A DNA stretch of 64,000 nucleotides, taken from positions 32,001 to 96,000 of the forward strand of contig JAOZFH010000063.1 in NCBI GenBank assembly GCA_027491415.1, in the 5' to 3' direction. Origin of the DNA: Thermoproteota archaeon. GTDB taxonomy: Archaea; Korarchaeota; Korarchaeia; Korarchaeales; Korarchaeaceae. Of the stretch, positions 1 through 64,000 are shown in pieces (the stretch's first letter is position 1; the number at the start of each line of letters is the position of its first letter). A model generated the notes under the pieces. The model ran no database searches, had not been told where the DNA came from, and saw only the letters and a program-made list of their open reading frames with translations. The position numbers and the translations under genes are program-made.

Positions 1-160
1 GAGGCCTCACTTCCCTAGCACTCCCACCACGTTCGTAAAAATTCCTTAATCGCCAAGTGCCTAACACAGCCTCCTGACTGCCGCCACGATGACAAACTCT
101 TCAACTCGATCCGTAATGGTATCTGCCAGGTCAGCCCAGCGGCCTGAACCTCCCTCCCTC

Positions 161-558
161 CTATTCGGCGGCTCCCCTCACGCTCTCGTCCGAGCCCACA
201 TAGACCAGCCTCCCGGCCAGCGCCACGGCCCCGTGAACGGAGTCAAAGAATCTCAGGCCGTACCTATCCCTCAGCTCGGCGGCCAGGGCGGCGTGGGAGA
301 GGCTTAACCCCGGGGACTCCACCCTGGCGAACGTGGAGATGACAGTCTGCATGGCGCCCAGGGCCCTCGCAATGCTTGAGTCGTCGAGCCCGGCGGACCT
401 CATGACGAGGGCCGCCTCCAGCGGCGCGGCCGGGGACAGATTTATCACCACCCTCCCGGCTCGGGCCTCCTCTAGCAGCGCCATGACGGCGTAGTGAGGC
501 CCACCCCCCTCCTAAGGCCGCAGAGGAAGTCAGTCTCCACCAGGACCCTCTCGGGCAA
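161..558 (-). pseudogene. PIN-domain (VapC) toxin, frameshifted in a G6 run
   Basis: TTG at 558 after a GGAGGTGG RBS gives PERVLVETDFLCGLRRG (PIN N-terminal motif). One extra G at ~504-509 joins this to ORF 161..484 (PHYAVMALL...YGLRFFDSVHGAVAL...VGSD). Confidence 0.75.
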
Positions 559-805
559 CGCCCCACCTCCTCGCCGCCTCCTCGATCGCGGCCTCTTCCG
601 CCCTCTTCCTGGCCTCGCGGTCGAATCTCAGACCTCCCAAGAGCCTCTCAAGGGTCTCGAACGGGTCCTCGACCTTCTCGAGCACGATCCTGTCTCCCCT
701 CGTGGAGACCCTCAGCCGGTCCCCGGGCCTCACCCCCGGGGCCGACCTCACCTCCCTGGGGAGCGTGACCCTCCCCCTATAGTCGACGACGACCGTTTCT
801 CCCAT
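530..805 (-). CDS. AbrB/MazE-family antitoxin (VapB)
   Basis: VVVDYRGRVTLPREVR...PGDRL swapped-hairpin motif; overlaps the PIN gene. Confidence 0.85.
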   Translation of the reverse strand: MGETVVVDYRGRVTLPREVRSAPGVRPGDRLRVSTRGDRIVLEKVEDPFETLERLLGGLRFDREARKRAEEAAIEEAARRWGVAREGPGGD

Positions 806-823
806 CAACATTCATAGGTGGGT

Positions 824-845
824 CCCACAAAATAATTATTGTGGG
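824..845. promoter_or_regulatory. Inverted repeat (CCCACAA-N8-TTGTGGG), likely antitoxin operator
   Basis: Perfect 7-bp inverted repeat with an AT-rich spacer directly upstream of the AbrB gene. Confidence 0.5.
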
Positions 846-951
846 CATAAAGAAACGCGAGGGTCCGCTCAGGCCCAGAATGCCGTCCGTGGAAGCTAAA
901 TTCGACCGATCGTAGATGGGATCAGGGGACCCCGGGGGTAGATGACTCGGG

Positions 952-1338
952 ATGTCGAAGAGGGAAGAGGTCGAGCACCTCCTCCGGAGGTCGAGGGAGT
1001 TCCTGGAGACGGCCCGGCTCCAGCTGGACAGGGGATTCTACGGGCTGGCCGTGTTCAGCCTGGAGCAGTCCCTGCAGATGTTCCTCAAGGCGAGGCTCCT
1101 TGAGAGCGGGGTGTACTACCCGAGAACCCACAGCCTTAGGAGGCTGCTGGAGATGCTGGCAGAGGCGTCGCCAGACTCCGCCGAGGCCCCGCGCGGGGTC
1201 CTGAGGAGGTTCATGCTGGAACTCGGCGCGCTCGAGGATGCCTACATAACCTCCAGGTACGTTCCCAGAGAGTTCAGGAGGGAGGACGCCGAGAGGCTGA
1301 TGGCCGTGGTCGAGGAGGTGATGAGGGCTGTCTCGTGA
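952..1338 (+). CDS. HEPN-domain protein (HEPN-MNT TA pair)
   Basis: AVFSLEQSLQMFLKA...PRTHSL...LEDAYITSRY HEPN pattern. Confidence 0.9.
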   Translation: MSKREEVEHLLRRSREFLETARLQLDRGFYGLAVFSLEQSLQMFLKARLLESGVYYPRTHSLRRLLEMLAEASPDSAEAPRGVLRRFMLELGALEDAYITSRYVPREFRREDAERLMAVVEEVMRAVS

Positions 1339-1645
1339 CCTGCTGATCGAGGAGGCCAGGAGGAGGCGGGAGGTATTCAGAAACCTGCGAAAGTATCTCG
1401 ATCTGATTAAAGAGGTAGCCAGGAGGATCGACCCAGGGGCCGAGGTGTACCTGTTCGGATCCGTCGCCGAGGGGACCCACACGCTGTCAAGCGACATAGA
1501 TGTGCTCGTGGTCACCACCGCCGAGCCCGCAGAGCTGCTCAAGGAGCTGTGGCTCGCGGGCGTGGGGGATCCCTTCGAGGTCCACATTCAGCCGCCTCGG
1601 ATGCTGAAGCTGTATGCTAGGAGGGGGAGGCTGATCAGGGTGTAA
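1328..1645 (+). CDS. Minimal nucleotidyltransferase (MNT)
   Basis: YLFGSVAEG...SDIDVLV (GSx10DxD). The frame is open upstream of the listed ORF to a CTG at 1328; start uncertain. Confidence 0.85.
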   Translation: MSRDLLIEEARRRREVFRNLRKYLDLIKEVARRIDPGAEVYLFGSVAEGTHTLSSDIDVLVVTTAEPAELLKELWLAGVGDPFEVHIQPPRMLKLYARRGRLIRV

Positions 1646-2013
1646 GTGGAAGTGGAGAGGTTACCCCCGAGACCCTAGATGGGATCTGGGAAACATGACT
1701 CCACCGATGGGGCAGGTCTCTCTGCCGGGAGCTACTAGTTTTTCTGCAGGGCTCTCCCTTCTCTTCACGCTTGGCCTCGTTCTAGCCTTGACTGGATACC
1801 CCAGCTGAGGCCCGAACCCTCCGCAGCCCCTCCCGAGACCCCCCTCCTTCCAACTAGGCATCCTAAATACCCTGCTTGTAATGCTTTCCTCATCATGCTC
1901 TCTGGCTAAATCGTTCTTCCCAAAAAAGTTTCATAAAAGTATTAGAAATGTGTTAAAGCGCAGAACTTAAAATCAGAACATCTCGTGATTATTGTAGCCA
2001 AGGCGTAGATGCT

Positions 2014-2715
2014 ATGGGGGTGGCAAAAATGTCCTACAAGAAGATGTTATTGATCTCTATTTCAACACTACTTATAACTTTCACAGGTATTTTTATCGTA
2101 TCTGCGGCTGTTGGCCCTCCGATCGATGTTGGTGGGAAAAACTGTGCTACAAGCCTCTGCACCAGTCGGCTTCACAGAACAGGCGTAAACGGGTATATAT
2201 CAGTCTCTAACCCTTACGTCCCCTCTGGAGAGTTCACGGCGCGCTACTTTGGCATAAAGGATGGCTCTGGATTCATAGGCTTCGGATGGGGGAAGGGGTA
2301 TAACCCAGTATGCGGATACTTGAACTCTCCCACGGCCTACATAGACTATGTGAAGGTGAAGAAAAGTGGTAGCGAATACGATTGCATTGTTATAGGGGAG
2401 GTATCCACGACGTCTCACAGATTTGCCCTCGCCTTTGATATAGACGAGAGAAGATGGGAATTCTACCTCGACGGCTCCCTAGTCCACACCTTGCCGAGTG
2501 GCATCGCCCCGAAAGATGACGATGGAAAAGCCCTTTCTTACTCTGAATCCGGCGCTAATGCGGTCTATCCTGACATGAGCGGTCACTTCTACGACCTGTG
2601 GTACTACGAGGGTGAGTACGGAGGCTGGTGGGACGCCTTCTATCCAGTGGACGGCTCCGACTACTACAAAGTCAACAAAATAGCTAATTGGGAGTTTTAC
2701 GTCGTGAGGGGGTGA
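2014..2715 (+). CDS. Secreted beta-rich protein, G1-peptidase/neprosin-like (copy 1)
   Basis: N-terminal signal peptide; Cys/Gly/Tyr/Trp-rich; AT-rich gene; clear paralogue of 11783..12481 (GWGKGY, YxVxKxxNxEFYVxRG). Confidence 0.6.
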   Translation: MGVAKMSYKKMLLISISTLLITFTGIFIVSAAVGPPIDVGGKNCATSLCTSRLHRTGVNGYISVSNPYVPSGEFTARYFGIKDGSGFIGFGWGKGYNPVCGYLNSPTAYIDYVKVKKSGSEYDCIVIGEVSTTSHRFALAFDIDERRWEFYLDGSLVHTLPSGIAPKDDDGKALSYSESGANAVYPDMSGHFYDLWYYEGEYGGWWDAFYPVDGSDYYKVNKIANWEFYVVRG

Positions 2716-2720
2716 GGGAT

Positions 2721-3917
2721 ATGCGCGTAAAAATTGCGGTCTTCATGGCCGTGATTGCATCCCTAATCTTGCTCGTGTCCTTTTACTTCCTATCTCAGCA
2801 CCAGCAGGCGGCTCCACCGGTCGAGGGCCCATCCATCGGGCCCAGGTCTACAGCACCCACACTCCAGCCCGCTCAGGTTACTCCACCGAGCGGTAACTCG
2901 TCGATCGAGCCCGGATCTATAGTCCCGATATGGGCTCCCCCTGACGAGGACTACTGGGATCTCATACCGACCGAGATGGGGCTGGAGGCCTGGAGGAGGC
3001 ACGGAGGGGTCCTCCCGACATATGTGCCGAAGGGCCTGAGGTTCTTGGGCGTCGCCTGCTACTACGGGATGGAGGGCGCGAGGCAGGGAGCGCTGGATGA
3101 CCCCGAGCTGATCGTCCTAGAGTACGCCCTCGAGGGCAAGAACGTCTCGATCCACGGGAAGGTCTCCAGGCTCCTCCCGGGGCCGGACGTGGTCGTGAGC
3201 ATGGACTGGGGGGGGCTCGTCGGGAGGGGGAACGTGACCCTGGTTCGGGGGTGCCCCATGGAGGTTAGCCCCCCGGGGGAGGGCGTGGACTACTGGACGC
3301 GCCGGTGGACGACCCTGCCGGCCGCGGTCACGTTCCAAGTGGGCAACCTGACCTACACGATCTGGGGCCTGCTGCCGACGGGGGAGCTGGTCAGGATGGC
3401 GGAGTCCATGATCCCGGAGTCCGGGTGCAGGCCGGAGGACGTGAGGCCGGAGGTCCGCAGGGTGAGCGGGCGGGTGATACCGGTCGAGGACGTCCCGGAC
3501 GTCTTCGGCCTCAACCTCAGCCTGCCGAGGGTTCTGCTGGGTAATCTGGAGCTAAGGTTGGCGGTGCAGGACACCCTGGCTGGCGAGTCTCTGAGGGAGG
3601 TCACCCTGTTCTACTGCGACCACGAGTGCGGCCCCTACTCTCCCCCCGCCCCGTGGAACCCGCGAGCGCCAAACCTGACCGTCCTGATCGACACCCTCCC
3701 GGTCAACGCCACGGCCATGGAGTGGTTCCAGTACTCGATCGAGGTCGACGGGGTAAAGCTCTACGTCTGGCCCGAGGGGGCCTACCTACCGAACGGCGTC
3801 ACATTCTGGTTCGGAGGGCTGCACTACGAGATCCAGGGCTACTACCCCATCAAGGACCTCCTGGAAGTTGCCCGCGAGATAATAGCGCTTGGCTCGACGG
3901 CTCCGCCGGGGGAGTGA
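2721..3917 (+). CDS. Membrane-anchored protein with tandem DUF4367-like domains
   Basis: N-terminal TM and P/S-rich linker; LPTYVPKGL...YTIWGLLPTGELVRMAESM and a second repeat ending YEIQGYYPIKDLLEVAREI. Confidence 0.65.
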   Translation: MRVKIAVFMAVIASLILLVSFYFLSQHQQAAPPVEGPSIGPRSTAPTLQPAQVTPPSGNSSIEPGSIVPIWAPPDEDYWDLIPTEMGLEAWRRHGGVLPTYVPKGLRFLGVACYYGMEGARQGALDDPELIVLEYALEGKNVSIHGKVSRLLPGPDVVVSMDWGGLVGRGNVTLVRGCPMEVSPPGEGVDYWTRRWTTLPAAVTFQVGNLTYTIWGLLPTGELVRMAESMIPESGCRPEDVRPEVRRVSGRVIPVEDVPDVFGLNLSLPRVLLGNLELRLAVQDTLAGESLREVTLFYCDHECGPYSPPAPWNPRAPNLTVLIDTLPVNATAMEWFQYSIEVDGVKLYVWPEGAYLPNGVTFWFGGLHYEIQGYYPIKDLLEVAREIIALGSTAPPGE

Positions 3918-4070
3918 GCGAGCTGCTGGGTCACCATTAGGGTACGACTAGCGGCCTGGGCCCCCCTCGCCTAACCTTTTTCTGATGCTTAGGAGCCCTA
4001 GACCCGTCTTATTACCTCAAGCGTTGACCTCCAGCCCCAACGCTTTTTTATGCCTTGGAGTTGTGACGAG

Positions 4071-4535
4071 ATGGCTCACAGGGGACAACCAGCAGGCCGC
4101 TTGCCCGCGGCCTGGGCCCTTAGGTGCGGCCTGCACGACTGCCCGGGCTTCCTCGAGGATGTCCTCGGGTTCTTTCAGTCCGTACTGGGCCTCCTATGGC
4201 TCGAGGCCCTCCTCGCCGCGTCCTCGGACTGGCTGAGGGGCAGGCCGCTGCTGGCGTTCGCCCTGGGCTCCGCGGCCCTCTACTCCGTCCTCATGTCCCC
4301 GACCTCGGCCACGTTCCTGCACAAGGCCCTCGCGTATGGGAGCCGCTGGCCCCTAGAATATCTCGTTGGCCTCTTCCTCCCTCCGACCGTACTCTCGATC
4401 GCCTGGGGGTTCGGCGCCGCGGTCACATCCGGGCTGATCGGGATGGAGAGGGAGAGGAGGGAGCAGGGATACGTCATCACTGCCCTGGCGGCCCTGGCCG
4501 CCGGCCTGTTCATCTTCCTGATCACCCCACTGTGA
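4071..4535 (+). CDS. Small multi-TM membrane protein, family A (candidate immunity)
   Basis: Hydrophobic; WALxCGxxDC and LWLEALLAASSxWLRGRP shared with 6290..6778 and 52746..53240. Confidence 0.65.
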   Translation: MAHRGQPAGRLPAAWALRCGLHDCPGFLEDVLGFFQSVLGLLWLEALLAASSDWLRGRPLLAFALGSAALYSVLMSPTSATFLHKALAYGSRWPLEYLVGLFLPPTVLSIAWGFGAAVTSGLIGMERERREQGYVITALAALAAGLFIFLITPL

Positions 4536-4655
4536 AGACCCCTGGGGCGCGCCGACTCCCTCTCGGGGCGCGTGTGGCCAGCGGGAACTTTCTGAGACCT
4601 CAGCCCGCCCGTTTCTTACCTCAACCGCGCGACGACTCGGGGGCGCGGGGAGGTG

Positions 4656-5867
4656 TCACGCCACGACCGCCAGGAACAGGTGAATATTCTCCTCGTCGAG
4701 GATCCTGACGCCCCTCGGATACCTCCTGTGGGGCTTCCCCGCCTTGACCTCCACCCTCAGGCCGTCCGCGAGGGCGTCGACCTCGTGCGAGTTCCGGTAG
4801 TAGAAGACCTCGCCGAACCTCCTGAGGAGGTGGGCCTGGACCACCCACTCGTACAGGGCCCCCTCCAGGAAGTCGGTCACGGTCCAGATGGACATAGCCC
4901 CGGCCGTGAAGGGATCCAGGAAGAAGAACTTCCTCTCCTTCCGCCACACCACCCTGCCGCCCCTCCTCAGCATCGCGCTGCCCAAGACCATCAGGGCCCT
5001 CAGCACCTCCACGTACTCCCTGACGGTCCTGTGGGACACGGAGAGGTCGGAGCCTATGGAGGCGTAGGACACGGGCGAGGGAGCCTTCCTCAGTATGGAG
5101 GAGATGACCCCCCTGGCGAGCTGGGGGTCCCGGCCGGCCCTCAGGATCTCTCCCTCGAGCGACCTCACCGTGTACTCCACCGCCCTGGGGTCTCGGTTCA
5201 CAGAGAGGGGGAACCCACCGACCTCCAGATAATCCAGGAACAGCTCCCTTATCTCCCTGGACTTTGGGAGGAGCCTGGCCACGTCCCTGTCCAGGTCCCC
5301 CGTAGTCCTGACCTCCACGCCCATAACCCCGAGGAACTCCCTGAAGGAGAGGGGCCACGCCACCACCTCCCTACCCGAGCCCATCCTGCCCGGGAACAGC
5401 TCGGCCTCCCCCCTCAGCCTCAGCGACGAGGAGCCGGTCAGCACCAGCACGTCCCTCGAGAAGAAGCCCGCGTCCACGTACCCCTTTATGACCCTCCACC
5501 ACCCCCTCAGGCTCGTCACCTCGTCCAAGAACAGGTAGCTGGACCTCACGCCGGAGGCCCTCCTGAAGGAGTGGTACTCCTCCAGCATGGCCCTCAGCGA
5601 GCCGGGATCCGGGGCCAGGTCGAGGTTGATGTAGAGGATCGCCTCCGGCCTAACTCGCCTCAGGAGCTCGTCTATTAGCAGGTGAATGCCGGTCGTCTTG
5701 CCCACGAGCCTCGGTCCGATCAGGATGTTGAGGGAGTAGGGCTCCAGGCTTATCCGATCGAGCCAGGCGGGCCTCCACCTGATCTTCCTCCTCCTCCACT
5801 CCGTGATCACGGGGCTCTCCTTACCCACCCACCAGGGGTTGAGGAGGGGCAGGACGTCGGTCGGCAC
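4656..5867 (-). CDS. AAA_14/DUF4143-type ATPase
   Basis: GPRLVGKTT Walker A, LFLDEV Walker B, LTGSSS, GGFP, C-terminal EVD...VEVK. Confidence 0.85.
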   Translation of the reverse strand: MPTDVLPLLNPWWVGKESPVITEWRRRKIRWRPAWLDRISLEPYSLNILIGPRLVGKTTGIHLLIDELLRRVRPEAILYINLDLAPDPGSLRAMLEEYHSFRRASGVRSSYLFLDEVTSLRGWWRVIKGYVDAGFFSRDVLVLTGSSSLRLRGEAELFPGRMGSGREVVAWPLSFREFLGVMGVEVRTTGDLDRDVARLLPKSREIRELFLDYLEVGGFPLSVNRDPRAVEYTVRSLEGEILRAGRDPQLARGVISSILRKAPSPVSYASIGSDLSVSHRTVREYVEVLRALMVLGSAMLRRGGRVVWRKERKFFFLDPFTAGAMSIWTVTDFLEGALYEWVVQAHLLRRFGEVFYYRNSHEVDALADGLRVEVKAGKPHRRYPRGVRILDEENIHLFLAVVA

Positions 5868-6289
5868 TTGATACTTTGACTACCAAATAATATATAAATA
5901 GTTGGGAGAGTTGGTAACATGTAGTTCCCCGCAAGCGCGCGCCGTGTCGCGCGGGCTGCGCCCGGAACCTCGTCGGTTACGTCCGTAGCCGCGGACGACC
6001 CGGATATCCACTTAGGACCCGCAGCCTCCCGCGCCCCTTTATCAGCCACCGGGTATAGTTTCGCCAGGATGGTAGGCAGGGTTGCCTCCAGAGCCCTCGC
6101 TCTGGCCCTGGCGACGCTCTGAGGGCTCGGCTGCGCCCTCTTCGCCTCTTCGGGACCTCCAGCTTGGCATGAGAAGGTCGTTCTCGAGGTCACAAAGACT
6201 GACCTAGGGGGGAATCGGCATCAAACTCAGGCTGGGTGGGTGGAGATTCTGGGCTAACACTTTAGTGCCTTCTGAGGTGAGTAGAGGCG

Positions 6290-6778
6290 GTGCGTGAGGT
6301 GAACCGCCGCCAGCCGGCCGCCTGTGCGCTCACGATCCTGCTCCCGCCAGCCGCATGGGCCTTGACCTGCGGCTGGCTGGACTGCTCGTTCTTCCTCGTG
6401 GAGCTGGGAAGGCTCCTCCAGCCGATCCTCTCGTTGATCTGGCTCGAGGCCCTCCTCGCCGCGTCATCGAGCTGGCTGAGGGGCAGGCCGCTGCTGGCGT
6501 TTACCCTTGGCTCACTTGGCGTCTTCTCCACGCTGACTTCTCCCTTCCTGTGCCCAGAACTCCGCTGGATCCTGGCCGAAGGCCTTGCGGAGTCCCTGCG
6601 GGATCTCCTGGGCACTCCGCTCCTCCTCCCGCCCGCCCTCCTCTCCATCTCCTGGGGCCTCGGCGCCGCCGTGGCATCCGGCCTCCTTGGAGAGGGAAGG
6701 AGGGAGGCTGGATATGTGTTAACAGCCCTCGTCGCAGTCGTCGTGGCTCTTTTCACGTTCATGTTGGTCTGGGATTAA
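6290..6778 (+). CDS. Small multi-TM membrane protein, family A
   Basis: Paralogue of 4071..4535; long DNA tracts identical to 52746..53240. Confidence 0.7.
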   Translation: MREVNRRQPAACALTILLPPAAWALTCGWLDCSFFLVELGRLLQPILSLIWLEALLAASSSWLRGRPLLAFTLGSLGVFSTLTSPFLCPELRWILAEGLAESLRDLLGTPLLLPPALLSISWGLGAAVASGLLGEGRREAGYVLTALVAVVVALFTFMLVWD

Positions 6779-6879
6779 TCTCCAGGCCGAGCCTGTGCTG
6801 AGACCTGTCCCTGAGTCAACCACGGTAGCTCGCTGAACTAGGTGAAGCTCGGTGTCCCTTGCCCTCGCGCGTCTCGCGC

Positions 6880-7297
6880 GGACGGCCAAGACCTCACCTG
6901 GCTGAGCCATATCACATGGGGGGTCGCACTGCGGGTGGACCTAAACGTGGCCCGTGGCCACAAGCTACGTCTGCGAGCCCGTCTACGGCTGGGAGGCGCG
7001 GCAGGACGGTTGGGGCAGTCCCCACCCAGCGAGCGACTACGACCGCTACCACGTGAGGCTCTGGAAGGTCCACAAGTGGTGCTACGGCAGGGTCGACGTG
7101 GTGGGGCAGGCCCACGTGGACACAAATTTCCCTCACAGGGCCGTCTTATTCGAAGCCGCGGAGGAAGAGGCCGTCAAGGCCTTCAGCCTCTAACTCCCGG
7201 CTACGAGGACTGGATGCCGGAGGGGGAGGTCATCTGGCTGGGCAACTACGACAAGGGAGGTAACGGCTGGGCCGACATCATAAGGCACGATGGGTAA
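6880..7297 (+). pseudogene. Decayed C-terminal fragment of LssY_C-like secreted protein
   Basis: YVCEPVYGWE...RYHVRLWKVHK...VVGQAHVD, then a frameshift to DWMPEGEVIWLGNYDKGGNGWADIIRHDG*; internal stop and frameshifts; homologous to 13430..13558 and 53293..53821. Confidence 0.6.
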
Positions 7298-7383
7298 CCT
7301 CAGCCGCCTTCTTCCTCACTATTTTCTGAAAAAACTTAGGAACTTCGGTCAAGCTTATTACTTCGGCCCGCTTTCAGATCCGC

Positions 7384-7884
7384 GTGGGCTGGAGAGACGC
7401 CTCGGCCTTCCTCTACATCTGGCTCGCCCTGCTCCTCTTCATGGCCCTCGCCCCTCCCCTGGCGGGCCTCCTCGCCAGGTGCAGAACCGCCATGGGAGTC
7501 GCCTGGACCCTGACTGGCGACCTCGCGTACCGTCCTCCCGGGCTCCTCTTCACCGTCCCCGAGTCCCTCAGGCTCGCGTACGAGCTGTCCACCCTCCTGT
7601 TCGTCCCTCCCATCATAGCCGCCCTGGCTTCCCTGTCGAGGCCCCTTAGGGACGAGCCTGCAGCGGCCTTCCTCCTTGGGTTCCTCACGTTCTCCCTTAG
7701 CCCGTTCAGCTGGCTGCGTGCCAGGCCGCCCTACCACATCGTCATGCTTGCCGTCTCCACCATCTGGGGCCTGGGGTGCGCATCCCTGACCAAGGCGGAG
7801 GATCCAAGGGACCCCTGGGCTCGCGTGGGGTACCTCGTCCTCTTCATCACCTGGTGGTTCTCCCTCGGCGGCCTGATGGACTAG
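7384..7884 (+). CDS. Small multi-TM membrane protein, family B (candidate immunity)
   Basis: WRDASAFLYIWLAL, LFVPP, IWGLGCA, EDPRDPW; TTATTAC box about 40 nt upstream. Confidence 0.7.
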   Translation: MGWRDASAFLYIWLALLLFMALAPPLAGLLARCRTAMGVAWTLTGDLAYRPPGLLFTVPESLRLAYELSTLLFVPPIIAALASLSRPLRDEPAAAFLLGFLTFSLSPFSWLRARPPYHIVMLAVSTIWGLGCASLTKAEDPRDPWARVGYLVLFITWWFSLGGLMD

Positions 7885-8063
7885 GGGCCCGTCTCGGCTC
7901 TCCGTCCTCCTGAGTCTCGATGACCTGGTCTCTCCTCTCCGTTCGGTAGACCAGTCGGTTGAGGCAAGCCTGTGGCGACTCATTGGGGCGCGATCCGTTC
8001 CATCGGTTTGGAGCGGAACCAGCCCCCGGAGACGTCTTATTGCCCGGCGGCCCCCCTCCCGAC

Positions 8064-8524
8064 GTGTCCTGGAGGGACGAGCCCGGATTCTTCTACACCT
8101 GGCTGGCGCTCGCCGCTCTATTGACCGCGGCCCGCCTGGCCCTCGAGTTCAGGTTGCGCGACCCCTTCTTGGAGGCCGTTTACTATCTCTCCATCATGCT
8201 GTACCTCCCTCCGGTGTTTGCCACCCTGGCCTCCCTCTCCGGGCCCCTCAGGGGAGAGTCCCTGGCGGCCTTCACCCTCGGCATCTACACATACTCCGCC
8301 TCGCCCGTGCCCGGGGCTCCGCTCGGCCTCCTGGCCTGCCTCGCCCGCCGGTGCGGCTCGTTGAGCTGGCCCACGTATCCCTAGCCTTGGTTCTGGACCT
8401 GATCTGGGGCCTAGGCTGCGCCCTCCTCGCCTCGTCAAGGAGGCCCTGGGACCTCAGGGCCCTCCCAGCCTATCCAGTCCTGTTCCTCACCTGGCGATAT
8501 GGTCTGACCCTATTGATCGACTAG
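8064..8524 (+). pseudogene. Family B membrane protein, frameshifted
   Basis: VSWRDEPGFFYTWLAL start; homology continues in another frame (DLIWGLGCALLASSRRPWDL...LID*) after ~8380. Confidence 0.65.
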
Positions 8525-8635
8525 AATCCTAATTCTGGTACGTGGATGGCGAGGGCCCCACGAGTCCAGGATCTCCCCAGGTATCGGAACCGCCACGATT
8601 TTTTATCACCCAGGCGCCTCAGAAGGTAGATCAGC

Positions 8636-9028
8636 TTGGGACTGGAGAGGGCCGACTTCCTGAGGGCCAGGGCTGCCGCCTTCTTGGAGGCCGCCAGGTC
8701 GGACCTCTCTAGGGGAGACTACGACCTGGTCCTCTTCCACGCCGAGCAGGCCATCCAGCTGTGCCTGAAGCACCTGATATTCTCGAGAGTAGGGGACTTC
8801 CCAAAGGCCCACTCCCTAGTACGCCTGATAAGGGAGGCCCTGAAGCTGGGGGGAATCCCTGGCCTGAGGGAGCTCTACGAGGAGAACCTAGAGATGATCT
8901 ACCTGCTGGAGGAGGCCTACATCTCCTCCAGATACCTTCCCCACAGCTACGGCAGGGACATAGCCGAGAGGGCCCTGAGGTTCGCTGAACACGCTCTGGG
9001 GGTGTTGGGGTGCCTGAGGAGGGCCTGA
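8636..9028 (+). CDS. HEPN-domain protein
   Basis: LFHAEQAIQLCLK...PKAHSL...LEEAYISSRY. Confidence 0.9.
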   Translation: MGLERADFLRARAAAFLEAARSDLSRGDYDLVLFHAEQAIQLCLKHLIFSRVGDFPKAHSLVRLIREALKLGGIPGLRELYEENLEMIYLLEEAYISSRYLPHSYGRDIAERALRFAEHALGVLGCLRRA

Positions 9029-9369
9029 GCCTCGTGGATCTCGAGCTGGAGAGGCTGAGGGAGTGGAGGAGGTACTTGGAGGATCCGCTGAGGTACGCCC
9101 GGAGGATGAGGGAGGTGGCTAGGAGGGTAGACCCAGAGGCCAGGGTCATCCTATACGGCAGCAGGGTGTCTGGCGAGGCCAGGCCCGACAGCGACGTTGA
9201 CGTGCTCGTGGTAACGAGGGTGGCGGGGGACGCGTGGGCGAGGGCCAGGCTGAGGGTTGAGATAGCCAGGGAGATCGGAGACTACACGCCCTTCGAGATC
9301 CACATAGTCACGCCGGAGGAGTTCGAGCGCTGGTACGGCAGGTTCATCGGAGACCACATTGAGGCGTGA
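9010..9369 (+). CDS. Minimal nucleotidyltransferase (MNT)
   Basis: ILYGSRVSGEARPDSDVDVLVV, PFEIH. Confidence 0.9.
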   Translation: MPEEGLSLVDLELERLREWRRYLEDPLRYARRMREVARRVDPEARVILYGSRVSGEARPDSDVDVLVVTRVAGDAWARARLRVEIAREIGDYTPFEIHIVTPEEFERWYGRFIGDHIEA

Positions 9370-9612
9370 GGCACGCACCCCAGCCAGGAGGGGCAAAAGA
9401 CTGTCTCCTCCTGGACGCCAAGAGCAGGATATCCAGCATCTCTCGTAGCAGCCCGCCGACTTCTGATGTTGCTATGGAAGTCAGAAGTTAGGTGATGGGT
9501 ATAGGGACCAGCCATGCGGCGCGCGAAGAAGTCCCGAGTCGGCGATGCTGCTCGCGACGGTAGACCCCCCAGTCGCGGTCCATGAGGGGGCTCAGCCCAG
9601 CCTGGCCACGGG

Positions 9613-10272
9613 TCAGGCGGCCAGGGCGCCCCAGTAAAGTGCCAGGGCCCACGCCACAGTGACTGCCGCGAGCAGGGCCCCGATCCCCCTCCTCTCCTCC
9701 CCGAGGATGCCCGTGAGCATTGAAGCCGAGAGCCCGAAGGCCACGCCGGGGATCCCCCCCCAGATGAGGAAGAATATGGCGGCCTCGAGGGTCCCGCGGC
9801 CCAGGGTGAAGTCGACGAGGCCCTGGGACGCGAGGGCGGAGAAGAGCGCGGGGCCCGCCAAGACTCCCGCGGTCAGGGGCCTCCCGTAGAGGTCCTTGTG
9901 GGTGGCTAGGAGGAGCCAGAGCGTCCAAGACGCCACAACGATAGGCTGCAGCAGGTCGTAGGATGGGCACACTGTCGGAGGGAGTCGGCAGGCGCCGAAG
10001 CCGTACCTGTAGGCCCAGTAGATGGGAGAGACAGCCAGGGTGGCCAGCCACAGCGTTAAGGAGGTGTAAAAAGCCCTCCCTCCTATCGGGATTGACCTCG
10101 AGCGGGCGACCGAGGCAGCGAGGGGCGCGGCTACCACGTGGGTGCAGAGGAGGAGCGCCAGGGGGGCGGGGCCCCTCACCCCAACTCTAAGCCAGAGCAG
10201 TAAGGGAATGGGTATGGCGACCAGCCATGCGGCCAAGATTAGATGGAATAGGCTTAACCCATCCTCACTCAC
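9613..10272 (-). CDS. Multi-TM membrane protein
   Basis: Several hydrophobic segments; the C-terminus (GLSASMLTGILGEERRGIG) resembles family A. Confidence 0.65.
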   Translation of the reverse strand: MSEDGLSLFHLILAAWLVAIPIPLLLWLRVGVRGPAPLALLLCTHVVAAPLAASVARSRSIPIGGRAFYTSLTLWLATLAVSPIYWAYRYGFGACRLPPTVCPSYDLLQPIVVASWTLWLLLATHKDLYGRPLTAGVLAGPALFSALASQGLVDFTLGRGTLEAAIFFLIWGGIPGVAFGLSASMLTGILGEERRGIGALLAAVTVAWALALYWGALAA

Positions 10273-10462
10273 TTGATACCCCCCATTCCTAGCGTACGTA
10301 CGCGGATAAGTTAAAAAATAAAAAACACAACAGGAAATACCATGTTAATAAAAGCTCTTAATTCCCCGATCACATCCCTCAGTTCTTCATCGACCTGAAA
10401 CCCTGGGATCTATTAGAGAGTGGGTCAAACAGAATAAACACCTGTCGGCTCCAGGGGCCCCA

Positions 10463-11776
10463 CTACCCACCTATTATCGACTCGGCCACCCTTAGGATCT
10501 CCTCGAGCGGGTAGTACCCCTGGATCGTGTAGGCGAGCCCCTTGAACCAGAATTCCACCCTGGTCGGGTAGTACTCGACCCTGGGCCACACGTATACAGT
10601 CACACCGTCGATCACGATCTCGTCTGCAGACTCCGGGGGGACGAGCCCGCCCTCAGACAGAGCCTCCACCCAGATCGTCAGGTTCTGAGCGTCGGGGACC
10701 CAGGGCGCCGGGACGTTGTACACCGCGCACGGGTGGTCCGCGTAGGCCAGGATTACCTCCCTGACGGCCCACTCCCCCGCCCCGATCTCCCTCACCATCG
10801 CCGCCTCGAGCCTCAGCCCATCCGGCACGTACGTTGGGAGCACCAAGCCGGCGCCCTCCGGCACCGGCTCGCCCGCCGCCCTGTGCCTATCCAGCTCCCT
10901 CTTCAGCGCCTCCATGGCTTCCTGTAGCGAGACGAGGTACCCCTGAACCCTGTAGACCTCCGGCCTCAGGGTCGACTTGGGGCAGCCCTCGGGGGGAGCG
11001 ATGGACTCGATCACCCTGTACAGCTCCCCCTCCGGGAGGTAGGCCTCCACCGTGTAGTACAGGTCTCCCACCTGGATCTCTGCGTACCCCGGCTCTAGAT
11101 CTGGGACCCCGAAGTAGAGAGACGCGGTCGTCGTGCATGTGATCCTGCCTAGGAAGGGCGTGATCCGGTAGGGGCAGCCTCTGATTGTGCCATCATATCC
11201 CAGCTCCAGGTTCATCTTGCCCCTGCCCGCCCTCAGAACCATCTCTGGGCCACTCATCGCGTAGGTGACGTAGGGGATCGCGAGGGTCACGTTTCGACCT
11301 GGGAACGCGTAGACTACCGCGAACACTTCGGGAACCCCCTGCTTCTCCGCCTCTCTCAGCTGATTCATCGCTTGGCTGTGGTTTCCCGCCCCGACCACCA
11401 TGACCCCAACGAGCCTCATCCCTCCTGAGTAGGAGGGGAGCCTGACTCCCAGATCCGTCAGGGCAGGCATCGCCTCGTCGGCTGGCAGGATGAAGCCCGT
11501 CTCCAGCGGGGGTACCCAGGAGGACGTTGGGCAGGACTCCCCAAGAGCCTTCAGAGCTGAGTCGTTGAGCCGCAGCCAGGGAGGCTCCTCCTCGGCGTCA
11601 TTGGCCAGCTGGGGCTCTGAGGATTCAGAGGGTTGGGTCATGCACCCAGGGGCAGATGGCGTCGGGGACAGCCTCCTGACGACCTCCGAACTCCGGCGCG
11701 CGACGTGAAGCAGGCAAGCCAGCGCGATTAGAGAGAACGCAAGTGCGATTAAGAGTAACCTGCGACCATCAGCCAT
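10463..11776 (-). CDS. Membrane-anchored tandem DUF4367-like protein (paralogue of 2721..3917)
   Basis: N-terminal TM; LPTYVPDGL, PAPWxPxAxNLT, FWFxGLxYxIQGYYP shared with copy 1. Confidence 0.7.
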   Translation of the reverse strand: MADGRRLLLIALAFSLIALACLLHVARRSSEVVRRLSPTPSAPGCMTQPSESSEPQLANDAEEEPPWLRLNDSALKALGESCPTSSWVPPLETGFILPADEAMPALTDLGVRLPSYSGGMRLVGVMVVGAGNHSQAMNQLREAEKQGVPEVFAVVYAFPGRNVTLAIPYVTYAMSGPEMVLRAGRGKMNLELGYDGTIRGCPYRITPFLGRITCTTTASLYFGVPDLEPGYAEIQVGDLYYTVEAYLPEGELYRVIESIAPPEGCPKSTLRPEVYRVQGYLVSLQEAMEALKRELDRHRAAGEPVPEGAGLVLPTYVPDGLRLEAAMVREIGAGEWAVREVILAYADHPCAVYNVPAPWVPDAQNLTIWVEALSEGGLVPPESADEIVIDGVTVYVWPRVEYYPTRVEFWFKGLAYTIQGYYPLEEILRVAESIIGG

Positions 11777-11782
11777 GCCACA

Positions 11783-12481
11783 TCAACCTCTCTTGACGTA
11801 AAATTCATAGTTCGTTACTTTCTGAACGTAAAAGCACGTGCCGCTCTCATGCTTTGATAGCACATCCCAAAGGCACCAACCTCCGCAGTTGGGTATGCTG
11901 AAATAATGTAAAAGTTTGAAGTGGCCGTAAGCATTTATCCTACATCCGCAGTTAGAGTCGCAAGATATCTCAGATACACCACGCACAAAACCTTTCTCAT
12001 AATTTGGCCCAGAACCGGCGGGTAATCTGAGCTTAGTAACACCATCGATGATTATCTTCCATTTATTTATAGGTTGGTCAAACCATATCCGGATGTGATG
12101 ATGCCCTGAAGAAGCTGTTCCTAGAACGTAGTACCCGTAAGTTGTCCCTCTCCTATGTTCCGCATAAAATGTAGGCTCTGTTAAGCAACCAGCGGGCGAG
12201 TATCCCTTACCCCAGCCAGCTTGTATCCACCCGCCGTTCTGAATTAGTAGGTACCTAGCCGTTTTATCGTAACTCGAACAGTAGATCCCCGACGGATTGT
12301 AGGTATAGATATAGCCAGATACGCCCTGTCTGTCAATTCTATCGATGCAAGTAGTAAGTTCGCAGTTAGATCCGTAATACCATGCGGGAGTGGAATATAC
12401 TTCCAAGACAATACCGCTGAAGCTAAGAGTAAGCAAATAAACTAGGCATACCACGTAACTTTGTCTAAAGCTCGCGGTCAT
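11783..12481 (-). CDS. Secreted beta-rich protein, G1-peptidase/neprosin-like (copy 2)
   Basis: Signal peptide, WIQAGWGKGY, RGVSE, many Cys; AT-rich. Confidence 0.65.
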   Translation of the reverse strand: MTASFRQSYVVCLVYLLTLSFSGIVLEVYSTPAWYYGSNCELTTCIDRIDRQGVSGYIYTYNPSGIYCSSYDKTARYLLIQNGGWIQAGWGKGYSPAGCLTEPTFYAEHRRGTTYGYYVLGTASSGHHHIRIWFDQPINKWKIIIDGVTKLRLPAGSGPNYEKGFVRGVSEISCDSNCGCRINAYGHFKLLHYFSIPNCGGWCLWDVLSKHESGTCFYVQKVTNYEFYVKRG

Positions 12482-12607
12482 CTATTATCTATGTTTTCTC
12501 CAAATTTTCCTTTTAACCCTTACGCTTGCGCGCTCTAGATGGACGAGATAGAAGAGAAGAGAATAGAGGTTCTGGTTCTCTTCTCGCGGTCTCAGAGAGA
12601 GGAGGAC

Positions 12608-12740
12608 TCAGCTGGGCAGGGACGTGAAGGAGACCAGCCACCCGCCGAACAGGAGAAAGAATCCCACGGCGGCTCCGACATCCCTAGGGTCCTCTGACCT
12701 GGCCAGGAGCGCGCAGCCTAGGCCCCAGAGCAGTTCAGGG
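12608..12740 (-). pseudogene. C-terminal remnant of a family B membrane protein
   Basis: Translates as ELLWGLGCALLARSEDPRDVGAAVGFFLLFGGWLVSFTSLPS*. Confidence 0.6.
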
Positions 12741-12954
12741 GTCAGGGGGGAGCTCCTCACGAGGGTCTTCAGGGAGCTGGAGGGCTACGGGGATAGGAAG
12801 AGGTGGGAGGAGGCGCTGGAGGAGTGCGAGAGGAGGGGCCTCCTCTAGGCTGCTCGCCACGCCCCCCGGGCGACGCGCCGAGAGGCTGTCGGAGACCCGA
12901 GCGCTCCAACCCTCCGCCAAGCATAACGAGGTTGTGGGGGGCCTGCAGAGACTC

Positions 12955-13347
12955 TCAGTCCACCATGAGGAAGGGCACACGCCATGCGAGGAGGAGCAGA
13001 GAGTAGCCCAGGAGTGCGCTCAGGTCCCAAGGCCTCTCGGACCTAGCAACGAGCGCTGATCCGAGGGAGAAGGGGAGGCTCAGGGCGAGCCCTATGAGGC
13101 CCCAGCGGATCACCCCGAAGGGGGCGAAGAGGTAGGTGAGGAGACCCAACAGGAGGGCGAGGGCTGGCCTCCTCCTGATTGGCCCTGTGAGGCAGGCCAC
13201 GGCCGAGACCGCCGGGGGGACGTAGAGGATCGTCAAGACGTAGGACAGATCCCGGAGGATGGGGTCTACGCCCGTGACGCCCAGCGCGAGGAGGGCTATG
13301 AGCGCCAGCCAGGTGTAGAAGAACCCCGGCTCGTCCCTCCAAGGCAC
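12955..13347 (-). CDS. Small multi-TM membrane protein, family B
   Basis: VPWRDEPGFFYTWLAL, LYVPP, SERPWDL; TTATTAC box upstream. Confidence 0.7.
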   Translation of the reverse strand: MPWRDEPGFFYTWLALIALLALGVTGVDPILRDLSYVLTILYVPPAVSAVACLTGPIRRRPALALLLGLLTYLFAPFGVIRWGLIGLALSLPFSLGSALVARSERPWDLSALLGYSLLLLAWRVPFLMVD

Positions 13348-13429
13348 GCTGATGGCAGAGCAGGTCAAAGTAATAATTCTTTCTCAGAAAAACCTGGAGA
13401 AACAAAAAATGTAGGGAAGGGTTTGCGAG

Positions 13430-13558
13430 TTAACCATCGCACCTTGTCCTAGTGGCCCAGCCGTCGCCTCCCTCATCGTAGTTCCCCAGCCAGACCACCT
13501 CGCCCTCAACCACCCAGTCGTGGTAGTAGGGGGTCTCGAAGGCCTCCCTGAACTCCTG
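13430..13558 (-). pseudogene. Orphan LssY_C-like C-terminal tip
   Basis: QEFREAFETPYYHDWVVEGEVVWLGNYDEGGDGWATRTRCDG* matches 7190..7297. Confidence 0.65.
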
Positions 13559-13621
13559 TGCCATTAGATCGGTGCTCTCAGGCGCACTCTCCTCTCAAAA
13601 ATGGGGGAGGGTTGGGGGCCC

Positions 13622-14248
13622 CTACCCCTGGCCCGGAACCACCTCGAAGTCGTAAGTCTCGATCAGCGTGCCCGGCTTCGAGAGGGCGCCCCTCATTATC
13701 ACGTTGATCCTGTAGCGGCCCGGGGCGACTGCTTGGCCCACCTCCAGCGTGGCGTTGAGGACTTTCACCTCCCCCTCTTTCAGGGTGAACGCCGGGGAGG
13801 GCCGAATCGCCAGCCTGATCGCGGAGTCCCCCTCCCCGGCGACCAGCTCGAGTGCCTCGCCCTCTACCGGCGCCTCTGCAGAGAGGTTCACCTCCAGGGG
13901 CCCGGGGAACTTGCCAGGGGTCAGCCCCTCAGGAGGCGGGAGGTCCCTGAGTCGCGTTAGCGTTATCTCGGGCCTGAAGTCGCACTCCGGCTTGAAGCAG
14001 TAGACCTTGATGACGAAGGAGACCGCCTCGCCCTGCCTCACCACGCTGGGGAGTCCCTCGACGCTGGTCGTCATCAGGGATATCGGGGTCTCGGGTATGT
14101 CCTCCGGCGGGATGGTGGGAGGCGCCTTCGTGGCCTCCGGGCTGGCGGAGCCGAATGGGTACTGGATCCAGAGACCTAAGGCCAAGAGGGAGATGGAGGC
14201 CGCGGTCAACAGTAGGAGGCTAGACCGCCCCATGAGCATCACCCCCAA
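13622..14248 (-). CDS. Membrane-anchored/secreted Ig-like protein
   Basis: N-terminal hydrophobic segment, P-rich linker, beta-strand pattern (VAPGRYRINV); coupled to 14239..15051. Confidence 0.6.
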   Translation of the reverse strand: MGVMLMGRSSLLLLTAASISLLALGLWIQYPFGSASPEATKAPPTIPPEDIPETPISLMTTSVEGLPSVVRQGEAVSFVIKVYCFKPECDFRPEITLTRLRDLPPPEGLTPGKFPGPLEVNLSAEAPVEGEALELVAGEGDSAIRLAIRPSPAFTLKEGEVKVLNATLEVGQAVAPGRYRINVIMRGALSKPGTLIETYDFEVVPGQG

Positions 14249-15021
14249 ATCTTTTCCCCGTCGCCATAATCACATGTGGGATTCGTATACTGTCCTACTT
14301 GGATGTAATTAAATCCAAGCCTTACAATGTCGTAGTTCTGGTTGCAGTTATCCGTGGGCTCCCTGTAGGCGTAGCCCTGCTCGGCCTGCCTGAAGTAGGA
14401 GGACCCCCTGGGTTTGTACGAGATGGCCGGGTTAAAGTAAACGGGCTTAAGCCAACCCCCGTACTCCCCACCCTTCTCAGCTATTGAAGCAGGTGCGTGA
14501 TATCCCGTGGAATCCACGTCAAAGAACTCAGTGCCCAAGTACTCATCGCCCCCCTTGACAAACGACCAGTATCCGTCGCCCACGTGAATTGCCGAGTAGT
14601 ACATGTAGGTGTAGGTGGGGCCTGCTGATCCGTCGGGGCCCTTTCTTACGACATAATCGCCCCCAGCTGGGGGGAGGTAGCAGTAAAACCACGCACCTCT
14701 TGGCCGCTCGTGTGCCGTGAGGTAGCCGACTTGGATCCAGTATCCATTGGCTAGGTGAGACCCTATCCAATAATAGTGCGCTTCTGGGTCTGGGACGTTG
14801 TAGTCCGGAACTATGTACACCCTGGTTTTGAACCCCTCACTCCAATACGTGGTTGTCCCTCCCCTGGCACCGACAGATGGATCAAGCATTCCTGCCAAGT
14901 TAAGAGGATTCTCTTGACGGTCTAGGGGTTGCGTTGAGGTTTGGGCAATAATAGAGGCTGTAACCAGGGGAGAGAGGAGACCTAAAATCCCCAAAACTGC
15001 CAAACACCTTCTCTCATCCAT
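14239..15021 (-). CDS. Secreted beta-rich protein, G1-peptidase/neprosin-like (copy 3, divergent)
   Basis: Signal peptide (MDERRCLAVLGILGLL), YWIG...WIQVGY, SIAEKG. Confidence 0.55.
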   Translation of the reverse strand: MDERRCLAVLGILGLLSPLVTASIIAQTSTQPLDRQENPLNLAGMLDPSVGARGGTTTYWSEGFKTRVYIVPDYNVPDPEAHYYWIGSHLANGYWIQVGYLTAHERPRGAWFYCYLPPAGGDYVVRKGPDGSAGPTYTYMYYSAIHVGDGYWSFVKGGDEYLGTEFFDVDSTGYHAPASIAEKGGEYGGWLKPVYFNPAISYKPRGSSYFRQAEQGYAYREPTDNCNQNYDIVRLGFNYIQVGQYTNPTCDYGDGEKIWG

Positions 15022-15521
15022 ATCTCCACCCCGCAGGCTCCTCGCCTGCAAGAGTTTTGGTTAAATAATCGAATTTAACTTCTGCGCTTTAATACATTTT
15101 CAATACTTTCATGAAACTTTTCTTATATTATGTTACATCTCCACGCCACTCTGGGAGGGATCGTTCTGTATGAAGGGACACGGAGCTACGCCGGGCTGAG
15201 CATAGAGGCACGCCAGGGCCGCTACGGCCGTGGGTGATGAAGGGGAAGTTCAGGACGGTCACCGGTCCGAGTGTGACCTGTCAGTCGTCGCCTGGACACG
15301 GACTCGCTGAAGGGACGCTCCTCCAGCCCGTGGAGCTCGAGTAGACCCTCCAGATCCCCCTCTGAGACCTCTCTCACGCTCACGCCTGGCCGCGAATTGA
15401 GGTCGGGCACCCTCCTCGGGGCCCCAGCAAGGGCTTAAGGTTGGGGCGGCCGCCTCCTTGGGACGGCTGCGGAGGGCCCTGGGGGCAAGGTTTTTATCTC
15501 CGGACCCGCGAAGGCGAGTTG

Positions 15522-15595
15522 GGGCCCGTAGCTCAGTATGGTAGAGCGCCCGGCTCTTAACCGGGAGGTCGAGGGTTCGAAGCCCTCCGGGCCCG
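15522..15595 (+). tRNA. tRNA-Lys(CTT)
   Basis: GGGCCCG acceptor stem, cccgg-CT-CTT-AA-ccggg anticodon arm, GGTTCGAAG T-loop. Confidence 0.95.
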
Positions 15596-15669
15596 CTTCT
15601 CTCGCCTTTTCTCGTCTTTTCGAGCTTTCTCCTTCCGAATTTCCGTGAAACAAGCGACCTCGTGGCGAA

Positions 15670-16242
15670 TCACGTGGCCGGCCCCTGAGGCCCCCTCTGG
15701 CCCGATCGAACAGCCTCCTCACTCAGAACCTCAGACTCGCGCCTCGCAGTCTTGTAGGCGTCGTACGCCGACAGCACAGGGGCCAACCCCGTGGAGATGG
15801 CCAGGATCGCGGTAGCGTCGGTCACGACCCCCGGCAGGTCGTAGCGCATCGACCCGACGAAGAGGACCCAGGCGGCCGAGACGTACCCCCAGATCTTCCA
15901 AGCCCTCCCGGTCCTCCCCAGGTAGGCCTGACCCAGGCCTGGGAGGAACAGCGAGAGCAGAGCTGCCACCCACGGCCTCGACCTGAAGTCGGCGCCCTTC
16001 GCGGTCCTCCAGGCGTCCAAGATAGACCAGGGGTAGAGGAAGACCAGGGCGAGTATGCACCACATCCCCGCGACGACGGCCGCCGGCCTCCCCCAGTAGC
16101 CGAGCGCCACCACCGCCACCACGAGGGCCCAGAACGTGAGCCATATCGCCAGGCCCCTCCTCCTCTCTCCGGCGTAGGCCGTGCCCAGGCCTGGCTGCAG
16201 GGCTGAGACGAGGGCGGCCAGCCAGGACCTCCCACCCGCCAA
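15670..16242 (-). CDS. Membrane protein with duplicated TM2-like AALxSxxxPGLGxAYxG motif
   Basis: Two internal repeats; divergent from the 954-aa gene. Confidence 0.7.
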   Translation of the reverse strand: MAGGRSWLAALVSALQPGLGTAYAGERRRGLAIWLTFWALVVAVVALGYWGRPAAVVAGMWCILALVFLYPWSILDAWRTAKGADFRSRPWVAALLSLFLPGLGQAYLGRTGRAWKIWGYVSAAWVLFVGSMRYDLPGVVTDATAILAISTGLAPVLSAYDAYKTARRESEVLSEEAVRSGQRGPQGPAT

Positions 16243-16335
16243 CCCGCATCACCATCGTGAAATTTGCGCTGGTGGTGGTTTGACATTAGAACAATCAAAT
16301 CTTATTAGAAATTTGGTTTGAAAGTCAGCCCTTAG

Positions 16336-19200
16336 ATGGGTCAGAGGGTCAGAACATTCCTGGCCTCTCTCCTCATCTCGCTGGCCGCCTCTCCGTCGGC
16401 TGCGGTCGGGCTCGCCCTCTCCAACCCCGTGCATGTGTCCCTCTCAGTCTCGCCCACCGCGGTCGAGCCGGGAGGCTCCGTGAGCATCTCAGCGTCCGCA
16501 TGGTCCTCCGACCCCTCGCTCCGCGTGGAGCTTACCGTGCTCGTGCAGGGGCCGGGGTTCTCGAGGACGCTGCACTCGGGCGGCGCGAGCTGGTCGGGCA
16601 CGTGGACGCCCCCGGCCAGGGGGAGCTACACCGTGTGGGCCCTCGCCGAGGGCAGGGACTCCTCTGGGAGCCTGGCGGGCTCGGCCACCGCCTACGCGAC
16701 CGTTGTCGTGACCGACCAGGCGGGCGGCGGGTCAGGAGCGGTGGAGACAGGCTCGTCCGACGTCTCGGGCGGCTCGACTGGCTCAGGCGGACTCCTCGGC
16801 AAGATAGAGGGCCTGGCCAAGTCGGCCTGGTCCAAGGTCAAGGGAGCCCTGTCTCAGGCGAAGGAGGCCGTCGAGGGTGCGCTCTCCTCCCTGGGAGAGG
16901 TGCTCGGGGAGTACGCGGACGCCCTCGTGGATGGAGTGGGTTGGCTGGTCGGCAAGGTCAGGGGGGCCCTGAGCGAGGTTGGGGAGGCGATCTCAGGGGC
17001 CCTGGACTACCTCAGCGGCAGGACGCGCGGGCTGGTGGAGGAGGCCCTCTCGATGGCCGCCGGCGCCTACTACGACGCGGTGTCGGCGCTGTCGGACGCC
17101 GCCAGCGAGGCCGACTCCCCGGCCGCCACGTTCGTGCTCTCGGCCGCCGAGGCGATAGTCGGGGCCCCCGGCGGGACCGCCCTCGGCTTCGCGGTCGGGT
17201 CCGAGGGGTGGTATCAGATCACCGCCAGGGTGGCGGAGGTCCTGTCGGGCCTGGACGCCTGGCTCGCGAGCTGGGCGGAGGAGAACCTGCCGGAACCGCT
17301 GGCCGACCTCGTGGAGTTCGGCGCGGCCCTCGACTCCTCGATGCGCGCGGGCGCGGCCTGCCAGCTAGCCGGACTCCTGGAGGCCGCTAACTTCCTCTCG
17401 TTCGGCTTCCTCGACGCCGTGAGGGACGCCCTGGCGGGGGCGGGCGCCGAGGGCGGCCCGGGGCTCGGAGAGGCCCTCAAGGAGGAGCTGTACACCCAGA
17501 CCTTCCCCGGCCAGATCCTGGGGCTGCTCGAGGAGGCCGTTGGCCCGGGGAGGAGCTGGAGGGAGAGGGCCAGGGCCGCCGGCACCCTCACAGGGCTGGC
17601 CCTCCTGGCGGCCGCGACGGCGGGCAGGAGGGACTACAGGCTTGAGTCGAACCCGGAGGCCAGGGCCCTCCTGGAGGAGATCAGGGCGGAGCTGGGTGGC
17701 AGAAAGGCCGGCGCCATCAAGAGGAGGGCCGTCGAGGTCGCTGAGCTGTTCGGGGAGGAGGACGCGATCAGGTACCTCAGGGGCGACGCCAACTTCGTGA
17801 GGCTGCTCGTGAAGAAGAGGAAGGTCGGAGACCGCATCGTCGAGAGGATCTACCTCAAGCTGAGTTCCGACGAGATCAAGAGGCTCGGCCTCAAATCCGA
17901 AGAGTACGCGAACCTCGTGTTCAGGACCGCCGACGGCAGGACCTTCGAGCTCAGCCTGAAGGTGCCGAAGGCGATGAGCAACGGGAAGATGGAGGTGGCC
18001 CTCCCATACTTCTCCGAGCTGCACCCGGAGCTGGGCGAGCAGCTGGTGGAGATCGAGGTGAGGCCGCCGAGGGACGTCGGGTGGCTGATGCAGGTCACGG
18101 ACGACAGGGGGTACAGGAAGCTCAAGGTGAGCCCGGAGTACGTCAGGATGAAGGCCTCCCTGGGGGACGAGCTGGCGCCGGACCAGCTGGTAAGGGTGGA
18201 GGTGGACGGCCGCAAGTACTACGCGATCCTGAGGAGGTCCGGGGACGACCTCACGCTCACCCTGCCGAGGGACGTGACGGCGGAGCACCACGTGATCAGG
18301 ATCGAGCGGGCGGGGCTCGAGGAGGTCTTCCCGTCCGAGCCGGTGCCGGGCCTCAAGCTGGAGTACGCCGGCGATACCCTGTCCATCAGGGTCGCGGCAG
18401 GGGCGGGCGGTGGTCCCCTGACGCTCGCCGAGGGGGTGAGGCCGGAGCTGGACCCCTACACGGGCGAGCTGAGGCTCCTGTTCAGCGTCGACGGCGTCGA
18501 GTTCGCCCTAGAGGCGGATGGAGATGTGAGGGTCAGGGTCTCCAAGAGGTGGGTCGAGGTCGAGAGGGTCAGGGTCGCGGGCAGCGAAGCGTCCATCGTA
18601 ACCGGGCTGGGCGAGATCTCACTCGGCAGAGGGGTGAGAGCCGTACTCTCCACGGTCGAGGGAGATCTCACTCTGAGCGGCCCGATAGCCGTGCCCGACG
18701 AGATTCTAGAAAGTCCCGAGATTCAGGCAGGGATCTCAGAGTATGTGAACTCTCTAAAGGGCGGAGAGGAGGGCACTTTTCAGGCGGAACTGGGCAAACT
18801 TGGAGAGAAAGTGACCAAAAAATACTTTGAGCTTAGAGGGTTTGAGTTCGAGAAGCACGGAAAACCTACTTCCCCAGTTGATGGTTTTGTAATAGAGAAT
18901 GGGATAAGGATCCCAGTAGAGGTCAAGACCTCTGCCGTTGACGACTTCTCAACGCTGATCCGCAGGGCCATAAGGGGGGATGTGAGGTCTAACGGGGAAG
19001 TTAGAGGCGGCGCGCTCTACAAGTACTTCAGGAGCCACCCTGAGGTACCGTACGGATACGCCGTGGCGGTGAAATACGAGAGTGGGAGGCTGCTCATACT
19101 CATAAGGAAGGTCGTGAACCCATTCAGAAGAACCGCCAGCGCCCGTCCACCGACGCGTCCGCCGGGCAGGACCTACCTTCCCGGGAGGATACCGAGGTGA
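16336..19200 (+). CDS. Secreted multidomain protein with C-terminal PD-(D/E)XK nuclease (candidate polymorphic toxin)
   Basis: Signal peptide, Ig-like domain, G/S linker, amphipathic helical repeats, hydrophobic segments, then GKLGEKVTKKYF...PVDGFV...IPVEVKTS; the 3' end is more AT-rich. Confidence 0.75.
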   Translation: MGQRVRTFLASLLISLAASPSAAVGLALSNPVHVSLSVSPTAVEPGGSVSISASAWSSDPSLRVELTVLVQGPGFSRTLHSGGASWSGTWTPPARGSYTVWALAEGRDSSGSLAGSATAYATVVVTDQAGGGSGAVETGSSDVSGGSTGSGGLLGKIEGLAKSAWSKVKGALSQAKEAVEGALSSLGEVLGEYADALVDGVGWLVGKVRGALSEVGEAISGALDYLSGRTRGLVEEALSMAAGAYYDAVSALSDAASEADSPAATFVLSAAEAIVGAPGGTALGFAVGSEGWYQITARVAEVLSGLDAWLASWAEENLPEPLADLVEFGAALDSSMRAGAACQLAGLLEAANFLSFGFLDAVRDALAGAGAEGGPGLGEALKEELYTQTFPGQILGLLEEAVGPGRSWRERARAAGTLTGLALLAAATAGRRDYRLESNPEARALLEEIRAELGGRKAGAIKRRAVEVAELFGEEDAIRYLRGDANFVRLLVKKRKVGDRIVERIYLKLSSDEIKRLGLKSEEYANLVFRTADGRTFELSLKVPKAMSNGKMEVALPYFSELHPELGEQLVEIEVRPPRDVGWLMQVTDDRGYRKLKVSPEYVRMKASLGDELAPDQLVRVEVDGRKYYAILRRSGDDLTLTLPRDVTAEHHVIRIERAGLEEVFPSEPVPGLKLEYAGDTLSIRVAAGAGGGPLTLAEGVRPELDPYTGELRLLFSVDGVEFALEADGDVRVRVSKRWVEVERVRVAGSEASIVTGLGEISLGRGVRAVLSTVEGDLTLSGPIAVPDEILESPEIQAGISEYVNSLKGGEEGTFQAELGKLGEKVTKKYFELRGFEFEKHGKPTSPVDGFVIENGIRIPVEVKTSAVDDFSTLIRRAIRGDVRSNGEVRGGALYKYFRSHPEVPYGYAVAVKYESGRLLILIRKVVNPFRRTASARPPTRPPGRTYLPGRIPR

Positions 19201-19832
19201 GGGCAATGCCCAGGAGGAACGTTGAGGGGATCGAGAGGCTCGAGAAAGAGGTTCTTGACGCCATCCTCAGCGAGTACGGGTCTGCCAGAGAGAGAATGAG
19301 CGATAGGCTTAGGACGGAGTTTAGAAGGCTCGCGAGGGCCTCGGCCATAGTGATAGCCGTCTACGGGTCTGAGGAGTGGTTCGTGAAGTACGGAGGCGCG
19401 CTTGTGGCGCTCCCGGATGTGGATCCGGTGTGGACCGTACGAATAGACGGAGCGGTGCTTCCGAGGCCGGGCCCCACCTACGTCGTCCTGAGCCGGGGGC
19501 TGTATGCCGAGGGGAGGGAGTACGTGCCGTTCGACGTGCCCGGGCTGGAGCAGGTCTCCCCGGCAGAGCTGGACGCGGCCTCGTGGGAGAAATACGCCTC
19601 CGAGCACCCTGAGGCGGCCAGGCACCTGGAGACGGCGCTGAAGCTCGCCTGGGCCGCGACCCACAGGTTCAACCTGCCCGTGCTCGTGGTGAGAGGGTGG
19701 CGGCCCCCTCTAGCCTATCGGGTCCTCCTGCCTATCGACGACTTCAGGGACGAGGACGTCCTGAAGTCGCTGGAGGCGATGGAGTGGATGCTGGAGCAGC
19801 TGAAGCAGACCGGGTTCCCCCTTATGGTGTAG
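19197..19832 (+). CDS. Candidate cognate immunity protein (family I, copy 1)
   Basis: GTGA overlap with the toxin stop; soluble; PDVDPVW and AMEWMLEQL...GFPL family motifs. Confidence 0.7.
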   Translation: MRAMPRRNVEGIERLEKEVLDAILSEYGSARERMSDRLRTEFRRLARASAIVIAVYGSEEWFVKYGGALVALPDVDPVWTVRIDGAVLPRPGPTYVVLSRGLYAEGREYVPFDVPGLEQVSPAELDAASWEKYASEHPEAARHLETALKLAWAATHRFNLPVLVVRGWRPPLAYRVLLPIDDFRDEDVLKSLEAMEWMLEQLKQTGFPLMV

Positions 19833-19885
19833 GCAGACCCCTACACCTGTAAAGCCGGAGCTGGACCTCCCTATGAAAGCACGGA

Positions 19886-20080
19886 ATGTACTTTGAGGAA
19901 CGCCTAAAGATCCCGTATGGGTACGCGGTCGCAGTAAGATATGATAGGGGGAGATGGGAGATCCTCGTAGAAATAGTAATGAATCCCTATTTCCATTCAT
20001 CGACGAGGAATCTTCCCAGGACAAAGTTTGCTAGGGGAGTATTGGGCTTATATGAACAAAACAAGTGGTGGAGTAGATGA
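19886..20080 (+). pseudogene. Orphan variant C-terminus of the 954-aa toxin
   Basis: YFEERLKIPYGYAVAVRYDRGRWEILVEIVMNPYF vs toxin YFRSHPEVPYGYAVAVKYESGRLLILIRKVVNPF; overlaps the next gene's ATG. Confidence 0.75.
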
Positions 20081-20703
20081 GAGGGGATCCACGAGCAGAT
20101 TCACTTCCAGAGATTGAGAAAGAGGTTCTTTCTGCTCTAATGAGTGATCGCTTCCCACTCAGAGGGGTCGACAGGGAAGATCTTATTGAGGAACTCAAGC
20201 AGCTAGCAAAGGCTGCGGCGGCCGTGATAGCGAGGTACAGATCCAAGGACTGGTTCATCCGACGGGGGAGGTACATAGTGACGCTCCCCGACGTGGACCC
20301 CGTATGGTGGGTGAACGTGGACTGGGCCACGGGAGAAGAGCCTGGACCAGCGTACGTCTGCCTGAACAGGCCAATCTATGAGCCGTCTCTCAGCCCACGC
20401 AGGCTAGAAGGACTAGAACGCCTGATCTCAGGCGATCCAACGGCGTCATTGAGGGGGGCAACTTCTGGAGGAGGTGAAGGTGTCGAGTACCTGCAGGGGA
20501 TCCTCTTGGCCTGCTGGGAGGCCACAGTCAGATCCGGTGTCCCCACCCTGCTGCTAGTGGATGGGGAAGAGCTCTCCCTAACAGTCAGGGCGATACTGCC
20601 GCTTCACGGATTCCGGGAGAAAGACGTGGCTCGCGCGGCGGAGGCCATGGAACTCACATTGAAGAGACTTAAGGAAATGGGCTTCCCACTGGCCAGGAGG
20701 TGA
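20077..20703 (+). CDS. Candidate immunity protein (family I, copy 2)
   Basis: EKEVLSAL, LAKAAAAVIA, LPDVDPVW, AMELTLKRLKEMGFPL. Confidence 0.7.
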   Translation: MRGDPRADSLPEIEKEVLSALMSDRFPLRGVDREDLIEELKQLAKAAAAVIARYRSKDWFIRRGRYIVTLPDVDPVWWVNVDWATGEEPGPAYVCLNRPIYEPSLSPRRLEGLERLISGDPTASLRGATSGGGEGVEYLQGILLACWEATVRSGVPTLLLVDGEELSLTVRAILPLHGFREKDVARAAEAMELTLKRLKEMGFPLARR

Positions 20704-20796
20704 GGCCAAGCCCCGGCGAGGGATGGTGGTCCCCTCAACCGTCTCGCGAGGGTGGGAGGTCGTGTTGAGGGGCCCATTCCGGTGAGGGGTGGTTGT

Positions 20797-21432
20797 GTGA
20801 GCCTTAGGGGGAAGTTCGACGGGGATGAATTGAAGGGGCTTGAGAAGGAGGTTCTCCACGCCATCCTCAGCGAGTACGGGCCAGTGAGAGACGAGGATAG
20901 GAAAAGCCTGTTGGAGGAGTTTGGCAGGCTCGCGAGGGCCTCGGCCATCGTGATAGCAGTCTACGGCTCGGAAGAGTGGTTCGTGAAGTACGGGGGGGCG
21001 CTGGTCGCGTTCCCGGACGTCGACCCGATATGGACCGTCGGCCTGGACGGGGCGACGTCGCCGAGGTCCGGTCCCTCGTACATCGCGCTGAGCAGGGGGC
21101 TCTATGCTGAGGGAGAGGAGTATGTCCCGTTCAACGTCTCCGGCTTGGAAAATGTCTCTCCCGCCGACCTAGACGCGGCCTCCTGGGAGGAGTTCTCCTC
21201 TAGGTACCCGGAGGCGGCCAGGCACCTGGAGACGGCCCTGAGGCTGGCCTGGGCCGCGACCCACAGGTTCAACGTGCCCGTGATCGTGGCGAAGTGGCGG
21301 CGCCCCCCGCTGTCCTACCGGGTCGTCCTGCCGATGTGCGACCTCGATGTCGAGGACGTCCTGATCGCGATCGACGCCATGGAGTGGATGCTGGAGCAGC
21401 TGAGGCGGACCGACTTCCCCCTGATGGTGTAA
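20797..21432 (+). CDS. Candidate immunity protein (family I, copy 3)
   Basis: Highly similar to copy 1 (FxRLARASAIVIAVYGSEEWFVKYGGALVA, AWAATHRFN); GTG after a GAGGGGTGG RBS. Confidence 0.75.
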   Translation: MSLRGKFDGDELKGLEKEVLHAILSEYGPVRDEDRKSLLEEFGRLARASAIVIAVYGSEEWFVKYGGALVAFPDVDPIWTVGLDGATSPRSGPSYIALSRGLYAEGEEYVPFNVSGLENVSPADLDAASWEEFSSRYPEAARHLETALRLAWAATHRFNVPVIVAKWRRPPLSYRVVLPMCDLDVEDVLIAIDAMEWMLEQLRRTDFPLMV

Positions 21433-21562
21433 CCCTCCCCTCTCCCCCCGACCGGCGCGGGCCTCTCGGAGGAGGCTGGGTTCCCCTACGAAGCGGCAGA
21501 AGTTAGAGTCAGGGAATCAAAGCGCTAGATCTTCAGTCTGGTGGGGAATTAGGCTCTACAAG

Positions 21563-22243
21563 TCACGGCCACGACTCTGAGTCCCTGATCGAGTACTCTC
21601 TATCCACGCGGTACAGGGGGAACCCCATCTCGAGAAGCCTGGCGTACACCCACTCCATGGCGTCTATCGCTCCCAAAATGTCCTCCTCATCGAATCCCCC
21701 CGGGAGTACGGCGACGTAATTCAGCGAAGCCTCAACGTCCAAGTCCCCGAACTTCAGCGTGACCAGGGTCTCGAATCGGCGGGTCGCCGCCGAGAAGACC
21801 CTCAGCGCGCCTGACAGGTATCTCGCAGCGTCCGGATACTCCTGTTCAAACTCCTCCCACGCCGATGGATCCCCCAGAAGATCCGGGGTGACTTTCTCCA
21901 TTCCCTGGATCCTGCTGTCGTTCTCCTCGAAGTCGTAGAGGGGTCTCCACAGGGAGAAGAAGAATGGCCCGTACCTCGTTGCGACCGGGCCCGACCAGAC
22001 GTACCAGACGGGGTCTGCGCCCCAGATCCGGACAAGGTCTAGCAGGCCCCTCTCCTCCACCGACCAACCGGCCGCCCCAAGCGACACTCCGGTGGTGGCC
22101 GTGACCCTCGCCAGGTCGCTGAAATAGGAGACGTTGTCGGGCTCCCTGCACTCTGGCGTGTCAAAAGTTGACTTATAGTGGCACATTTCAACAAGATTCA
22201 AGAAAAATCTCGTGTAAACTTCTAATATCTTTTCTTTCTCCAC
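21563..22243 (-). CDS. Candidate immunity protein (family I, copy 4, inverted and divergent)
   Basis: DLARVTA, ADPVW, AWEEFEQEYPDAARYL, AATRRF, AIDAMEWVYARLLEMGFPL. Confidence 0.7.
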   Translation of the reverse strand: MEKEKILEVYTRFFLNLVEMCHYKSTFDTPECREPDNVSYFSDLARVTATTGVSLGAAGWSVEERGLLDLVRIWGADPVWYVWSGPVATRYGPFFFSLWRPLYDFEENDSRIQGMEKVTPDLLGDPSAWEEFEQEYPDAARYLSGALRVFSAATRRFETLVTLKFGDLDVEASLNYVAVLPGGFDEEDILGAIDAMEWVYARLLEMGFPLYRVDREYSIRDSESWP

Positions 22244-22453
22244 GCCCGCCCCCCGTGCGGCCCCTCACGCGGGCTGGAGCATGGAGAGGTTGAGCTCGGG
22301 CCCTACCTCCGGAGCATCGTGGAGAGCAGGGGACTTACGGAGGTCCTCGAGCGACGGGGGGTGAAGTGGGCGGCGCGAACATCCGACGATCTTTAGGTCC
22401 GGTAGGAGTGGAGTCCTATTACGTGACCCCCTAGCCTGTGGGGCGGATGGGGG

Positions 22454-23534
22454 ATGGAGTGGAGAGGGGCCCTCCCCCCGTTGACCCTGACGGCGCTTCT
22501 GATGGTCTCCTCGGGGAGGCCCCCTGAGGCCTTCGACCTTCAGGCCCCACCTGGGGAGCTAGGCGAGTGCCCGAGCCTGAGGGAGTTCCCTCGTCCGTTC
22601 GTCAGGAACGGGACGGTGGACTACGACTGGGACGGCTCCCCAGACGTCGCCATAGTCGTGGGCACCCACGGCGGCTCTTGGGTGGCGCCGGAGGACCTGA
22701 AGGCCGCCGTGCTCCTGGGCGCGAAGGTCGGGTCGCACCTCTACCTCGCGCGCCTCTGGGACTCTTACGCGAACCTCACGGGCGAGTGGAGGGGGACCAG
22801 GCTGCTCGACCCCCGGAACGGGGACGCGACTCCCCCGGGAGAGGTGGACCTGATCTACGAGGGCGAGGACGTCTTCAGCTTCGTCAGGGCGCCGTTGGTC
22901 TGGTCAGACATCGAGATACTCGATGAGAACTACGAGCCCACTCAGGCGGCCCGGGAGCTGGGCCTGCTGGACAGGGATCTCATACTGGTGGGAGGGCCCG
23001 GAGCGAACCGGCTCGTGGACTACCTGAACGACTCCGGCCTCCTGTGGATCCCCTTCGCGGGACCGGCCCTACGACTCGGGGCTCCGCGGGGGGAACGGTG
23101 GAAGCGGGAGATGCGTGAATCCCGACCGCCTGGTCAAGCTCATACCCCAGCTGGCATACGGCCACGTGAGGGGGATGGGGGTGATCCAGTACGCCAGGGG
23201 AGATCCATGGGGGGAGAGGGAGAGCCGCATACTCGTGGTGGCCGGAGACAACGGGTACGGCACCCTCATGGCGGCCGTCGCCCTGGCGGACCCCACTAGG
23301 ATAGTCAGGGTGCCCGAGGACTCTGCGGTGGCGTTCTACGACCCGTCGAGGATCTGTGGCGGTGAGTTTCCCGCCGTCGTCGTGGCCAGCGTCGTCGAAG
23401 TGTCAGAGGGCCCAGGTCCGTGCTCGCCTCCCAAGGCCGCGCCGCCCCTGAGCCGGATCCCGGTCGTCGTGATCCTGTGGCCCTGGCCAGCTGAGGCGGT
23501 TCCCGTGGGCCGGCCCTGCGCCGGCGGGGGGTGA
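22454..23534 (+). pseudogene. S-layer-like secreted protein split by a frameshift
   Basis: Signal peptide, IVVG...EDLKAA and DLILVGGPGANRLV in ORF1; ILVVAGDNGYGTLMAA in ORF2; frames switch near 23050-23070. Confidence 0.6.
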
Positions 23535-23629
23535 GCCGTGGACAAGCCGAGGTCACCTCGCGTCGGCTGGGCCTACCCCGCGGTATGGTATCAACTTATT
23601 ATATCAGATATCTTTCAATGATATAGAAG

Positions 23630-23845
23630 ATGCAGGTGCTCGTCAGACTCGACGAGGAGACGGGCAGGCTCTTGGACAGGGTAGCCCGAAGCCTCGGAGT
23701 CTCCAGGGCCGAGGTCGTGAGGAGGGCCCTCAGGCTGTACCTGGCCAGGGGGAGGGGGAGGATGACCAAGAGGATGAGGGGGATAGTCAGGCCTAAGCTC
23801 TCGCTCGAAGAGCTGGAGGAGCTCTACTGGGAGGGCGCCCGTTGA
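23630..23845 (+). CDS. Ribbon-helix-helix (CopG) antitoxin
   Basis: VLVRLDEE...LDRVARSLGVSRAEVVRRAL. Confidence 0.85.
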   Translation: MQVLVRLDEETGRLLDRVARSLGVSRAEVVRRALRLYLARGRGRMTKRMRGIVRPKLSLEELEELYWEGAR

Positions 23846-24309
23846 GGATCTTCCTGGACTCCTCGGTCTTCCTGCACCTCCTGCTAGACGGACCCAGGGC
23901 AGACGAGGCCGAGGAGATCCTGAGCGCTGTGGAGGAGGGAGAGGAGGAGGCTGGCGTCACGGTGATGGTCGTGGAGGAGGTGGCCTACAAGCTCCTGGTG
24001 GCCAAGGCCTCGGAGCTCGGGGTTGCTGGACCCCTGGAGCTGAGGAGGAGGCTGCTCAGGGACGGGGAGCTCAGGGAGAGGTGCCTCGAGCCGGTCGAGG
24101 AGTTCAGTCGCTACCTGAGGGGCATGGGCGGGCTCTCGTGGGTGAGGATTCTCCCGGTCGACTGGGAGGCCGCGCTGGACCTGGTGCGGAGGGCGGGCCT
24201 GCTCCCAGCGGACGCCGTGCACGCGTCGGTGAGCCTCAGGCTCGGGCTCAAGATGGCGACGTTCGACTCTGACTTCAGGAGGGTGCCCGGGCTCGAGGTC
24301 ATCCCCTGA
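23842..24309 (+). CDS. PIN-domain (VapC) toxin
   Basis: IFLDSSVF, VEEV, LLPADAVH, ATFDSDF. Confidence 0.9.
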   Translation: MRIFLDSSVFLHLLLDGPRADEAEEILSAVEEGEEEAGVTVMVVEEVAYKLLVAKASELGVAGPLELRRRLLRDGELRERCLEPVEEFSRYLRGMGGLSWVRILPVDWEAALDLVRRAGLLPADAVHASVSLRLGLKMATFDSDFRRVPGLEVIP

Positions 24310-24424
24310 GGGGCTGTGGTGGGCGGAGGAAGTCGCGGGTGGGGCCTCCGTCGCCGCGAAGCGGGGTTCCGGTCGCCCACTGAGTTCAGCGTGGGGCTTC
24401 GTGGAACCAGGCCACTCCTGGGGC

Positions 24425-24895
24425 TTACCTCGTCAGCTCCCTGTGACTGACGAGTTTGCGGTGATTGAATCCCCTCCTCCTCAAGAACTCCTTGAATCGG
24501 CCGTCGAGGGTGAGGGCCGGCGCGTCGAGCCTCTCGGCAGTCGCGTAGAGGGCCGCGTCGTACAGGTCGCTCCACCCGGCGGAGATCACGCGATACGCGA
24601 TCTCCAGATCTTCGTCTGTTGGGGGGACCAGCTCCACCAGCGCCCCGTGGACCACGGAGTTGAACCCGTCGAGGGCCGCCCTGGGCAGTCTGTCCATCCC
24701 CCTCTCCCTGCCCACCTTGTAAAGCACGCCCTCGAGCTCAGCCAGCATCAACGCCGGGTAGAGGGGCCGGTGGGACCTGAGGATCACGTCCAGGCGAGTC
24801 GGCCCCACCCCCACCCTTATGCCGAGGTAGGGGAGGAGGTACGTCGTGTCCAGCAGGAGCTCACCCGATCGCCCCCCTCGAGAGATCCTCGCCAA
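24425..24895 (-). CDS. PIN-domain (VapC) toxin
   Basis: LLLDTTYLLP, DLYDAALYATA, LTLDGRF. Confidence 0.85.
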   Translation of the reverse strand: MARISRGGRSGELLLDTTYLLPYLGIRVGVGPTRLDVILRSHRPLYPALMLAELEGVLYKVGRERGMDRLPRAALDGFNSVVHGALVELVPPTDEDLEIAYRVISAGWSDLYDAALYATAERLDAPALTLDGRFKEFLRRRGFNHRKLVSHRELTR

Positions 24896-25097
24896 ACTCC
24901 TCGACCTCCTCCGGACCGACCTCCGCCCAGTACTCTCCGGGCTTGGGCCTCTTCACCGGCCTGAGCCTGATCTCCCCATCCCTCACCTCAATGGCGACGA
25001 GGTCTCCCTCCTCAATCCCGAGAGCCTCGACAACCCTCTTGGGAATGTACAGGGCGTACCTCCTCCCGACCCGAATGGTCGTAGTCGTCTGATTCAT
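24861..25097 (-). CDS. AbrB-family antitoxin
   Basis: IRVGRRYALYIPKRVVEALGIEEGD (3' end of the listed long ORF). Confidence 0.85.
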   Translation of the reverse strand: MNQTTTTIRVGRRYALYIPKRVVEALGIEEGDLVAIEVRDGEIRLRPVKRPKPGEYWAEVGPEEVEEFGEDLSRGAIG

Positions 25098-25171
25098 CGG
25101 ATAATTCCGAGCGATCTGACCCCTTAAGGTTTCCGTGGCCCGCGGCGGAGGCGCGAACCGATTCCGCGGGC

Positions 25172-25762
25172 TCAGGGGTCCAGATCCAACAGCAGCCTGG
25201 CGGCCTCGGCGGCCGACGAGACGTTCCTGTCCCCCCGGGCCTTCTCGCCCACGATCACCGTGAACACCCCCAGCCTCCTGCCGGCCTCGGCGTCCCAGGG
25301 CATGTCCCCCACCAAGGCGGTCTCCCCCGGCTTCGCTCCGACCTCGCGCATGGCCGCAGCCAGCTGGACGTCCCTCGACATTCCGTCCTCCCTGGTCACG
25401 ACGACGTCGAACAGGTCCCTGACACCGAGGCCCTCCAGGGCGGTGAGGGCGGGCCTCCTGGCCTGCAGCGTCACCAGGGCTATCTTGACGCCCTTGGACC
25501 TCAGCGCCTCCAGGGCGCTCCTGAGCTCCGGATCCGGCCTCGCCTGCCTGGCCGCCTCGAGCTCGGCCTCCTCCACGATCCTGAAGGCTTCCTCCTCCAG
25601 CTCCCTGTCCCCCCTGGCCGCGACGGGTATGCTCGGGCCGAGGGGCTTGAGCGGGTGGTCCGTGCCCATGAACTCCCTGACCCTCGCGCGCAGGGCGTCC
25701 CAGTCTATTGGAAGGTTTGCCAGGGTCCCGTCCAGGTCGAACGCGACGAGCTTGAGGCCCAC
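25172..25762 (-). CDS. HAD-superfamily hydrolase (phosphoglycolate phosphatase-like)
   Basis: AFDLDGTL motif I, LVGDMPWD motif IV. Confidence 0.85.
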   Translation of the reverse strand: MGLKLVAFDLDGTLANLPIDWDALRARVREFMGTDHPLKPLGPSIPVAARGDRELEEEAFRIVEEAELEAARQARPDPELRSALEALRSKGVKIALVTLQARRPALTALEGLGVRDLFDVVVTREDGMSRDVQLAAAMREVGAKPGETALVGDMPWDAEAGRRLGVFTVIVGEKARGDRNVSSAAEAARLLLDLDP

Positions 25763-25850
25763 GGGCCTGATGCGCCGGGGGATCGATATATAGCTCGGGG
25801 GCGGGGTGGGTGGAAAGGGTTATATCGCCGCCCCACAAGCTATCCGGCGG

Positions 25851-25928
25851 AGCCCCGTGGTGTAGCCAGGTCAAGCACGCCGGGCTCTGGACCCGGCGAC
25901 CCCGGTTCGAATCCGGGCGGGGCTACCA
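25851..25928 (+). tRNA. tRNA-Gln(CTG)
   Basis: AGCCCCG acceptor, ccggg-CT-CTG-GA-cccgg anticodon arm, GGTTCGAATCC, encoded CCA. Confidence 0.95.
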
Positions 25929-26047
25929 CTCCCCTCCTCATTTTCGGCTGGCGGCGCGCAGACCCCTGACCCTGGGTTCGCCCCCTCCGGTCCGCCTCAG
26001 AGGTTGAAGCGATGCGTTAATTTCGAAGGGGGCTCCCTGGCCGCGCC

Positions 26048-26548
26048 GTGGACGGGGAGGCTCTGCTCCACGCGTCGCTCGGTCTGATCGCGTGGCCAGC
26101 CCTCATACCGCCGATGAGCGCGCTGGTCGAGTCCGGCCACCTCGCCTACTCGTTCCTCCTGACCCTCGCGGTGCCGACGGGCGTGGCCTATCTCCACTTC
26201 AGGCTGGAGCGGAGGCTCGATCCAGAGCGCAGGCTGAGGCTGGCCAGGCTTCTGCTCGCGGGGCTACTGGCCGGCTCCCTCGCGTCGGCGGCCCTGGCGG
26301 GGGCCCTGCTGTGGAGGGTCAGCCCCGCGAGGGTCGCCGAGCTCACCGTCTCCGCCGGCCTGGGGGTCGTGTTCAGCCTGAACTTCTGGAGCGGCGCGTT
26401 CCTCGTCGCCTCCCTGCTCTGCGCGATTGTCACTTCCTCCAGGGCTGAGGTTCCGAGGCCCGTAGAGGCGGCCGCCCACTTCGCCGCCCTCACGGCGTCG
26501 GGAGGGTCGGCCATCCTGCTGGCCTACCTCCTCGCAGCCGGCCACTAA
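26048..26548 (+). CDS. Hypothetical multi-TM membrane protein
   Basis: Very hydrophobic 166-aa ORF. Confidence 0.55.
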   Translation: MDGEALLHASLGLIAWPALIPPMSALVESGHLAYSFLLTLAVPTGVAYLHFRLERRLDPERRLRLARLLLAGLLAGSLASAALAGALLWRVSPARVAELTVSAGLGVVFSLNFWSGAFLVASLLCAIVTSSRAEVPRPVEAAAHFAALTASGGSAILLAYLLAAGH

Positions 26549-26582
26549 GGTAGGTGAATTCGATTCCACCCAGCTTTATATA

Positions 26583-27983
26583 ATGTGGGTGGAACATAAT
26601 CCACCTATGATGACCGTGGAGGGGTTCGTGGCCAACAGACTGGCCGCGGCCCCCGGAGAGTGGAGGAGGCTCGTCGGTGGTAAGTTCAGGAGGTGGATCT
26701 TCTACAGGCTCAGGTCGATCCTCAGGAGATTCCTCGCTGGCGGAAAGACTAGGCTTGTCATAGTGCCGGGGCTGAGGGGGGTCGGGAAGAGCACGGTCCT
26801 GTGGCAGATCTACGGGGCCCTGCTGGAGGAGGGGATGGACCCCGGCAGGGTTCTCCATCTCCCCGTCGATCAGATGCTCGCCTACACGGGTAGCGACAGC
26901 GTGCTTGAAGCCTACGAGGCCTTCTCCCTGCACTCCAGGGGCAGGCGGGTCATGCTCGTCGATGAGATAACCTACTCCGGCAGGTGGCCCCTCGAGCTGA
27001 AGGTGCTCTACGATAGAGATCCGGACATGGCCTTTGTCGTGGTCGGCTCGTCCTCCCTCCACCTCAGGGTGGCGGAGAGCGCGGATCTGGCCAGGAGAGC
27101 GGTCGTTGAGCCACTCTTCCCCATGAGCTTTGGTGAGTACCTCGGCGTGAGGGGGTCCCTGGGTCCCGTCAGGGTGGCCAGAGACCTAGAGGAGGCCGTC
27201 TACTCGCTGCCGCCCGGGGAGGCGCTGGAGAAGCTCAGGAAGGTGGAGGAGGACGTTATCTCTGACAGCAGGGGCTTCAAGCCAGATAGGGATCTGAGGG
27301 AATTCCTCGAGATCGGCGGCCTCCCGTTCTCGGCCCTGGCGGACGACAGGCTGGTAGCCTGGAGGGAGGTGGTGGACACCGTCCAGAGGGCGGTGGATGT
27401 GGACCTCCGGGGAGTCAGCTCCTTCGACCAGGAGACGGTGGTCAAGGCGAAGAGGCTAGTCTACTCCCTCGCTCTGTCTCAGGGGGCCGCCGTTAACCTG
27501 GCCAGGCTGGCCGGGGAGATAGGGATGGACAAGAAGACTCTGCTGAAGGTCGTGGACGCGCTCGAGAAGTGTGAGCTCATCTTCAGGGTCCGCCCCGCCG
27601 GAGAGCGAGCCGCCAGTGTCAGGGTCCACAAGGCGTACTTCGCCACCCCTACCCTCAGGGTGGCGATCAGGAGGGAGGCCGGGTTTAAGACGGACAGCCT
27701 GGGGCTGCTGGCTGAGGAGGCCGTTGCCGCCTCCCTGAGGAAGGCCGCCTTCCTTGGGAGGGGGGGCTTCGGAGGAGTCGGGTACCTGCCGACCGACGGG
27801 GGGGTCGACTTCGTCCTAGAGGGCATGGGCGGGCGGAGGGTGCTCGTCGAGGTCGGGGTCGGGAGGAAGGAGAGGGGGGCCGTGTCGCGGGCTCGGGGGA
27901 GGGGGATAGTGGTCCACGGAGGGGGGTTAAGGCTTGAGGGAGACGTGCTCTTCGTTCCTCTCTGGCTCTTCCTGCTGGTATGA
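26583..27983 (+). CDS. AAA_14/DUF4143-type ATPase
   Basis: GLRGVGKST, LVDEI, VGSSSL, IGGLP, wHTH region, VDFV...VEV. Confidence 0.85.
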   Translation: MWVEHNPPMMTVEGFVANRLAAAPGEWRRLVGGKFRRWIFYRLRSILRRFLAGGKTRLVIVPGLRGVGKSTVLWQIYGALLEEGMDPGRVLHLPVDQMLAYTGSDSVLEAYEAFSLHSRGRRVMLVDEITYSGRWPLELKVLYDRDPDMAFVVVGSSSLHLRVAESADLARRAVVEPLFPMSFGEYLGVRGSLGPVRVARDLEEAVYSLPPGEALEKLRKVEEDVISDSRGFKPDRDLREFLEIGGLPFSALADDRLVAWREVVDTVQRAVDVDLRGVSSFDQETVVKAKRLVYSLALSQGAAVNLARLAGEIGMDKKTLLKVVDALEKCELIFRVRPAGERAASVRVHKAYFATPTLRVAIRREAGFKTDSLGLLAEEAVAASLRKAAFLGRGGFGGVGYLPTDGGVDFVLEGMGGRRVLVEVGVGRKERGAVSRARGRGIVVHGGGLRLEGDVLFVPLWLFLLV

Positions 27984-28084
27984 CCGAGCAGAGGAAAAGT
28001 TCTGCCTAGAATACTGCTAGTGGTTCGACTTGTGCTTACAATCCAAATTTTAGTTATTTAGGTTTGATTGTGAGTAATTTAAGA

Positions 28085-29173
28085 CTATATCCATTTTTCT
28101 AATGTTTCAAATTTTACTTCTGTTTTCTCCTCTTTTAAGATTTTTCCGAATTTTTCTTTGGCGTATTTTCTCGTAAAGTAATCGAGAGGATCCTTAACTC
28201 TCAGGGGTTTCCAATAGATTACATAGTATTCCTTGCCATCTCGGGAAAGTTCGTCTGCTAGTTTTAATTTTACTAACAATCTTAGTATCTTTCTCAAAAG
28301 AGACTTGCTAAATTGTGGGATCTTACGCCCATCGTGGGAAGAAATAAAGAAATTTTCCGCAAGCTTCTGATATAACTCATCGAAGCTAAATTCGATTCTG
28401 ATCTTGCCTTCATTGCGCATTCTAAGCAGACTATCGTCGCTCAATATGTCATACGATTTGGGCAAAACTTTCAAATAGAACTGTACCAACACAAAGGGGA
28501 TCAAATAATCTTCAACTTCTTCCTCTAGTAGGAATATTTCATTCATGCGCTGGTGAAGAACTGGAAGTTCAACCGAGAAAGTGCTTTGGAGTTTACGCTG
28601 AAATTCTTTAAAGGCCGAACCTTTAAACTGGCCATAAGATAGTGAGAGTACGAGCATCTCTCCTTCAATTCCTCTGTCGCTTCGCCTTTTATGTAAAAAA
28701 TAGTTTATGATTGAAAGCCCGTGTGTGAGCTGATTTTTTATCCCTTCTAGCATTTCAATCAATAATGCTTGAAACTTATGGAGCCCGCCCTGAATCAGGA
28801 GAAATAATTGATAATTAGTTAACCAACCCTCCCTAATATCCCTATCATATTTTTCAAGCTGTCCGATTATCTTACTTACAATGCGATCATTTTCCAGCTC
28901 ACTCAAACCCTCAGGATTAGGCAAAGATGATTTGAGTTCTCCGACTGCATATTCTCCACGTATATGGATAAGTAAATCCGGAGTTACCCGCTTATCTTGG
29001 TCAGTCCGTAACTTAGGACGAAGAAAGCACTCCCCTCCACATTCCCGCGCCAGTATCATAAGGGAAATCGTGGCCCACAGACTCTTAACATAATCATCTA
29101 TTCTCATTTTCGATCTTTTTATGAATTCTTCAACTTTTCTTAGAGTTTCACTGCCATTATCCGGGTTGCCCAT
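28085..29173 (-). CDS. PD-(D/E)XK nuclease-like protein with probable C-terminal winged helix (AT-rich cassette gene B)
   Basis: VTPDLLI...VGELKSS...GQLEKY; C-terminal FSKSLLRKILRLLVKLKLA; strongly AT-rich. Confidence 0.6.
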   Translation of the reverse strand: MGNPDNGSETLRKVEEFIKRSKMRIDDYVKSLWATISLMILARECGGECFLRPKLRTDQDKRVTPDLLIHIRGEYAVGELKSSLPNPEGLSELENDRIVSKIIGQLEKYDRDIREGWLTNYQLFLLIQGGLHKFQALLIEMLEGIKNQLTHGLSIINYFLHKRRSDRGIEGEMLVLSLSYGQFKGSAFKEFQRKLQSTFSVELPVLHQRMNEIFLLEEEVEDYLIPFVLVQFYLKVLPKSYDILSDDSLLRMRNEGKIRIEFSFDELYQKLAENFFISSHDGRKIPQFSKSLLRKILRLLVKLKLADELSRDGKEYYVIYWKPLRVKDPLDYFTRKYAKEKFGKILKEEKTEVKFETLEKWI

Positions 29174-30218
29174 ACAAAACCTCCCCCTCCAACCCCTCGA
29201 GCAAAGATGCTAACAGATGATAGGAAGATAGTATTGACCTTGTGTTTATCCCGTTAATGTGGATTTCATTACCCTTATAGAGCATCAAACTGTAGGAATC
29301 CCCAGTTTGATAGTCATATACCTCCAAGATGGCGTAGGGATTGCTGATCACTATGGGTGACACTCCCCATCTCGGTAGGTTCTTTCTGACGAATTGGATG
29401 AAATTTTCTATTCCTTCACGATCTTCGAAAACGTTTTTATCTAGTTTGACTACTACTCTGCTGATCCTCCTTGGGCGTGGTTTAGCGATGATGTAAAGGT
29501 AAATTGAATTTAGGACGTATGACCTTAATATTTCCCAGCCGTCAGACCTAATTATAGAGATTATCCCATCTCTACCAATGCTGTATTTTATCCCTCCATG
29601 TGGTGTCTGCAAAGTACAGGTTGCCCTATGCATCCATAGCTTAGCCAAACGAAGCTTTTCTCGAGCTTCATCTAACGTCAAACCCTTTCCAAGAAAGGAG
29701 GACCCTCCTTTAAGATAGGATATCGATGTCTCCGGTTTTTTGCCGAAATATCTCATTCCAACAATCCTGACGACCCTCAGTTCCTCCGACATTTTTTTCA
29801 TTTTTTCTAAAATATTCCATAGATCCCTTTCTCTAAATCTTAAAATCTGAAATGTGGGATATAGTTTTTTCAATATGGAAATAAATTTTTGGAAAGACGC
29901 ACTACCACCAACACCAAAAGCTATCACGGGTTGAAACTTTTCTGAAGGTACTAGGAGATAATAGTTTTCTCCAGACTCCCTTCCCCCTTCCGTCTTGAGT
30001 TTAAAAGGCGTTACCCTGTAGATGACATAACCCTCTTTTTCTTTAATTTCTTGGAAATATTTCCTAATTCCTGCCACGTTATTCACTAGAAAGCTGACCT
30101 TAGGGCTAGCCCATCCCAATAATATCTTTAGCTTTCTGATAGACCCCTCCCCTATTTTTAGCTGATCTTGTATTATTTTATTATAAAGTTCCATGTTTAC
30201 TGTGCTTGACCCTTCCAT
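29157..30218 (-). CDS. Hypothetical protein (AT-rich cassette gene A)
   Basis: 353-aa open frame, AT-rich, overlaps gene B; GGGGGAGG RBS before gene B. Confidence 0.7.
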   Translation of the reverse strand: MEGSSTVNMELYNKIIQDQLKIGEGSIRKLKILLGWASPKVSFLVNNVAGIRKYFQEIKEKEGYVIYRVTPFKLKTEGGRESGENYYLLVPSEKFQPVIAFGVGGSASFQKFISILKKLYPTFQILRFRERDLWNILEKMKKMSEELRVVRIVGMRYFGKKPETSISYLKGGSSFLGKGLTLDEAREKLRLAKLWMHRATCTLQTPHGGIKYSIGRDGIISIIRSDGWEILRSYVLNSIYLYIIAKPRPRRISRVVVKLDKNVFEDREGIENFIQFVRKNLPRWGVSPIVISNPYAILEVYDYQTGDSYSLMLYKGNEIHINGINTRSILSSYHLLASLLEGLEGEVLYGQPG

Positions 30219-30480
30219 CGTCTCAATGGAGAGAGATTAGAACATAAACTTTGCATATAAGCAATGAGCCCTGTCTCCCGTCGTGAAACCAGACTTTCGC
30301 GAAATCACGAGGGGAAGGAGGGAAGCCCTCCGACGTTGTCCTTCGCCCAAGCGGCAAGTTTTCTTCCCTAAGGCTCGCCTCCAGTCCTGAAGAGACCTGT
30401 AGTCGGGCGGCCCTGCCCCCGCTGCCTGGGGCGTGGCGGCCGTGGAAAAGGATTAAACGGTCGGTGTCGCCGCGAGGCGC

Positions 30481-31023
30481 GTGAGCCGCGCGAGGCCCTC
30501 CAGGGCCCTTGTGGTGGGGAGGTTCCAGCCCTTCCACTTCGGGCACCTGCACGCGATAAGGTACGCAATGAAGCACGCCGAGGAGATAGTAATCGGGCTC
30601 GGCTCCTCCCAGATAGCCTTCACCCTCAGGAATCCCCTGACGGTGGACGAGCGGTACGAGATGATCGTCAGGGCCCTGAGGGCCGAGGGGCTCCCCCTCG
30701 GCAAGTTCTACTTCTCCCCCATCCCGGACACGGAGTCGCCCGAGGAAGATTGGGGCCGGATAGTGCTGGACAGGGTGCCGAGGGTGGACGTGGCCTTCTC
30801 AAACGACAGGGAGACCCAGGAGGACCTCTCGAGGGTGGGGATCGAGGTCAGGCCCATCCCCTTCTACAGGAGGGACCTCTTCCAGGCCACCCACATCAGG
30901 GAGATGGCCGCCAAGGGGGACCGTCTCTGGAGGCAGCTCGTGCCCAGGCCGGTCGCCCAGTTCCTCGACGAGGTGGGGTTCGAGGCCCGCATGCGCTCTA
31001 TAGCCGGGAACAGGCCCGGGTGA
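30481..31023 (+). CDS. nadM: Nicotinamide-nucleotide adenylyltransferase (NMNAT)
   Basis: GRFQPFHFGH, GSSQ, NPLTVDERYEMI, ATHIRE. Confidence 0.9.
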   Translation: MSRARPSRALVVGRFQPFHFGHLHAIRYAMKHAEEIVIGLGSSQIAFTLRNPLTVDERYEMIVRALRAEGLPLGKFYFSPIPDTESPEEDWGRIVLDRVPRVDVAFSNDRETQEDLSRVGIEVRPIPFYRRDLFQATHIREMAAKGDRLWRQLVPRPVAQFLDEVGFEARMRSIAGNRPG

Positions 31024-31041
31024 TGTGGGGCGGGCAGAGGA

Positions 31042-32634
31042 TCACTCCTCGCTCGGCAGGACGCCCAGCCTGTCCCTCCTGGCCGCCTCGAGTATCCTCC
31101 TCCCGGCCGGGCTGTTCCTGGCCAGGGTTATCCTCCCCCTGGAGTCGGTGGTGAGCCTGACGAACTCCCTGCCGTCCACCGTTATGATGACCTCCTGGTC
31201 AGCCCTCTCCGGGCCCAGGTCGAGCACCACGGTGTGCTTCCTCCTGATGAGCCTGTACCTGAGGCCCTCCTCCGCCCTCTCGCGCCTGGCCCTGGCCCTC
31301 GCGGCGGCGCCGGGCCTCAGGGGCATCACCACGACCTCGTCGCCGAAGGTGTAGATCTCGTACTCCGGCACGCCCGTCTCGAAGTCGCTGACCAGCACGA
31401 CGGGCCTGGCGAGGGAGGTGTCCTGCATGCCCGTCGGGAGCTTCACGGTTATCCTCAGGCTGTAGACCTTCACGACCCTGCCGTCCCTGATGAAGATCAC
31501 CGTGTCGACCACGTGCGGTAGCAGGCCCAGGTCCACCCGGCGGATGAACCTCTGCACCGCCTCGATCGGCGCCCCGCAGTGGACCACGCCGACCATGCCT
31601 ATGCCCGCGAGCCTCATGTCCGTGAAAACGTTGAAGTCGTCGGTCTTCCTCATCTCGTCGAAGATGACGTAGTCCGGCCGGACCAGGAGGAGCAGGTCGG
31701 CCGTGCCCTCGAAGCTCGGGCCGAGCTTGCCGTACTGAGTGATCTCGGGGCCGACCATGAGGTCCCTGGGCGACTCCAGGGTCTTCACTATCTTCCCCAG
31801 CGACCTGTAGAACTCCGCCAGGGCGCTGGCGAACGTCGTCTTCCCGGCCCCCGGGGGGCCAGCTATCACCACGCCCTCTGCCCTCTCCGCGAGCCTCTCC
31901 TTGAGCCTCTCGCTCAGCTCGTAGTCGTCCAGCGTGACCCTCACCACCGGCCTGACGGCCGTGATCTCGATCCCGTCGGAGAACGGGGGAAGGGCCACCA
32001 GCACCCTGTACTCCCCGAACTGGATCACGTAGGCCCCCTTCCTCCTGACCTCCACGAAGGCGCCCGGGTCTATCTTGGCGAGCTCGATGATCTCGTAGGC
32101 CATCTTCTGGAGCTCCTGCGTGGTGAGCGGCTCTTCCCTCAGCTTCACGAGCCTGAACTCCCCGGGCCTGCCCCTCTTGGCCATCGGCGGGGCGCCCTCC
32201 TTGAGGTGGACGCTCATGGTGTCCTCCGTGAAGAACTCCTCTATGGCGAGCCTGCCCCCCTTGGGACCGACGTACTCGACCCTCACCCCCCTCAGCCTCA
32301 GTGAGACCGCCCTTATCGAGTCCCCGGTCAGGACCGTGGCTCCGTGAGGCTTGGCAAGCTCCTCCAGGGCGTCCACCCCGCTCTTGGCGTGCTCCGCCAG
32401 CTCCAGGGCGGATATCTCGCCAGCCTTCTCCAGCTCTCTGAGCCTGGCCAGCTCGGCCAGCGCCGCCAGGTGGGTCCTGTCCCCGCGGGAGGCGCCCCTC
32501 TCGAGCCACCTGACGAGCCCCTTGGGGACGATTATCTTCGCCCCCCTCACCCTGCTCCAGAGCCTCTCATCCCTCAGGAGGCCCTGAATGAGCACCTGCT
32601 CGTCTATCACGTAGGAACTCACGGCTCCGCCCAT
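31042..32634 (-). CDS. PINA-type ATPase (PIN domain plus PilT/VirB11-like ATPase)
   Basis: TMSVHLKEG, PPFSDGIEITAVRP, GPPGAGKTT, ESPRDL, LLLVRPDYVIFDEMR, DMRLAGIGMVGVVH. Confidence 0.9.
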   Translation of the reverse strand: MGGAVSSYVIDEQVLIQGLLRDERLWSRVRGAKIIVPKGLVRWLERGASRGDRTHLAALAELARLRELEKAGEISALELAEHAKSGVDALEELAKPHGATVLTGDSIRAVSLRLRGVRVEYVGPKGGRLAIEEFFTEDTMSVHLKEGAPPMAKRGRPGEFRLVKLREEPLTTQELQKMAYEIIELAKIDPGAFVEVRRKGAYVIQFGEYRVLVALPPFSDGIEITAVRPVVRVTLDDYELSERLKERLAERAEGVVIAGPPGAGKTTFASALAEFYRSLGKIVKTLESPRDLMVGPEITQYGKLGPSFEGTADLLLLVRPDYVIFDEMRKTDDFNVFTDMRLAGIGMVGVVHCGAPIEAVQRFIRRVDLGLLPHVVDTVIFIRDGRVVKVYSLRITVKLPTGMQDTSLARPVVLVSDFETGVPEYEIYTFGDEVVVMPLRPGAAARARARRERAEEGLRYRLIRRKHTVVLDLGPERADQEVIITVDGREFVRLTTDSRGRITLARNSPAGRRILEAARRDRLGVLPSEE

Positions 32635-32702
32635 ACCACTACTTCACTCTCCACCTTCAGGGTTACGTGGGGGGTCTCCAGAAATAAAGCGAGGTGGTTC
32701 AC

Positions 32703-33287
32703 TCAGACCAGCAGCTCGTCCTCCTCGAATATCCTCTTGTGGGCCACGAAGATGAGGTACCTCTCGTCTCCGGTGAGCTCCTCCATCACTCTGTCCCCGA
32801 TCGCCCCGGGAGGGTCTCTCAGGCCGGTCCTCTCCTCCACGTCCGAGAACGACTTGAAGGGCCTCTTCCTCCTCTCCTCCAGGATCTTCAGCATCAGCTT
32901 CTTCCCGACCCCCGGCAGGAGCTCGAGCTGGTGGAGGCGGGTAGTGACGGGACGGGCCTCGTTGAAGAACTGAACGAAGAACTCCTCCCCCTCCACCACG
33001 GCGCTCCTCACCGTCTCCTCCAGGTGCCCTTGGGCCGGGCCCCTCAGCTCCGGGTAGGAGAGGTACCTCAGGAACCTGCTGACGTAATCTCTCTGGCCCT
33101 TCCCGACGTAGACCTTCATCCCGGGCTCCACCTGGGCGCCGGGCCTCACCGCAAACTCCATCAGGATGAAGTACCTGTCCCCGAGAACCTGGGCCCTCCT
33201 AGAGGGCTCCCCGTATACGTCAAGCACGTAGGCCCAGCCGTCGTGGGGCTTCCTCCTACCCGGAACGTACCTCCACAAGTCAGACAC
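32703..33287 (-). CDS. DUF655 family RNA-binding protein
   Basis: AYVLD, FFNEARPVTTRLHQLELLPGVGKK; conserved position after rpoF. Confidence 0.9.
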   Translation of the reverse strand: MSDLWRYVPGRRKPHDGWAYVLDVYGEPSRRAQVLGDRYFILMEFAVRPGAQVEPGMKVYVGKGQRDYVSRFLRYLSYPELRGPAQGHLEETVRSAVVEGEEFFVQFFNEARPVTTRLHQLELLPGVGKKLMLKILEERRKRPFKSFSDVEERTGLRDPPGAIGDRVMEELTGDERYLIFVAHKRIFEEDELLV

Positions 33288-33297
33288 CTCGAGCGGC

Positions 33298-33750
33298 CTA
33301 CTCGGAATCCTCCCCCTCCTCGGGGCCTTCCTGCGCCTCCTCGCCCTCCGCCTGGGCCGCCGCCTCAGACTGGGCCTCGACCGCCTCCTCAGCCTCAACC
33401 TCGGCCTCTGCCGGCGCCTCGGCCTCCTCCAGTCCCTTGAGCACCTCGAGGATTCCCTTGTAGGCCTTCTCGTCTAGGAGCGGGTAGGAGCGGAAGAGGA
33501 AGGGCCTGAGCTCGTCCGGCGTCTTGGGGAGGACGTTGACCAGCTGGATCGCGTCCTCCTCCGACAGGTCGTACTCGCTCATCAGGACCTCGACGGCCCT
33601 CCTGGCCGCCTTCGGGTCCCTAACCTTCGTGAACTTGGCTAGGTACTCGAAGAGCCTCCTCTGGTCCGGGGTTAGGGCAGACTGGTCCCTGGCCCACCTC
33701 TCGAATATGAGGTCCCTGACCTCGGCGAGCGTCAGCGGCTTCTTCTCCAA
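33298..33750 (-). CDS. rpoF: RNA polymerase subunit Rpo4 (F)
   Basis: LTLAEV, EYLAKF, QLVNVLPKTPDELR; between rpl21e and DUF655. Confidence 0.9.
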   Translation of the reverse strand: MEKKPLTLAEVRDLIFERWARDQSALTPDQRRLFEYLAKFTKVRDPKAARRAVEVLMSEYDLSEEDAIQLVNVLPKTPDELRPFLFRSYPLLDEKAYKGILEVLKGLEEAEAPAEAEVEAEEAVEAQSEAAAQAEGEEAQEGPEEGEDSE

Positions 33751-33756
33751 GCCGCC

Positions 33757-34074
33757 TCATCCTCCCGAACCCGGGGCGGGCTCGGAGTGTGGCTTCAGGT
33801 GAACAGGCGGTACTATCAGGTGCTTGACCTTGCCCCCTACCCTCACGTCGACGAGGTAGGCCCTGCCCCTCTTCCCCACGACCACGCCGACCTTCCCCTG
33901 GTACCTCCTGTGCGGTATACCCTCCCTCTCGGACGGCACCACGTCTATGACCACCTTCTGGCCCACCTTGAACTCCTGAAAGAACCTCGACAGCGGAGGC
34001 AGCCCTCTCTCTCTGGGACTCTTTCGCAGGAATTCCCTGGACCCGTGTAGGTATCCCTTCGACTTTCTCGTCAA
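33757..34074 (-). CDS. rpl21e: 50S ribosomal protein L21e
   Basis: SKGY, PHRRYQGKVG, GGKVKHLIVPPVHLKP. Confidence 0.95.
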   Translation of the reverse strand: MTRKSKGYLHGSREFLRKSPRERGLPPLSRFFQEFKVGQKVVIDVVPSEREGIPHRRYQGKVGVVVGKRGRAYLVDVRVGGKVKHLIVPPVHLKPHSEPAPGSGG

Positions 34075-34096
34075 TTCAAATCACCTTCCGTCCGGC

Positions 34097-35365
34097 TCAA
34101 GCCCTCGGGGTCAGCACGGCCATTACGTCGAGCTCCCTACAAAAAGCTTTTTTCCCCAGTATCGAGGCGACGCTCGGCCTGGTCCTTCCCTCGTCCCCCG
34201 AGACCAGTTCCTTCACGTACAGGCCGCCGTCACACTCGACGATCATCTCGAAGGTCCGATCGTCGATCCTGCGAGTCGTCACCCCGTAGACCCTCTTTCG
34301 CCTGAGCAGGTCGCTCCTGCGCCTGAGCACCCTCGTGGGGGTCCTCTGGTCTATCGTGGCGCCCTCCAGCTCGGCCTCGAGTCTCTTGAGCTCGTCGTCG
34401 GTCACGCCGCCCTCGACCTCCACCAGCGCCCTGTAGACCTTCCGCGTCTCGGGGGCGCCCTCCTTCAGGGTCCTGATGAGCGAGGGCTCCGCGTACCTCA
34501 GCCCCACCACGGCGACCTTCTCCTCGGCGGACCTGTTGATCTCCTCCTGGAGTTCCGCCAGGTCCACCCTCCTCTTCCTCGGCCTGACGACCTCTAGGAC
34601 GAAGGGCCTGCCGGTGCCCAGCATCCTGGCGTCCACATCCTCCCTCCCGGCCGCGTGGATGTGGTAGTCCTCCGCCTGAAAGGCCCTCTTGGCGACCTCT
34701 CCTATGAGGGCCTCCACAGAGTCGGCATACCTGTACCCCGTCCAGCCGCACTCCTCGCATCCCCTGCCTCCGCAGCTGGGGCAGAGCCACCTGGCCTGGG
34801 ATATCCCCCTGGCCAGCTTCAGGTACCTCCCGGCCAGGTAGACGGGATTTACCGTGATCCTCACCTCTCCCCTCCAGAGGTCCAGCAGGCCGACCAAGTC
34901 GGGCCTCACGGGGTCTATCCTGGCTCCCGTGATCGTTGAGACGACGTCGTCCGCCATCCGGGAGAGGGTGACCTTGGGGGACTCGGCCGTCCAGATCCCA
35001 AGGCTGGCCCTGACCTCGTCGTGCGCCTCGTGGACGTGCGGCGGGAGGACTGCGCCTCCCTTGAAGGTCTCGAACTCGTACTCCGACAGCCCCTGCAGCA
35101 GGTCGGAGACCAGCTCGGGGAGCGCCGAGGGTACCTCGCCCCCGCAGACGGAGCAGGAACCCCGTAGTCCGGAGGAGGCCTTCTTCCCCCTCTCCCCTCC
35201 GGCCTCAGCCTCGAGCGCCAGAACGGCGTGCCCCAGTATCCAAGAGCTGACCCTCCTGTCGAGGGATGAGAGGAGGCTGCCGGCGCAGTAGGGGCAGACC
35301 TCCCTCTCCAAGAGTAGGCCGAGGAACCTCTCCAGCGACCTCTTCTCGGCTGCGAGCCTGGGCAA
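34097..35365 (-). CDS. pus10: tRNA pseudouridine(54/55) synthase Pus10
   Basis: GRYLKLARGISQ, AAGREDVDARMLGTGRPF, QRTPTRV, GGLYVKELVSGD. Confidence 0.95.
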   Translation of the reverse strand: MPRLAAEKRSLERFLGLLLEREVCPYCAGSLLSSLDRRVSSWILGHAVLALEAEAGGERGKKASSGLRGSCSVCGGEVPSALPELVSDLLQGLSEYEFETFKGGAVLPPHVHEAHDEVRASLGIWTAESPKVTLSRMADDVVSTITGARIDPVRPDLVGLLDLWRGEVRITVNPVYLAGRYLKLARGISQARWLCPSCGGRGCEECGWTGYRYADSVEALIGEVAKRAFQAEDYHIHAAGREDVDARMLGTGRPFVLEVVRPRKRRVDLAELQEEINRSAEEKVAVVGLRYAEPSLIRTLKEGAPETRKVYRALVEVEGGVTDDELKRLEAELEGATIDQRTPTRVLRRRSDLLRRKRVYGVTTRRIDDRTFEMIVECDGGLYVKELVSGDEGRTRPSVASILGKKAFCRELDVMAVLTPRA

Positions 35366-35406
35366 CTCTGCCGTACTCTCCCGGGGGCGCCAAACGCTCT
35401 GAAACC

Positions 35407-35814
35407 TCAGCTCGGGCCCTTGACCTTCATCACCTTCTTCTTACCCAGCGCCTCCCAGTACTCCACCTCTGCCCCGGACTCGACCTTGGACCGCTCCTCC
35501 TCGTCTACAGCGGACATGGGGAGTTCGAAGGTCTCGTAGGTCTCGAGGTCCATCAGCTGTATCGTGTCGCCCATGACCGCCAGGACCTGGGCGGACCTCT
35601 TGGAGATTATAGGGATCTCGACGTCCGCGTCCGCCGGGAAGATCTTGGACCTCCGGGTTCCATCGAACAGCCCCCTGGCCTCGACCCTCACCTTCGCGGC
35701 GCCGTGCTTCCCTGGCTTAGACTTCGCAACGCTGAGGACGACGCACGGCTCACCGTCGATGACGACGTAGCTGCCCTTCTTGAGGTCGCCGGCGGAACCG
35801 TGGGTAACTCCCAT
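35407..35814 (-). CDS. eif5a: Translation factor aIF5A
   Basis: SKPGKHGAAK hypusine motif. Confidence 0.97.
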   Translation of the reverse strand: MGVTHGSAGDLKKGSYVVIDGEPCVVLSVAKSKPGKHGAAKVRVEARGLFDGTRRSKIFPADADVEIPIISKRSAQVLAVMGDTIQLMDLETYETFELPMSAVDEEERSKVESGAEVEYWEALGKKKVMKVKGPS

Positions 35815-35854
35815 CTAGCTCACCAGGCTGGCCCCGGGGGCTCCGATTAAAAGC

Positions 35855-36289
35855 TCACCTGTAGGACTTCTGGAACCTGGCCCTGGCGCGCCTCCCTCCG
35901 AACTTCTTGGGTTCCCTCTGCCTGGGGTCGCCCGCGAGGATCGTCCTGTCGTACTCCCTGTAGAGCTCCTCCAGGCGCTTGGACCCGGTGTACCTGACGA
36001 GGGCCCTCCCTATGGCCATCCTGGCGGCGTCGGCCTGGGCCATAAACCCGCCTCCCCTCACCCTGACGAAGATGTCCAGGCCCCCATAGACCTCCTCTCC
36101 CGCAAGCCAGAGCGGCTCGAGGATCTTCATCCTCACAAACTCGTTGGGGGCGTACACCTCCACCGGGAAGCCGTTGATGTACAGCCTCCCGCTGCCCCTC
36201 CTGATGACCGCGAAGGCCCTAGCGGTCTTTCGGGAGGCGGAGGCGTGCGCCAGGACCTCGCCCACCTTCTGCTGAGCCTGCCCGCTCAT
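35855..36289 (-). CDS. rps9: 30S ribosomal protein S9
   Basis: RKTARA, GGGFMAQADA, EPKKFGGRRARARFQKSYR. Confidence 0.97.
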   Translation of the reverse strand: MSGQAQQKVGEVLAHASASRKTARAFAVIRRGSGRLYINGFPVEVYAPNEFVRMKILEPLWLAGEEVYGGLDIFVRVRGGGFMAQADAARMAIGRALVRYTGSKRLEELYREYDRTILAGDPRQREPKKFGGRRARARFQKSYR

Positions 36290-36753
36290 GCCACCTCACC
36301 CCTCCAGCCCAGCTGCTTCGCGAGCCACAGGACCGTGACGCTCTTGACGCCCGGCTTGGGCCTCAGGTGATCGACGGTGTACTTCTCGCCCAGCTCAACC
36401 GGCTGGGCATTCTTAAGCTCCGGCGGGACGCCGATGTAGACCCTCAGCCTCCGGAGGGCCTCCCTGCCCTTGGCCTTCTTCATGGGCAGCATGCCCCGGA
36501 CGGTCCGCCAGACGATCCTGTCGGGAGTCCGAGGCTGAACCGGGCCCCTCTCTGGCTTGGGCTTGCCCTGGATTGCCCTCCTCTTCAGGTACTTGGAGAG
36601 GACCGTGGACGGGTTGCCCGTTATGACCGCCTTCTCCGCGTTGACTATGGCCACCCTCCTACCCTCGAGGAGCTGCTTGGCCACGTAGCTGGCCATCCTG
36701 CCGAGGATCTTCCCATCGGCGTCGACGACTACGTCGAAGTTGGTCAAGCCCAT
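36286..36753 (-). CDS. rpl13: 50S ribosomal protein L13
   Basis: VVDADGKILGRMAS, NAEKAVITG, RTVRGMLP. Confidence 0.95.
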   Translation of the reverse strand: MGLTNFDVVVDADGKILGRMASYVAKQLLEGRRVAIVNAEKAVITGNPSTVLSKYLKRRAIQGKPKPERGPVQPRTPDRIVWRTVRGMLPMKKAKGREALRRLRVYIGVPPELKNAQPVELGEKYTVDHLRPKPGVKSVTVLWLAKQLGWRGEVA

Positions 36754-36757
36754 CACC

Positions 36758-37123
36758 TCACGCCAGTATCTTGACCCCCGACCCCTTGGGGTTCTCTTGG
36801 GCGAGCTCCACGAGTGACACGGCCTTCCCGCCGGCCTCGGAGATCTTTCTCCTGGCGGACTCGGAGAAGGACAGCGCCGCAACGGTCACCGACTTAGTTA
36901 TCATCCCCTCGCCCAGCACCTTGCCGGGAACCACCACGACATCGTCGGGACCGGTGTACTTGTCTATCTTCCAGAGGTTCACCTCTATCCTTCTCCTGGT
37001 GGGCTTCCTCAGCCTCTCGGCCACGTCGGCCCATATCCGAGAGCCGGCGAGCCTCGAGGCTTTCTCTAGGGCGTTGATCGTCCGTATGGTCTCGGGGTTC
37101 GTTGGGCCCGTTGGCCTCGGCAT
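36758..37123 (-). CDS. rpl18e: 50S ribosomal protein L18e
   Basis: TGPTNP, EVNLWKI, VVVPGKVLG, FSESARRKI. Confidence 0.95.
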   Translation of the reverse strand: MPRPTGPTNPETIRTINALEKASRLAGSRIWADVAERLRKPTRRRIEVNLWKIDKYTGPDDVVVVPGKVLGEGMITKSVTVAALSFSESARRKISEAGGKAVSLVELAQENPKGSGVKILA

Positions 37124-37171
37124 ATCGGCTCGCACCTTCCTGGCACGCTGCCCACCCGCGTTAATAAACGT

Positions 37172-37381
37172 GGCCTCGCCGGTGGGGCTGAGCCCCAATA
37201 CCCCTCCCGGGCGAGTTGACCGATCCTCAGGAGGCCGGGGGGATCGGAGGACTGCTCTGAAGGGCAGACCTGCCGACGCGGGCTGAACGGCGCTGTTTGA
37301 TCCCCTCCCCCTCCACCACGGGCCTCTCCGGTCCACGTGGCGGGAGAGCCCTCGAGACTCCCCGTGCCTGGAGGCGAGTCC
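37172..37381. ncRNA. Candidate structured non-coding RNA (identity unknown)
   Basis: Nested complementary segments between the two ends and internal hairpins; no credible ORF. Confidence 0.45.
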
Positions 37382-37399
37382 GAGTCAGGGGATTTTGGG

Positions 37400-37488
37400 T
37401 GGTGCGGGGGGTGGGATTTGAACCCACGCGGGCCTACGCCCACCCGCCCCTCAAGCGGGCGCCTTGGACCAGGCTTGGCTACCCCCGC
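37400..37488 (-). tRNA. tRNA-Leu(GAG)
   Basis: GCGGGGG acceptor, cccgc-TT-GAG-GG-gcggg arm, long variable arm, CCA. Confidence 0.95.
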
Positions 37489-37523
37489 CCGAGGCAAGGG
37501 TGGATGGGTCCGCGATAAAAAGT

Positions 37524-38336
37524 CTAACGGACGGCCCGGGCCGACCCCTCGACGGCCGCCTTGAGCTCCTGCTCGAACCTGTCGAACTTCTTCAGCAGCT
37601 CGTCGACCGCCGCCCTGAGTATCTCGGGCACTGTCAGCGCGCCGGTGGACTCGAACTTGATTATGAAGCGCGTGTCGTCCCACTCGACGACCCTGACGAG
37701 CTCCGGCCTCTCCCTCCTTATCTCGTCGATGCACCCCTCCAGCCCCCTGCAGGAGAGGTAGTCCCTCACGATCACCGAGCCGTCCTCCTCCCTCTCCACC
37801 GCCCCCTCGGGGCACGACCTGAGGGCGTCGGCGCACCTCTCCGCCGCCTCTGGGGCGAGGCTGTAGATGGGGTAGTAGGAGTAGCCGAGGCCGCTCACGG
37901 CCTGCCACTTTGCGTGCCACTTGCCCTTGCCCATCCTGACAATGGCGTCGAACCTGAGCCTGTCCCCCTTGGCCATCTTCACCAGCGGGATCTTCGGCCT
38001 CACCGGGACTATCACCGGGTCGGAGGGCTCTAGTTCGCCGGCGTAGACCACCTCCACATCCTCCGAGGCCGTCCTGTCCAGCTTCAGCGTGACGACCGCC
38101 CCGTCCCCGATGGAGTAGGTCTTGAGGTCCGTCCTTATGGGGACCATCGCCAGCCTGTGGGCTATCTCCTCGTCGAGGAACGCCGTCGTGTTGGCGTAGA
38201 AGATCACCTCGTCCACCGCCATCACGGGCACCTCGGACAGGAGGGCCCGCCTCAGCGCGTTGGCGTAGGACGGGTTCGCGTCCTCGACAACGATCCTCAC
38301 GAACGGGGGATCATAGTCCACTATCCTAACCCTCAT
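37524..38336 (-). CDS. rpoD: RNA polymerase subunit Rpo3 (D)
   Basis: ANALRRALLSEVPVMAVD, DEEIAHRLAMVP, GKWHAKWQ, ESTGAL. Confidence 0.95.
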   Translation of the reverse strand: MRVRIVDYDPPFVRIVVEDANPSYANALRRALLSEVPVMAVDEVIFYANTTAFLDEEIAHRLAMVPIRTDLKTYSIGDGAVVTLKLDRTASEDVEVVYAGELEPSDPVIVPVRPKIPLVKMAKGDRLRFDAIVRMGKGKWHAKWQAVSGLGYSYYPIYSLAPEAAERCADALRSCPEGAVEREEDGSVIVRDYLSCRGLEGCIDEIRRERPELVRVVEWDDTRFIIKFESTGALTVPEILRAAVDELLKKFDRFEQELKAAVEGSARAVR

Positions 38337-39390
38337 TTCCCTTCACACCCTTCTTCGAGAGGACATCGGCCCAGGGGTTGTCCCTCGCGAACTCCTCTAG
38401 GAGTTCGAGGGAGGCACCCTCACCCGGGGCGGGGCGAGTCTCCGGGGCCGGACGCGGCTTGATGTCCTTAACGGTTTCGGTCTCCCGCGGCTCGGGCGCG
38501 CCCGGCGCCCCGGCTGGCCGAGGCGTCTTTGACCCCTCCTCCAGCCCCGCGGGCCTGCGGGTTGGGGGCGGCGGAGTGGGCCAAGACGGCGGCGAGACCG
38601 TGGCGCCCGAGGTCAGGAACTTGACCAGCATCAGCAGCATGTCTATGGACCTCGACAGCTCGTCGACCCTCTTCTCCAGCGACTCGATCCTCCTCGACTC
38701 GCCCCCCCTCGAGCTCTTCAGCTCCTTGACCTCGCGTGAGAGTTCGCGAAGGGCCTCCTCAAGCTCTGCTATCTTGGCGTCGTCGCGCTCGACCCTCCCG
38801 CCAGCCCTCAGCTCAGCCAGGAGTTCCTCGATCAGCTCCTCGAGCCTGCTGCCCCTAGACTCGAGCTCCAGCTCGGCCCTGGCGCGTGCCCTCCCGGCGG
38901 AGCCGCGGGATGTAGAGACCGCGCCGACCTCCGCTCCCTCCGACCCAGGTGGCCCGAGCTCCCCGACGTCCACCTCTCCGACGGCCTCGACCACCGAGCG
39001 GGTCGCGGTCTCGACATCCTCCATCGGCAGCTGGAGGTCCTGTATGTCTCTCAGGGCTATCGAGATCCCCCTGACGGACTCCGGGGCCCCGGACTGAAAG
39101 GCGTCAACGAGCCCGTGGGGGATCCAGAGGTCTATCCTCGTGACTCCTATCCTCCTCAGCTCGGCCCAACCTCCGAGGTATTCCGACACGAGCCTGTCGA
39201 TCCACCTCGGTAGGTGGGATGGTTCGTCGGGTCCGTCGTACACCGCCACGAGGACCCGGATGGGCCTGCCGCGGACCTTCAGCTCGAGGACGGCCGCCTG
39301 GCCGTCGGAAGAGGGGGGCCCCAGTGGCCGCGCGGAGGCGTGCCTGTACATCTGAGAGATGAGCAGGTTCACCCAGGTGCGCTCCATCAC
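38326..39390 (-). CDS. Hypothetical coiled-coil protein between rps11 and rpoD
   Basis: Globular N-terminus, coiled coil, P-rich linker, C-terminal EEFARDNPWADVL; overlaps the rpoD start. Confidence 0.65.
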   Translation of the reverse strand: MMERTWVNLLISQMYRHASARPLGPPSSDGQAAVLELKVRGRPIRVLVAVYDGPDEPSHLPRWIDRLVSEYLGGWAELRRIGVTRIDLWIPHGLVDAFQSGAPESVRGISIALRDIQDLQLPMEDVETATRSVVEAVGEVDVGELGPPGSEGAEVGAVSTSRGSAGRARARAELELESRGSRLEELIEELLAELRAGGRVERDDAKIAELEEALRELSREVKELKSSRGGESRRIESLEKRVDELSRSIDMLLMLVKFLTSGATVSPPSWPTPPPPTRRPAGLEEGSKTPRPAGAPGAPEPRETETVKDIKPRPAPETRPAPGEGASLELLEEFARDNPWADVLSKKGVKGNEG

Positions 39391-39440
39391 AGGGGCCCTG
39401 TGGAGGGGGGATGCGGGTCCGAGCTATTTAAGGCAGGCCC

Positions 39441-39845
39441 TCAGACCCTCCTGCCCCTCCTGCCGTGGGGCTTCCTGCAGCCGTCGTGCGGTATCGGGGT
39501 GACATCCTCTACCCTGAGCAGGAGCAGGCCGCTCCTGGCAAGACCCCTTATGGCCGCCGTCGCCCCGGGGCCGGGTATCCTGCTCTTGATGCCGCCGGGC
39601 GCCCTGACCTTGACCACCAGCTGGGTGATGCCCTTCCTCTTGAGGTCCCTGGCCGCCGCCATGGCAGCCTTGAGCGCCGCGTAGGGAGACCCCTCCAGCC
39701 TGTCGGCGTCGACGAACATCCCGCCGCTGTAGATGGCGAGGGTCTCGGCGCCGGTGATGTCCGTTACGTGTACTATCGTGTCGTTGAAGGACGAGTAGAT
39801 GTGGGCGACGGCTATCTTGCCCTTCTTCTTGGTCTCCGCCGACAT
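39441..39845 (-). CDS. rps11: 30S ribosomal protein S11
   Basis: [31 protein letters not shown]. Confidence 0.97.
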
Positions 39846-40429
39846 CACGACTCACCTCCCTCCGGGGACTCGGGCTGAGCCTCGGCTGGCGCCTCTGAGG
39901 GCGCCTCGGCCTGGGGGGCCTCCTCGCCAGGCAGGGCCCTGAGGTACTCCGGGTGGGTGCACTCTATCGCGTCCTCCTCGCTCACCGGGACCAGGTACCC
40001 GGGAGACCTGATCCTCCGGCCAGCGACCCAGACGTGCCCGTGGACTATCCACTGCCTGGCCTGGAAGGGGGACTTGGCGAGTCCCTTCTTCCAGACCAGG
40101 GTCTGGAGCCTCCTCTCGAGGAAGTCCTTGGCGGTGATGTCGAGCATGTCGTCCGGGGTGGCGTCTGGTCCGAGTATGCCGAGCTTCTGGAGGCGCTGGA
40201 TCGCCGGCTTCAGGATCTGCGCCGCCTCCTCCGGGTGCAGGGCCAGCGCCTCCCTGACCATCCTCCTGTACTTCCTGGCCATGTACTCGGCCCTCCAGAG
40301 CTCCCTCTTGTTCCTCAGGCCGTACATGCCAGCGAGCCTGTTGGACTCCTCGAGGACCGCCCTGTCCCAGGGCTTTAGGGGCCTCTCGTACTTCTTCCGC
40401 GGCCTCTTGGGGTCGCCCACGGGTCCCAC
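39845..40429 (-). CDS. rps4: 30S ribosomal protein S4
   Basis: [36 protein letters not shown]. Confidence 0.97.
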
Positions 40430-40430
40430 C

Positions 40431-40880
40431 TCACTTCTTCCTCTGGTAGCCGACCGTCCTGCCCACCCTGCCGGTGGTCTTGGTCCTCTGTCCCCTCACC
40501 TTGAGCCCGAGGGCGTGCCTTATGCCCTTCCAGCTCCTCATCTTCTTCATCTTGTCGATGTCCTGCCTCACCACGAAGTCCAAGTCGTCCCCTATGATGT
40601 GCTTGGACACGCCGTCCTCAGGGTCCCTCTGCCTGTTGAGCATCCACCAGGGGATGCCGAACTTGGCTGGATCTCTCATGACCTCTTCTATCTTCGCAAG
40701 TTGCTCGTCGCCGAGGGTGCCCAAGAGGGCCCACTTGTCCACGCCAGCCTTCTCCGCGATGGCGTTGGCAAGGGTGTGGCTCACCCCTTTTATGTAGGTC
40801 AGGGCTATGACGACCGGCTTGTCGCCCTCCAGGGTGGTCCCAGCGAGCCTCAGCCTCTTCAGGATCTCCCGCTGCTCCAA
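40431..40880 (-). CDS. rps13: 30S ribosomal protein S13
   Basis: ALTYIKGV, WMLNRQRD, GIRHALGLKVRGQRTKTTGR. Confidence 0.97.
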   Translation of the reverse strand: MEQREILKRLRLAGTTLEGDKPVVIALTYIKGVSHTLANAIAEKAGVDKWALLGTLGDEQLAKIEEVMRDPAKFGIPWWMLNRQRDPEDGVSKHIIGDDLDFVVRQDIDKMKKMRSWKGIRHALGLKVRGQRTKTTGRVGRTVGYQRKK

Positions 40881-40968
40881 TTTGGCTGCACCCTCTCCCT
40901 CGATCAGGTGGGCGTGCGGCTCCCCCTATTTAACCGTTGGCTCCGACCCGCGAGAGGACCGATTAGCG

Positions 40969-41056
40969 TGGCGCCGGGGGTGGGATTTGAACCCACGCGG
41001 CCCGACGGGCCACGGGCTTAGCAGGCCCGCCCCCTACCAGGCTAGGGCACCCCGGC
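40969..41056 (-). tRNA. tRNA-Ser(GCT)
   Basis: GCCGGGG acceptor, cgggc-CT-GCT-AA-gcccg arm, long variable arm, CCA. Confidence 0.95.
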
Positions 41057-41225
41057 ACTGAGGACTAAAGGCCCCGCGCTCGCCGCCCCTCCTGGGATAA
41101 AAGGTTGCCCCAGCGTCTTCAGGGTCAAGCCAATGCCTTGATTGAGATAAAATTTACTGAACTATTGTACTTTTAACTTTCTTATCCCACCTAGTCGGGC
41201 TACTCTGCAGAAATTTTTATGTTTT

Positions 41226-44200
41226 ATGCTGGAGCCGCCGCTTATGATGCCCTGCCCCCGCCTGGCGACCCTCTTACTCGTTGTAGCCCTCGGATTGTTC
41301 CTCGTGACCGGGCTGAACTCCAACAGAATACAAGCGCAAGCTGGAGGATGGTGGGACCCGGACGGGGTCAGCGTCGGCGATGACTGGCACTTCAGGGTAC
41401 CCGTTGAAGTCAAGTCGGGGTCTCCGGGCTCGTCCGTCAGGGTGCCGGTGAACTTCTCGGAACTCCTGGCCGAGCTCGGGGTGTCAGGGGACTTCGACGA
41501 GAACTCTGTCAGAGTGATATCGCCAGCCGGTGAGGCGGTCCCATACCAGAAGTTCGATGACGGCAGCTTCGAGGGATCCCCAGACGCCCTGGACAACGGC
41601 GTGGGCGACGTTGAGTTTCAACTCGACGACTCTGGACCCGGCGTGTACTACGTCTACTTTGACATAGTCGAGAACGGGCCAAAGTCGCCGGGAGGGTTCT
41701 CCCCACCCACTCCCGGGGATCTGGTTCAGGACGGCGGCTTTGAGTCCGCCTCCGTGGGAGAGGAGTCGCCGGGCGCGTGGGTTGGCGGGGGCGTGAATCA
41801 CGCATGGGCCGCGCATCACGTAGTCTCCGGCTCTGACCCGCACCTGGGAGGCTCGGTGGCTCACTCGGGCTCGAGGGCATACAAGATAGGCTGGGACTAC
41901 TCCGTATGGGGTCCGAGCTCGGCCTACGCATCTATTGGCGGGTGGATCTATCAGGAGGTGACGATTCCGGAGTCGGGGGCGGTCCTCTCTTTCTGGAGGA
42001 GGATGGTCACCTACGACTACTCCCCGTACGACACGTTCGACGTCCAGGTGAGGGACGCCTCGGGGAACGTCCTCAAGACCCTGCTCCACGAGACCGCCCC
42101 CTGCTGCGGGGTCAAGTGGAAGGAGAGGTCGTGGAAGCAGTTCTCATTCGACCTGAGCGAGTTCGCCGGCAAGACCGTCAGGATCTACTTCCGGGCCGGG
42201 AACACGTACGACGGGCTCTACGGGACGTACGTCTACGTAGACGACATCCAGGTTTCCGGCTGGATTTCCGGCGAACTCGGGAACCCAGAGGGGTTCCACG
42301 TCGTCCTAGAGAGCGTAGTTGACTCCTCCAATCCCGGCGGCCCCATCAGGCGGGGCGCCCAGGTTACGATCACGGCGCGGAGCGAGGTGGGTTCGAGGCT
42401 CGACTCCTCGACCGGGGACTACCTGACCGCCGAGGTCTACGACCCCAACGGGACCTTGGTGGGGGTAACGACTCTGAGGGATGATGGGGCGGGCGCAGAC
42501 GACGTTGCGGACGACGGGAAATACAGTGGATCCTTCACCATACCGAGTGACGCCGATCCCGGCGCGTGGACGGTGATGGTCTTCGCAGGGTCGTCCCCGT
42601 CCTACGACAACGGGTACCTAGCCCAGGACGCCGGGTTCTTCGTGGTCGAGGGGCTGCTCGTGAATCCCCCCGCCATCGGGATGAGCGTCATCGAGAACAC
42701 CTCCGCGTCCGCCGGCGGCAGCGTCATCAACGCGGGGGCGTTTCAGGCTGGCCACGTGAAGTTCGCCCTCCTGACCGACCTCGCGCTGGAGGCGGATCCC
42801 ACCGTGACGATAGACCCCTCGAAGGTCGTCTTCAGTCCACAGGACTTCTCGATACCGGCCCAGTCGCAGGCCAACTTCACCATCAACGTCTCCGTCCCGA
42901 TTCCGCAGCAGCCGGGGGTTTACAGGGCCGTAGTAGCCGTCTTTGCCGACGAGAATCTCAACGGCGCCCCCGACGACCCGGAGGTGACCACCTTCAACCT
43001 TACGGTCGAGGTCGTGGCGCCCCTGGTGGCGGGAACGATAGAGCCGGACACGGTCAACGAGAACTTCGCCATAGCGTGCGGGGAGAACTTCACAAAGCTG
43101 TACTTGGTGCTCAGGATGACGAACCTGGCGGCCAGGGAGGACGTGGGGGACATATCGATCACCGCGAACCGGCCGTGGAGGGTGGAGGTGTACAGGGACG
43201 TGCTGGGAGACGACGCGCCGGGCTTCTACACGTCGGACGATCAGTTCAACTTCAACGACGACGTCCTGATCGCCTACGACGGGGACGGCCAGGCGGGGGG
43301 TGACATCGCGACCAACAGCACCTGGGACTGGGTCAACCGGTCGGAGGACACCTTCGGGGACAACATCCCCGACACGGGGATGCTCGGGAACCAGACGAGC
43401 CCGGACAACTGGGTCAACGTGGTCTTCGTCGTGTACGTGAACAACTCCGAGGTGCTCGCCGGAGACGCCTATCACCTGGTCGTGAGGGGGACCTCCTACA
43501 ACGACTGGGTCGAGGACCCCGAATACCCGAACATCCCCTACGACGACGACAGCCTCTACCACGACACGGCGCACCTCGTGGCCAACGCCCTGGAGACCCC
43601 CTGCGGCTTCATATCCCCCGACGCGCTTGATTCCTCCGGGGCTCCAGAGGTCAACCTGACGGTGTGGTTCGTTCAGGACTGGGTGAACAGGGCGCCCATG
43701 ACGGACAGGGGGAACGTCAAGATAGTGCAGCCGGCGGGCCTCGCCCTCTACCTGTACAGGGACGAGGGGCTCAACGACCAAGTTGGGGCCCACGCCGATC
43801 GACCGATAGACTCGGACGACGTGCTGCTGGCCGCTGACTACGACGGAGACGGCAGCTGGGACTTCGTCTCGCCAGACTACGACGCCGGTGGTGACGGAAT
43901 ACCAGACACCGGCGACTTGCCGCCGCACGGCGGATACGCCCGGATGATCTTCGAGGTCGTGGTGCCCAAGGGGGCTCCCCCGGGCACCCTGACGGTCGTC
44001 GTCAGGGGATGCTCCAACTGGGAGTGGGTCAACGAGCACCCCGACTTGGAGTACTGCGCCGACGAGATATTCCACGACGAGGCCTCGATGACCATAGAGG
44101 TCCTCCCGTACCGAAGGCCCGACCTGAGGGGATCCCTAAACCTGACGCTCGGGATGATCGGGGACGATGTCTACGAGTACCCCGCGGTCGAACAGCTCCT

Positions 44201-46100
44201 AAACAGGACGAGCAATCCCGCCAGCCCGGCCAACTTCACGATATCCGTTCAGAATGACGGGAACGTGGAGGACACGATTCGACTGACGGGCCCGACTGTG
44301 ACGCCGCTTTCCCGCGTGACCTACTTCCTCAACGGTGCCAACGTGACGGACCTCGTGGGCGGTCCGGGACTCGACCTGACGCTGGCCCCTGGCGAAGAAG
44401 TCCTCCTGACCGTCCTCTTAACGCCTACGACCTACCGGCACCTGATGGTGGACGAGGTGGCAATCACCTCCACCTCTGCCGGAGATCCGGCAAAGCTGGA
44501 CTCCGTCAAGCTAACCACGACGATTGTGGACGAGGCGCCCCCCCAGGTCAGCCTGCTGGAGCCCGGTGCATCCGAGACGCTTGAGTGGGCCAGGCGGCAC
44601 ACCTTCAGGGTCAACCTGAGCGACGACACCGGGCTGGAGAACGCGACTCTCCTGATCATGAGGCCGGACAGGAGCGTGGTAATGGAGCTCTCCCAGAGGG
44701 TGAGCGGGAGATGCGCCGAGGTGGAGTGGACGACGCCGGCGCTGGGCCCCGGCAACTACCTGTGGGCCGTCATGGCCTGCGACAACGTCTCGGCTTACGG
44801 ACCATTCTCCAGCAACTGCGCCCTGAGCGAGCACCGCGAGTTCACAGTCCTTCCAAAGCCCCCTGTCCCAGGCGCCGTGATTTCAGGAACCATAGACGCC
44901 GAACCGGCCAAGGCGGCTCCGGGAGACGCGGTCAACCTGCGAGTGAGGGTATTCAACGAGGGGGCGGGCTCGGCCGATCAAGTCGTGGTTCAACTCGCCG
45001 TGCCGGAGGGCCTCGCCCTGGAAGGCCCATGCTCCCGGCCAGGCGGGGGAGGGGTTCTCACCGATGTCGAGGGGGGCTCTGCCTGGATTGACCTCGGTCG
45101 GCTGGATCCTGGGGGATCAGCGTCGGCTGTGTGTACCCTCAGAGTTCAGAGCTGGGCTGAAGAGGGTGTCTACGTGCTTAGAGCCCTTTACAGACGAGTC
45201 CTCCTGGACTCGGCATCCGTGGAGGTCGCCGCTCCGGCGATCGAATCAGCTCGGAGGCTAGCCGCGAGGATTCTGGTCTCTCTTGAAGTAGATCCGCCGT
45301 CCACATTGGTCGAAGAGAGGACGAGGGTCAGCATCTTGGTGAAGAACGTAGGGGCGGGGAAGTCCGGGGAGCTGATCCTAAGGATCGCGCTGCCGGAGGG
45401 CCTGAGCCCCGTAGAGGGGACATTCAGCGTGGGCGGCAGGTCCGTCGAGCCCACCCCGGTTGATGGGGGGTTGGGGGTGGTCTTAGGCGCCTTGGGCCCC
45501 GGAGACGGTGTTAACGTGACCTTACTCGTCTCCGGGGAGGTAGCTGGGACTCACGAGATCAGGGCGTGCGTCGGCGGGGTCTGTGCCCAGGCCGCGCTGG
45601 AGGTCGCCGAGGTTGAGAGGACTGAGGTCTCCCTCTCTGGATCTTCACGCGTCTCCGAAGGGTTAACGGAGGTGACCGTTACGATAGAGGTCGTCGGGGG
45701 CGAGGTGACAACCGACTTGATAATATCGATTCCAGAGGGGACGGATCTCATTCCCAACGGCCTCACAATCGACGGGACCCCGGTTCAGGCCGTCGTCTCG
45801 GGCGGCCGCGCCGTGGTGGCCGGGGTCAGGCTGCCTCAGGGGAGGCACGAGCTCAGGGTCGCCCTCAACTCGTCTCAGGCAAGCCCCGGAGTGCACTACG
45901 TTGAGGTTAGGGTCGGCGATCGAAGCGTCTCGGTCGGGTTCGAGGCGGCCCCCACCGCCCCTACAGGCGCCCCGACCGAGACACCGTCGCCCACCCCGGT
46001 TGCGCCGGGCCGCGGCTTCCCCGTCCTCACCGTCCTGGGCGTGATCTTGGCTCTGGCGATGTTGGCGGCGGCGATTCTCGTCCTGAGGCGAGGGAGGTGA
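41226..46100 (+). CDS. Large cell-surface glycoprotein (CBM-like, choice-of-anchor-X-like, Ca-binding, Ig/DUF11-like repeats, C-terminal TM anchor)
   Basis: Signal peptide; LVQDGGFES...YVDDIQV; LRDDGAGADDVADDGKYSG; DxDGD motifs; many NxS/T sequons; P/T linker, TM and RRGR tail. Confidence 0.8.
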   Translation: MLEPPLMMPCPRLATLLLVVALGLFLVTGLNSNRIQAQAGGWWDPDGVSVGDDWHFRVPVEVKSGSPGSSVRVPVNFSELLAELGVSGDFDENSVRVISPAGEAVPYQKFDDGSFEGSPDALDNGVGDVEFQLDDSGPGVYYVYFDIVENGPKSPGGFSPPTPGDLVQDGGFESASVGEESPGAWVGGGVNHAWAAHHVVSGSDPHLGGSVAHSGSRAYKIGWDYSVWGPSSAYASIGGWIYQEVTIPESGAVLSFWRRMVTYDYSPYDTFDVQVRDASGNVLKTLLHETAPCCGVKWKERSWKQFSFDLSEFAGKTVRIYFRAGNTYDGLYGTYVYVDDIQVSGWISGELGNPEGFHVVLESVVDSSNPGGPIRRGAQVTITARSEVGSRLDSSTGDYLTAEVYDPNGTLVGVTTLRDDGAGADDVADDGKYSGSFTIPSDADPGAWTVMVFAGSSPSYDNGYLAQDAGFFVVEGLLVNPPAIGMSVIENTSASAGGSVINAGAFQAGHVKFALLTDLALEADPTVTIDPSKVVFSPQDFSIPAQSQANFTINVSVPIPQQPGVYRAVVAVFADENLNGAPDDPEVTTFNLTVEVVAPLVAGTIEPDTVNENFAIACGENFTKLYLVLRMTNLAAREDVGDISITANRPWRVEVYRDVLGDDAPGFYTSDDQFNFNDDVLIAYDGDGQAGGDIATNSTWDWVNRSEDTFGDNIPDTGMLGNQTSPDNWVNVVFVVYVNNSEVLAGDAYHLVVRGTSYNDWVEDPEYPNIPYDDDSLYHDTAHLVANALETPCGFISPDALDSSGAPEVNLTVWFVQDWVNRAPMTDRGNVKIVQPAGLALYLYRDEGLNDQVGAHADRPIDSDDVLLAADYDGDGSWDFVSPDYDAGGDGIPDTGDLPPHGGYARMIFEVVVPKGAPPGTLTVVVRGCSNWEWVNEHPDLEYCADEIFHDEASMTIEVLPYRRPDLRGSLNLTLGMIGDDVYEYPAVEQLLNRTSNPASPANFTISVQNDGNVEDTIRLTGPTVTPLSRVTYFLNGANVTDLVGGPGLDLTLAPGEEVLLTVLLTPTTYRHLMVDEVAITSTSAGDPAKLDSVKLTTTIVDEAPPQVSLLEPGASETLEWARRHTFRVNLSDDTGLENATLLIMRPDRSVVMELSQRVSGRCAEVEWTTPALGPGNYLWAVMACDNVSAYGPFSSNCALSEHREFTVLPKPPVPGAVISGTIDAEPAKAAPGDAVNLRVRVFNEGAGSADQVVVQLAVPEGLALEGPCSRPGGGGVLTDVEGGSAWIDLGRLDPGGSASAVCTLRVQSWAEEGVYVLRALYRRVLLDSASVEVAAPAIESARRLAARILVSLEVDPPSTLVEERTRVSILVKNVGAGKSGELILRIALPEGLSPVEGTFSVGGRSVEPTPVDGGLGVVLGALGPGDGVNVTLLVSGEVAGTHEIRACVGGVCAQAALEVAEVERTEVSLSGSSRVSEGLTEVTVTIEVVGGEVTTDLIISIPEGTDLIPNGLTIDGTPVQAVVSGGRAVVAGVRLPQGRHELRVALNSSQASPGVHYVEVRVGDRSVSVGFEAAPTAPTGAPTETPSPTPVAPGRGFPVLTVLGVILALAMLAAAILVLRRGR

Positions 46101-46152
46101 GGGGACGGGCGCCAAAGCACGGGGTGGGAATCGGTGAGGCGAGGGGGGTGGG

Positions 46153-46269
46153 TGGTGCCGGGGGCGGGACTTGAACCCGCGACCTCCGGATCTCCCACCG
46201 AGCGCCGGGAGCCGACGCGCGTGAACAGGTTATGAGTCCGGCGCTCTGACCAGTCTGAGCTACCCCGGC
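46153..46269 (-). tRNA. tRNA-Met(CAT), probably elongator, with canonical 37/38 intron (46192..46230)
   Basis: GCCGGGG acceptor, ccgga-CT-CAT-A[39 nt]A-tccgg arm, GGTTCAAGTCCC, CCA. Confidence 0.9.
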
Positions 46270-46384
46270 ACCGATTCCCGGGGGACCTACGAGTCCGGGA
46301 AAATTAAAGTTCGCCGCGTCCCCGGCGCCGGCCGCAACGTTCATGTAAGATCGCCCCAAGGGCTTCGGAGCGTGGCGTGACTCG

Positions 46385-47434
46385 GTGAGTGGCTTGCGGA
46401 GAGAGGGGGTCGACGACGAGAGCACCCTTCAGGATGAGCTGCTGGCGGGGCTGGGAACCCTCAAGGCCAGGGTAACCACCGTGGTGCTTGGCATGGCTGG
46501 CCTGGCCGCCCTCGTCCTGCTCTTCAGGGGAGCCGATCCCCAGCTCCTGGCGGACGCGGTTTCGAGGATAGGGTGGAGGCCCGTCCTCCTCTCCCTCCTC
46601 TCCTTCCACGCCGGGTTCCTGCTGTACACCCTCGGGTGGTACGTCCTGCTGGAGGGGAAGCTTTCCTTCAGGGACGCATACCTGATCTCGTGGGTCGGCA
46701 CCCTGGCCAGCCTCATAATCCCGGCGGGCCCCTTATCCGCGGACGCCACGAGGACCTACCTGGCCCACAAGAGGGGAGGGCTGAGCATAGGCGAGGCGGC
46801 GTCCTCGATAACTGCACACAGGATAACCATGCTGATGCCCTTCGTGGTGTACGTGGGAGGGGGATCGGCATACCTCCTGCTCTCAGGGATGGAGGGCTCT
46901 GAGGCCGGGGCCAGAGCCCTCCTGCTCGCGGGAGCGAGCGGGGTGCTCGTCATCGTGGGTCTTCTTGCGACCACCAGCGAGCGCGTCCTTGGGGGAATAC
47001 TCAGGATGGCGGAGAGGCTCACGAGGCGGGACATATCCGCGGTGAGGGCCATGGCAGAGGACTACCTGGAGGGATACGCCCGGCTCCGAGAGAACTTCCC
47101 CCTGATGGTAAAAGTGGTCGCGATATCACTTGGCGGGTGGCTGATGGACATGACGCCCATTCTCATCTTGCTCCACGCCCTGAAGCCGGACTTCCCCCTC
47201 TTGGCCGGTGTCCTGGTATACTCGGTCAACATCATAATGCTCCGCCTTCCGCTCGGCATACCCGGCGGCAACCTCGGTCTGAGGGAGTGGGCGAGCGTCG
47301 GCCTACTCGAGGCTCTTGGCCTCACGAGAGAGATGGCCGCAGCCCTGATCCTGGTGGCGTCGGACGTGATCACGCTGCTGAACCAACTCACCTTTGGCCT
47401 CCTGGCCTACCTGATCGTCTTGAAGGGGGGTTGA
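46385..47434 (+). CDS. Lysylphosphatidylglycerol-synthase TM / UPF0104 flippase-like membrane protein
   Basis: Multi-TM; IIPAGPLSADATR, LPLGIPGGNLGLRE; start uncertain. Confidence 0.8.
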   Translation: MSGLRREGVDDESTLQDELLAGLGTLKARVTTVVLGMAGLAALVLLFRGADPQLLADAVSRIGWRPVLLSLLSFHAGFLLYTLGWYVLLEGKLSFRDAYLISWVGTLASLIIPAGPLSADATRTYLAHKRGGLSIGEAASSITAHRITMLMPFVVYVGGGSAYLLLSGMEGSEAGARALLLAGASGVLVIVGLLATTSERVLGGILRMAERLTRRDISAVRAMAEDYLEGYARLRENFPLMVKVVAISLGGWLMDMTPILILLHALKPDFPLLAGVLVYSVNIIMLRLPLGIPGGNLGLREWASVGLLEALGLTREMAAALILVASDVITLLNQLTFGLLAYLIVLKGG

Positions 47435-47437
47435 CCG

Positions 47438-47722
47438 TTGGAGGCACCCCTCCGCCAGCCCGAGGAACGCGAGGGCGCCAGGTGGGCCAGAAAGGCCCAC
47501 GCCTATCTGGTCAGACACGGATACTTCCGTGGCTTTAGGAGGCTCAGCGACGGGCAGAGGTACCAGCTCATCAGGGAGGGGCTGAGGGAATACATGAGGC
47601 TGAACCCTCTCCCGCCCGAGCACGTGGACGAGGCCCTGGAATGGATGCTGGAGAGCAGGAGGATCCACGAGGCCAGGGCCTTGGCCAAGCTCACTGGCAG
47701 GCGCCTTCCTACGAGGAGATGA
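47438..47722 (+). CDS. Hypothetical protein
   Basis: 94-aa ORF directly following the flippase gene with genome-typical codon style. Confidence 0.55.
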   Translation: MEAPLRQPEEREGARWARKAHAYLVRHGYFRGFRRLSDGQRYQLIREGLREYMRLNPLPPEHVDEALEWMLESRRIHEARALAKLTGRRLPTRR

Positions 47723-48398
47723 CCCTGACCTCTCTTCCCTCGGCGACGTACGCCTCGTCGGCGAGCCCCACGAATAGACCCACCTCGACCACGCCCGGGA
47801 TGAGCTTCAGCTGGGTCAGCGTCGCCTCTGGATCCTCGAGGGGCTCCGGCATGGTCACGTCCAGCACGTAGTTCCCGTTGTCCGTGGTGAAGGGGATGCC
47901 GAACCTGGTGAGCCTGAGCTCGGGTATCCCGTTGACCGCCTCGGCTATCAGCCTCGCCACGTGGGTCCTCCCGTACCTGAGGACCTCCACGGGAAGGGCG
48001 TGGGTAGAGCAGAGGGACCTCACCAGCTTCCTGTGGTCCGCTATGATCACGTAGACGTCGGAGTTCACGGCCAGGACCTTCTCCCTGGTCAGGGCCCCGC
48101 CGCCTCCTTTCAGAAGGTTCAGGTTGGGGTCGATCTCGTCGGCCCCGTCGACGGTGAAGTCGACGGTCTCCACGTGGTCTATGTCCACCAACTCTAGGCC
48201 AGCCCGCAGGGCCGCCTCCTCTATCTGGCTGGAGGTGGGCACGAACCTCAGCCTCTTGGACAGGTCGGACCTCCTGAGCTCCCTGACAAAGGCCTCGACC
48301 GTGCTGCCGCTCCCCAGACCGACGATCCTCGCGTCCGAGGGAATCCTCTCGAGGGCGTACCTGGCGGCTAGGGCCTTCTCCTCCTCGACTGTAGTCAT
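47709..48398 (-). CDS. rpiA: Ribose-5-phosphate isomerase A
   Basis: GLGSGST, DGADEID, KGGGGALTREK, TDNGNY, GVVEVGLF. Confidence 0.97.
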   Translation of the reverse strand: MTTVEEEKALAARYALERIPSDARIVGLGSGSTVEAFVRELRRSDLSKRLRFVPTSSQIEEAALRAGLELVDIDHVETVDFTVDGADEIDPNLNLLKGGGGALTREKVLAVNSDVYVIIADHRKLVRSLCSTHALPVEVLRYGRTHVARLIAEAVNGIPELRLTRFGIPFTTDNGNYVLDVTMPEPLEDPEATLTQLKLIPGVVEVGLFVGLADEAYVAEGREVRVISS

Positions 48399-48413
48399 GG
48401 CGGGTCACTCCAC

Positions 48414-49574
48414 TCAGGCGTGGATCTCTATTACGTCTCCGTCTTCGAGCTCGAAATCGGCGCCCACCCTCATGGGGCTGTAGGGCAGCCTGGAGCTCCA
48501 GACCTTGGCGTACTTGAATCGCCTGTACAGGTGCTCGTGTATGGCCCTCGCCGCGTCGGCGACCGTGGACCCCCTCTCCAAGATGAGGGCCTTCTCTGAG
48601 GGCTCCTTCCTCCCGACTGGCTTGGTGAATATCCTTATGACGCCCGTGAGGTCCAGGACCAGCTCGCCCAACTCCTCTCTGTCGGGGGGCTCTCTGGGGG
48701 AGATCGGGACCACGGGCATGAGGTGCCCAAACTCCTCCCTCACCCTCTCGAGCCCCTCGGTAGTGAGGTCGCACCTGGTGACAAAGACCAGGGCTGGCTT
48801 GTACCTTTTCTCTCCCAGGAGGGCCTCTTCCACGTCCGAGAGGCGAACCCTGCCGTCTATCTCCACGATAACCCTGTCCATTCCGTAGGACTCTAAGAGC
48901 CTCCTGACGTCGGCCTCGGTCCCGTCGACTATGGCCCCCCTTCTCCTCACTATTATGCTATCTACGCCCCTGGACCTGACTATCCTAACCTTCCCCTCCG
49001 GCCTACCGACCTTTATGCCAGCAGACTCCACTATTGTCAGGAGGTCCCTCAGGTCGCCGACCGGGTCTCTGGAGCCATCGACCACGAACCCTATCGCGTC
49101 GGCGTTCCCAGCGAGCCCGAGGGCCAGTCTAGTGAGGTGCCCACCCTCTCTCAGGACAGGTGGAGCCTCAACGAAGTGTATCTGGGCGCCCCTGAACTCC
49201 ATCATTCCCTCCTCGGGCCTGCCGACGGTTGTGAATGGGGCGGGGGATACCTCGGGCCTCGCGTTGGTCAGCACGCTCAGCACGGTGCTCCTGCCCGAGT
49301 TGGTGAACCCCAGGAGCACGACTTGGGCCGCCCCCTTCTTCTCGACGAATATCCCTGGGCCCCCGCGCCTCGCCTTCCTCGCCCTTTTGCGCTCGATCTC
49401 CTCCCTGAGCTCGGCCATCTTCCTCCTGAGGAACTTCTCCATCTTCTCCGTGCCCTTGTGCTTGGGCATGAGGGCCATGAACTCTTGGAGCTTCCTCAGC
49501 TTCTCCTCCGGGGTCTTGACCCTCCTGTACTCCTCGAACTTCGCCCAGGCCTCGGGCGGTATGTTGGTGGGCAA
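48414..49574 (-). CDS. DRG/OBG-family GTP-binding protein with TGS domain (degenerate G motifs)
   Basis: PKHKGTEK, GFTNSGRS, PFTT, C-terminal TGS (TVADAARAIH...LEDGDVIEIH). Confidence 0.85.
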   Translation of the reverse strand: MPTNIPPEAWAKFEEYRRVKTPEEKLRKLQEFMALMPKHKGTEKMEKFLRRKMAELREEIERKRARKARRGGPGIFVEKKGAAQVVLLGFTNSGRSTVLSVLTNARPEVSPAPFTTVGRPEEGMMEFRGAQIHFVEAPPVLREGGHLTRLALGLAGNADAIGFVVDGSRDPVGDLRDLLTIVESAGIKVGRPEGKVRIVRSRGVDSIIVRRRGAIVDGTEADVRRLLESYGMDRVIVEIDGRVRLSDVEEALLGEKRYKPALVFVTRCDLTTEGLERVREEFGHLMPVVPISPREPPDREELGELVLDLTGVIRIFTKPVGRKEPSEKALILERGSTVADAARAIHEHLYRRFKYAKVWSSRLPYSPMRVGADFELEDGDVIEIHA

Positions 49575-49576
49575 CC

Positions 49577-50215
49577 TCAGCCCACCCCCTTTCCCTTACC
49601 CTTCTCTCCCTTCTTCTTGATGTTGAGGACCTCTCCCAGCGTCAGGGGCCTGTCGGGCTGAGGCGGGGCGTAGCTGGGCGCCTCCTCCTCTGGCGGGGGA
49701 CCCCTCGAGATTATCCTTACCTCCAAGATTCTCTCCAGCGTCCGAGCGACCCTGTAGCTGGGCGCGATCTTCTGGGCCTCGATGTTCCTGAGGAGCGAGG
49801 CCTTGATGTTGGCGGCCTCTGCGACCCACTCTACCGTGAGGCCGAGTTCCTGCCTGGCCCTCCTGAGCACCTGCCCGTAGTTCTCCACGAGGGTGAACTC
49901 CCCGGGGCCCGGCTCCCTCCTGGCCCTCCTCCTGGGCTTTGGAGCCTCGACCTTCGGCTTGGCCCCCGCGCCCTTGAGGGGTCGGACCTTCTCGGGGGCC
50001 TCAGCCAGAGGGGCCCTGACGGGCCTCCTGGGCAGGGGAACCTTCTCCCTGCCTTTAGCGGCGGCCCTCCTGCTGGCCTGTATCTTCCTGGCGCAGGAGG
50101 GGCAGACTGTAGCCTTGTATCCGCCCAGGTCGATCACCACAGGCCTCCCGACGAACGTGCCGCCGCAGATCTCGCAGACGTAGACCTGAGACAAGGCTAC
50201 CCTCCAGACGGGCAT
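49577..50215 (-). CDS. Archaeal multiprotein bridging factor aMBF1 (Zn ribbon plus HTH)
   Basis: CEICG...VCPSC, LVENYGQVLRRARQELGLT, LTLGEV. Confidence 0.9.
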   Translation of the reverse strand: MPVWRVALSQVYVCEICGGTFVGRPVVIDLGGYKATVCPSCARKIQASRRAAAKGREKVPLPRRPVRAPLAEAPEKVRPLKGAGAKPKVEAPKPRRRARREPGPGEFTLVENYGQVLRRARQELGLTVEWVAEAANIKASLLRNIEAQKIAPSYRVARTLERILEVRIISRGPPPEEEAPSYAPPQPDRPLTLGEVLNIKKKGEKGKGKGVG

Positions 50216-50256
50216 GCTGGCGGATGGGTATTAAGGGCTTGGGGTTCTAGGCATCG

Positions 50257-51135
50257 ATGTCGTGGTGGGTAATGTCTCTCCTCAAAGCACGGGGGTATCG
50301 TGACATAATTGCAGTAGCGGGTCTTCTCTTGGTAGGTTCGCTGCTCATCAGCGCTACATTCAGCGACTCGCCCAACTCGGCTCAAGAGAAGGCTGAAGCG
50401 GTCGTTGGAGCGTACCCTCAAATATTCACGAGCCAAAAAGGTTTCTTAGGAATGGTGGATGGTGTGAGGGTATACGCAATTCCCGAGGAGTACCTCGGTC
50501 TCATTGAAGATCTTGCTTCGCCCACTCCATCGCAGCCCATCAGGCTTAAAGCAGCAGATCTCGCCAAAATCTGTGATCTCCCCCAGTTTATCTCAGTTTG
50601 TGGCGTGGCAGTCCCAATTCCCAAGGAAATCCCCGAGGAGGTCTCTGTCTACAACCTAACGCTGAGTCAGGATACAGCTGCGCTTTTGTTCTATAACTCG
50701 ATCGAATCTGCTCTAGAAAACCCAGATAGACCAGCTCTAGCGATCTCCATATCTTGCCTAAGCGCCTTCCCCTCGAGAGAGGGGGAGCACGATCCCCAGC
50801 GCGTGCTGAATTCCCTGTCGAATGAGACCCAGTTCGTGGTAGAGGTAGCTAAACTAGCCTGTGGCGTTGACCTAAGCCCGGCAAAGCTTGTTGAAATCAG
50901 TAAGCTGAATGCATGGGCCCTGGTGAAGCCGCGCTGGGAGTACGTCCCGATCATATGGAAGAGGGGAGAGAAGCCCGGCGCGATATACGCCGGGTGCAAG
51001 CCCGGGCCTCTGGCTGGATCCGTGACGCTGATAATACCCTGCGAGGGGTTGTGGTGTGAGTACAGGATCTCCGGGTGGTTTGATGCCGACACCCTGCTCA
51101 AAATTGCGGAGAGCCTAGGACCCCCAGGAGGCTAA
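50257..51135 (+). CDS. Membrane-anchored DUF4367-like protein (third family member)
   Basis: N-terminal TM, VPIPKEIPE, YRISGWFDADTLLKIAESL; lower GC. Confidence 0.6.
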   Translation: MSWWVMSLLKARGYRDIIAVAGLLLVGSLLISATFSDSPNSAQEKAEAVVGAYPQIFTSQKGFLGMVDGVRVYAIPEEYLGLIEDLASPTPSQPIRLKAADLAKICDLPQFISVCGVAVPIPKEIPEEVSVYNLTLSQDTAALLFYNSIESALENPDRPALAISISCLSAFPSREGEHDPQRVLNSLSNETQFVVEVAKLACGVDLSPAKLVEISKLNAWALVKPRWEYVPIIWKRGEKPGAIYAGCKPGPLAGSVTLIIPCEGLWCEYRISGWFDADTLLKIAESLGPPGG

Positions 51136-51271
51136 CCGAGCTCATGAGCGAGCGGACCTGTGGATGAGGCGATGGATCAGGGTGATCCCACAAGGCGCTA
51201 GGAGATCACTCTGCCTGGCCGCGGATGGGAAAGCGATAATAGCTGCCCCGTTTCGACCTCTCTGAGCGCTC

Positions 51272-51760
51272 ATGGAGAGGATCTGGGCCGTCTGGAGGGC
51301 TGATTACGTCAAGATCGCGGCCAAGGGAGAGTCCGGGTGCATATTCTGTGAGTTGCCAGCAAAGGAAGACGACAGGGAAGCCCTCATACTGGCTAGGGGG
51401 AAGCTGGGGTTCGTCCTGCTGAACCGCTTCCCGTACAACCCCGGCCACCTCATGGTCGCCCCCTACAGGCACGTCCCCTCCCTCGAGGACCTGACCCCGG
51501 AGGAGGCCCTAGAGATCTGGAAGCTCACCGTGAGGGCCATGAGGTCCCTGAGGGAGGCTTTCTCGCCCCACGGGTTCAACGTGGGCGTGAATGTCGGCAG
51601 GGTCGCTGGCGCGGGGTTCGAGGGGCACGTCCACATCCACGTGGTGCCCAGGTGGAACGGGGACACCAACTTCATGCCCGTCGTCGCGAACACGAAGGTC
51701 ATCAGCGAGTCGCTGGAGAGGGTGTACGAGGAGCTGAAGGAGGCGATGGAGGAGACCTAA
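51272..51760 (+). CDS. HIT-family hydrolase
   Basis: CIFC, LNRFPYNPGHLMVAP, HVHIHVVPRW. Confidence 0.95.
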   Translation: MERIWAVWRADYVKIAAKGESGCIFCELPAKEDDREALILARGKLGFVLLNRFPYNPGHLMVAPYRHVPSLEDLTPEEALEIWKLTVRAMRSLREAFSPHGFNVGVNVGRVAGAGFEGHVHIHVVPRWNGDTNFMPVVANTKVISESLERVYEELKEAMEET

Positions 51761-51809
51761 GGCTAAACAGGGAGGATACTGGGTTTGGGGGCCTTTCGCC
51801 TGGTCGGCC

Positions 51810-52175
51810 TCAGTCCACGGGCGCAAGCTTCAACCCATACCTGACGAGCCTCTCGTAGTGCCCCCTGTTCCTGGTCATAAGGGGGAGGTCGTGGGAGATG
51901 GCTGAGGCGGCTACTATTACGTCCCTCTCATCTAGGGGCTCTCCCCTCCTCCTCAAGTCCCTGTAGATCTTCGCGGCGAGCCTCAATACCTCGTTGGAGG
52001 GATAAACTACCTTGAACACCCTCTCGAGTATCTCCTTGACCTCCCCGTAGTCCTCCCTCCCCCTCAGGAACTCGTACAGGGAGATCCAAGATATGAAGAG
52101 GTGTGCCCTGGGGAGGTGTCTCCTCCCCTTCTCAACGTCAATTAGAACGTCGGCGTCGATCATCACCCGCCTCAT
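51810..52175 (-). CDS. PIN-domain (VapC) toxin
   Basis: MIDADVLID, SLYEF, DVIVAASA, MTRNRGHY. Confidence 0.9.
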   Translation of the reverse strand: MRRVMIDADVLIDVEKGRRHLPRAHLFISWISLYEFLRGREDYGEVKEILERVFKVVYPSNEVLRLAAKIYRDLRRRGEPLDERDVIVAASAISHDLPLMTRNRGHYERLVRYGLKLAPVD

Positions 52176-52380
52176 CGTCCATCAGCCTCAGCCGAACCCT
52201 CTCAAACGGGAGATCCCTCCTGTCCGGGGTCTCCCTGAGGAAGGCCTCAGCCGCCTCTATCCTCCGCTCCAGGGCCTCCTCGACCAGCTCCGACAGGAAC
52301 TCGTCCCAGGTCTTCTCGCCCTTCAGGGCCGCGAGCCTCCTCTTCAGATCCTCGCTGACGGTGATGGTTGTCCTGCTCAC
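52138..52380 (-). CDS. VapB-type antitoxin
   Basis: RTTITVSEDLKRRLAALKGEKTWDEFLSEL. Confidence 0.8.
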   Translation of the reverse strand: MSRTTITVSEDLKRRLAALKGEKTWDEFLSELVEEALERRIEAAEAFLRETPDRRDLPFERVRLRLMDDEAGDDRRRRSN

Positions 52381-52745
52381 AAGAATTCGTGAATTCAACC
52401 ATTTTAAGATTAATCGTCGGACGATGGACCCCCCACACACCGAGGCCCAACTCTGAGCGGCCCCCGCGTCGACCCTCGCGGGCTGGCCGTCGGTTGGCTT
52501 GCTACGTGCTGATTTGGATGCCAAGGGCCGTGGGTAAGGCGCGCGTTACCAACGCGCCGGCCACACGAGTCCCGGGAGGTAGGTTGTAGACCTCCAGGGG
52601 TTTTTCACAGAAGGACGATCAGGGAGGTGAGTAGCGCGTGTGGTGTAATGAACATCCCGCCCTCAGTCCACCATCAGGAAGGGCCTAACGTGGTACCTGT
52701 CGTGGAGGCCCCCTGTGGCGGCCGCTGCGGGGCCCGGCTGGGGGG

Positions 52746-53240
52746 TCAGTCCACAACGAGCGCGAGGTTGAACAGGCCGCCGGCAAGCGCGACCAGGGCC
52801 GTCAGGACGTAGCCCGCCTCCCTCCTTCCCTCTCCAAGGAGGCCGGATGCCACGGCGGCGCCGAGGCCCCAGGCCAGGGAGAGGAGGGCGGGCGGGAGGA
52901 GGAGCGGAGTGCCCAGGAGATCCCGCAGGGACTCCGCAAGGCCTTCGGCCAGGATCCAGCGGAGTTCTGGGCACAGGAAGGGGGACGTGAACGTGGAGAA
53001 CACGCCGAGCGATCCCAGGAGGAAGGCCGGGGCTGGCCTCCCCCGCAACCACTCCGAGGAGGCCGCCAACAGGGCCTCGAGCCAGATCAACGAGAGGATC
53101 GGCTGGAAGAGCCTCCCCAGCTCCACGAGGAAGAACGGGCAGTCCCGCCAGCCGCAGGCCAGGGCCCAAGCCAGGGGAGGGAGCAGGATCGTCAGGGCCC
53201 AGGCCGCGGGCAGGCGGCCCGATCTCCGCTCTTCGGGCAC
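52746..53240 (-). CDS. Small multi-TM membrane protein, family A
   Basis: Near-duplicate of 6290..6778. Confidence 0.75.
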   Translation of the reverse strand: MPEERRSGRLPAAWALTILLPPLAWALACGWRDCPFFLVELGRLFQPILSLIWLEALLAASSEWLRGRPAPAFLLGSLGVFSTFTSPFLCPELRWILAEGLAESLRDLLGTPLLLPPALLSLAWGLGAAVASGLLGEGRREAGYVLTALVALAGGLFNLALVVD

Positions 53241-53292
53241 GTTGGCCAGCCCACCGGCATCCCAAAAAAAGGTCGAGGGGCGGGAGTCAGCC

Positions 53293-53821
53293 CTAGGGGT
53301 AGAGCCACTTCGGCGCCCAGCCGTCGTTGTAGTGCTCTGGGTCCCCGGGGCTCCCCTCGGCGTTGTGCAGGTAGACCTGCTCGGCGTAGTCCCAGCCCCA
53401 GAAGGCGTCGGACGCCTCGTCCGTACCCGCCCTTATGGACCTTCCACAGCCTCACGTGGTACCTGTAGTATGTTGGGTGCTCCTTCCTTAGTGAGTAGGC
53501 ATCAGGCCTCCACCCGTAAATCGGGTCGTAGACGTAGTTCGGGTTGCCAGAAGCATAGTCCCACCCGTGGCCAATGAAGGTCGTGTGGACCGTGTAGGGG
53601 TACAGGTCTCCGCTGGACTTCTCCCACGGCAGGTTTATCGGGTCGGCCACGCAGTAGTGGAACCCAGTCTGGCTGGACCCGTAGCGGGCCCAGCTGTACC
53701 TGGGGTAGCTGTAGCGCGCGAGTCTGCTCGGCCAAAAGAGGGAGATCTCCCCTTTGCACGTTACTAGAACGATCCCCACCCCTTTCAGCCGCCTCTCAAC
53801 TACGTTTGGGTTCCCATCCAC
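53293..53821 (-). pseudogene. Decayed LssY_C-like secreted protein
   Basis: ADPINL...HGWD...YVYDPIYGW...RYHVRLWKVHK, then a frame change to DAFWGWDYAEQVYLHN...YNDGWAPKWLYP*. Confidence 0.6.
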
Positions 53822-54003
53822 CTCTAGGAGTTATGCGCTGTTCCTCGCCTCTTACGCTCTTTCCGCTGAGTTTCAGTTCCACCCTCGGATGTCAAAGTGG
53901 CAGGAACGGCTCTCATAGGCGACAGCAGTACACCGGCACCGGGGCATCCTCACGATGCCCGACTCAAGCTTTAAGTAGTGGATGCTGGCACGAGTCGACT
54001 GGT

Positions 54004-54125
54004 GGGGCCGTGGTCTAGCTTGGCAGGATGAGGGCTTCGGGAGCCCTTGGCCAGGGTTCAAAATCCGAACCTCATATGTTCGGATTCCGAACGAGGTTCG
54101 GATGGAAGTCCCTGCGGCCCCACCA
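54004..54125 (+). tRNA. tRNA-Pro(CGG) with non-canonical T-loop intron (59/60; 54063..54108)
   Basis: GGGGCCG/CGGCCCC acceptor plus ACCA; agggc-TT-CGG-GA-gccct arm; BHB formed by helix TTCA/TGGA with AAA and AGT bulges. Confidence 0.9.
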
Positions 54126-54152
54126 CCTCCATTCGAGCCCGAGAGGTTCCGC

Positions 54153-54275
54153 CTAGGGATCAGGCAGCCCCTTCCTGGCTCTCCTGGCCAACTTGTAGGC
54201 GTCCCACGCGGTCAAGATGGGAGCCGCCCCGGTAGACAGGGCCAGGATGGTGGAGACATCGGAAAGAAGCCCCGA
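54153..54275 (-). pseudogene. C-terminal remnant of a 15670..16242 homologue
   Basis: DVSTILALSTGAAPILTAWDAYKLARR vs DATAILAISTGLAPVLSAYDAYKTARR. Confidence 0.7.
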
Positions 54276-54279
54276 GATA

Positions 54280-54516
54280 CCCCGCTCCCAAGTCATGGCC
54301 CTCAGGATCCTCGCCTCGGCCACAAATCGGTTTGAGGTTCCCGTCGCGCTCAAGTTCGGAGTGTGGTCAAGAGAAACCTCGCTGACTTACGAGGCGCTCC
54401 TTCCAGATCGCTTCAGAGACGAAGATGTAGCGAGAGCGATTGAGGCGATGGTCTGGGTATACGGCCGGCTGAGGGAGGTGGGGTTCCCGCTGTTTGGCGT
54501 GAAGGTCCAGTGGTAA
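54280..54516 (+). pseudogene. C-terminal remnant of a family I immunity protein
   Basis: ALRILASATNRFE...LKFG...DEDVARAIEAMVWVYGRLREVGFPL matches 21563..22243. Confidence 0.7.
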
Positions 54517-54581
54517 GAGCCCGTTATAGGAAGTCTAACCGTACTAAGCAGCCAGAATTCGCGTGTTGGAGTCCGTGAGGC

Positions 54582-54992
54582 CTACACCGAGCGCAGGTCT
54601 ATCCAGCCAGACTCGCACCCGGAGTGGGCTCTGTCCGCGCTTAGAATGGGGATTCCCCCGGTCTCCGCAAGAGCCCTGTGCAGGCTGTCGAAGAAGCCCA
54701 TCCCGTCTGACCTTAGCTTCCACGCCCTGACGTGTACCTCTGGCTTCGGCGATGCGACCGATACCCTTCCCATGCGGAGTTCTCTTGCCACGTCTCGCGA
54801 GAACTCCCCGGGATCTTCGACTTCTATCCGCCCGGATAGGATGAGGAGATCAAGCTCTATGAGGCTGTAGGGAGAGAGAAACAACCTGAACCTCTTAAGA
54901 GCCCTGAGAGCGGCCTCGTGGAGCGGATCGGACCTGTTGATGAGTGCTAGGAGGAAGTCCGTCTCAACCAGAGCTGGAGAGGTCTTCTGCAA
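54582..54992 (-). CDS. PIN-domain (VapC) toxin
   Basis: LVETDFLLAL...DPLH, FFDSLH, ILSADR; same subfamily as 161..558. Confidence 0.85.
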   Translation of the reverse strand: MQKTSPALVETDFLLALINRSDPLHEAALRALKRFRLFLSPYSLIELDLLILSGRIEVEDPGEFSRDVARELRMGRVSVASPKPEVHVRAWKLRSDGMGFFDSLHRALAETGGIPILSADRAHSGCESGWIDLRSV

Positions 54993-55200
54993 GCTTCGTC
55001 AGCTCCCCCCTTATCTTCGGAATGTCGACAGAGGTCACTTTGAATTTCGCCCTCTCGATGGGCCTCTCTGGAAGGGGCTCTATGACGATCTTTCCGCGAA
55101 CCAGCCTCATCCTCACCAGCTCCTTCAGACCGGCCCTCTCCCTCATCTCCTTCGGTATTGTAACCCTGCCTCTCCTATCGACTCTTCCCACCGTTTCCAC
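54964..55200 (-). CDS. AbrB-family antitoxin
   Basis: GRVDRRGRVTIPKEMRE; inverted repeat CCCACC/GGTGGG at 55204..55224 upstream. Confidence 0.85.
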   Translation of the reverse strand: METVGRVDRRGRVTIPKEMRERAGLKELVRMRLVRGKIVIEPLPERPIERAKFKVTSVDIPKIRGELTKLAEDLSSSG

Positions 55201-55290
55201 ACGCCCACCATACTGTGAGGTGGGTCTGCAATAATAAAGTTGAGACACCACGGCTACCACCGTAATAGGCATCTTCGTTCCCGAACCGAG

Positions 55291-55827
55291 ATGCCCGCGA
55301 GAGATCTCAGGTCCAAGAGGGTGATCCTGCTCGCTCACTGCCTGCTCAACCAGAACTCCGTGGTCTTCGGTAAGGCCAGGAGGCCCGGGCCGGTCGGGGA
55401 GCTCGTGAAGCTCCTCGTCGACGCGGGAGTAGGCATGGTGCAGCTCCCCTGCCCCGAACTCACCCACTACGGGCTCAGGAGGTTCTGGGCTGTGAAGGAG
55501 CAGTTCGACAATCCGGGATTCAGGGCCCGCTGCCGGAGGATAGCCTCCGAGGTCGCCGAGGTGGTCGGGGAGTACCTCAGGAACGGCTACGAGGTGCTCG
55601 GCTTCGTCGGCGTGAACGGGAGCCCATCCTGCGGTGTCAGAGAGCACGGCAGCGGGGACTGGATGGGGGATCCTAGGGAAGCTGGAGGGTACTCGAGGGA
55701 GCCGGGGCCGGGCATCTTCGTCGAGGAACTCATGAGGGTCTTGAATGTGAGGTTCGAGGAGTGGGACTGGAGGGACGTGGAGGGCTCGCTCGAGAGAATC
55801 GCGGGCTTGATGAGGTCGAGTCAATAG
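55291..55827 (+). CDS. DUF523/TudS-related putative desulfidase
   Basis: AHCLLNQNS, QLPCPE, GVNGSPSCG. Confidence 0.8.
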   Translation: MPARDLRSKRVILLAHCLLNQNSVVFGKARRPGPVGELVKLLVDAGVGMVQLPCPELTHYGLRRFWAVKEQFDNPGFRARCRRIASEVAEVVGEYLRNGYEVLGFVGVNGSPSCGVREHGSGDWMGDPREAGGYSREPGPGIFVEELMRVLNVRFEEWDWRDVEGSLERIAGLMRSSQ

Positions 55828-55858
55828 TTAAATTTCCCGGCGACATCGAGGCTGCGAG

Positions 55859-55935
55859 GGGGCCGTGGTCTAGCTTGGTAGGATGCCGGCCTTGGGAGCC
55901 GGTGGTCGTGGGTTCGAATCCCACCGGCCCCACCA
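55859..55935 (+). tRNA. tRNA-Pro(TGG)
   Basis: GGGGCCG acceptor, ccggc-CT-TGG-GA-gccgg arm, GGTTCGAATCCC, CCA. Confidence 0.95.
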
Positions 55936-56372
55936 TCTCTCGCCCGTGATTCAGTCGGCTGGATCCCCTGCTCCCGCGTTAGTTCACGCAGGCCTCCTGA
56001 CCTGTACATTCCGCTATCCACAGGCCGACGCGGTCGAGATCAGATCGGAACCTGAAGGTGTGTTTTTATTCTTCTCAGGGTTTTTCCCTTTTACAGCGGC
56101 GCCTGGCAAGATTCGGCTAGCCGCATTCTTCGCTGCAGCTGTCCTTCTGATCGCGCTAACCGCGGCCCTACCATCTAGGGGAACACCTCACGGATCACTG
56201 AGGTGCCTCACTCGCTTGAGACCTCTGAGAGGCGGACTCTCAACAGCTCGTCATCTAGCCGCCAGGGCCGCATCCCACGGGCCGATCTCGGACGAATGTA
56301 ACTCACCTATGCGTCCTGTCGAGAAAGAGCAACGTCAGCGCGTGTAGGGCGTATGAGGTTGGAAATGCAACG

Positions 56373-57150
56373 GTGTACGTCCCAGAGGATATCGACCTCT
56401 TCTTCAAGTGGAGGGCCGCGGCCGTGGCGTCGGAGATGGGGGCCGAGGAGCTCAGCCAGAGGATGGACACATTGTTCGATCTTCTAGGGAGAGGGCCCGA
56501 AGGAGATGAGGGCTCTGATAATGAGCCGATTAACGAAACGCTCAGGCTCGTTCACGGCCCGATCAGGAACCTGTCCGTGGACAGGCTCAGGGAGGGGGCG
56601 CTGTTCGTCCTTTATGAGCTGTCGCTTGGGAGGGAGTACGTACTAGCAGCCTGCGATCCCCCCGCGTGTCTCATTTCCGACGGACTGGAGATATCTCTAC
56701 AATTTCGACGGGGCTGGGTGCCTGGTCTAGATAGGCTGCTACAGCTCTCCCACTCCTCGGAGGTACGCCTTCATTGGAGAGACCTGCACGACCACCTACA
56801 CCACCGACATGGACTACTACTGGCAAGAGGCAAATCGATACTGTGATTCAAGCCTACTAAGGTCCATCCAGGTCAAGTGGTTCCACAGGGCTTTAGCGCT
56901 GAGTCCTTACGGTTGGAGGCACGACATCATATGGGAGGGGAACAAGAACTCCAGTGCAGAGTGGTACACATGAAGTGAGCCATGTGAGACTACTACCCCC
57001 TCGTCTGGCTGGTACTATCATCCGCCACAATTACTACTACGTGCTCTATTGCTGCTACCCCCCGAGGTACTACTGCAACACCCACTGTGGAGATTACTGA
57101 TCCGCGTGCGACGAGGATGCGACGCAGCACTTTGTTGGGAGACCCTAGAG
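56373..57150 (+). pseudogene. Decayed, probably secreted Cys/Trp/Tyr-rich protein
   Basis: Listed ORF followed by a coding-like frame from ~56701 with in-frame stops (TCTTTYTTDMDYYWQE...GWRHDIIWEG...EWYT*). Confidence 0.35.
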
Positions 57151-57391
57151 AGAATCTGGAGGGACGCGGTGGTCTCTTAAGTAAAGGGAGCCAGAGGGAC
57201 CGAGCCGAGGGTTCATGTAACCTGCGGGTCGCTGATCCCTGACCCTCCTCAATAGGCCGACAAGCAGCTGATCCAACCTCTTTTCGGCTCTACCATTAGC
57301 GATCTGGGTAAGCATCGATCTACTTGCTGCTCCCTCGCGCGCGGAGACGTCTCCAGAGTGCCGGTTCATAGAGACCGCCTGAGCCAATTCC

Positions 57392-57784
57392 CTACTTGTA
57401 CCAAGTCGCCTTGACGCCTAACACCCGGAAGTGGGGGTCGTCGCTGACCACTATCCCTCTCGTGGACTTGGCCACGGCCGCCACGAGGGCGTCGGCCAAG
57501 GGGACCCCCCTGGCCAGTGTCATCCTCCCCGCCTCGAGGGCCACGCGCTCGTCTATCGGCTCCACCTTGGCTCCGCTCGAGATCCAGACCTTTAGCTTCA
57601 CCTCAGCCGCCTCGGAGCCGAGCCTCCTCCCCGCGACCTTGATGAACTCGGCGACGACGACGGCCGGTATGACGAAGCCCTCTCCCGCCCTTCTGACGAC
57701 GAACTCCCTAAGCTTCTCTCTATCCCGCTCTGTGGGCGGGAAGGTGTAGGCTATGAGGAAGCGGGTGTCGAGTATCAGCGCCAA
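57392..57784 (-). CDS. PIN-domain (VapC) toxin
   Basis: LILDTRFLI, VVAEF, LADALVAA, VSDDPHF. Confidence 0.9.
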   Translation of the reverse strand: MALILDTRFLIAYTFPPTERDREKLREFVVRRAGEGFVIPAVVVAEFIKVAGRRLGSEAAEVKLKVWISSGAKVEPIDERVALEAGRMTLARGVPLADALVAAVAKSTRGIVVSDDPHFRVLGVKATWYK

Positions 57785-57999
57785 CGCGCCCTCTCCTCCT
57801 CGAGGTCGGACAGGATCTTGAGGTACTCCTCCTCACCCACCGCCTCTCCCGGCTCCGGGAGCCCAGGCTTCCACAGCACTATCCTGTCTCCCTCGATCTC
57901 CGTGTATATCAGATCACCTTCCCCTATTCCCAACATTTCCCTGAACTTCTTTGGGATGGTCACCTGGCCCTTCCTAGTCACCTTCAGCGAAACTGGCAT
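57775..57999 (-). CDS. AbrB-family antitoxin
   Basis: KVTRKGQVTIPKKFREMLGIGEGD. Confidence 0.92.
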   Translation of the reverse strand: MPVSLKVTRKGQVTIPKKFREMLGIGEGDLIYTEIEGDRIVLWKPGLPEPGEAVGEEEYLKILSDLEEERARWR

Positions 58000-58216
58000 C
58001 GGTTGTACTTTATAGTACTACTTAAAAAAGGTTTGCGAAAAAGTAGGACCAAAGGGCGGGAGGCGGGGATCCCGCGAATGCCGCGCTCCTCCTGCGCGGA
58101 GTTAGGCCTATGCGAGTCTCACCTCGCGAGAGTCCTCGCTTAAGGCCGTTCCAGACGCGGTTAGAGGGGAAATCACGGAGAGGCGCTCGCGGATCGGCGG
58201 TACGCAACACCGTTTT

Positions 58217-58900
58217 ATGGGAGGGGGGCTTGGGAGGAGAGTGCCCCTCAGCCTAGGCTTCAGGGACCGCATGTGGAGGTCAAGCTTCGAACTCGTCAGG
58301 GAGCACGCCGCCCTAGTCGAGGAGACCGTCTCGGAGCTGGTCAGGGCGCTGAGGGCGAAGGCCGAGGGGAGGGATGCCGAGGCCCTCAGGGTGATAGGGG
58401 AGGTCAGGGCGTCCGAGGAGGCCGCGGACTCGAAGCGAAGGGAGGTCGTTGCCTCTCTGGGAAAGGGGGTGCTTCCACCCCTCAGCAGGCAGGACGTCAT
58501 CCACCTGGTCAGGAGGCTGGACCGCATAGCCGACAGCGCGATGGACGCCGCGAGGTACCTGACTCACGTGAGGTTTCACGGCGAGCTAAGCGTGCTCGCC
58601 GAGGATCTCGTGAAGATGGCCGAGGCCGACCTGGAGACCGTCAAGTCCCTGAGGAGGGCGATAGACTCCATAGGGTCCGACTACGAGTCGTGCTCAAGAC
58701 GCTGCGACGAGGTGGAGGAGGGGGAGAGGCTGTGCGACTCCCTACACATGAGGGCCCTGCGTACCTTCTCCGGCATGAACCCCCCGTCCGGGCTGGCGTC
58801 GGTGGTGGCCGAACTCATAGAGGAGCTGGAAAGCATAGCAGACTTCTGTGAGGACGCCTCAGACGTTCTCAGGGCCATCGTGGTCAGGATGCAGGGGTGA
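58217..58900 (+). CDS. DUF47 / PhoU-like phosphate transport regulator
   Basis: EEAADSKRR, RQDVIHLVRRLDRIAD, ERLCD, LESIADFCEDASD. Confidence 0.9.
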   Translation: MGGGLGRRVPLSLGFRDRMWRSSFELVREHAALVEETVSELVRALRAKAEGRDAEALRVIGEVRASEEAADSKRREVVASLGKGVLPPLSRQDVIHLVRRLDRIADSAMDAARYLTHVRFHGELSVLAEDLVKMAEADLETVKSLRRAIDSIGSDYESCSRRCDEVEEGERLCDSLHMRALRTFSGMNPPSGLASVVAELIEELESIADFCEDASDVLRAIVVRMQG

Positions 58901-58915
58901 TAGGCGGGGAGGACC

Positions 58916-59875
58916 TCAGGCGAGGTATAGGTAGGCACGCGTTAGGGCGAAGGCGAGCGCGCCGGCCGCGGGGAACGTCACGGTCCAGGCGAACGCGACC
59001 GAGGCGAGTTCGGACACGTTCACTGGGGATCCCCTTGCGGCGGCTATTCCCACCAGGGAGGAGACCAGGATGTGCGTTCCGGAGAGAGGGAAGCCCAGCA
59101 GAGTTCCCACGAACATCACGGAGGCCGTCGAGAGCTGGGCGACCATAGCCGATGTCGGGGTCAGGTCCACGAGCTTCCCCCCGACCGACTCCAAGACCCT
59201 CCTTCCCAGGGTCGCCAGGCCCAGGGCCATGCCGACCCCCCCGAGCACCGTGACCATCGTCGAACCGCCTAAGGCGGCCTTGAGGAAAGCGGTCGCGTTT
59301 GCGACGTCGTTCCCACCCCGGGAGAGGGCGGTCAGGGAGGAGGCGAGCAGGAGAACGTAGGAGGAGTAGTACTCGACCCTGCACCTGGAGTACAGCCCCC
59401 TCGCCCTGCTCAGCACGAATCGGCGAAAGGCCGAGTACGCTAGCCACGATCCTGCGGCCCCGAGGGCGGGTGAGACGACCCACCCCAGGGCCACCTCGCC
59501 CAGCACGCCGTAGTTCACCCCTCTCCCCACGGCCAGGCCCAGCCCCACGGCCGCGCCGACCGCCGCGTGGGTGGTCGAGACCGGCCAGCCCCAAGATGAG
59601 GCCGCCACCAGCCAAGTCGCAACGGCCAGCGAGATTATCGCCGCCTCCGCCAGCCCTATGTCGGGTACCAGATCCTGACCGAGCGTCTCCTCGACGTTGG
59701 AGCTGAGCAGGGTCGCGCCCACGAAGTCTAGGGCGGCGCCGAGCAGGGCGGCCTGGCCCACCCTCAGGATCCTGCTCCCGCCGACCGCGGCCATGGTCTC
59801 GTCGTTCGCCCCGATGGACCAGGCTATGTAGGTCGTGAGAGCGCCGGACAGCAGCAGGAACGCCAGGGCAGGCAT
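58916..59875 (-). CDS. PiT-family inorganic phosphate transporter
   Basis: IGAND, GWPVSTTHAAVG, GGNDVANA, GFPLSGTH. Confidence 0.92.
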   Translation of the reverse strand: MPALAFLLLSGALTTYIAWSIGANDETMAAVGGSRILRVGQAALLGAALDFVGATLLSSNVEETLGQDLVPDIGLAEAAIISLAVATWLVAASSWGWPVSTTHAAVGAAVGLGLAVGRGVNYGVLGEVALGWVVSPALGAAGSWLAYSAFRRFVLSRARGLYSRCRVEYYSSYVLLLASSLTALSRGGNDVANATAFLKAALGGSTMVTVLGGVGMALGLATLGRRVLESVGGKLVDLTPTSAMVAQLSTASVMFVGTLLGFPLSGTHILVSSLVGIAAARGSPVNVSELASVAFAWTVTFPAAGALAFALTRAYLYLA

Positions 59876-60030
59876 GAGAGGTCACCCGGGGTGGCTCAGC
59901 CCGAGGGGTGGGCCGTCATCCCTGAGTCCGTTGTCCCCTCCCGGCATCATCGCCCCGTGGCCGTGGTGAGGCACCCTCCTACTAAAGTTTGAGCGGGGGC
60001 CGGTGTGGGGGGCTGTGACGTGGGGGAACC

Positions 60031-61002
60031 TCAGCCGGGAAAGAAGTGAGACCAGGCGGCGTCCACGAGGGCGTGCGTTAGCGCGGCGGCGGACACGTTC
60101 CTGCCCGAGAATAGGTAAGCCCTCGCGTAGAAGTAACCCGCCGCAGTCGCCAGCGCGGCGTACTTGACGTTCGGGACAGGCCCGTTGTTCAGGTGAGCCG
60201 CCCCGAAGATCAGGGAAGATGCAAGGATAGCCAGCCTGCCGGGCCCCAGCCTGACCTCGCACAGCTCGTGGACCACCCCCCTGAACAGGATCTCCTCGGG
60301 GAGGCCGGTCCCCACGTATACGACGAGCAGGCTCAGGGGAAGGAGTTCGAGATCCCTTGGCCCGGGGCGGATGAAGTCTAGAGCGAGACCACCTGGGACG
60401 AGGATAGCGGCCGCCAGGGCGAACTCCCTCACGGACGCCACGACGCCCCCGCGCCCCAGGCCGTGGTCTACCCTCACTTCGAGGCCCCGGAGGAGCATGA
60501 TGGAACCGGCCCCGGAGGTCATCGGGGCCAAGGTGGAGAGCGAGAGGCCCGAAGTCAGGTCGGCGCCACTGAGCAGACCGAATTCGGCGGGCAGCCAGGC
60601 CGCCAAGATGAGCGGGACGTCCCAGAGGTCTAGCCTTTTCCCCCTGAGGGGGAGGGCCAGAGCCGTCAGGGCGGCAGAGTACGCCACCAGTCTCACGGGG
60701 CTCTCGTCGGTCCACCCCGCCGTCATGAAGGCGACGTGAACCATCGCCGGCAGCCAGACGACCGTCGCCGCCACGAGGGTGCTACTGAGGAGGCGTCTGG
60801 CCGTGGGGGAGCCTAGGAGTATGAACGACCCGACCGTCGCGGCAAAGGCCGCGGTTCTGGCCGCCAACCCGCCTGCGGCTACCCCCGGAGTCCATGAGAT
60901 CTCGGCGAATATAAACGCCGTCAGCCCGAAGAGAGCTAGAGCAACCCAATCGCTCCGCGAGAGTTCCGTGCGCACCTCGTGCCGAACCGTCAGCCTGCCC
61001 AA
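60031..61002 (-). CDS. CPBP/CAAX (Abi) intramembrane metalloprotease
   Basis: PEEILFRG, FGAAH, ALTHALVD. Confidence 0.88.
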   Translation of the reverse strand: MGRLTVRHEVRTELSRSDWVALALFGLTAFIFAEISWTPGVAAGGLAARTAAFAATVGSFILLGSPTARRLLSSTLVAATVVWLPAMVHVAFMTAGWTDESPVRLVAYSAALTALALPLRGKRLDLWDVPLILAAWLPAEFGLLSGADLTSGLSLSTLAPMTSGAGSIMLLRGLEVRVDHGLGRGGVVASVREFALAAAILVPGGLALDFIRPGPRDLELLPLSLLVVYVGTGLPEEILFRGVVHELCEVRLGPGRLAILASSLIFGAAHLNNGPVPNVKYAALATAAGYFYARAYLFSGRNVSAAALTHALVDAAWSHFFPG

Positions 61003-61066
61003 AATGCGGCGGCCGGTCGCCGACTCGCCGCGGTTGGACGTCCAGCGGGCGAGGAGTCGAGGTGGG

Positions 61067-61143
61067 TGGAGCCCCGGGCGGGACTCGAACCCGCGACCTG
61101 CCGCTTACGAGGCGGCCGCTCTGCCGAGCTGAGCTACCGGGGC
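61067..61143 (-). tRNA. tRNA-Thr(CGT)
   Basis: GCCCCGG acceptor, gccgc-CT-CGT-AA-gcggc arm, GGTTCGAGTCCC, TCCA end. Confidence 0.95.
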
Positions 61144-61202
61144 TCGCTGACTCTGCTCCGTAGGCTCTATAAAATTCCTGCGGGAACATTACCGAAGAGG
61201 TA

Positions 61203-61736
61203 GTGATGGAAGAGAGGGACTTGGCGCTCGCCGCGGTCGCCGCAGCCGTCGGCGACGTTGAGGTTGCAAAGTCGCTGATGGAGTTAGCCTCCGCCGAGGA
61301 GTTTCACGAGGTGGAGCTGGCGCAGAGGCTCGATATGACCCAGCAGGAGGTCAGGAGGATACTCTACGCCCTCCAGGACGCGAACCTCGCCCACCAGCTC
61401 AGGACCGAGGAGCTGGAGGAAGGAGGGAGGAGGGTCTACTGGAGGCTGAATCTCGCCAACTCAAGGGACTTCCTGAGGTCAAGGCTGAAGAGGATCCGGG
61501 ATCTCCTTATTGGTCGGCGGAGGCTGGAAGAGTTCAGCGAGTTCTACGTGTGCGCCAACGACCCAAGCCACCACAGGGTGAGATCGGATGATATCCTCCC
61601 GATGCTCATGGACGGTGGGGAGGTCACCTGCCCGGTGTGCGGAGCCTCCTTAGAACCCGAAAACAGGGAGGCCATGCTGTCCAAGATTGATGGGCTCGTT
61701 GAGGCCATAGACGAGGTGCTCAGGCTGCTGGGGTGA
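61203..61736 (+). CDS. tfe: Transcription factor E alpha subunit
   Basis: wHTH (ELAQRLDM...EVRRILYAL, YWRL) plus Zn ribbon (FYVC...CPVCG). Confidence 0.9.
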   Translation: MMEERDLALAAVAAAVGDVEVAKSLMELASAEEFHEVELAQRLDMTQQEVRRILYALQDANLAHQLRTEELEEGGRRVYWRLNLANSRDFLRSRLKRIRDLLIGRRRLEEFSEFYVCANDPSHHRVRSDDILPMLMDGGEVTCPVCGASLEPENREAMLSKIDGLVEAIDEVLRLLG

Positions 61737-62527
61737 TGGCCCTGGTTCAGAGGGTACTGCTCGCCGAGAAGATCTACGGAAGGTCTCTAGACAGGAGGCT
61801 CGAGGAATTTGGCTGGGAGATCATGTCGCAGATCGAGGAGATGGACGTCGAAGGTCTCGATCTGGACGTCGTCGATAAGGACTGGGTGCTCGCCACGGTC
61901 GAGGGCAGGGACGAAGTCGCGGTGGCCAACCTTCTGAGGTTGAGGTACGGCGAGGTGAAGAGCATGGAGGAGGTGTCGGAAGGAGAGGAGCTCAGGGGCT
62001 TCATCACGGACCTCGGCAGGGTGGGCTACGGGGTGTACGTCGACGCCTTCGTGGAGGACAAAGACGCCCTCGTGCCCCTGTACGAGCTGAGGAGATCTCT
62101 GGTAGGCGGGAAGAGGCTCCCAGCCAGGCTGATTGCGAGGCTCTTCGGGTTCGTGGAGCGGATGCCCCTGAGGATCGTGGTAGAGAGGAGGAAAAATGGG
62201 ACCGTCGACGCGTCCATAGCCCCGAGGCAGGCGGCGGAGTTCCAGAGGTGGATCAGGAGGGGCCTCGACGTGCTCGTGGTGTCTGGCTACACGGCCAGAG
62301 AGATAAGGAGGGCCCTCAGGAAGACCGGACACGCGGTGGACGTGATAAGGATTGAGAGGCTCGCCTTCCTCTGTCACGCCCTAGTCTGCAAGGCCGACAC
62401 CCAGGCCAGGGGCCTAGTGCCAGCCGTCGGCCCGCACCTCCCCGGGGCGCCGCTGGGGGTCTTCTCTCCCAGGGAGATAAGGCGCACCATCAGCCAGGCA
62501 GATGGGTCCCAAGAGGAAGCCGAGTAG
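61733..62527 (+). CDS. DUF2110 family protein
   Basis: GRDEVAVANLL, GRVGYGVYVD, GHAVDVIRIERL; usual neighbour of tfe. Confidence 0.85.
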   Translation: MMALVQRVLLAEKIYGRSLDRRLEEFGWEIMSQIEEMDVEGLDLDVVDKDWVLATVEGRDEVAVANLLRLRYGEVKSMEEVSEGEELRGFITDLGRVGYGVYVDAFVEDKDALVPLYELRRSLVGGKRLPARLIARLFGFVERMPLRIVVERRKNGTVDASIAPRQAAEFQRWIRRGLDVLVVSGYTAREIRRALRKTGHAVDVIRIERLAFLCHALVCKADTQARGLVPAVGPHLPGAPLGVFSPREIRRTISQADGSQEEAE

Positions 62528-62549
62528 CTCGGCTGGGCGCCTAATCAAG

Positions 62550-63815
62550 TCAGGAGAGGTAGTCCGTGAGGTCTTCGAAGTCGGGTGGGTCTCTGGACGT
62601 CTCCCCGGGAGGGATGATCTTTCCGTACACGCCGTCGTAGCCGGGTTCTATCCTCAGGCTACCCTCACGCATGACGCGCACGGACTGCGCCACCAGGTCG
62701 CCGGCAATGCTCCGCAGCCTCTCCAAGTCGCCAGACATGAGCGCCTCGAGCTCGGATCCGAACTCCCGAATCAAGGCCTCGTAGACGACCTGCGGCTTGT
62801 CGGGAAGCGCCCTCCTTGAGTTGGCCATGGCCAGAAGTTCCTCGAGCGGGATGAGGCTGTAGAACGGCCTTTTGTCAGGCGGCCTGTACCCCTCGGGCCT
62901 GTCGGCCAGCTCCTCCACTCTGTGCAGCACCCCGAGTGTCAGGGGCCTGCCGCACACCGGGCAGGTGTTCCCCCTCCTCGTGGCCTCCTTTGGGTGGAGC
63001 CTTACCCCGCAGTCCCTGTGCCCATCGTAGTGGTACTTCCCGTACTCCGGCGGGACCTCGACCGTGTAGGCTATCCTAGAAGTCCCCTCTCCGCGGATCG
63101 CCCTTACTATCTCCCTGTACTCCGGGGCCCTGACCTCGAAGGCCGTGAGTTCCCTCCCCAACCTCAGGGGGCTCGGGGAGTGTGCGTCTGAGAAGCTGAC
63201 CAGCGAGTACCTGTCGAGGGAGCTCAGCCTCCAGTTCATCGGGGGGTCCGAGGAGAGGCCAGTCTCTATGGCGTGTATCCTCACGACCTGATCCCCGAAG
63301 GCCTCCTCAAGGGAGTCGAACCCGCTCCTGCTTCCGAATACGGAGTACCATGGCGTCCAAGCGTGGGCGGGGATCACCTCGATCCAAGGGTCCACCTCCG
63401 CGATCGCCTCCACGAACTCGGCCGGCTCCACCGAGAGGGTCGGCCTCCCGTCCACGGCTAGGTCACCCCAGCTGGACGCGACCTCCGAGGCCTGCTCCGC
63501 CGCCTCGAGGCTCGGGGCGAGGACCACAACGTGAATTCGGTGGATCTTCTCGCCCCTCCTGAACTGAAGGTTGACCTCGGTCTGCGGAAGAAAGAGAACG
63601 CCGCCGTACTCATAGAGATCTCCCGATTCGCCTCTCGAGAGCCAAGACCTGAGTTCCCTCATCCAGCCCGGGTGGGTGAAGTCACCGGTGCCGAGCAGGT
63701 CCACCCCCTTGAGCCTGGCCGCCGAGACCAGGTGCGGGATGTCCATCCTTGGGCTGGTGGCGCGGCTGTACCTCGAGTGAATGTGGAGGTCTGCCCTCAG
63801 GATCGTCCCCCTCAC
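62550..63815 (-). CDS. Endonuclease Q family (PHP-domain DNA repair endonuclease)
   Basis: ADLHIHSRYSRATS, GTGDFTHP, PAHAWTPW, ETGLSSD, SDAHS, GKYHYDGH, CPVCG, PGYDGVYG. Confidence 0.92.
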   Translation of the reverse strand: MRGTILRADLHIHSRYSRATSPRMDIPHLVSAARLKGVDLLGTGDFTHPGWMRELRSWLSRGESGDLYEYGGVLFLPQTEVNLQFRRGEKIHRIHVVVLAPSLEAAEQASEVASSWGDLAVDGRPTLSVEPAEFVEAIAEVDPWIEVIPAHAWTPWYSVFGSRSGFDSLEEAFGDQVVRIHAIETGLSSDPPMNWRLSSLDRYSLVSFSDAHSPSPLRLGRELTAFEVRAPEYREIVRAIRGEGTSRIAYTVEVPPEYGKYHYDGHRDCGVRLHPKEATRRGNTCPVCGRPLTLGVLHRVEELADRPEGYRPPDKRPFYSLIPLEELLAMANSRRALPDKPQVVYEALIREFGSELEALMSGDLERLRSIAGDLVAQSVRVMREGSLRIEPGYDGVYGKIIPPGETSRDPPDFEDLTDYLS

Positions 63816-64000
63816 CCCCCAGAGATTCGGCTGCAGATCGCCTCTGTGAGCCCGTCGAGGCTCGTGTATATCCCAACCCACCCGGCGGATTCGTCTTGCT
63901 CCCACATCACCGCCGCGCGGGGGGATGAGGAGCACGCGCCCCCTATGCCGCCGGGCAGCTCCACCGTTAGGTCCAGCTCGACGCCCCGCCTCGACTCCGC

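Follow-up and report, generated by a model that had tools for sequence, protein, structure and literature searches.

Orphan toxin-immunity arrays are a feature of the CDI, Rhs and T6SS loci of bacteria. In these arrays 3' fragments, accompanied by partner genes of their own, come after the gene of an exported protein and its small partner; the partners outlive the exported gene and the copies recombine with each other. The immunity proteins against pore-forming colicins and class II bacteriocins are small and polytopic, are encoded beside the gene of the secreted protein, have their own promoter and often occur as orphans. In the archaeal order Thermococcales, the hypervariable VARTIG module is centered on a large protein with Ig domains, of which the C-terminal one is hypervariable; its description likens the module to polymorphic toxin systems and gives its function as unknown (PMC8416519).

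Here we describe an archaeal gene pair that encodes a putatively exported protein, S, and a small membrane protein, and we are confident that the two genes form a module that duplicates and decays in the manner set out below. Our tentative reading, to which we give somewhat less than an even chance, is that S is a secreted effector and that the membrane protein, AB in Korarchaeia, is its immunity partner. As in CDI, Rhs and T6SS arrays, a full-length gene and its partner are accompanied by 3' fragments with partners (in the DNA studied here, in sister genome G005 and in the G299 array of a second archaeal class), partner genes outlive the exported gene, and copies recombine. In contrast to the CDI, Rhs and T6SS loci, the module is found in an archaeon and pairs S with polytopic membrane proteins. 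S has no known toxin domain, its export would apparently follow the general Sec route, and its fragments do not represent variable C-terminal toxin domains that follow a conserved junction motif. VARTIG is likewise archaeal, lineage-restricted and shuffled by recombination, and joins a secreted protein to variable downstream genes, whereas S lacks an Ig domain and its downstream genes belong to one membrane-protein superfamily (PMC8416519). AB shares with colicin and bacteriocin immunity proteins its small polytopic build, a secreted-protein neighbour, a promoter-like box of its own and orphan copies; it has no sequence or fold similarity to them, and S is unlike a pore-former.

We analyzed a window of 64 kb from the genome of a hot-spring member of the Korarchaeia (G000). 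All genomes compared here were binned from metagenomes; a single frameshift may therefore be an assembly error, whereas a truncation is not. No public sequencing runs turned up for 6200-8600. The features of the window that bear on the module are as follows.

4050..4535 (+): family A membrane gene, 161 aa, intact; follows another secreted pair (2014-2715, 2688-3917), not S.
6290..6778 (+): family A, 162 aa, intact; lies just upstream of the truncated S'; dN/dS 0.40.
6884..7297 (+): S' fragment, residues ~180-323 (tblastn and alignment to the sister-genome copy); N-terminal 180 residues missing, at least two frameshifts.
7384..7884 (+): family B membrane gene, 166 aa, intact; TTATTA box 29 nt before the GTG start; dN/dS 0.51 versus G005.
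8064..8521 (+): second B gene, with a frameshift between 8354 and 8387.
9613..10272 (−): distant A-like gene, 219 aa; follows a paralogous secreted pair (11783-12481, 10463-11776).
12635..12733 (−): B remnant, residues ~119-151.
12955..13368 (−): family B, 137 aa, intact; dN/dS 0.11.
13430..13564 (−): S tip, limited to residues 281-323; an ORF of 44 codons that comes right behind an unrelated secreted-protein gene.
15522..15596 (+): tRNA-Lys(CTT), bordering the 2-15 kb island.
52746..53240 (−): family A, 164 aa, intact; follows the 53-kb S' pseudogene; dN/dS 0.58.
53293..53821 (−): S' pseudogene of the A-linked subtype, without the N-terminal domain; frameshift after residue ~252, tip in another frame.
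54002..54076 (+): tRNA-Pro(CGG), beside the 53-kb S'-A pair.

A first-pass annotation had assigned the fragments at the three S places to one protein family. A tblastn search with an intact 323-aa paralogue from the same genome (L001; contig C11, 6255-7226, −) bears this out: the fragments are homologous to each other. At the first place two segments (6945-7184 and 7193-7294, +) match residues 202-286 and 290-323 with 65% and 50% identity (joint E 8e-33); one frameshift lies between them, and a further piece in the third frame begins at about 6884. The second place (13555-13433, −) matches residues 281-323 (58%, E 8e-9) and has an identical position in G005. The stop of 13622-14248 is in frame with this tip, which we attribute to chance, the frame being shared in the window and not in G005. 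The third place (53731-53417, −) matches residues 142-252 (50%, E 3e-29), its C-terminal tip continues in another frame to a TAG at 53293, and syntenic copies exist (L008/L023 and L003). Such pieces are not toxin tips of the variable sort: they are ordinary 3' pieces of a whole S gene, homologous up to the stop codon, with 58-68% identity among the window tips and only two tip subtypes seen. The orphan pieces are thus not polymorphic, unlike CDI or Rhs tips, and this counts against the effector reading. We also rejected a displacement array, in which new cassettes push older tips downstream; full-length genes have orphans on either side, and the orphans show no polymorphism. Neighboring genes are of toxin-antitoxin type (HEPN/NTP_transf_2, PIN/VapB), and a further neighbor encodes an AAA_14-DUF4143 ATPase with a match to PADLOC PDC-S01, surroundings that favor the effector reading.

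Directly after each of the three fragments, on the same strand, lies a membrane gene, as first proposed (3/3, gaps of 52-86 nt): B at 7384 follows the S end at 7297 by 86 nt, B at 13368 follows 13430 by 61 nt, and A at 53240 follows 53293 by 52 nt. With 8 membrane genes or remnants per 64 kb, the chance of finding all three within 90 nt is roughly 2e-7. The same count of 8 in the window, remnants included, agrees with the earlier estimate of at least seven. Families A and B align as one superfamily (AB) of small, 5-helix membrane proteins that has no match in Pfam, NCBIfam or PADLOC, and a model of AB found no fold relative at E≤0.001 with Foldseek; a word-index search, which may miss distant relatives, placed AB in 11 clusters among 5.8 billion. 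A TTATT[AG] box precedes the GTG start by 29 nt in 4/4 B genes checked, and this motif occurs only 20 times in the window, both strands together. Every S stop codon is followed by a T-run. This layout suggests that AB has a promoter-like box of its own, placed after a terminator-like T-run of S. Family A is also found behind secreted-protein genes of two other kinds, and such association of AB with unrelated secreted proteins is a further point against the effector reading.

Across the class Korarchaeia, S was found in 4/40 genomes and AB in 3/40, all of one genus. Within this genus AB follows S at every S locus seen (4/4 in G000, 4/4 in G005, 1/1 in G007), which amounts to only ~5 distinct S loci because several are common by descent. 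The linkage extends beyond fragments, as the first-pass annotation would lead one to expect: membrane genes also follow the intact S on C11 and a near-intact S in G005, whose last 13 codons are frameshifted. The B gene at 12955..13368 is 98% identical to the B gene after this near-intact S. The subtype of S goes with that of its partner, in that A-linked copies have their own tip type (1 locus versus 4). The intact C11 cassette (S-B-B') is an insertion of ~2.6 kb that is absent from the sister genomes: its flanks are separated by 46 nt in G007 and by 41 nt in G006, and a PIN gene occupies the site in G005.

Loss has fallen mostly on S, in line with what had been read from the window: in G000 one S is whole and three are broken, and eight AB genes are whole and three broken. 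G007 has no whole S but keeps three AB genes intact; two of these form a tandem, and no S match was found beside them. Purifying selection on the membrane genes, which their supposed retention implied, holds for five of six G000-G005 pairs (dN/dS 0.11-0.58); the sixth departs from it with a value of 1.16, on only 8 changes.

S combines an N-terminal beta-rich domain with a C-terminal domain in which His239, His260 and Glu276 are invariant and Asn175, Asp214, Arg241, His270 and Glu279 nearly so. Its N terminus resembles a Sec-type signal peptide and would direct export, and the conserved residues suggest a hydrolase-like or metal-binding active site that may act on a component of the cell envelope. 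S accounts for 45 representative clusters among 1.84 billion. LssY_C hints aside, Pfam, NCBIfam and PADLOC returned no match to a known toxin, peptidase or lipase family; no solved fold relative was found, a sequence profile search of solved structures giving chance-level matches only (E≥0.25), and the S alignment had no relatives among the metagenome contigs and viral contigs scanned. The lack of a match to a known toxin family or solved fold also counts against the effector reading.

The fragments had been described as LssY_C-like (PF14067), and this description stands in part. By Pfam's rule S is not a member, because every match lies below the gathering cut-off of 25 bits: 11.9 for intact S, 14.8 for the window fragment, 16.6 for the Actinomycetota member and 19.1 for the best of the family. 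Five of 25 members match at E≤1 (best E 2.4e-4), and no Pfam family other than LssY_C recurs among the members of S. S does carry the motifs on which the likeness was based (ADPINL, RYHVRLW), which by themselves do not prove membership; of two true LssY_C proteins (L035, 233 bits; L036, 135 bits), both have RHH(V/A)RFW and one has DPVN (the other QPVS). The order DP(I/V)N(L), GW, R-x-H-(V/A)-R-(L/F)-W, VG...D, a later His and acidic residues is common to S and LssY_C. Alignment of S to these two proteins with hhalign gave 90 collinear columns at a probability of 2% and E 0.024, with an LssY_C profile two sequences deep, and the S HMM reaches them at E 3.3 only. In a protein-language-model look-up the nearest named clusters were all LssY_C (0.81-0.83, at the level of a lead only). 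Both LssY_C examples have Thr or Ser in place of His260, a residue invariant in S, and they have N-terminal transmembrane anchors where S has the predicted signal peptide and an extra N-terminal domain. On these comparisons S bears only a remote likeness to LssY_C. A PAP2 domain, expected in proteins of the LssY type, was not confirmed in the two examples. In one case only, that of the Actinomycetota S homologue, a PAP2_3 gene adjoins S. A literature search on LssY and PF14067 returned unrelated matches only and nothing on LssY_C function.

Arrays parallel to those of Korarchaeia occur in the unrelated, methane-cycling Methanosarcinales and Methanophagales, where an S gene and its 3' copies are accompanied by small membrane genes of another family ("MEKK"). 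A MEKK gene with 4-5 TM segments lies on the same strand at 7/8 S loci, the eighth being cut by a contig end, and 9/12 MEKK matches (5 genomes) are in S loci. The G299 array reads S - MEKK - 3' copy - MEKK - MEKK - 3' copy, and up to three membrane paralogues stand beside one S gene. In Methanophagales the 3' copies are 88-95% identical. AB and MEKK have no homology detectable by hhalign, which is a further point against the effector reading. The recurrence bears on whether S and its neighbors are coupled at all. Their association might merely reflect one recombination-prone accessory island beside tRNA genes, home to both S pseudogenes and a growing orphan membrane family: the island is pieced together, and dS between sister genomes varies greatly (0.01-0.69), AB occurs without S at the C9 locus and in the G007 tandem, and the Actinomycetota S homologue has no such membrane neighbor. 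We nevertheless regard mere co-residence as very improbable, since S and AB adjoin at every S locus in the genus and the adjacency recurs with a different membrane family in another class.

In the methanogen-type homologues the S domain forms the N-terminal head of large surface proteins, in which a putative signal peptide, the N-terminal domain and the His/Glu domain are followed by NosD/beta-helix, PKD, FG-GAP or PPC domains. This architecture looks more like that of a surface or nutritional exoenzyme than that of a toxin, and so speaks against the effector reading. Korarchaeia are regarded as fermenters of peptides. S might be a secreted hydrolase used in feeding or envelope remodeling, with the membrane protein anchoring, maturing or activating it at the cell surface and no conflict involved. 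The link of S to a small membrane gene in two classes would suit such a role, as would the occurrence of family A after other secreted proteins, in the manner of a general partner. An anchor without cargo should decay, however, and the membrane genes persist intact, with dN/dS mostly <1, beside dead S copies and in a genome without whole S. Anchoring also has no need of 2-3 membrane paralogues per S, and the membrane genes have a predicted promoter of their own behind the terminator-like T-run. We consider this role for S rather unlikely. The presence of up to three paralogues per S fits an immunity repertoire better than an anchor.

Copies of S also carry traces of exchange. The full-length S of G005 is 100% identical to the orphan fragment of its own genome over ~168 aligned nt, with flanks at 58-93%, and a neighboring 60-nt block is 98% identical to the window fragment and only 77% identical to the G005 fragment. 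Such a mosaic indicates that full-length and fragment copies exchange sequence by gene conversion. The fragments themselves have dN/dS of 0.21-0.45 (41-80 codons per fragment) and keep coding-type GC3 (0.79-0.88), and truncated fragments occupy matching places in two species. We ascribe the low dN/dS to gene conversion; it could also mean that the fragments are still used, which counts against the effector reading. One such use would be as silent cassettes, donors that vary an exposed or secreted S by gene conversion, with the membrane genes accompanying them as partners. The mosaic, the coding-type signature and the shared truncations all agree with this, but conversion from a live gene into dead fragments gives an identical picture, the window fragments are frameshifted, and the counts are small; we find it distinctly improbable. 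Silent-cassette variation could hold together with an effector-immunity role.

Under the effector reading, S would act on a component of the cell envelope through its hydrolase-like or metal-binding site, and AB, transcribed from its own promoter just past the S terminator, may shield the producer's own membrane in the way of an immunity protein. Whichever role S has, membrane-gene copies very probably multiply by segmental duplication of a unit comprising the 3' end of S, the intergenic promoter and the membrane gene, which leaves orphan S tails in front of membrane genes. S often goes missing or breaks, selection keeps the membrane genes, and gene conversion still passes sequence between fragments and full-length S. 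In its most extended form, the proposal is that S together with the small membrane genes makes up a Sec-dependent effector-immunity (kin-discrimination) system, so far undescribed, of Korarchaeia, Methanosarcinales and methane-oxidizing Methanophagales, in which immunity genes are amplified with 3' tails that feed gene conversion into the expressed effector; taken as a whole, we judge this unlikely.

The known tools of inter-archaeal competition are very few. Here two unannotated families make up a gene pair that recurs and changes fast in three groups of archaea, among them partners in the anaerobic oxidation of methane. Should S prove to be an effector that acts on the envelope, with the membrane proteins as its shields, the pair would be a testable new system of antagonism and would hint at the function of the LssY_C domain. 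If it serves kin discrimination, it would be an archaeal counterpart of the CDI and Rhs orphan arrays and would give a first functional handle on the wider LssY_C-like fold. If the membrane protein is instead an anchor or activator, archaea would have a new way of holding exoenzymes at their surface. Under either reading, membrane-gene duplication accounts for the orphan gene tails as its by-products.

The three S fragments of the window belong to one protein family, as the first-pass annotation had proposed: a tblastn search of the window with L001, an intact 323-aa S paralogue on another contig of the same genome (C11, 6255-7226, minus strand; the genome is an archaeal bin of 1.78 Mb in 63 contigs), matched all three places:

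6945-7184 and 7193-7294, plus strand: S fragment 1, residues 202-286 and 290-323, one frameshift between them (tblastn)
from ~6884, plus strand: additional short piece of S fragment 1, in the third frame
13555-13433, minus strand: S fragment 2, residues 281-323 (tblastn)
53731-53417, minus strand: S fragment 3, residues 142-252 (tblastn)
ending at 53293, minus strand: tip of S fragment 3, in a different frame

A small membrane gene directly follows each fragment, also as described, on the same strand and 52-86 nt downstream in 3/3 cases, and the earlier estimate of at least seven such genes agrees with a window count of 6 whole and 2 broken copies. The membrane families A and B can be aligned with each other; they have a core in common, and most members end in Asp. 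On this similarity we treat them as a single superfamily, AB. Both S/AB clusters in the window adjoin tRNA genes. A T-run, the form that archaeal terminators usually take, comes after all S stop codons. In 4/4 B genes checked, a TTATT[AG] box lies 29 nt upstream of the GTG start (V-P/G-W-R); with both strands counted, the 64-kb window has just 20 occurrences of this motif. Judged by these signals, the AB genes appear to be transcription units of their own, independent of S and probably leaderless.

The S family is small, with only 45 relatives at E<=1e-3 among 1.84 billion representative proteins. The AlphaFold2 model of intact S (mean pLDDT 85.3, pTM 0.82) contains a signal-peptide-like N-terminus (residues 1-33, modelled at low confidence), a beta-rich domain (~40-137) and a C-terminal alpha/beta domain; no resembling fold was found among solved structures. 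Across 25 aligned members W201, W219, H239, H260 and E276 are invariant, and P173, N175, D214, R241, H270 and E279 nearly so. His239 and His260 lie on adjacent strands (237-246 and 253-262) of one hairpin and, because these strands are neighbours, would face each other; H270, E276 and E279 are on the loop and helix that follow. In the model, the two histidines together with H270, E276 and E279 look like a putative metal or catalytic site.

S had been described as LssY_C-like, which holds for the order of its motifs but not for Pfam membership. Two true LssY_C proteins that we fetched show the same motif order, and the partial matches of S fall on successive segments of the Pfam model in the correct order; LssY_C is the sole recurring Pfam family among S members (5/25, best E 2.4e-4), with every match below the 25-bit cut-off. 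An hhalign comparison of S with the two LssY_C proteins gave 90 collinear columns at a probability of 2% (E 0.024), an S profile search did not find these proteins (E 3.3), and the clusters nearest S in a language-model look-up were LssY_C (0.81-0.83, at lead level only). On sequence comparison S is probably a remote relative of LssY_C rather than a member. A literature search found nothing on the function of LssY_C.

A Pfam scan covered 28 relatives; in the longer ones the S domain is N-terminal, with NosD/beta-helix (3 proteins), PKD (2), FG-GAP (1) and Ig-like domains or others known from surface proteins after it. One Methanophagales homologue has a PPC domain, as secreted peptidases typically do. 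The methanogen-type homologues are thus built like surface enzymes, which favours the main rival to an immunity reading, namely that S is an exoenzyme and the membrane protein its anchor or activator; partner genes that outlast S speak against it, and we regard it as possible but rather unlikely. One Actinomycetota bacterium has a short form that consists of a signal peptide and the C-terminal domain (S profile match E 3e-18). In this MAG (L009 1633-3372) the short homologue, of 241 aa, divergently adjoins a PAP2_3 membrane phosphatase gene (E 1e-29), a single case that hints at a lipid-related setting. The large S-domain proteins of the Methanophagales loci L053 and L054 begin, after the signal peptide, with two helix-turn-helix-like 'ITELHEEGLSEEEIAEEL' segments, odd in exported proteins; L006 has a weak Sigma70_r4_2 match (E 0.0012).

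S occurs in 4/40 and AB in 3/40 genomes of the class, all within the window's genus. Neither was found in genus member G008 (95% complete), and in G006 (72% complete) there are no more than scraps of S, on a 1.7-kb contig. An AB gene follows every inspectable S copy or fragment, 4/4 in the window's genome (G000), 4/4 in G005 and 1/1 in G007; these kin genomes are not independent, and the counts amount to only about five distinct loci because several are shared by descent. The expectation that intact or near-intact homologues would have the same partner was borne out on C11 and in G005, where a 329-aa S gene precedes a B gene. The A-linked S copies form a separate subtype with a distinct tip. 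AB genes are also found without S, as a lone gene on contig C9, as a tandem pair in G007, and behind two pairs of genes for other secreted proteins, the pairs being paralogous:

2014-3917, plus strand: secreted pair followed by a family A gene at 4050, without S
12481-10463, minus strand: secreted pair followed by an A-like gene at 10272, without S

The model of the C11 B protein (pLDDT 85.3) has five long helices packed in a bundle, for which a fold search gave no informative match. AB has no match in Pfam, NCBIfam or PADLOC, and a word-index search of 5.8 billion clusters, which distant relatives could escape, returned 11 proteins, all close.

S is also present in 11/79 genomes of the class containing Methanosarcinales and Methanophagales relatives. 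In 7/8 usable loci a gene of the MEKK family (named for its start; 140-175 aa, 4-5 TM by a simple hydropathy scan) lies on the same strand beside S or within ~2 kb of it, upstream or downstream and in up to 3 copies; the eighth locus is cut by a contig end. MEKK has no detectable homology to AB, and 9/12 of its matches, from five genomes of the class, fall within S loci. One genome (G299) has the order S (900 aa), MEKK, 3' copy, MEKK, MEKK, 3' copy, with the last 507 residues of S copied at 89% identity and the last 330 at 91%; another (G247) has part of S and three 3' copies, with a MEKK gene between the first two. Orphan tails before small membrane genes therefore belong to the S module and are not an accident of the window. 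That S and AB are associated by pure coincidence is hard to maintain given this second lineage, and we consider it very improbable.

The claim that S has decayed and the membrane genes are mostly intact is upheld by counts from genomes that are all metagenome bins, in which a single frameshift may be an error. In G000, S has 1 whole and 3 broken copies and AB has 8 whole and 3 broken ones; in G005 the numbers are 0 or 1 whole and 3 broken for S, and 8 whole and 1 broken for AB. The single S of G007 has an in-frame TAG and forms a fusion with a truncated A gene, alongside 3 whole AB genes and one remnant. G005:C12 shows synteny with the window's 2-15 kb island, in reshuffled order. On that contig the 329-aa S gene is whole but for a G-run frameshift 13 codons upstream of the stop, which may reflect an error in sequencing or a site prone to slippage, and the B gene after it is 98% identical to window B gene 12955-13368; in the window that S gene is lost, leaving a 43-residue tip. 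The frameshift lies at L022 7420-7486, and a similar altered tail occurs in NCBI protein P0006 of another relative. The S-B-B' cassette on C11 is located between a ThiS/MoaD-like and a MobA-like gene, flanks that are 46 nt apart in G007, 41 nt in G006 and 456 nt in G008; in G005 the site is occupied by a PIN-domain gene. It follows that the cassette was inserted or that the site is a hot spot.

Between G000 and G005 (34-219 codons per S or AB pair), dN/dS of AB was 0.11-0.58 in 5/6 pairs and 1.16 in the sixth, on 8 changes in total, as compared to 0.30-0.47 for other island genes and ~0.16 for two core-like neighbours. The S fragments gave 0.28, 0.21 and 0.45, and one 34-codon piece 1.4 on 13 changes; they do not look neutral. 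We attribute this to gene conversion. The full-length S of G005 is identical to that genome's own orphan fragment over ~168 aligned nt with flanks at 58-93%, and an adjacent 60-nt block is 98% identical to the window fragment and 77% to G005's own. The wide range of dS across the island (0.01-0.69) points to mosaic histories. A variation system with S fragments as donors, which may coexist with an immunity or an exoenzyme role, seems improbable.

The island is interspersed with HEPN/nucleotidyltransferase and PIN/VapB pairs and with an ATPase gene, and genes of the HEPN and PIN kinds occur across both S/AB clusters of the window:

952-1338: HEPN
8636-9369: HEPN and nucleotidyltransferase
51810-52524: PIN and VapB-like
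54582-54992: PIN
4656-5867, minus strand: AAA_14 and DUF4143 ATPase, PADLOC match (E 3e-32) to PDC-S01, a candidate family for defence, between two family A genes

Secreted proteins of 232-270 aa encoded at 2014-2715 (plus), 11783-12481 (minus) and 14239-15051 (minus) have a 'GGWIQ(A/V)G(W/Y)' type motif in common and no Pfam match. Their genes stand first in small cassettes whose last member is an AB gene or S tip, and have an unusually low GC3 of 0.46-0.61 against >0.8 in neighbours; they may be of foreign origin. A second paralogous group of secreted proteins (292-437 aa; 2688-3917, plus; 10463-11776, minus; 50257-51135, plus) shows a weak similarity to DUF4367 (E 0.046). A C-terminal 'Y.IQGYYP...L..(V)AE(S)I' motif is common to 2688-3917 and 10463-11776, each of which has a family A gene after it, and 50257-51135 ends in a looser version (WFDADTLLKIAESL). 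G005 has a third paralogue at a place where none is present in the window. At 28085-30218 (minus) a 39% GC block within a 60-65% GC region contains two ORFs (353 and 362 aa) without a PADLOC match and is probably a recent foreign insertion.

The simplest account of this anatomy would be segmental duplication of a unit made up of the 3' end of S, the intergenic promoter and the membrane gene. Extra or diverged membrane-gene copies would be the target of selection, with the S tails as passengers that later exchange sequence with live copies. Bacterial CDI, Rhs and T6SS loci have orphan toxin-immunity arrays, which the S module resembles in form; a variable tip is one defining feature of those arrays, whereas the S module is without one, is archaeal, comprises new protein families and apparently uses the Sec route. 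It also recalls the VARTIG module of Thermococcales (PMC8416519). The first-pass reading of a secreted toxin with retained immunity genes fits best, because the membrane genes multiply, outlive S, stay under selection and have their own promoter; tentatively, AB would have an immunity role and S would be a harmful secreted protein acting on the envelope.
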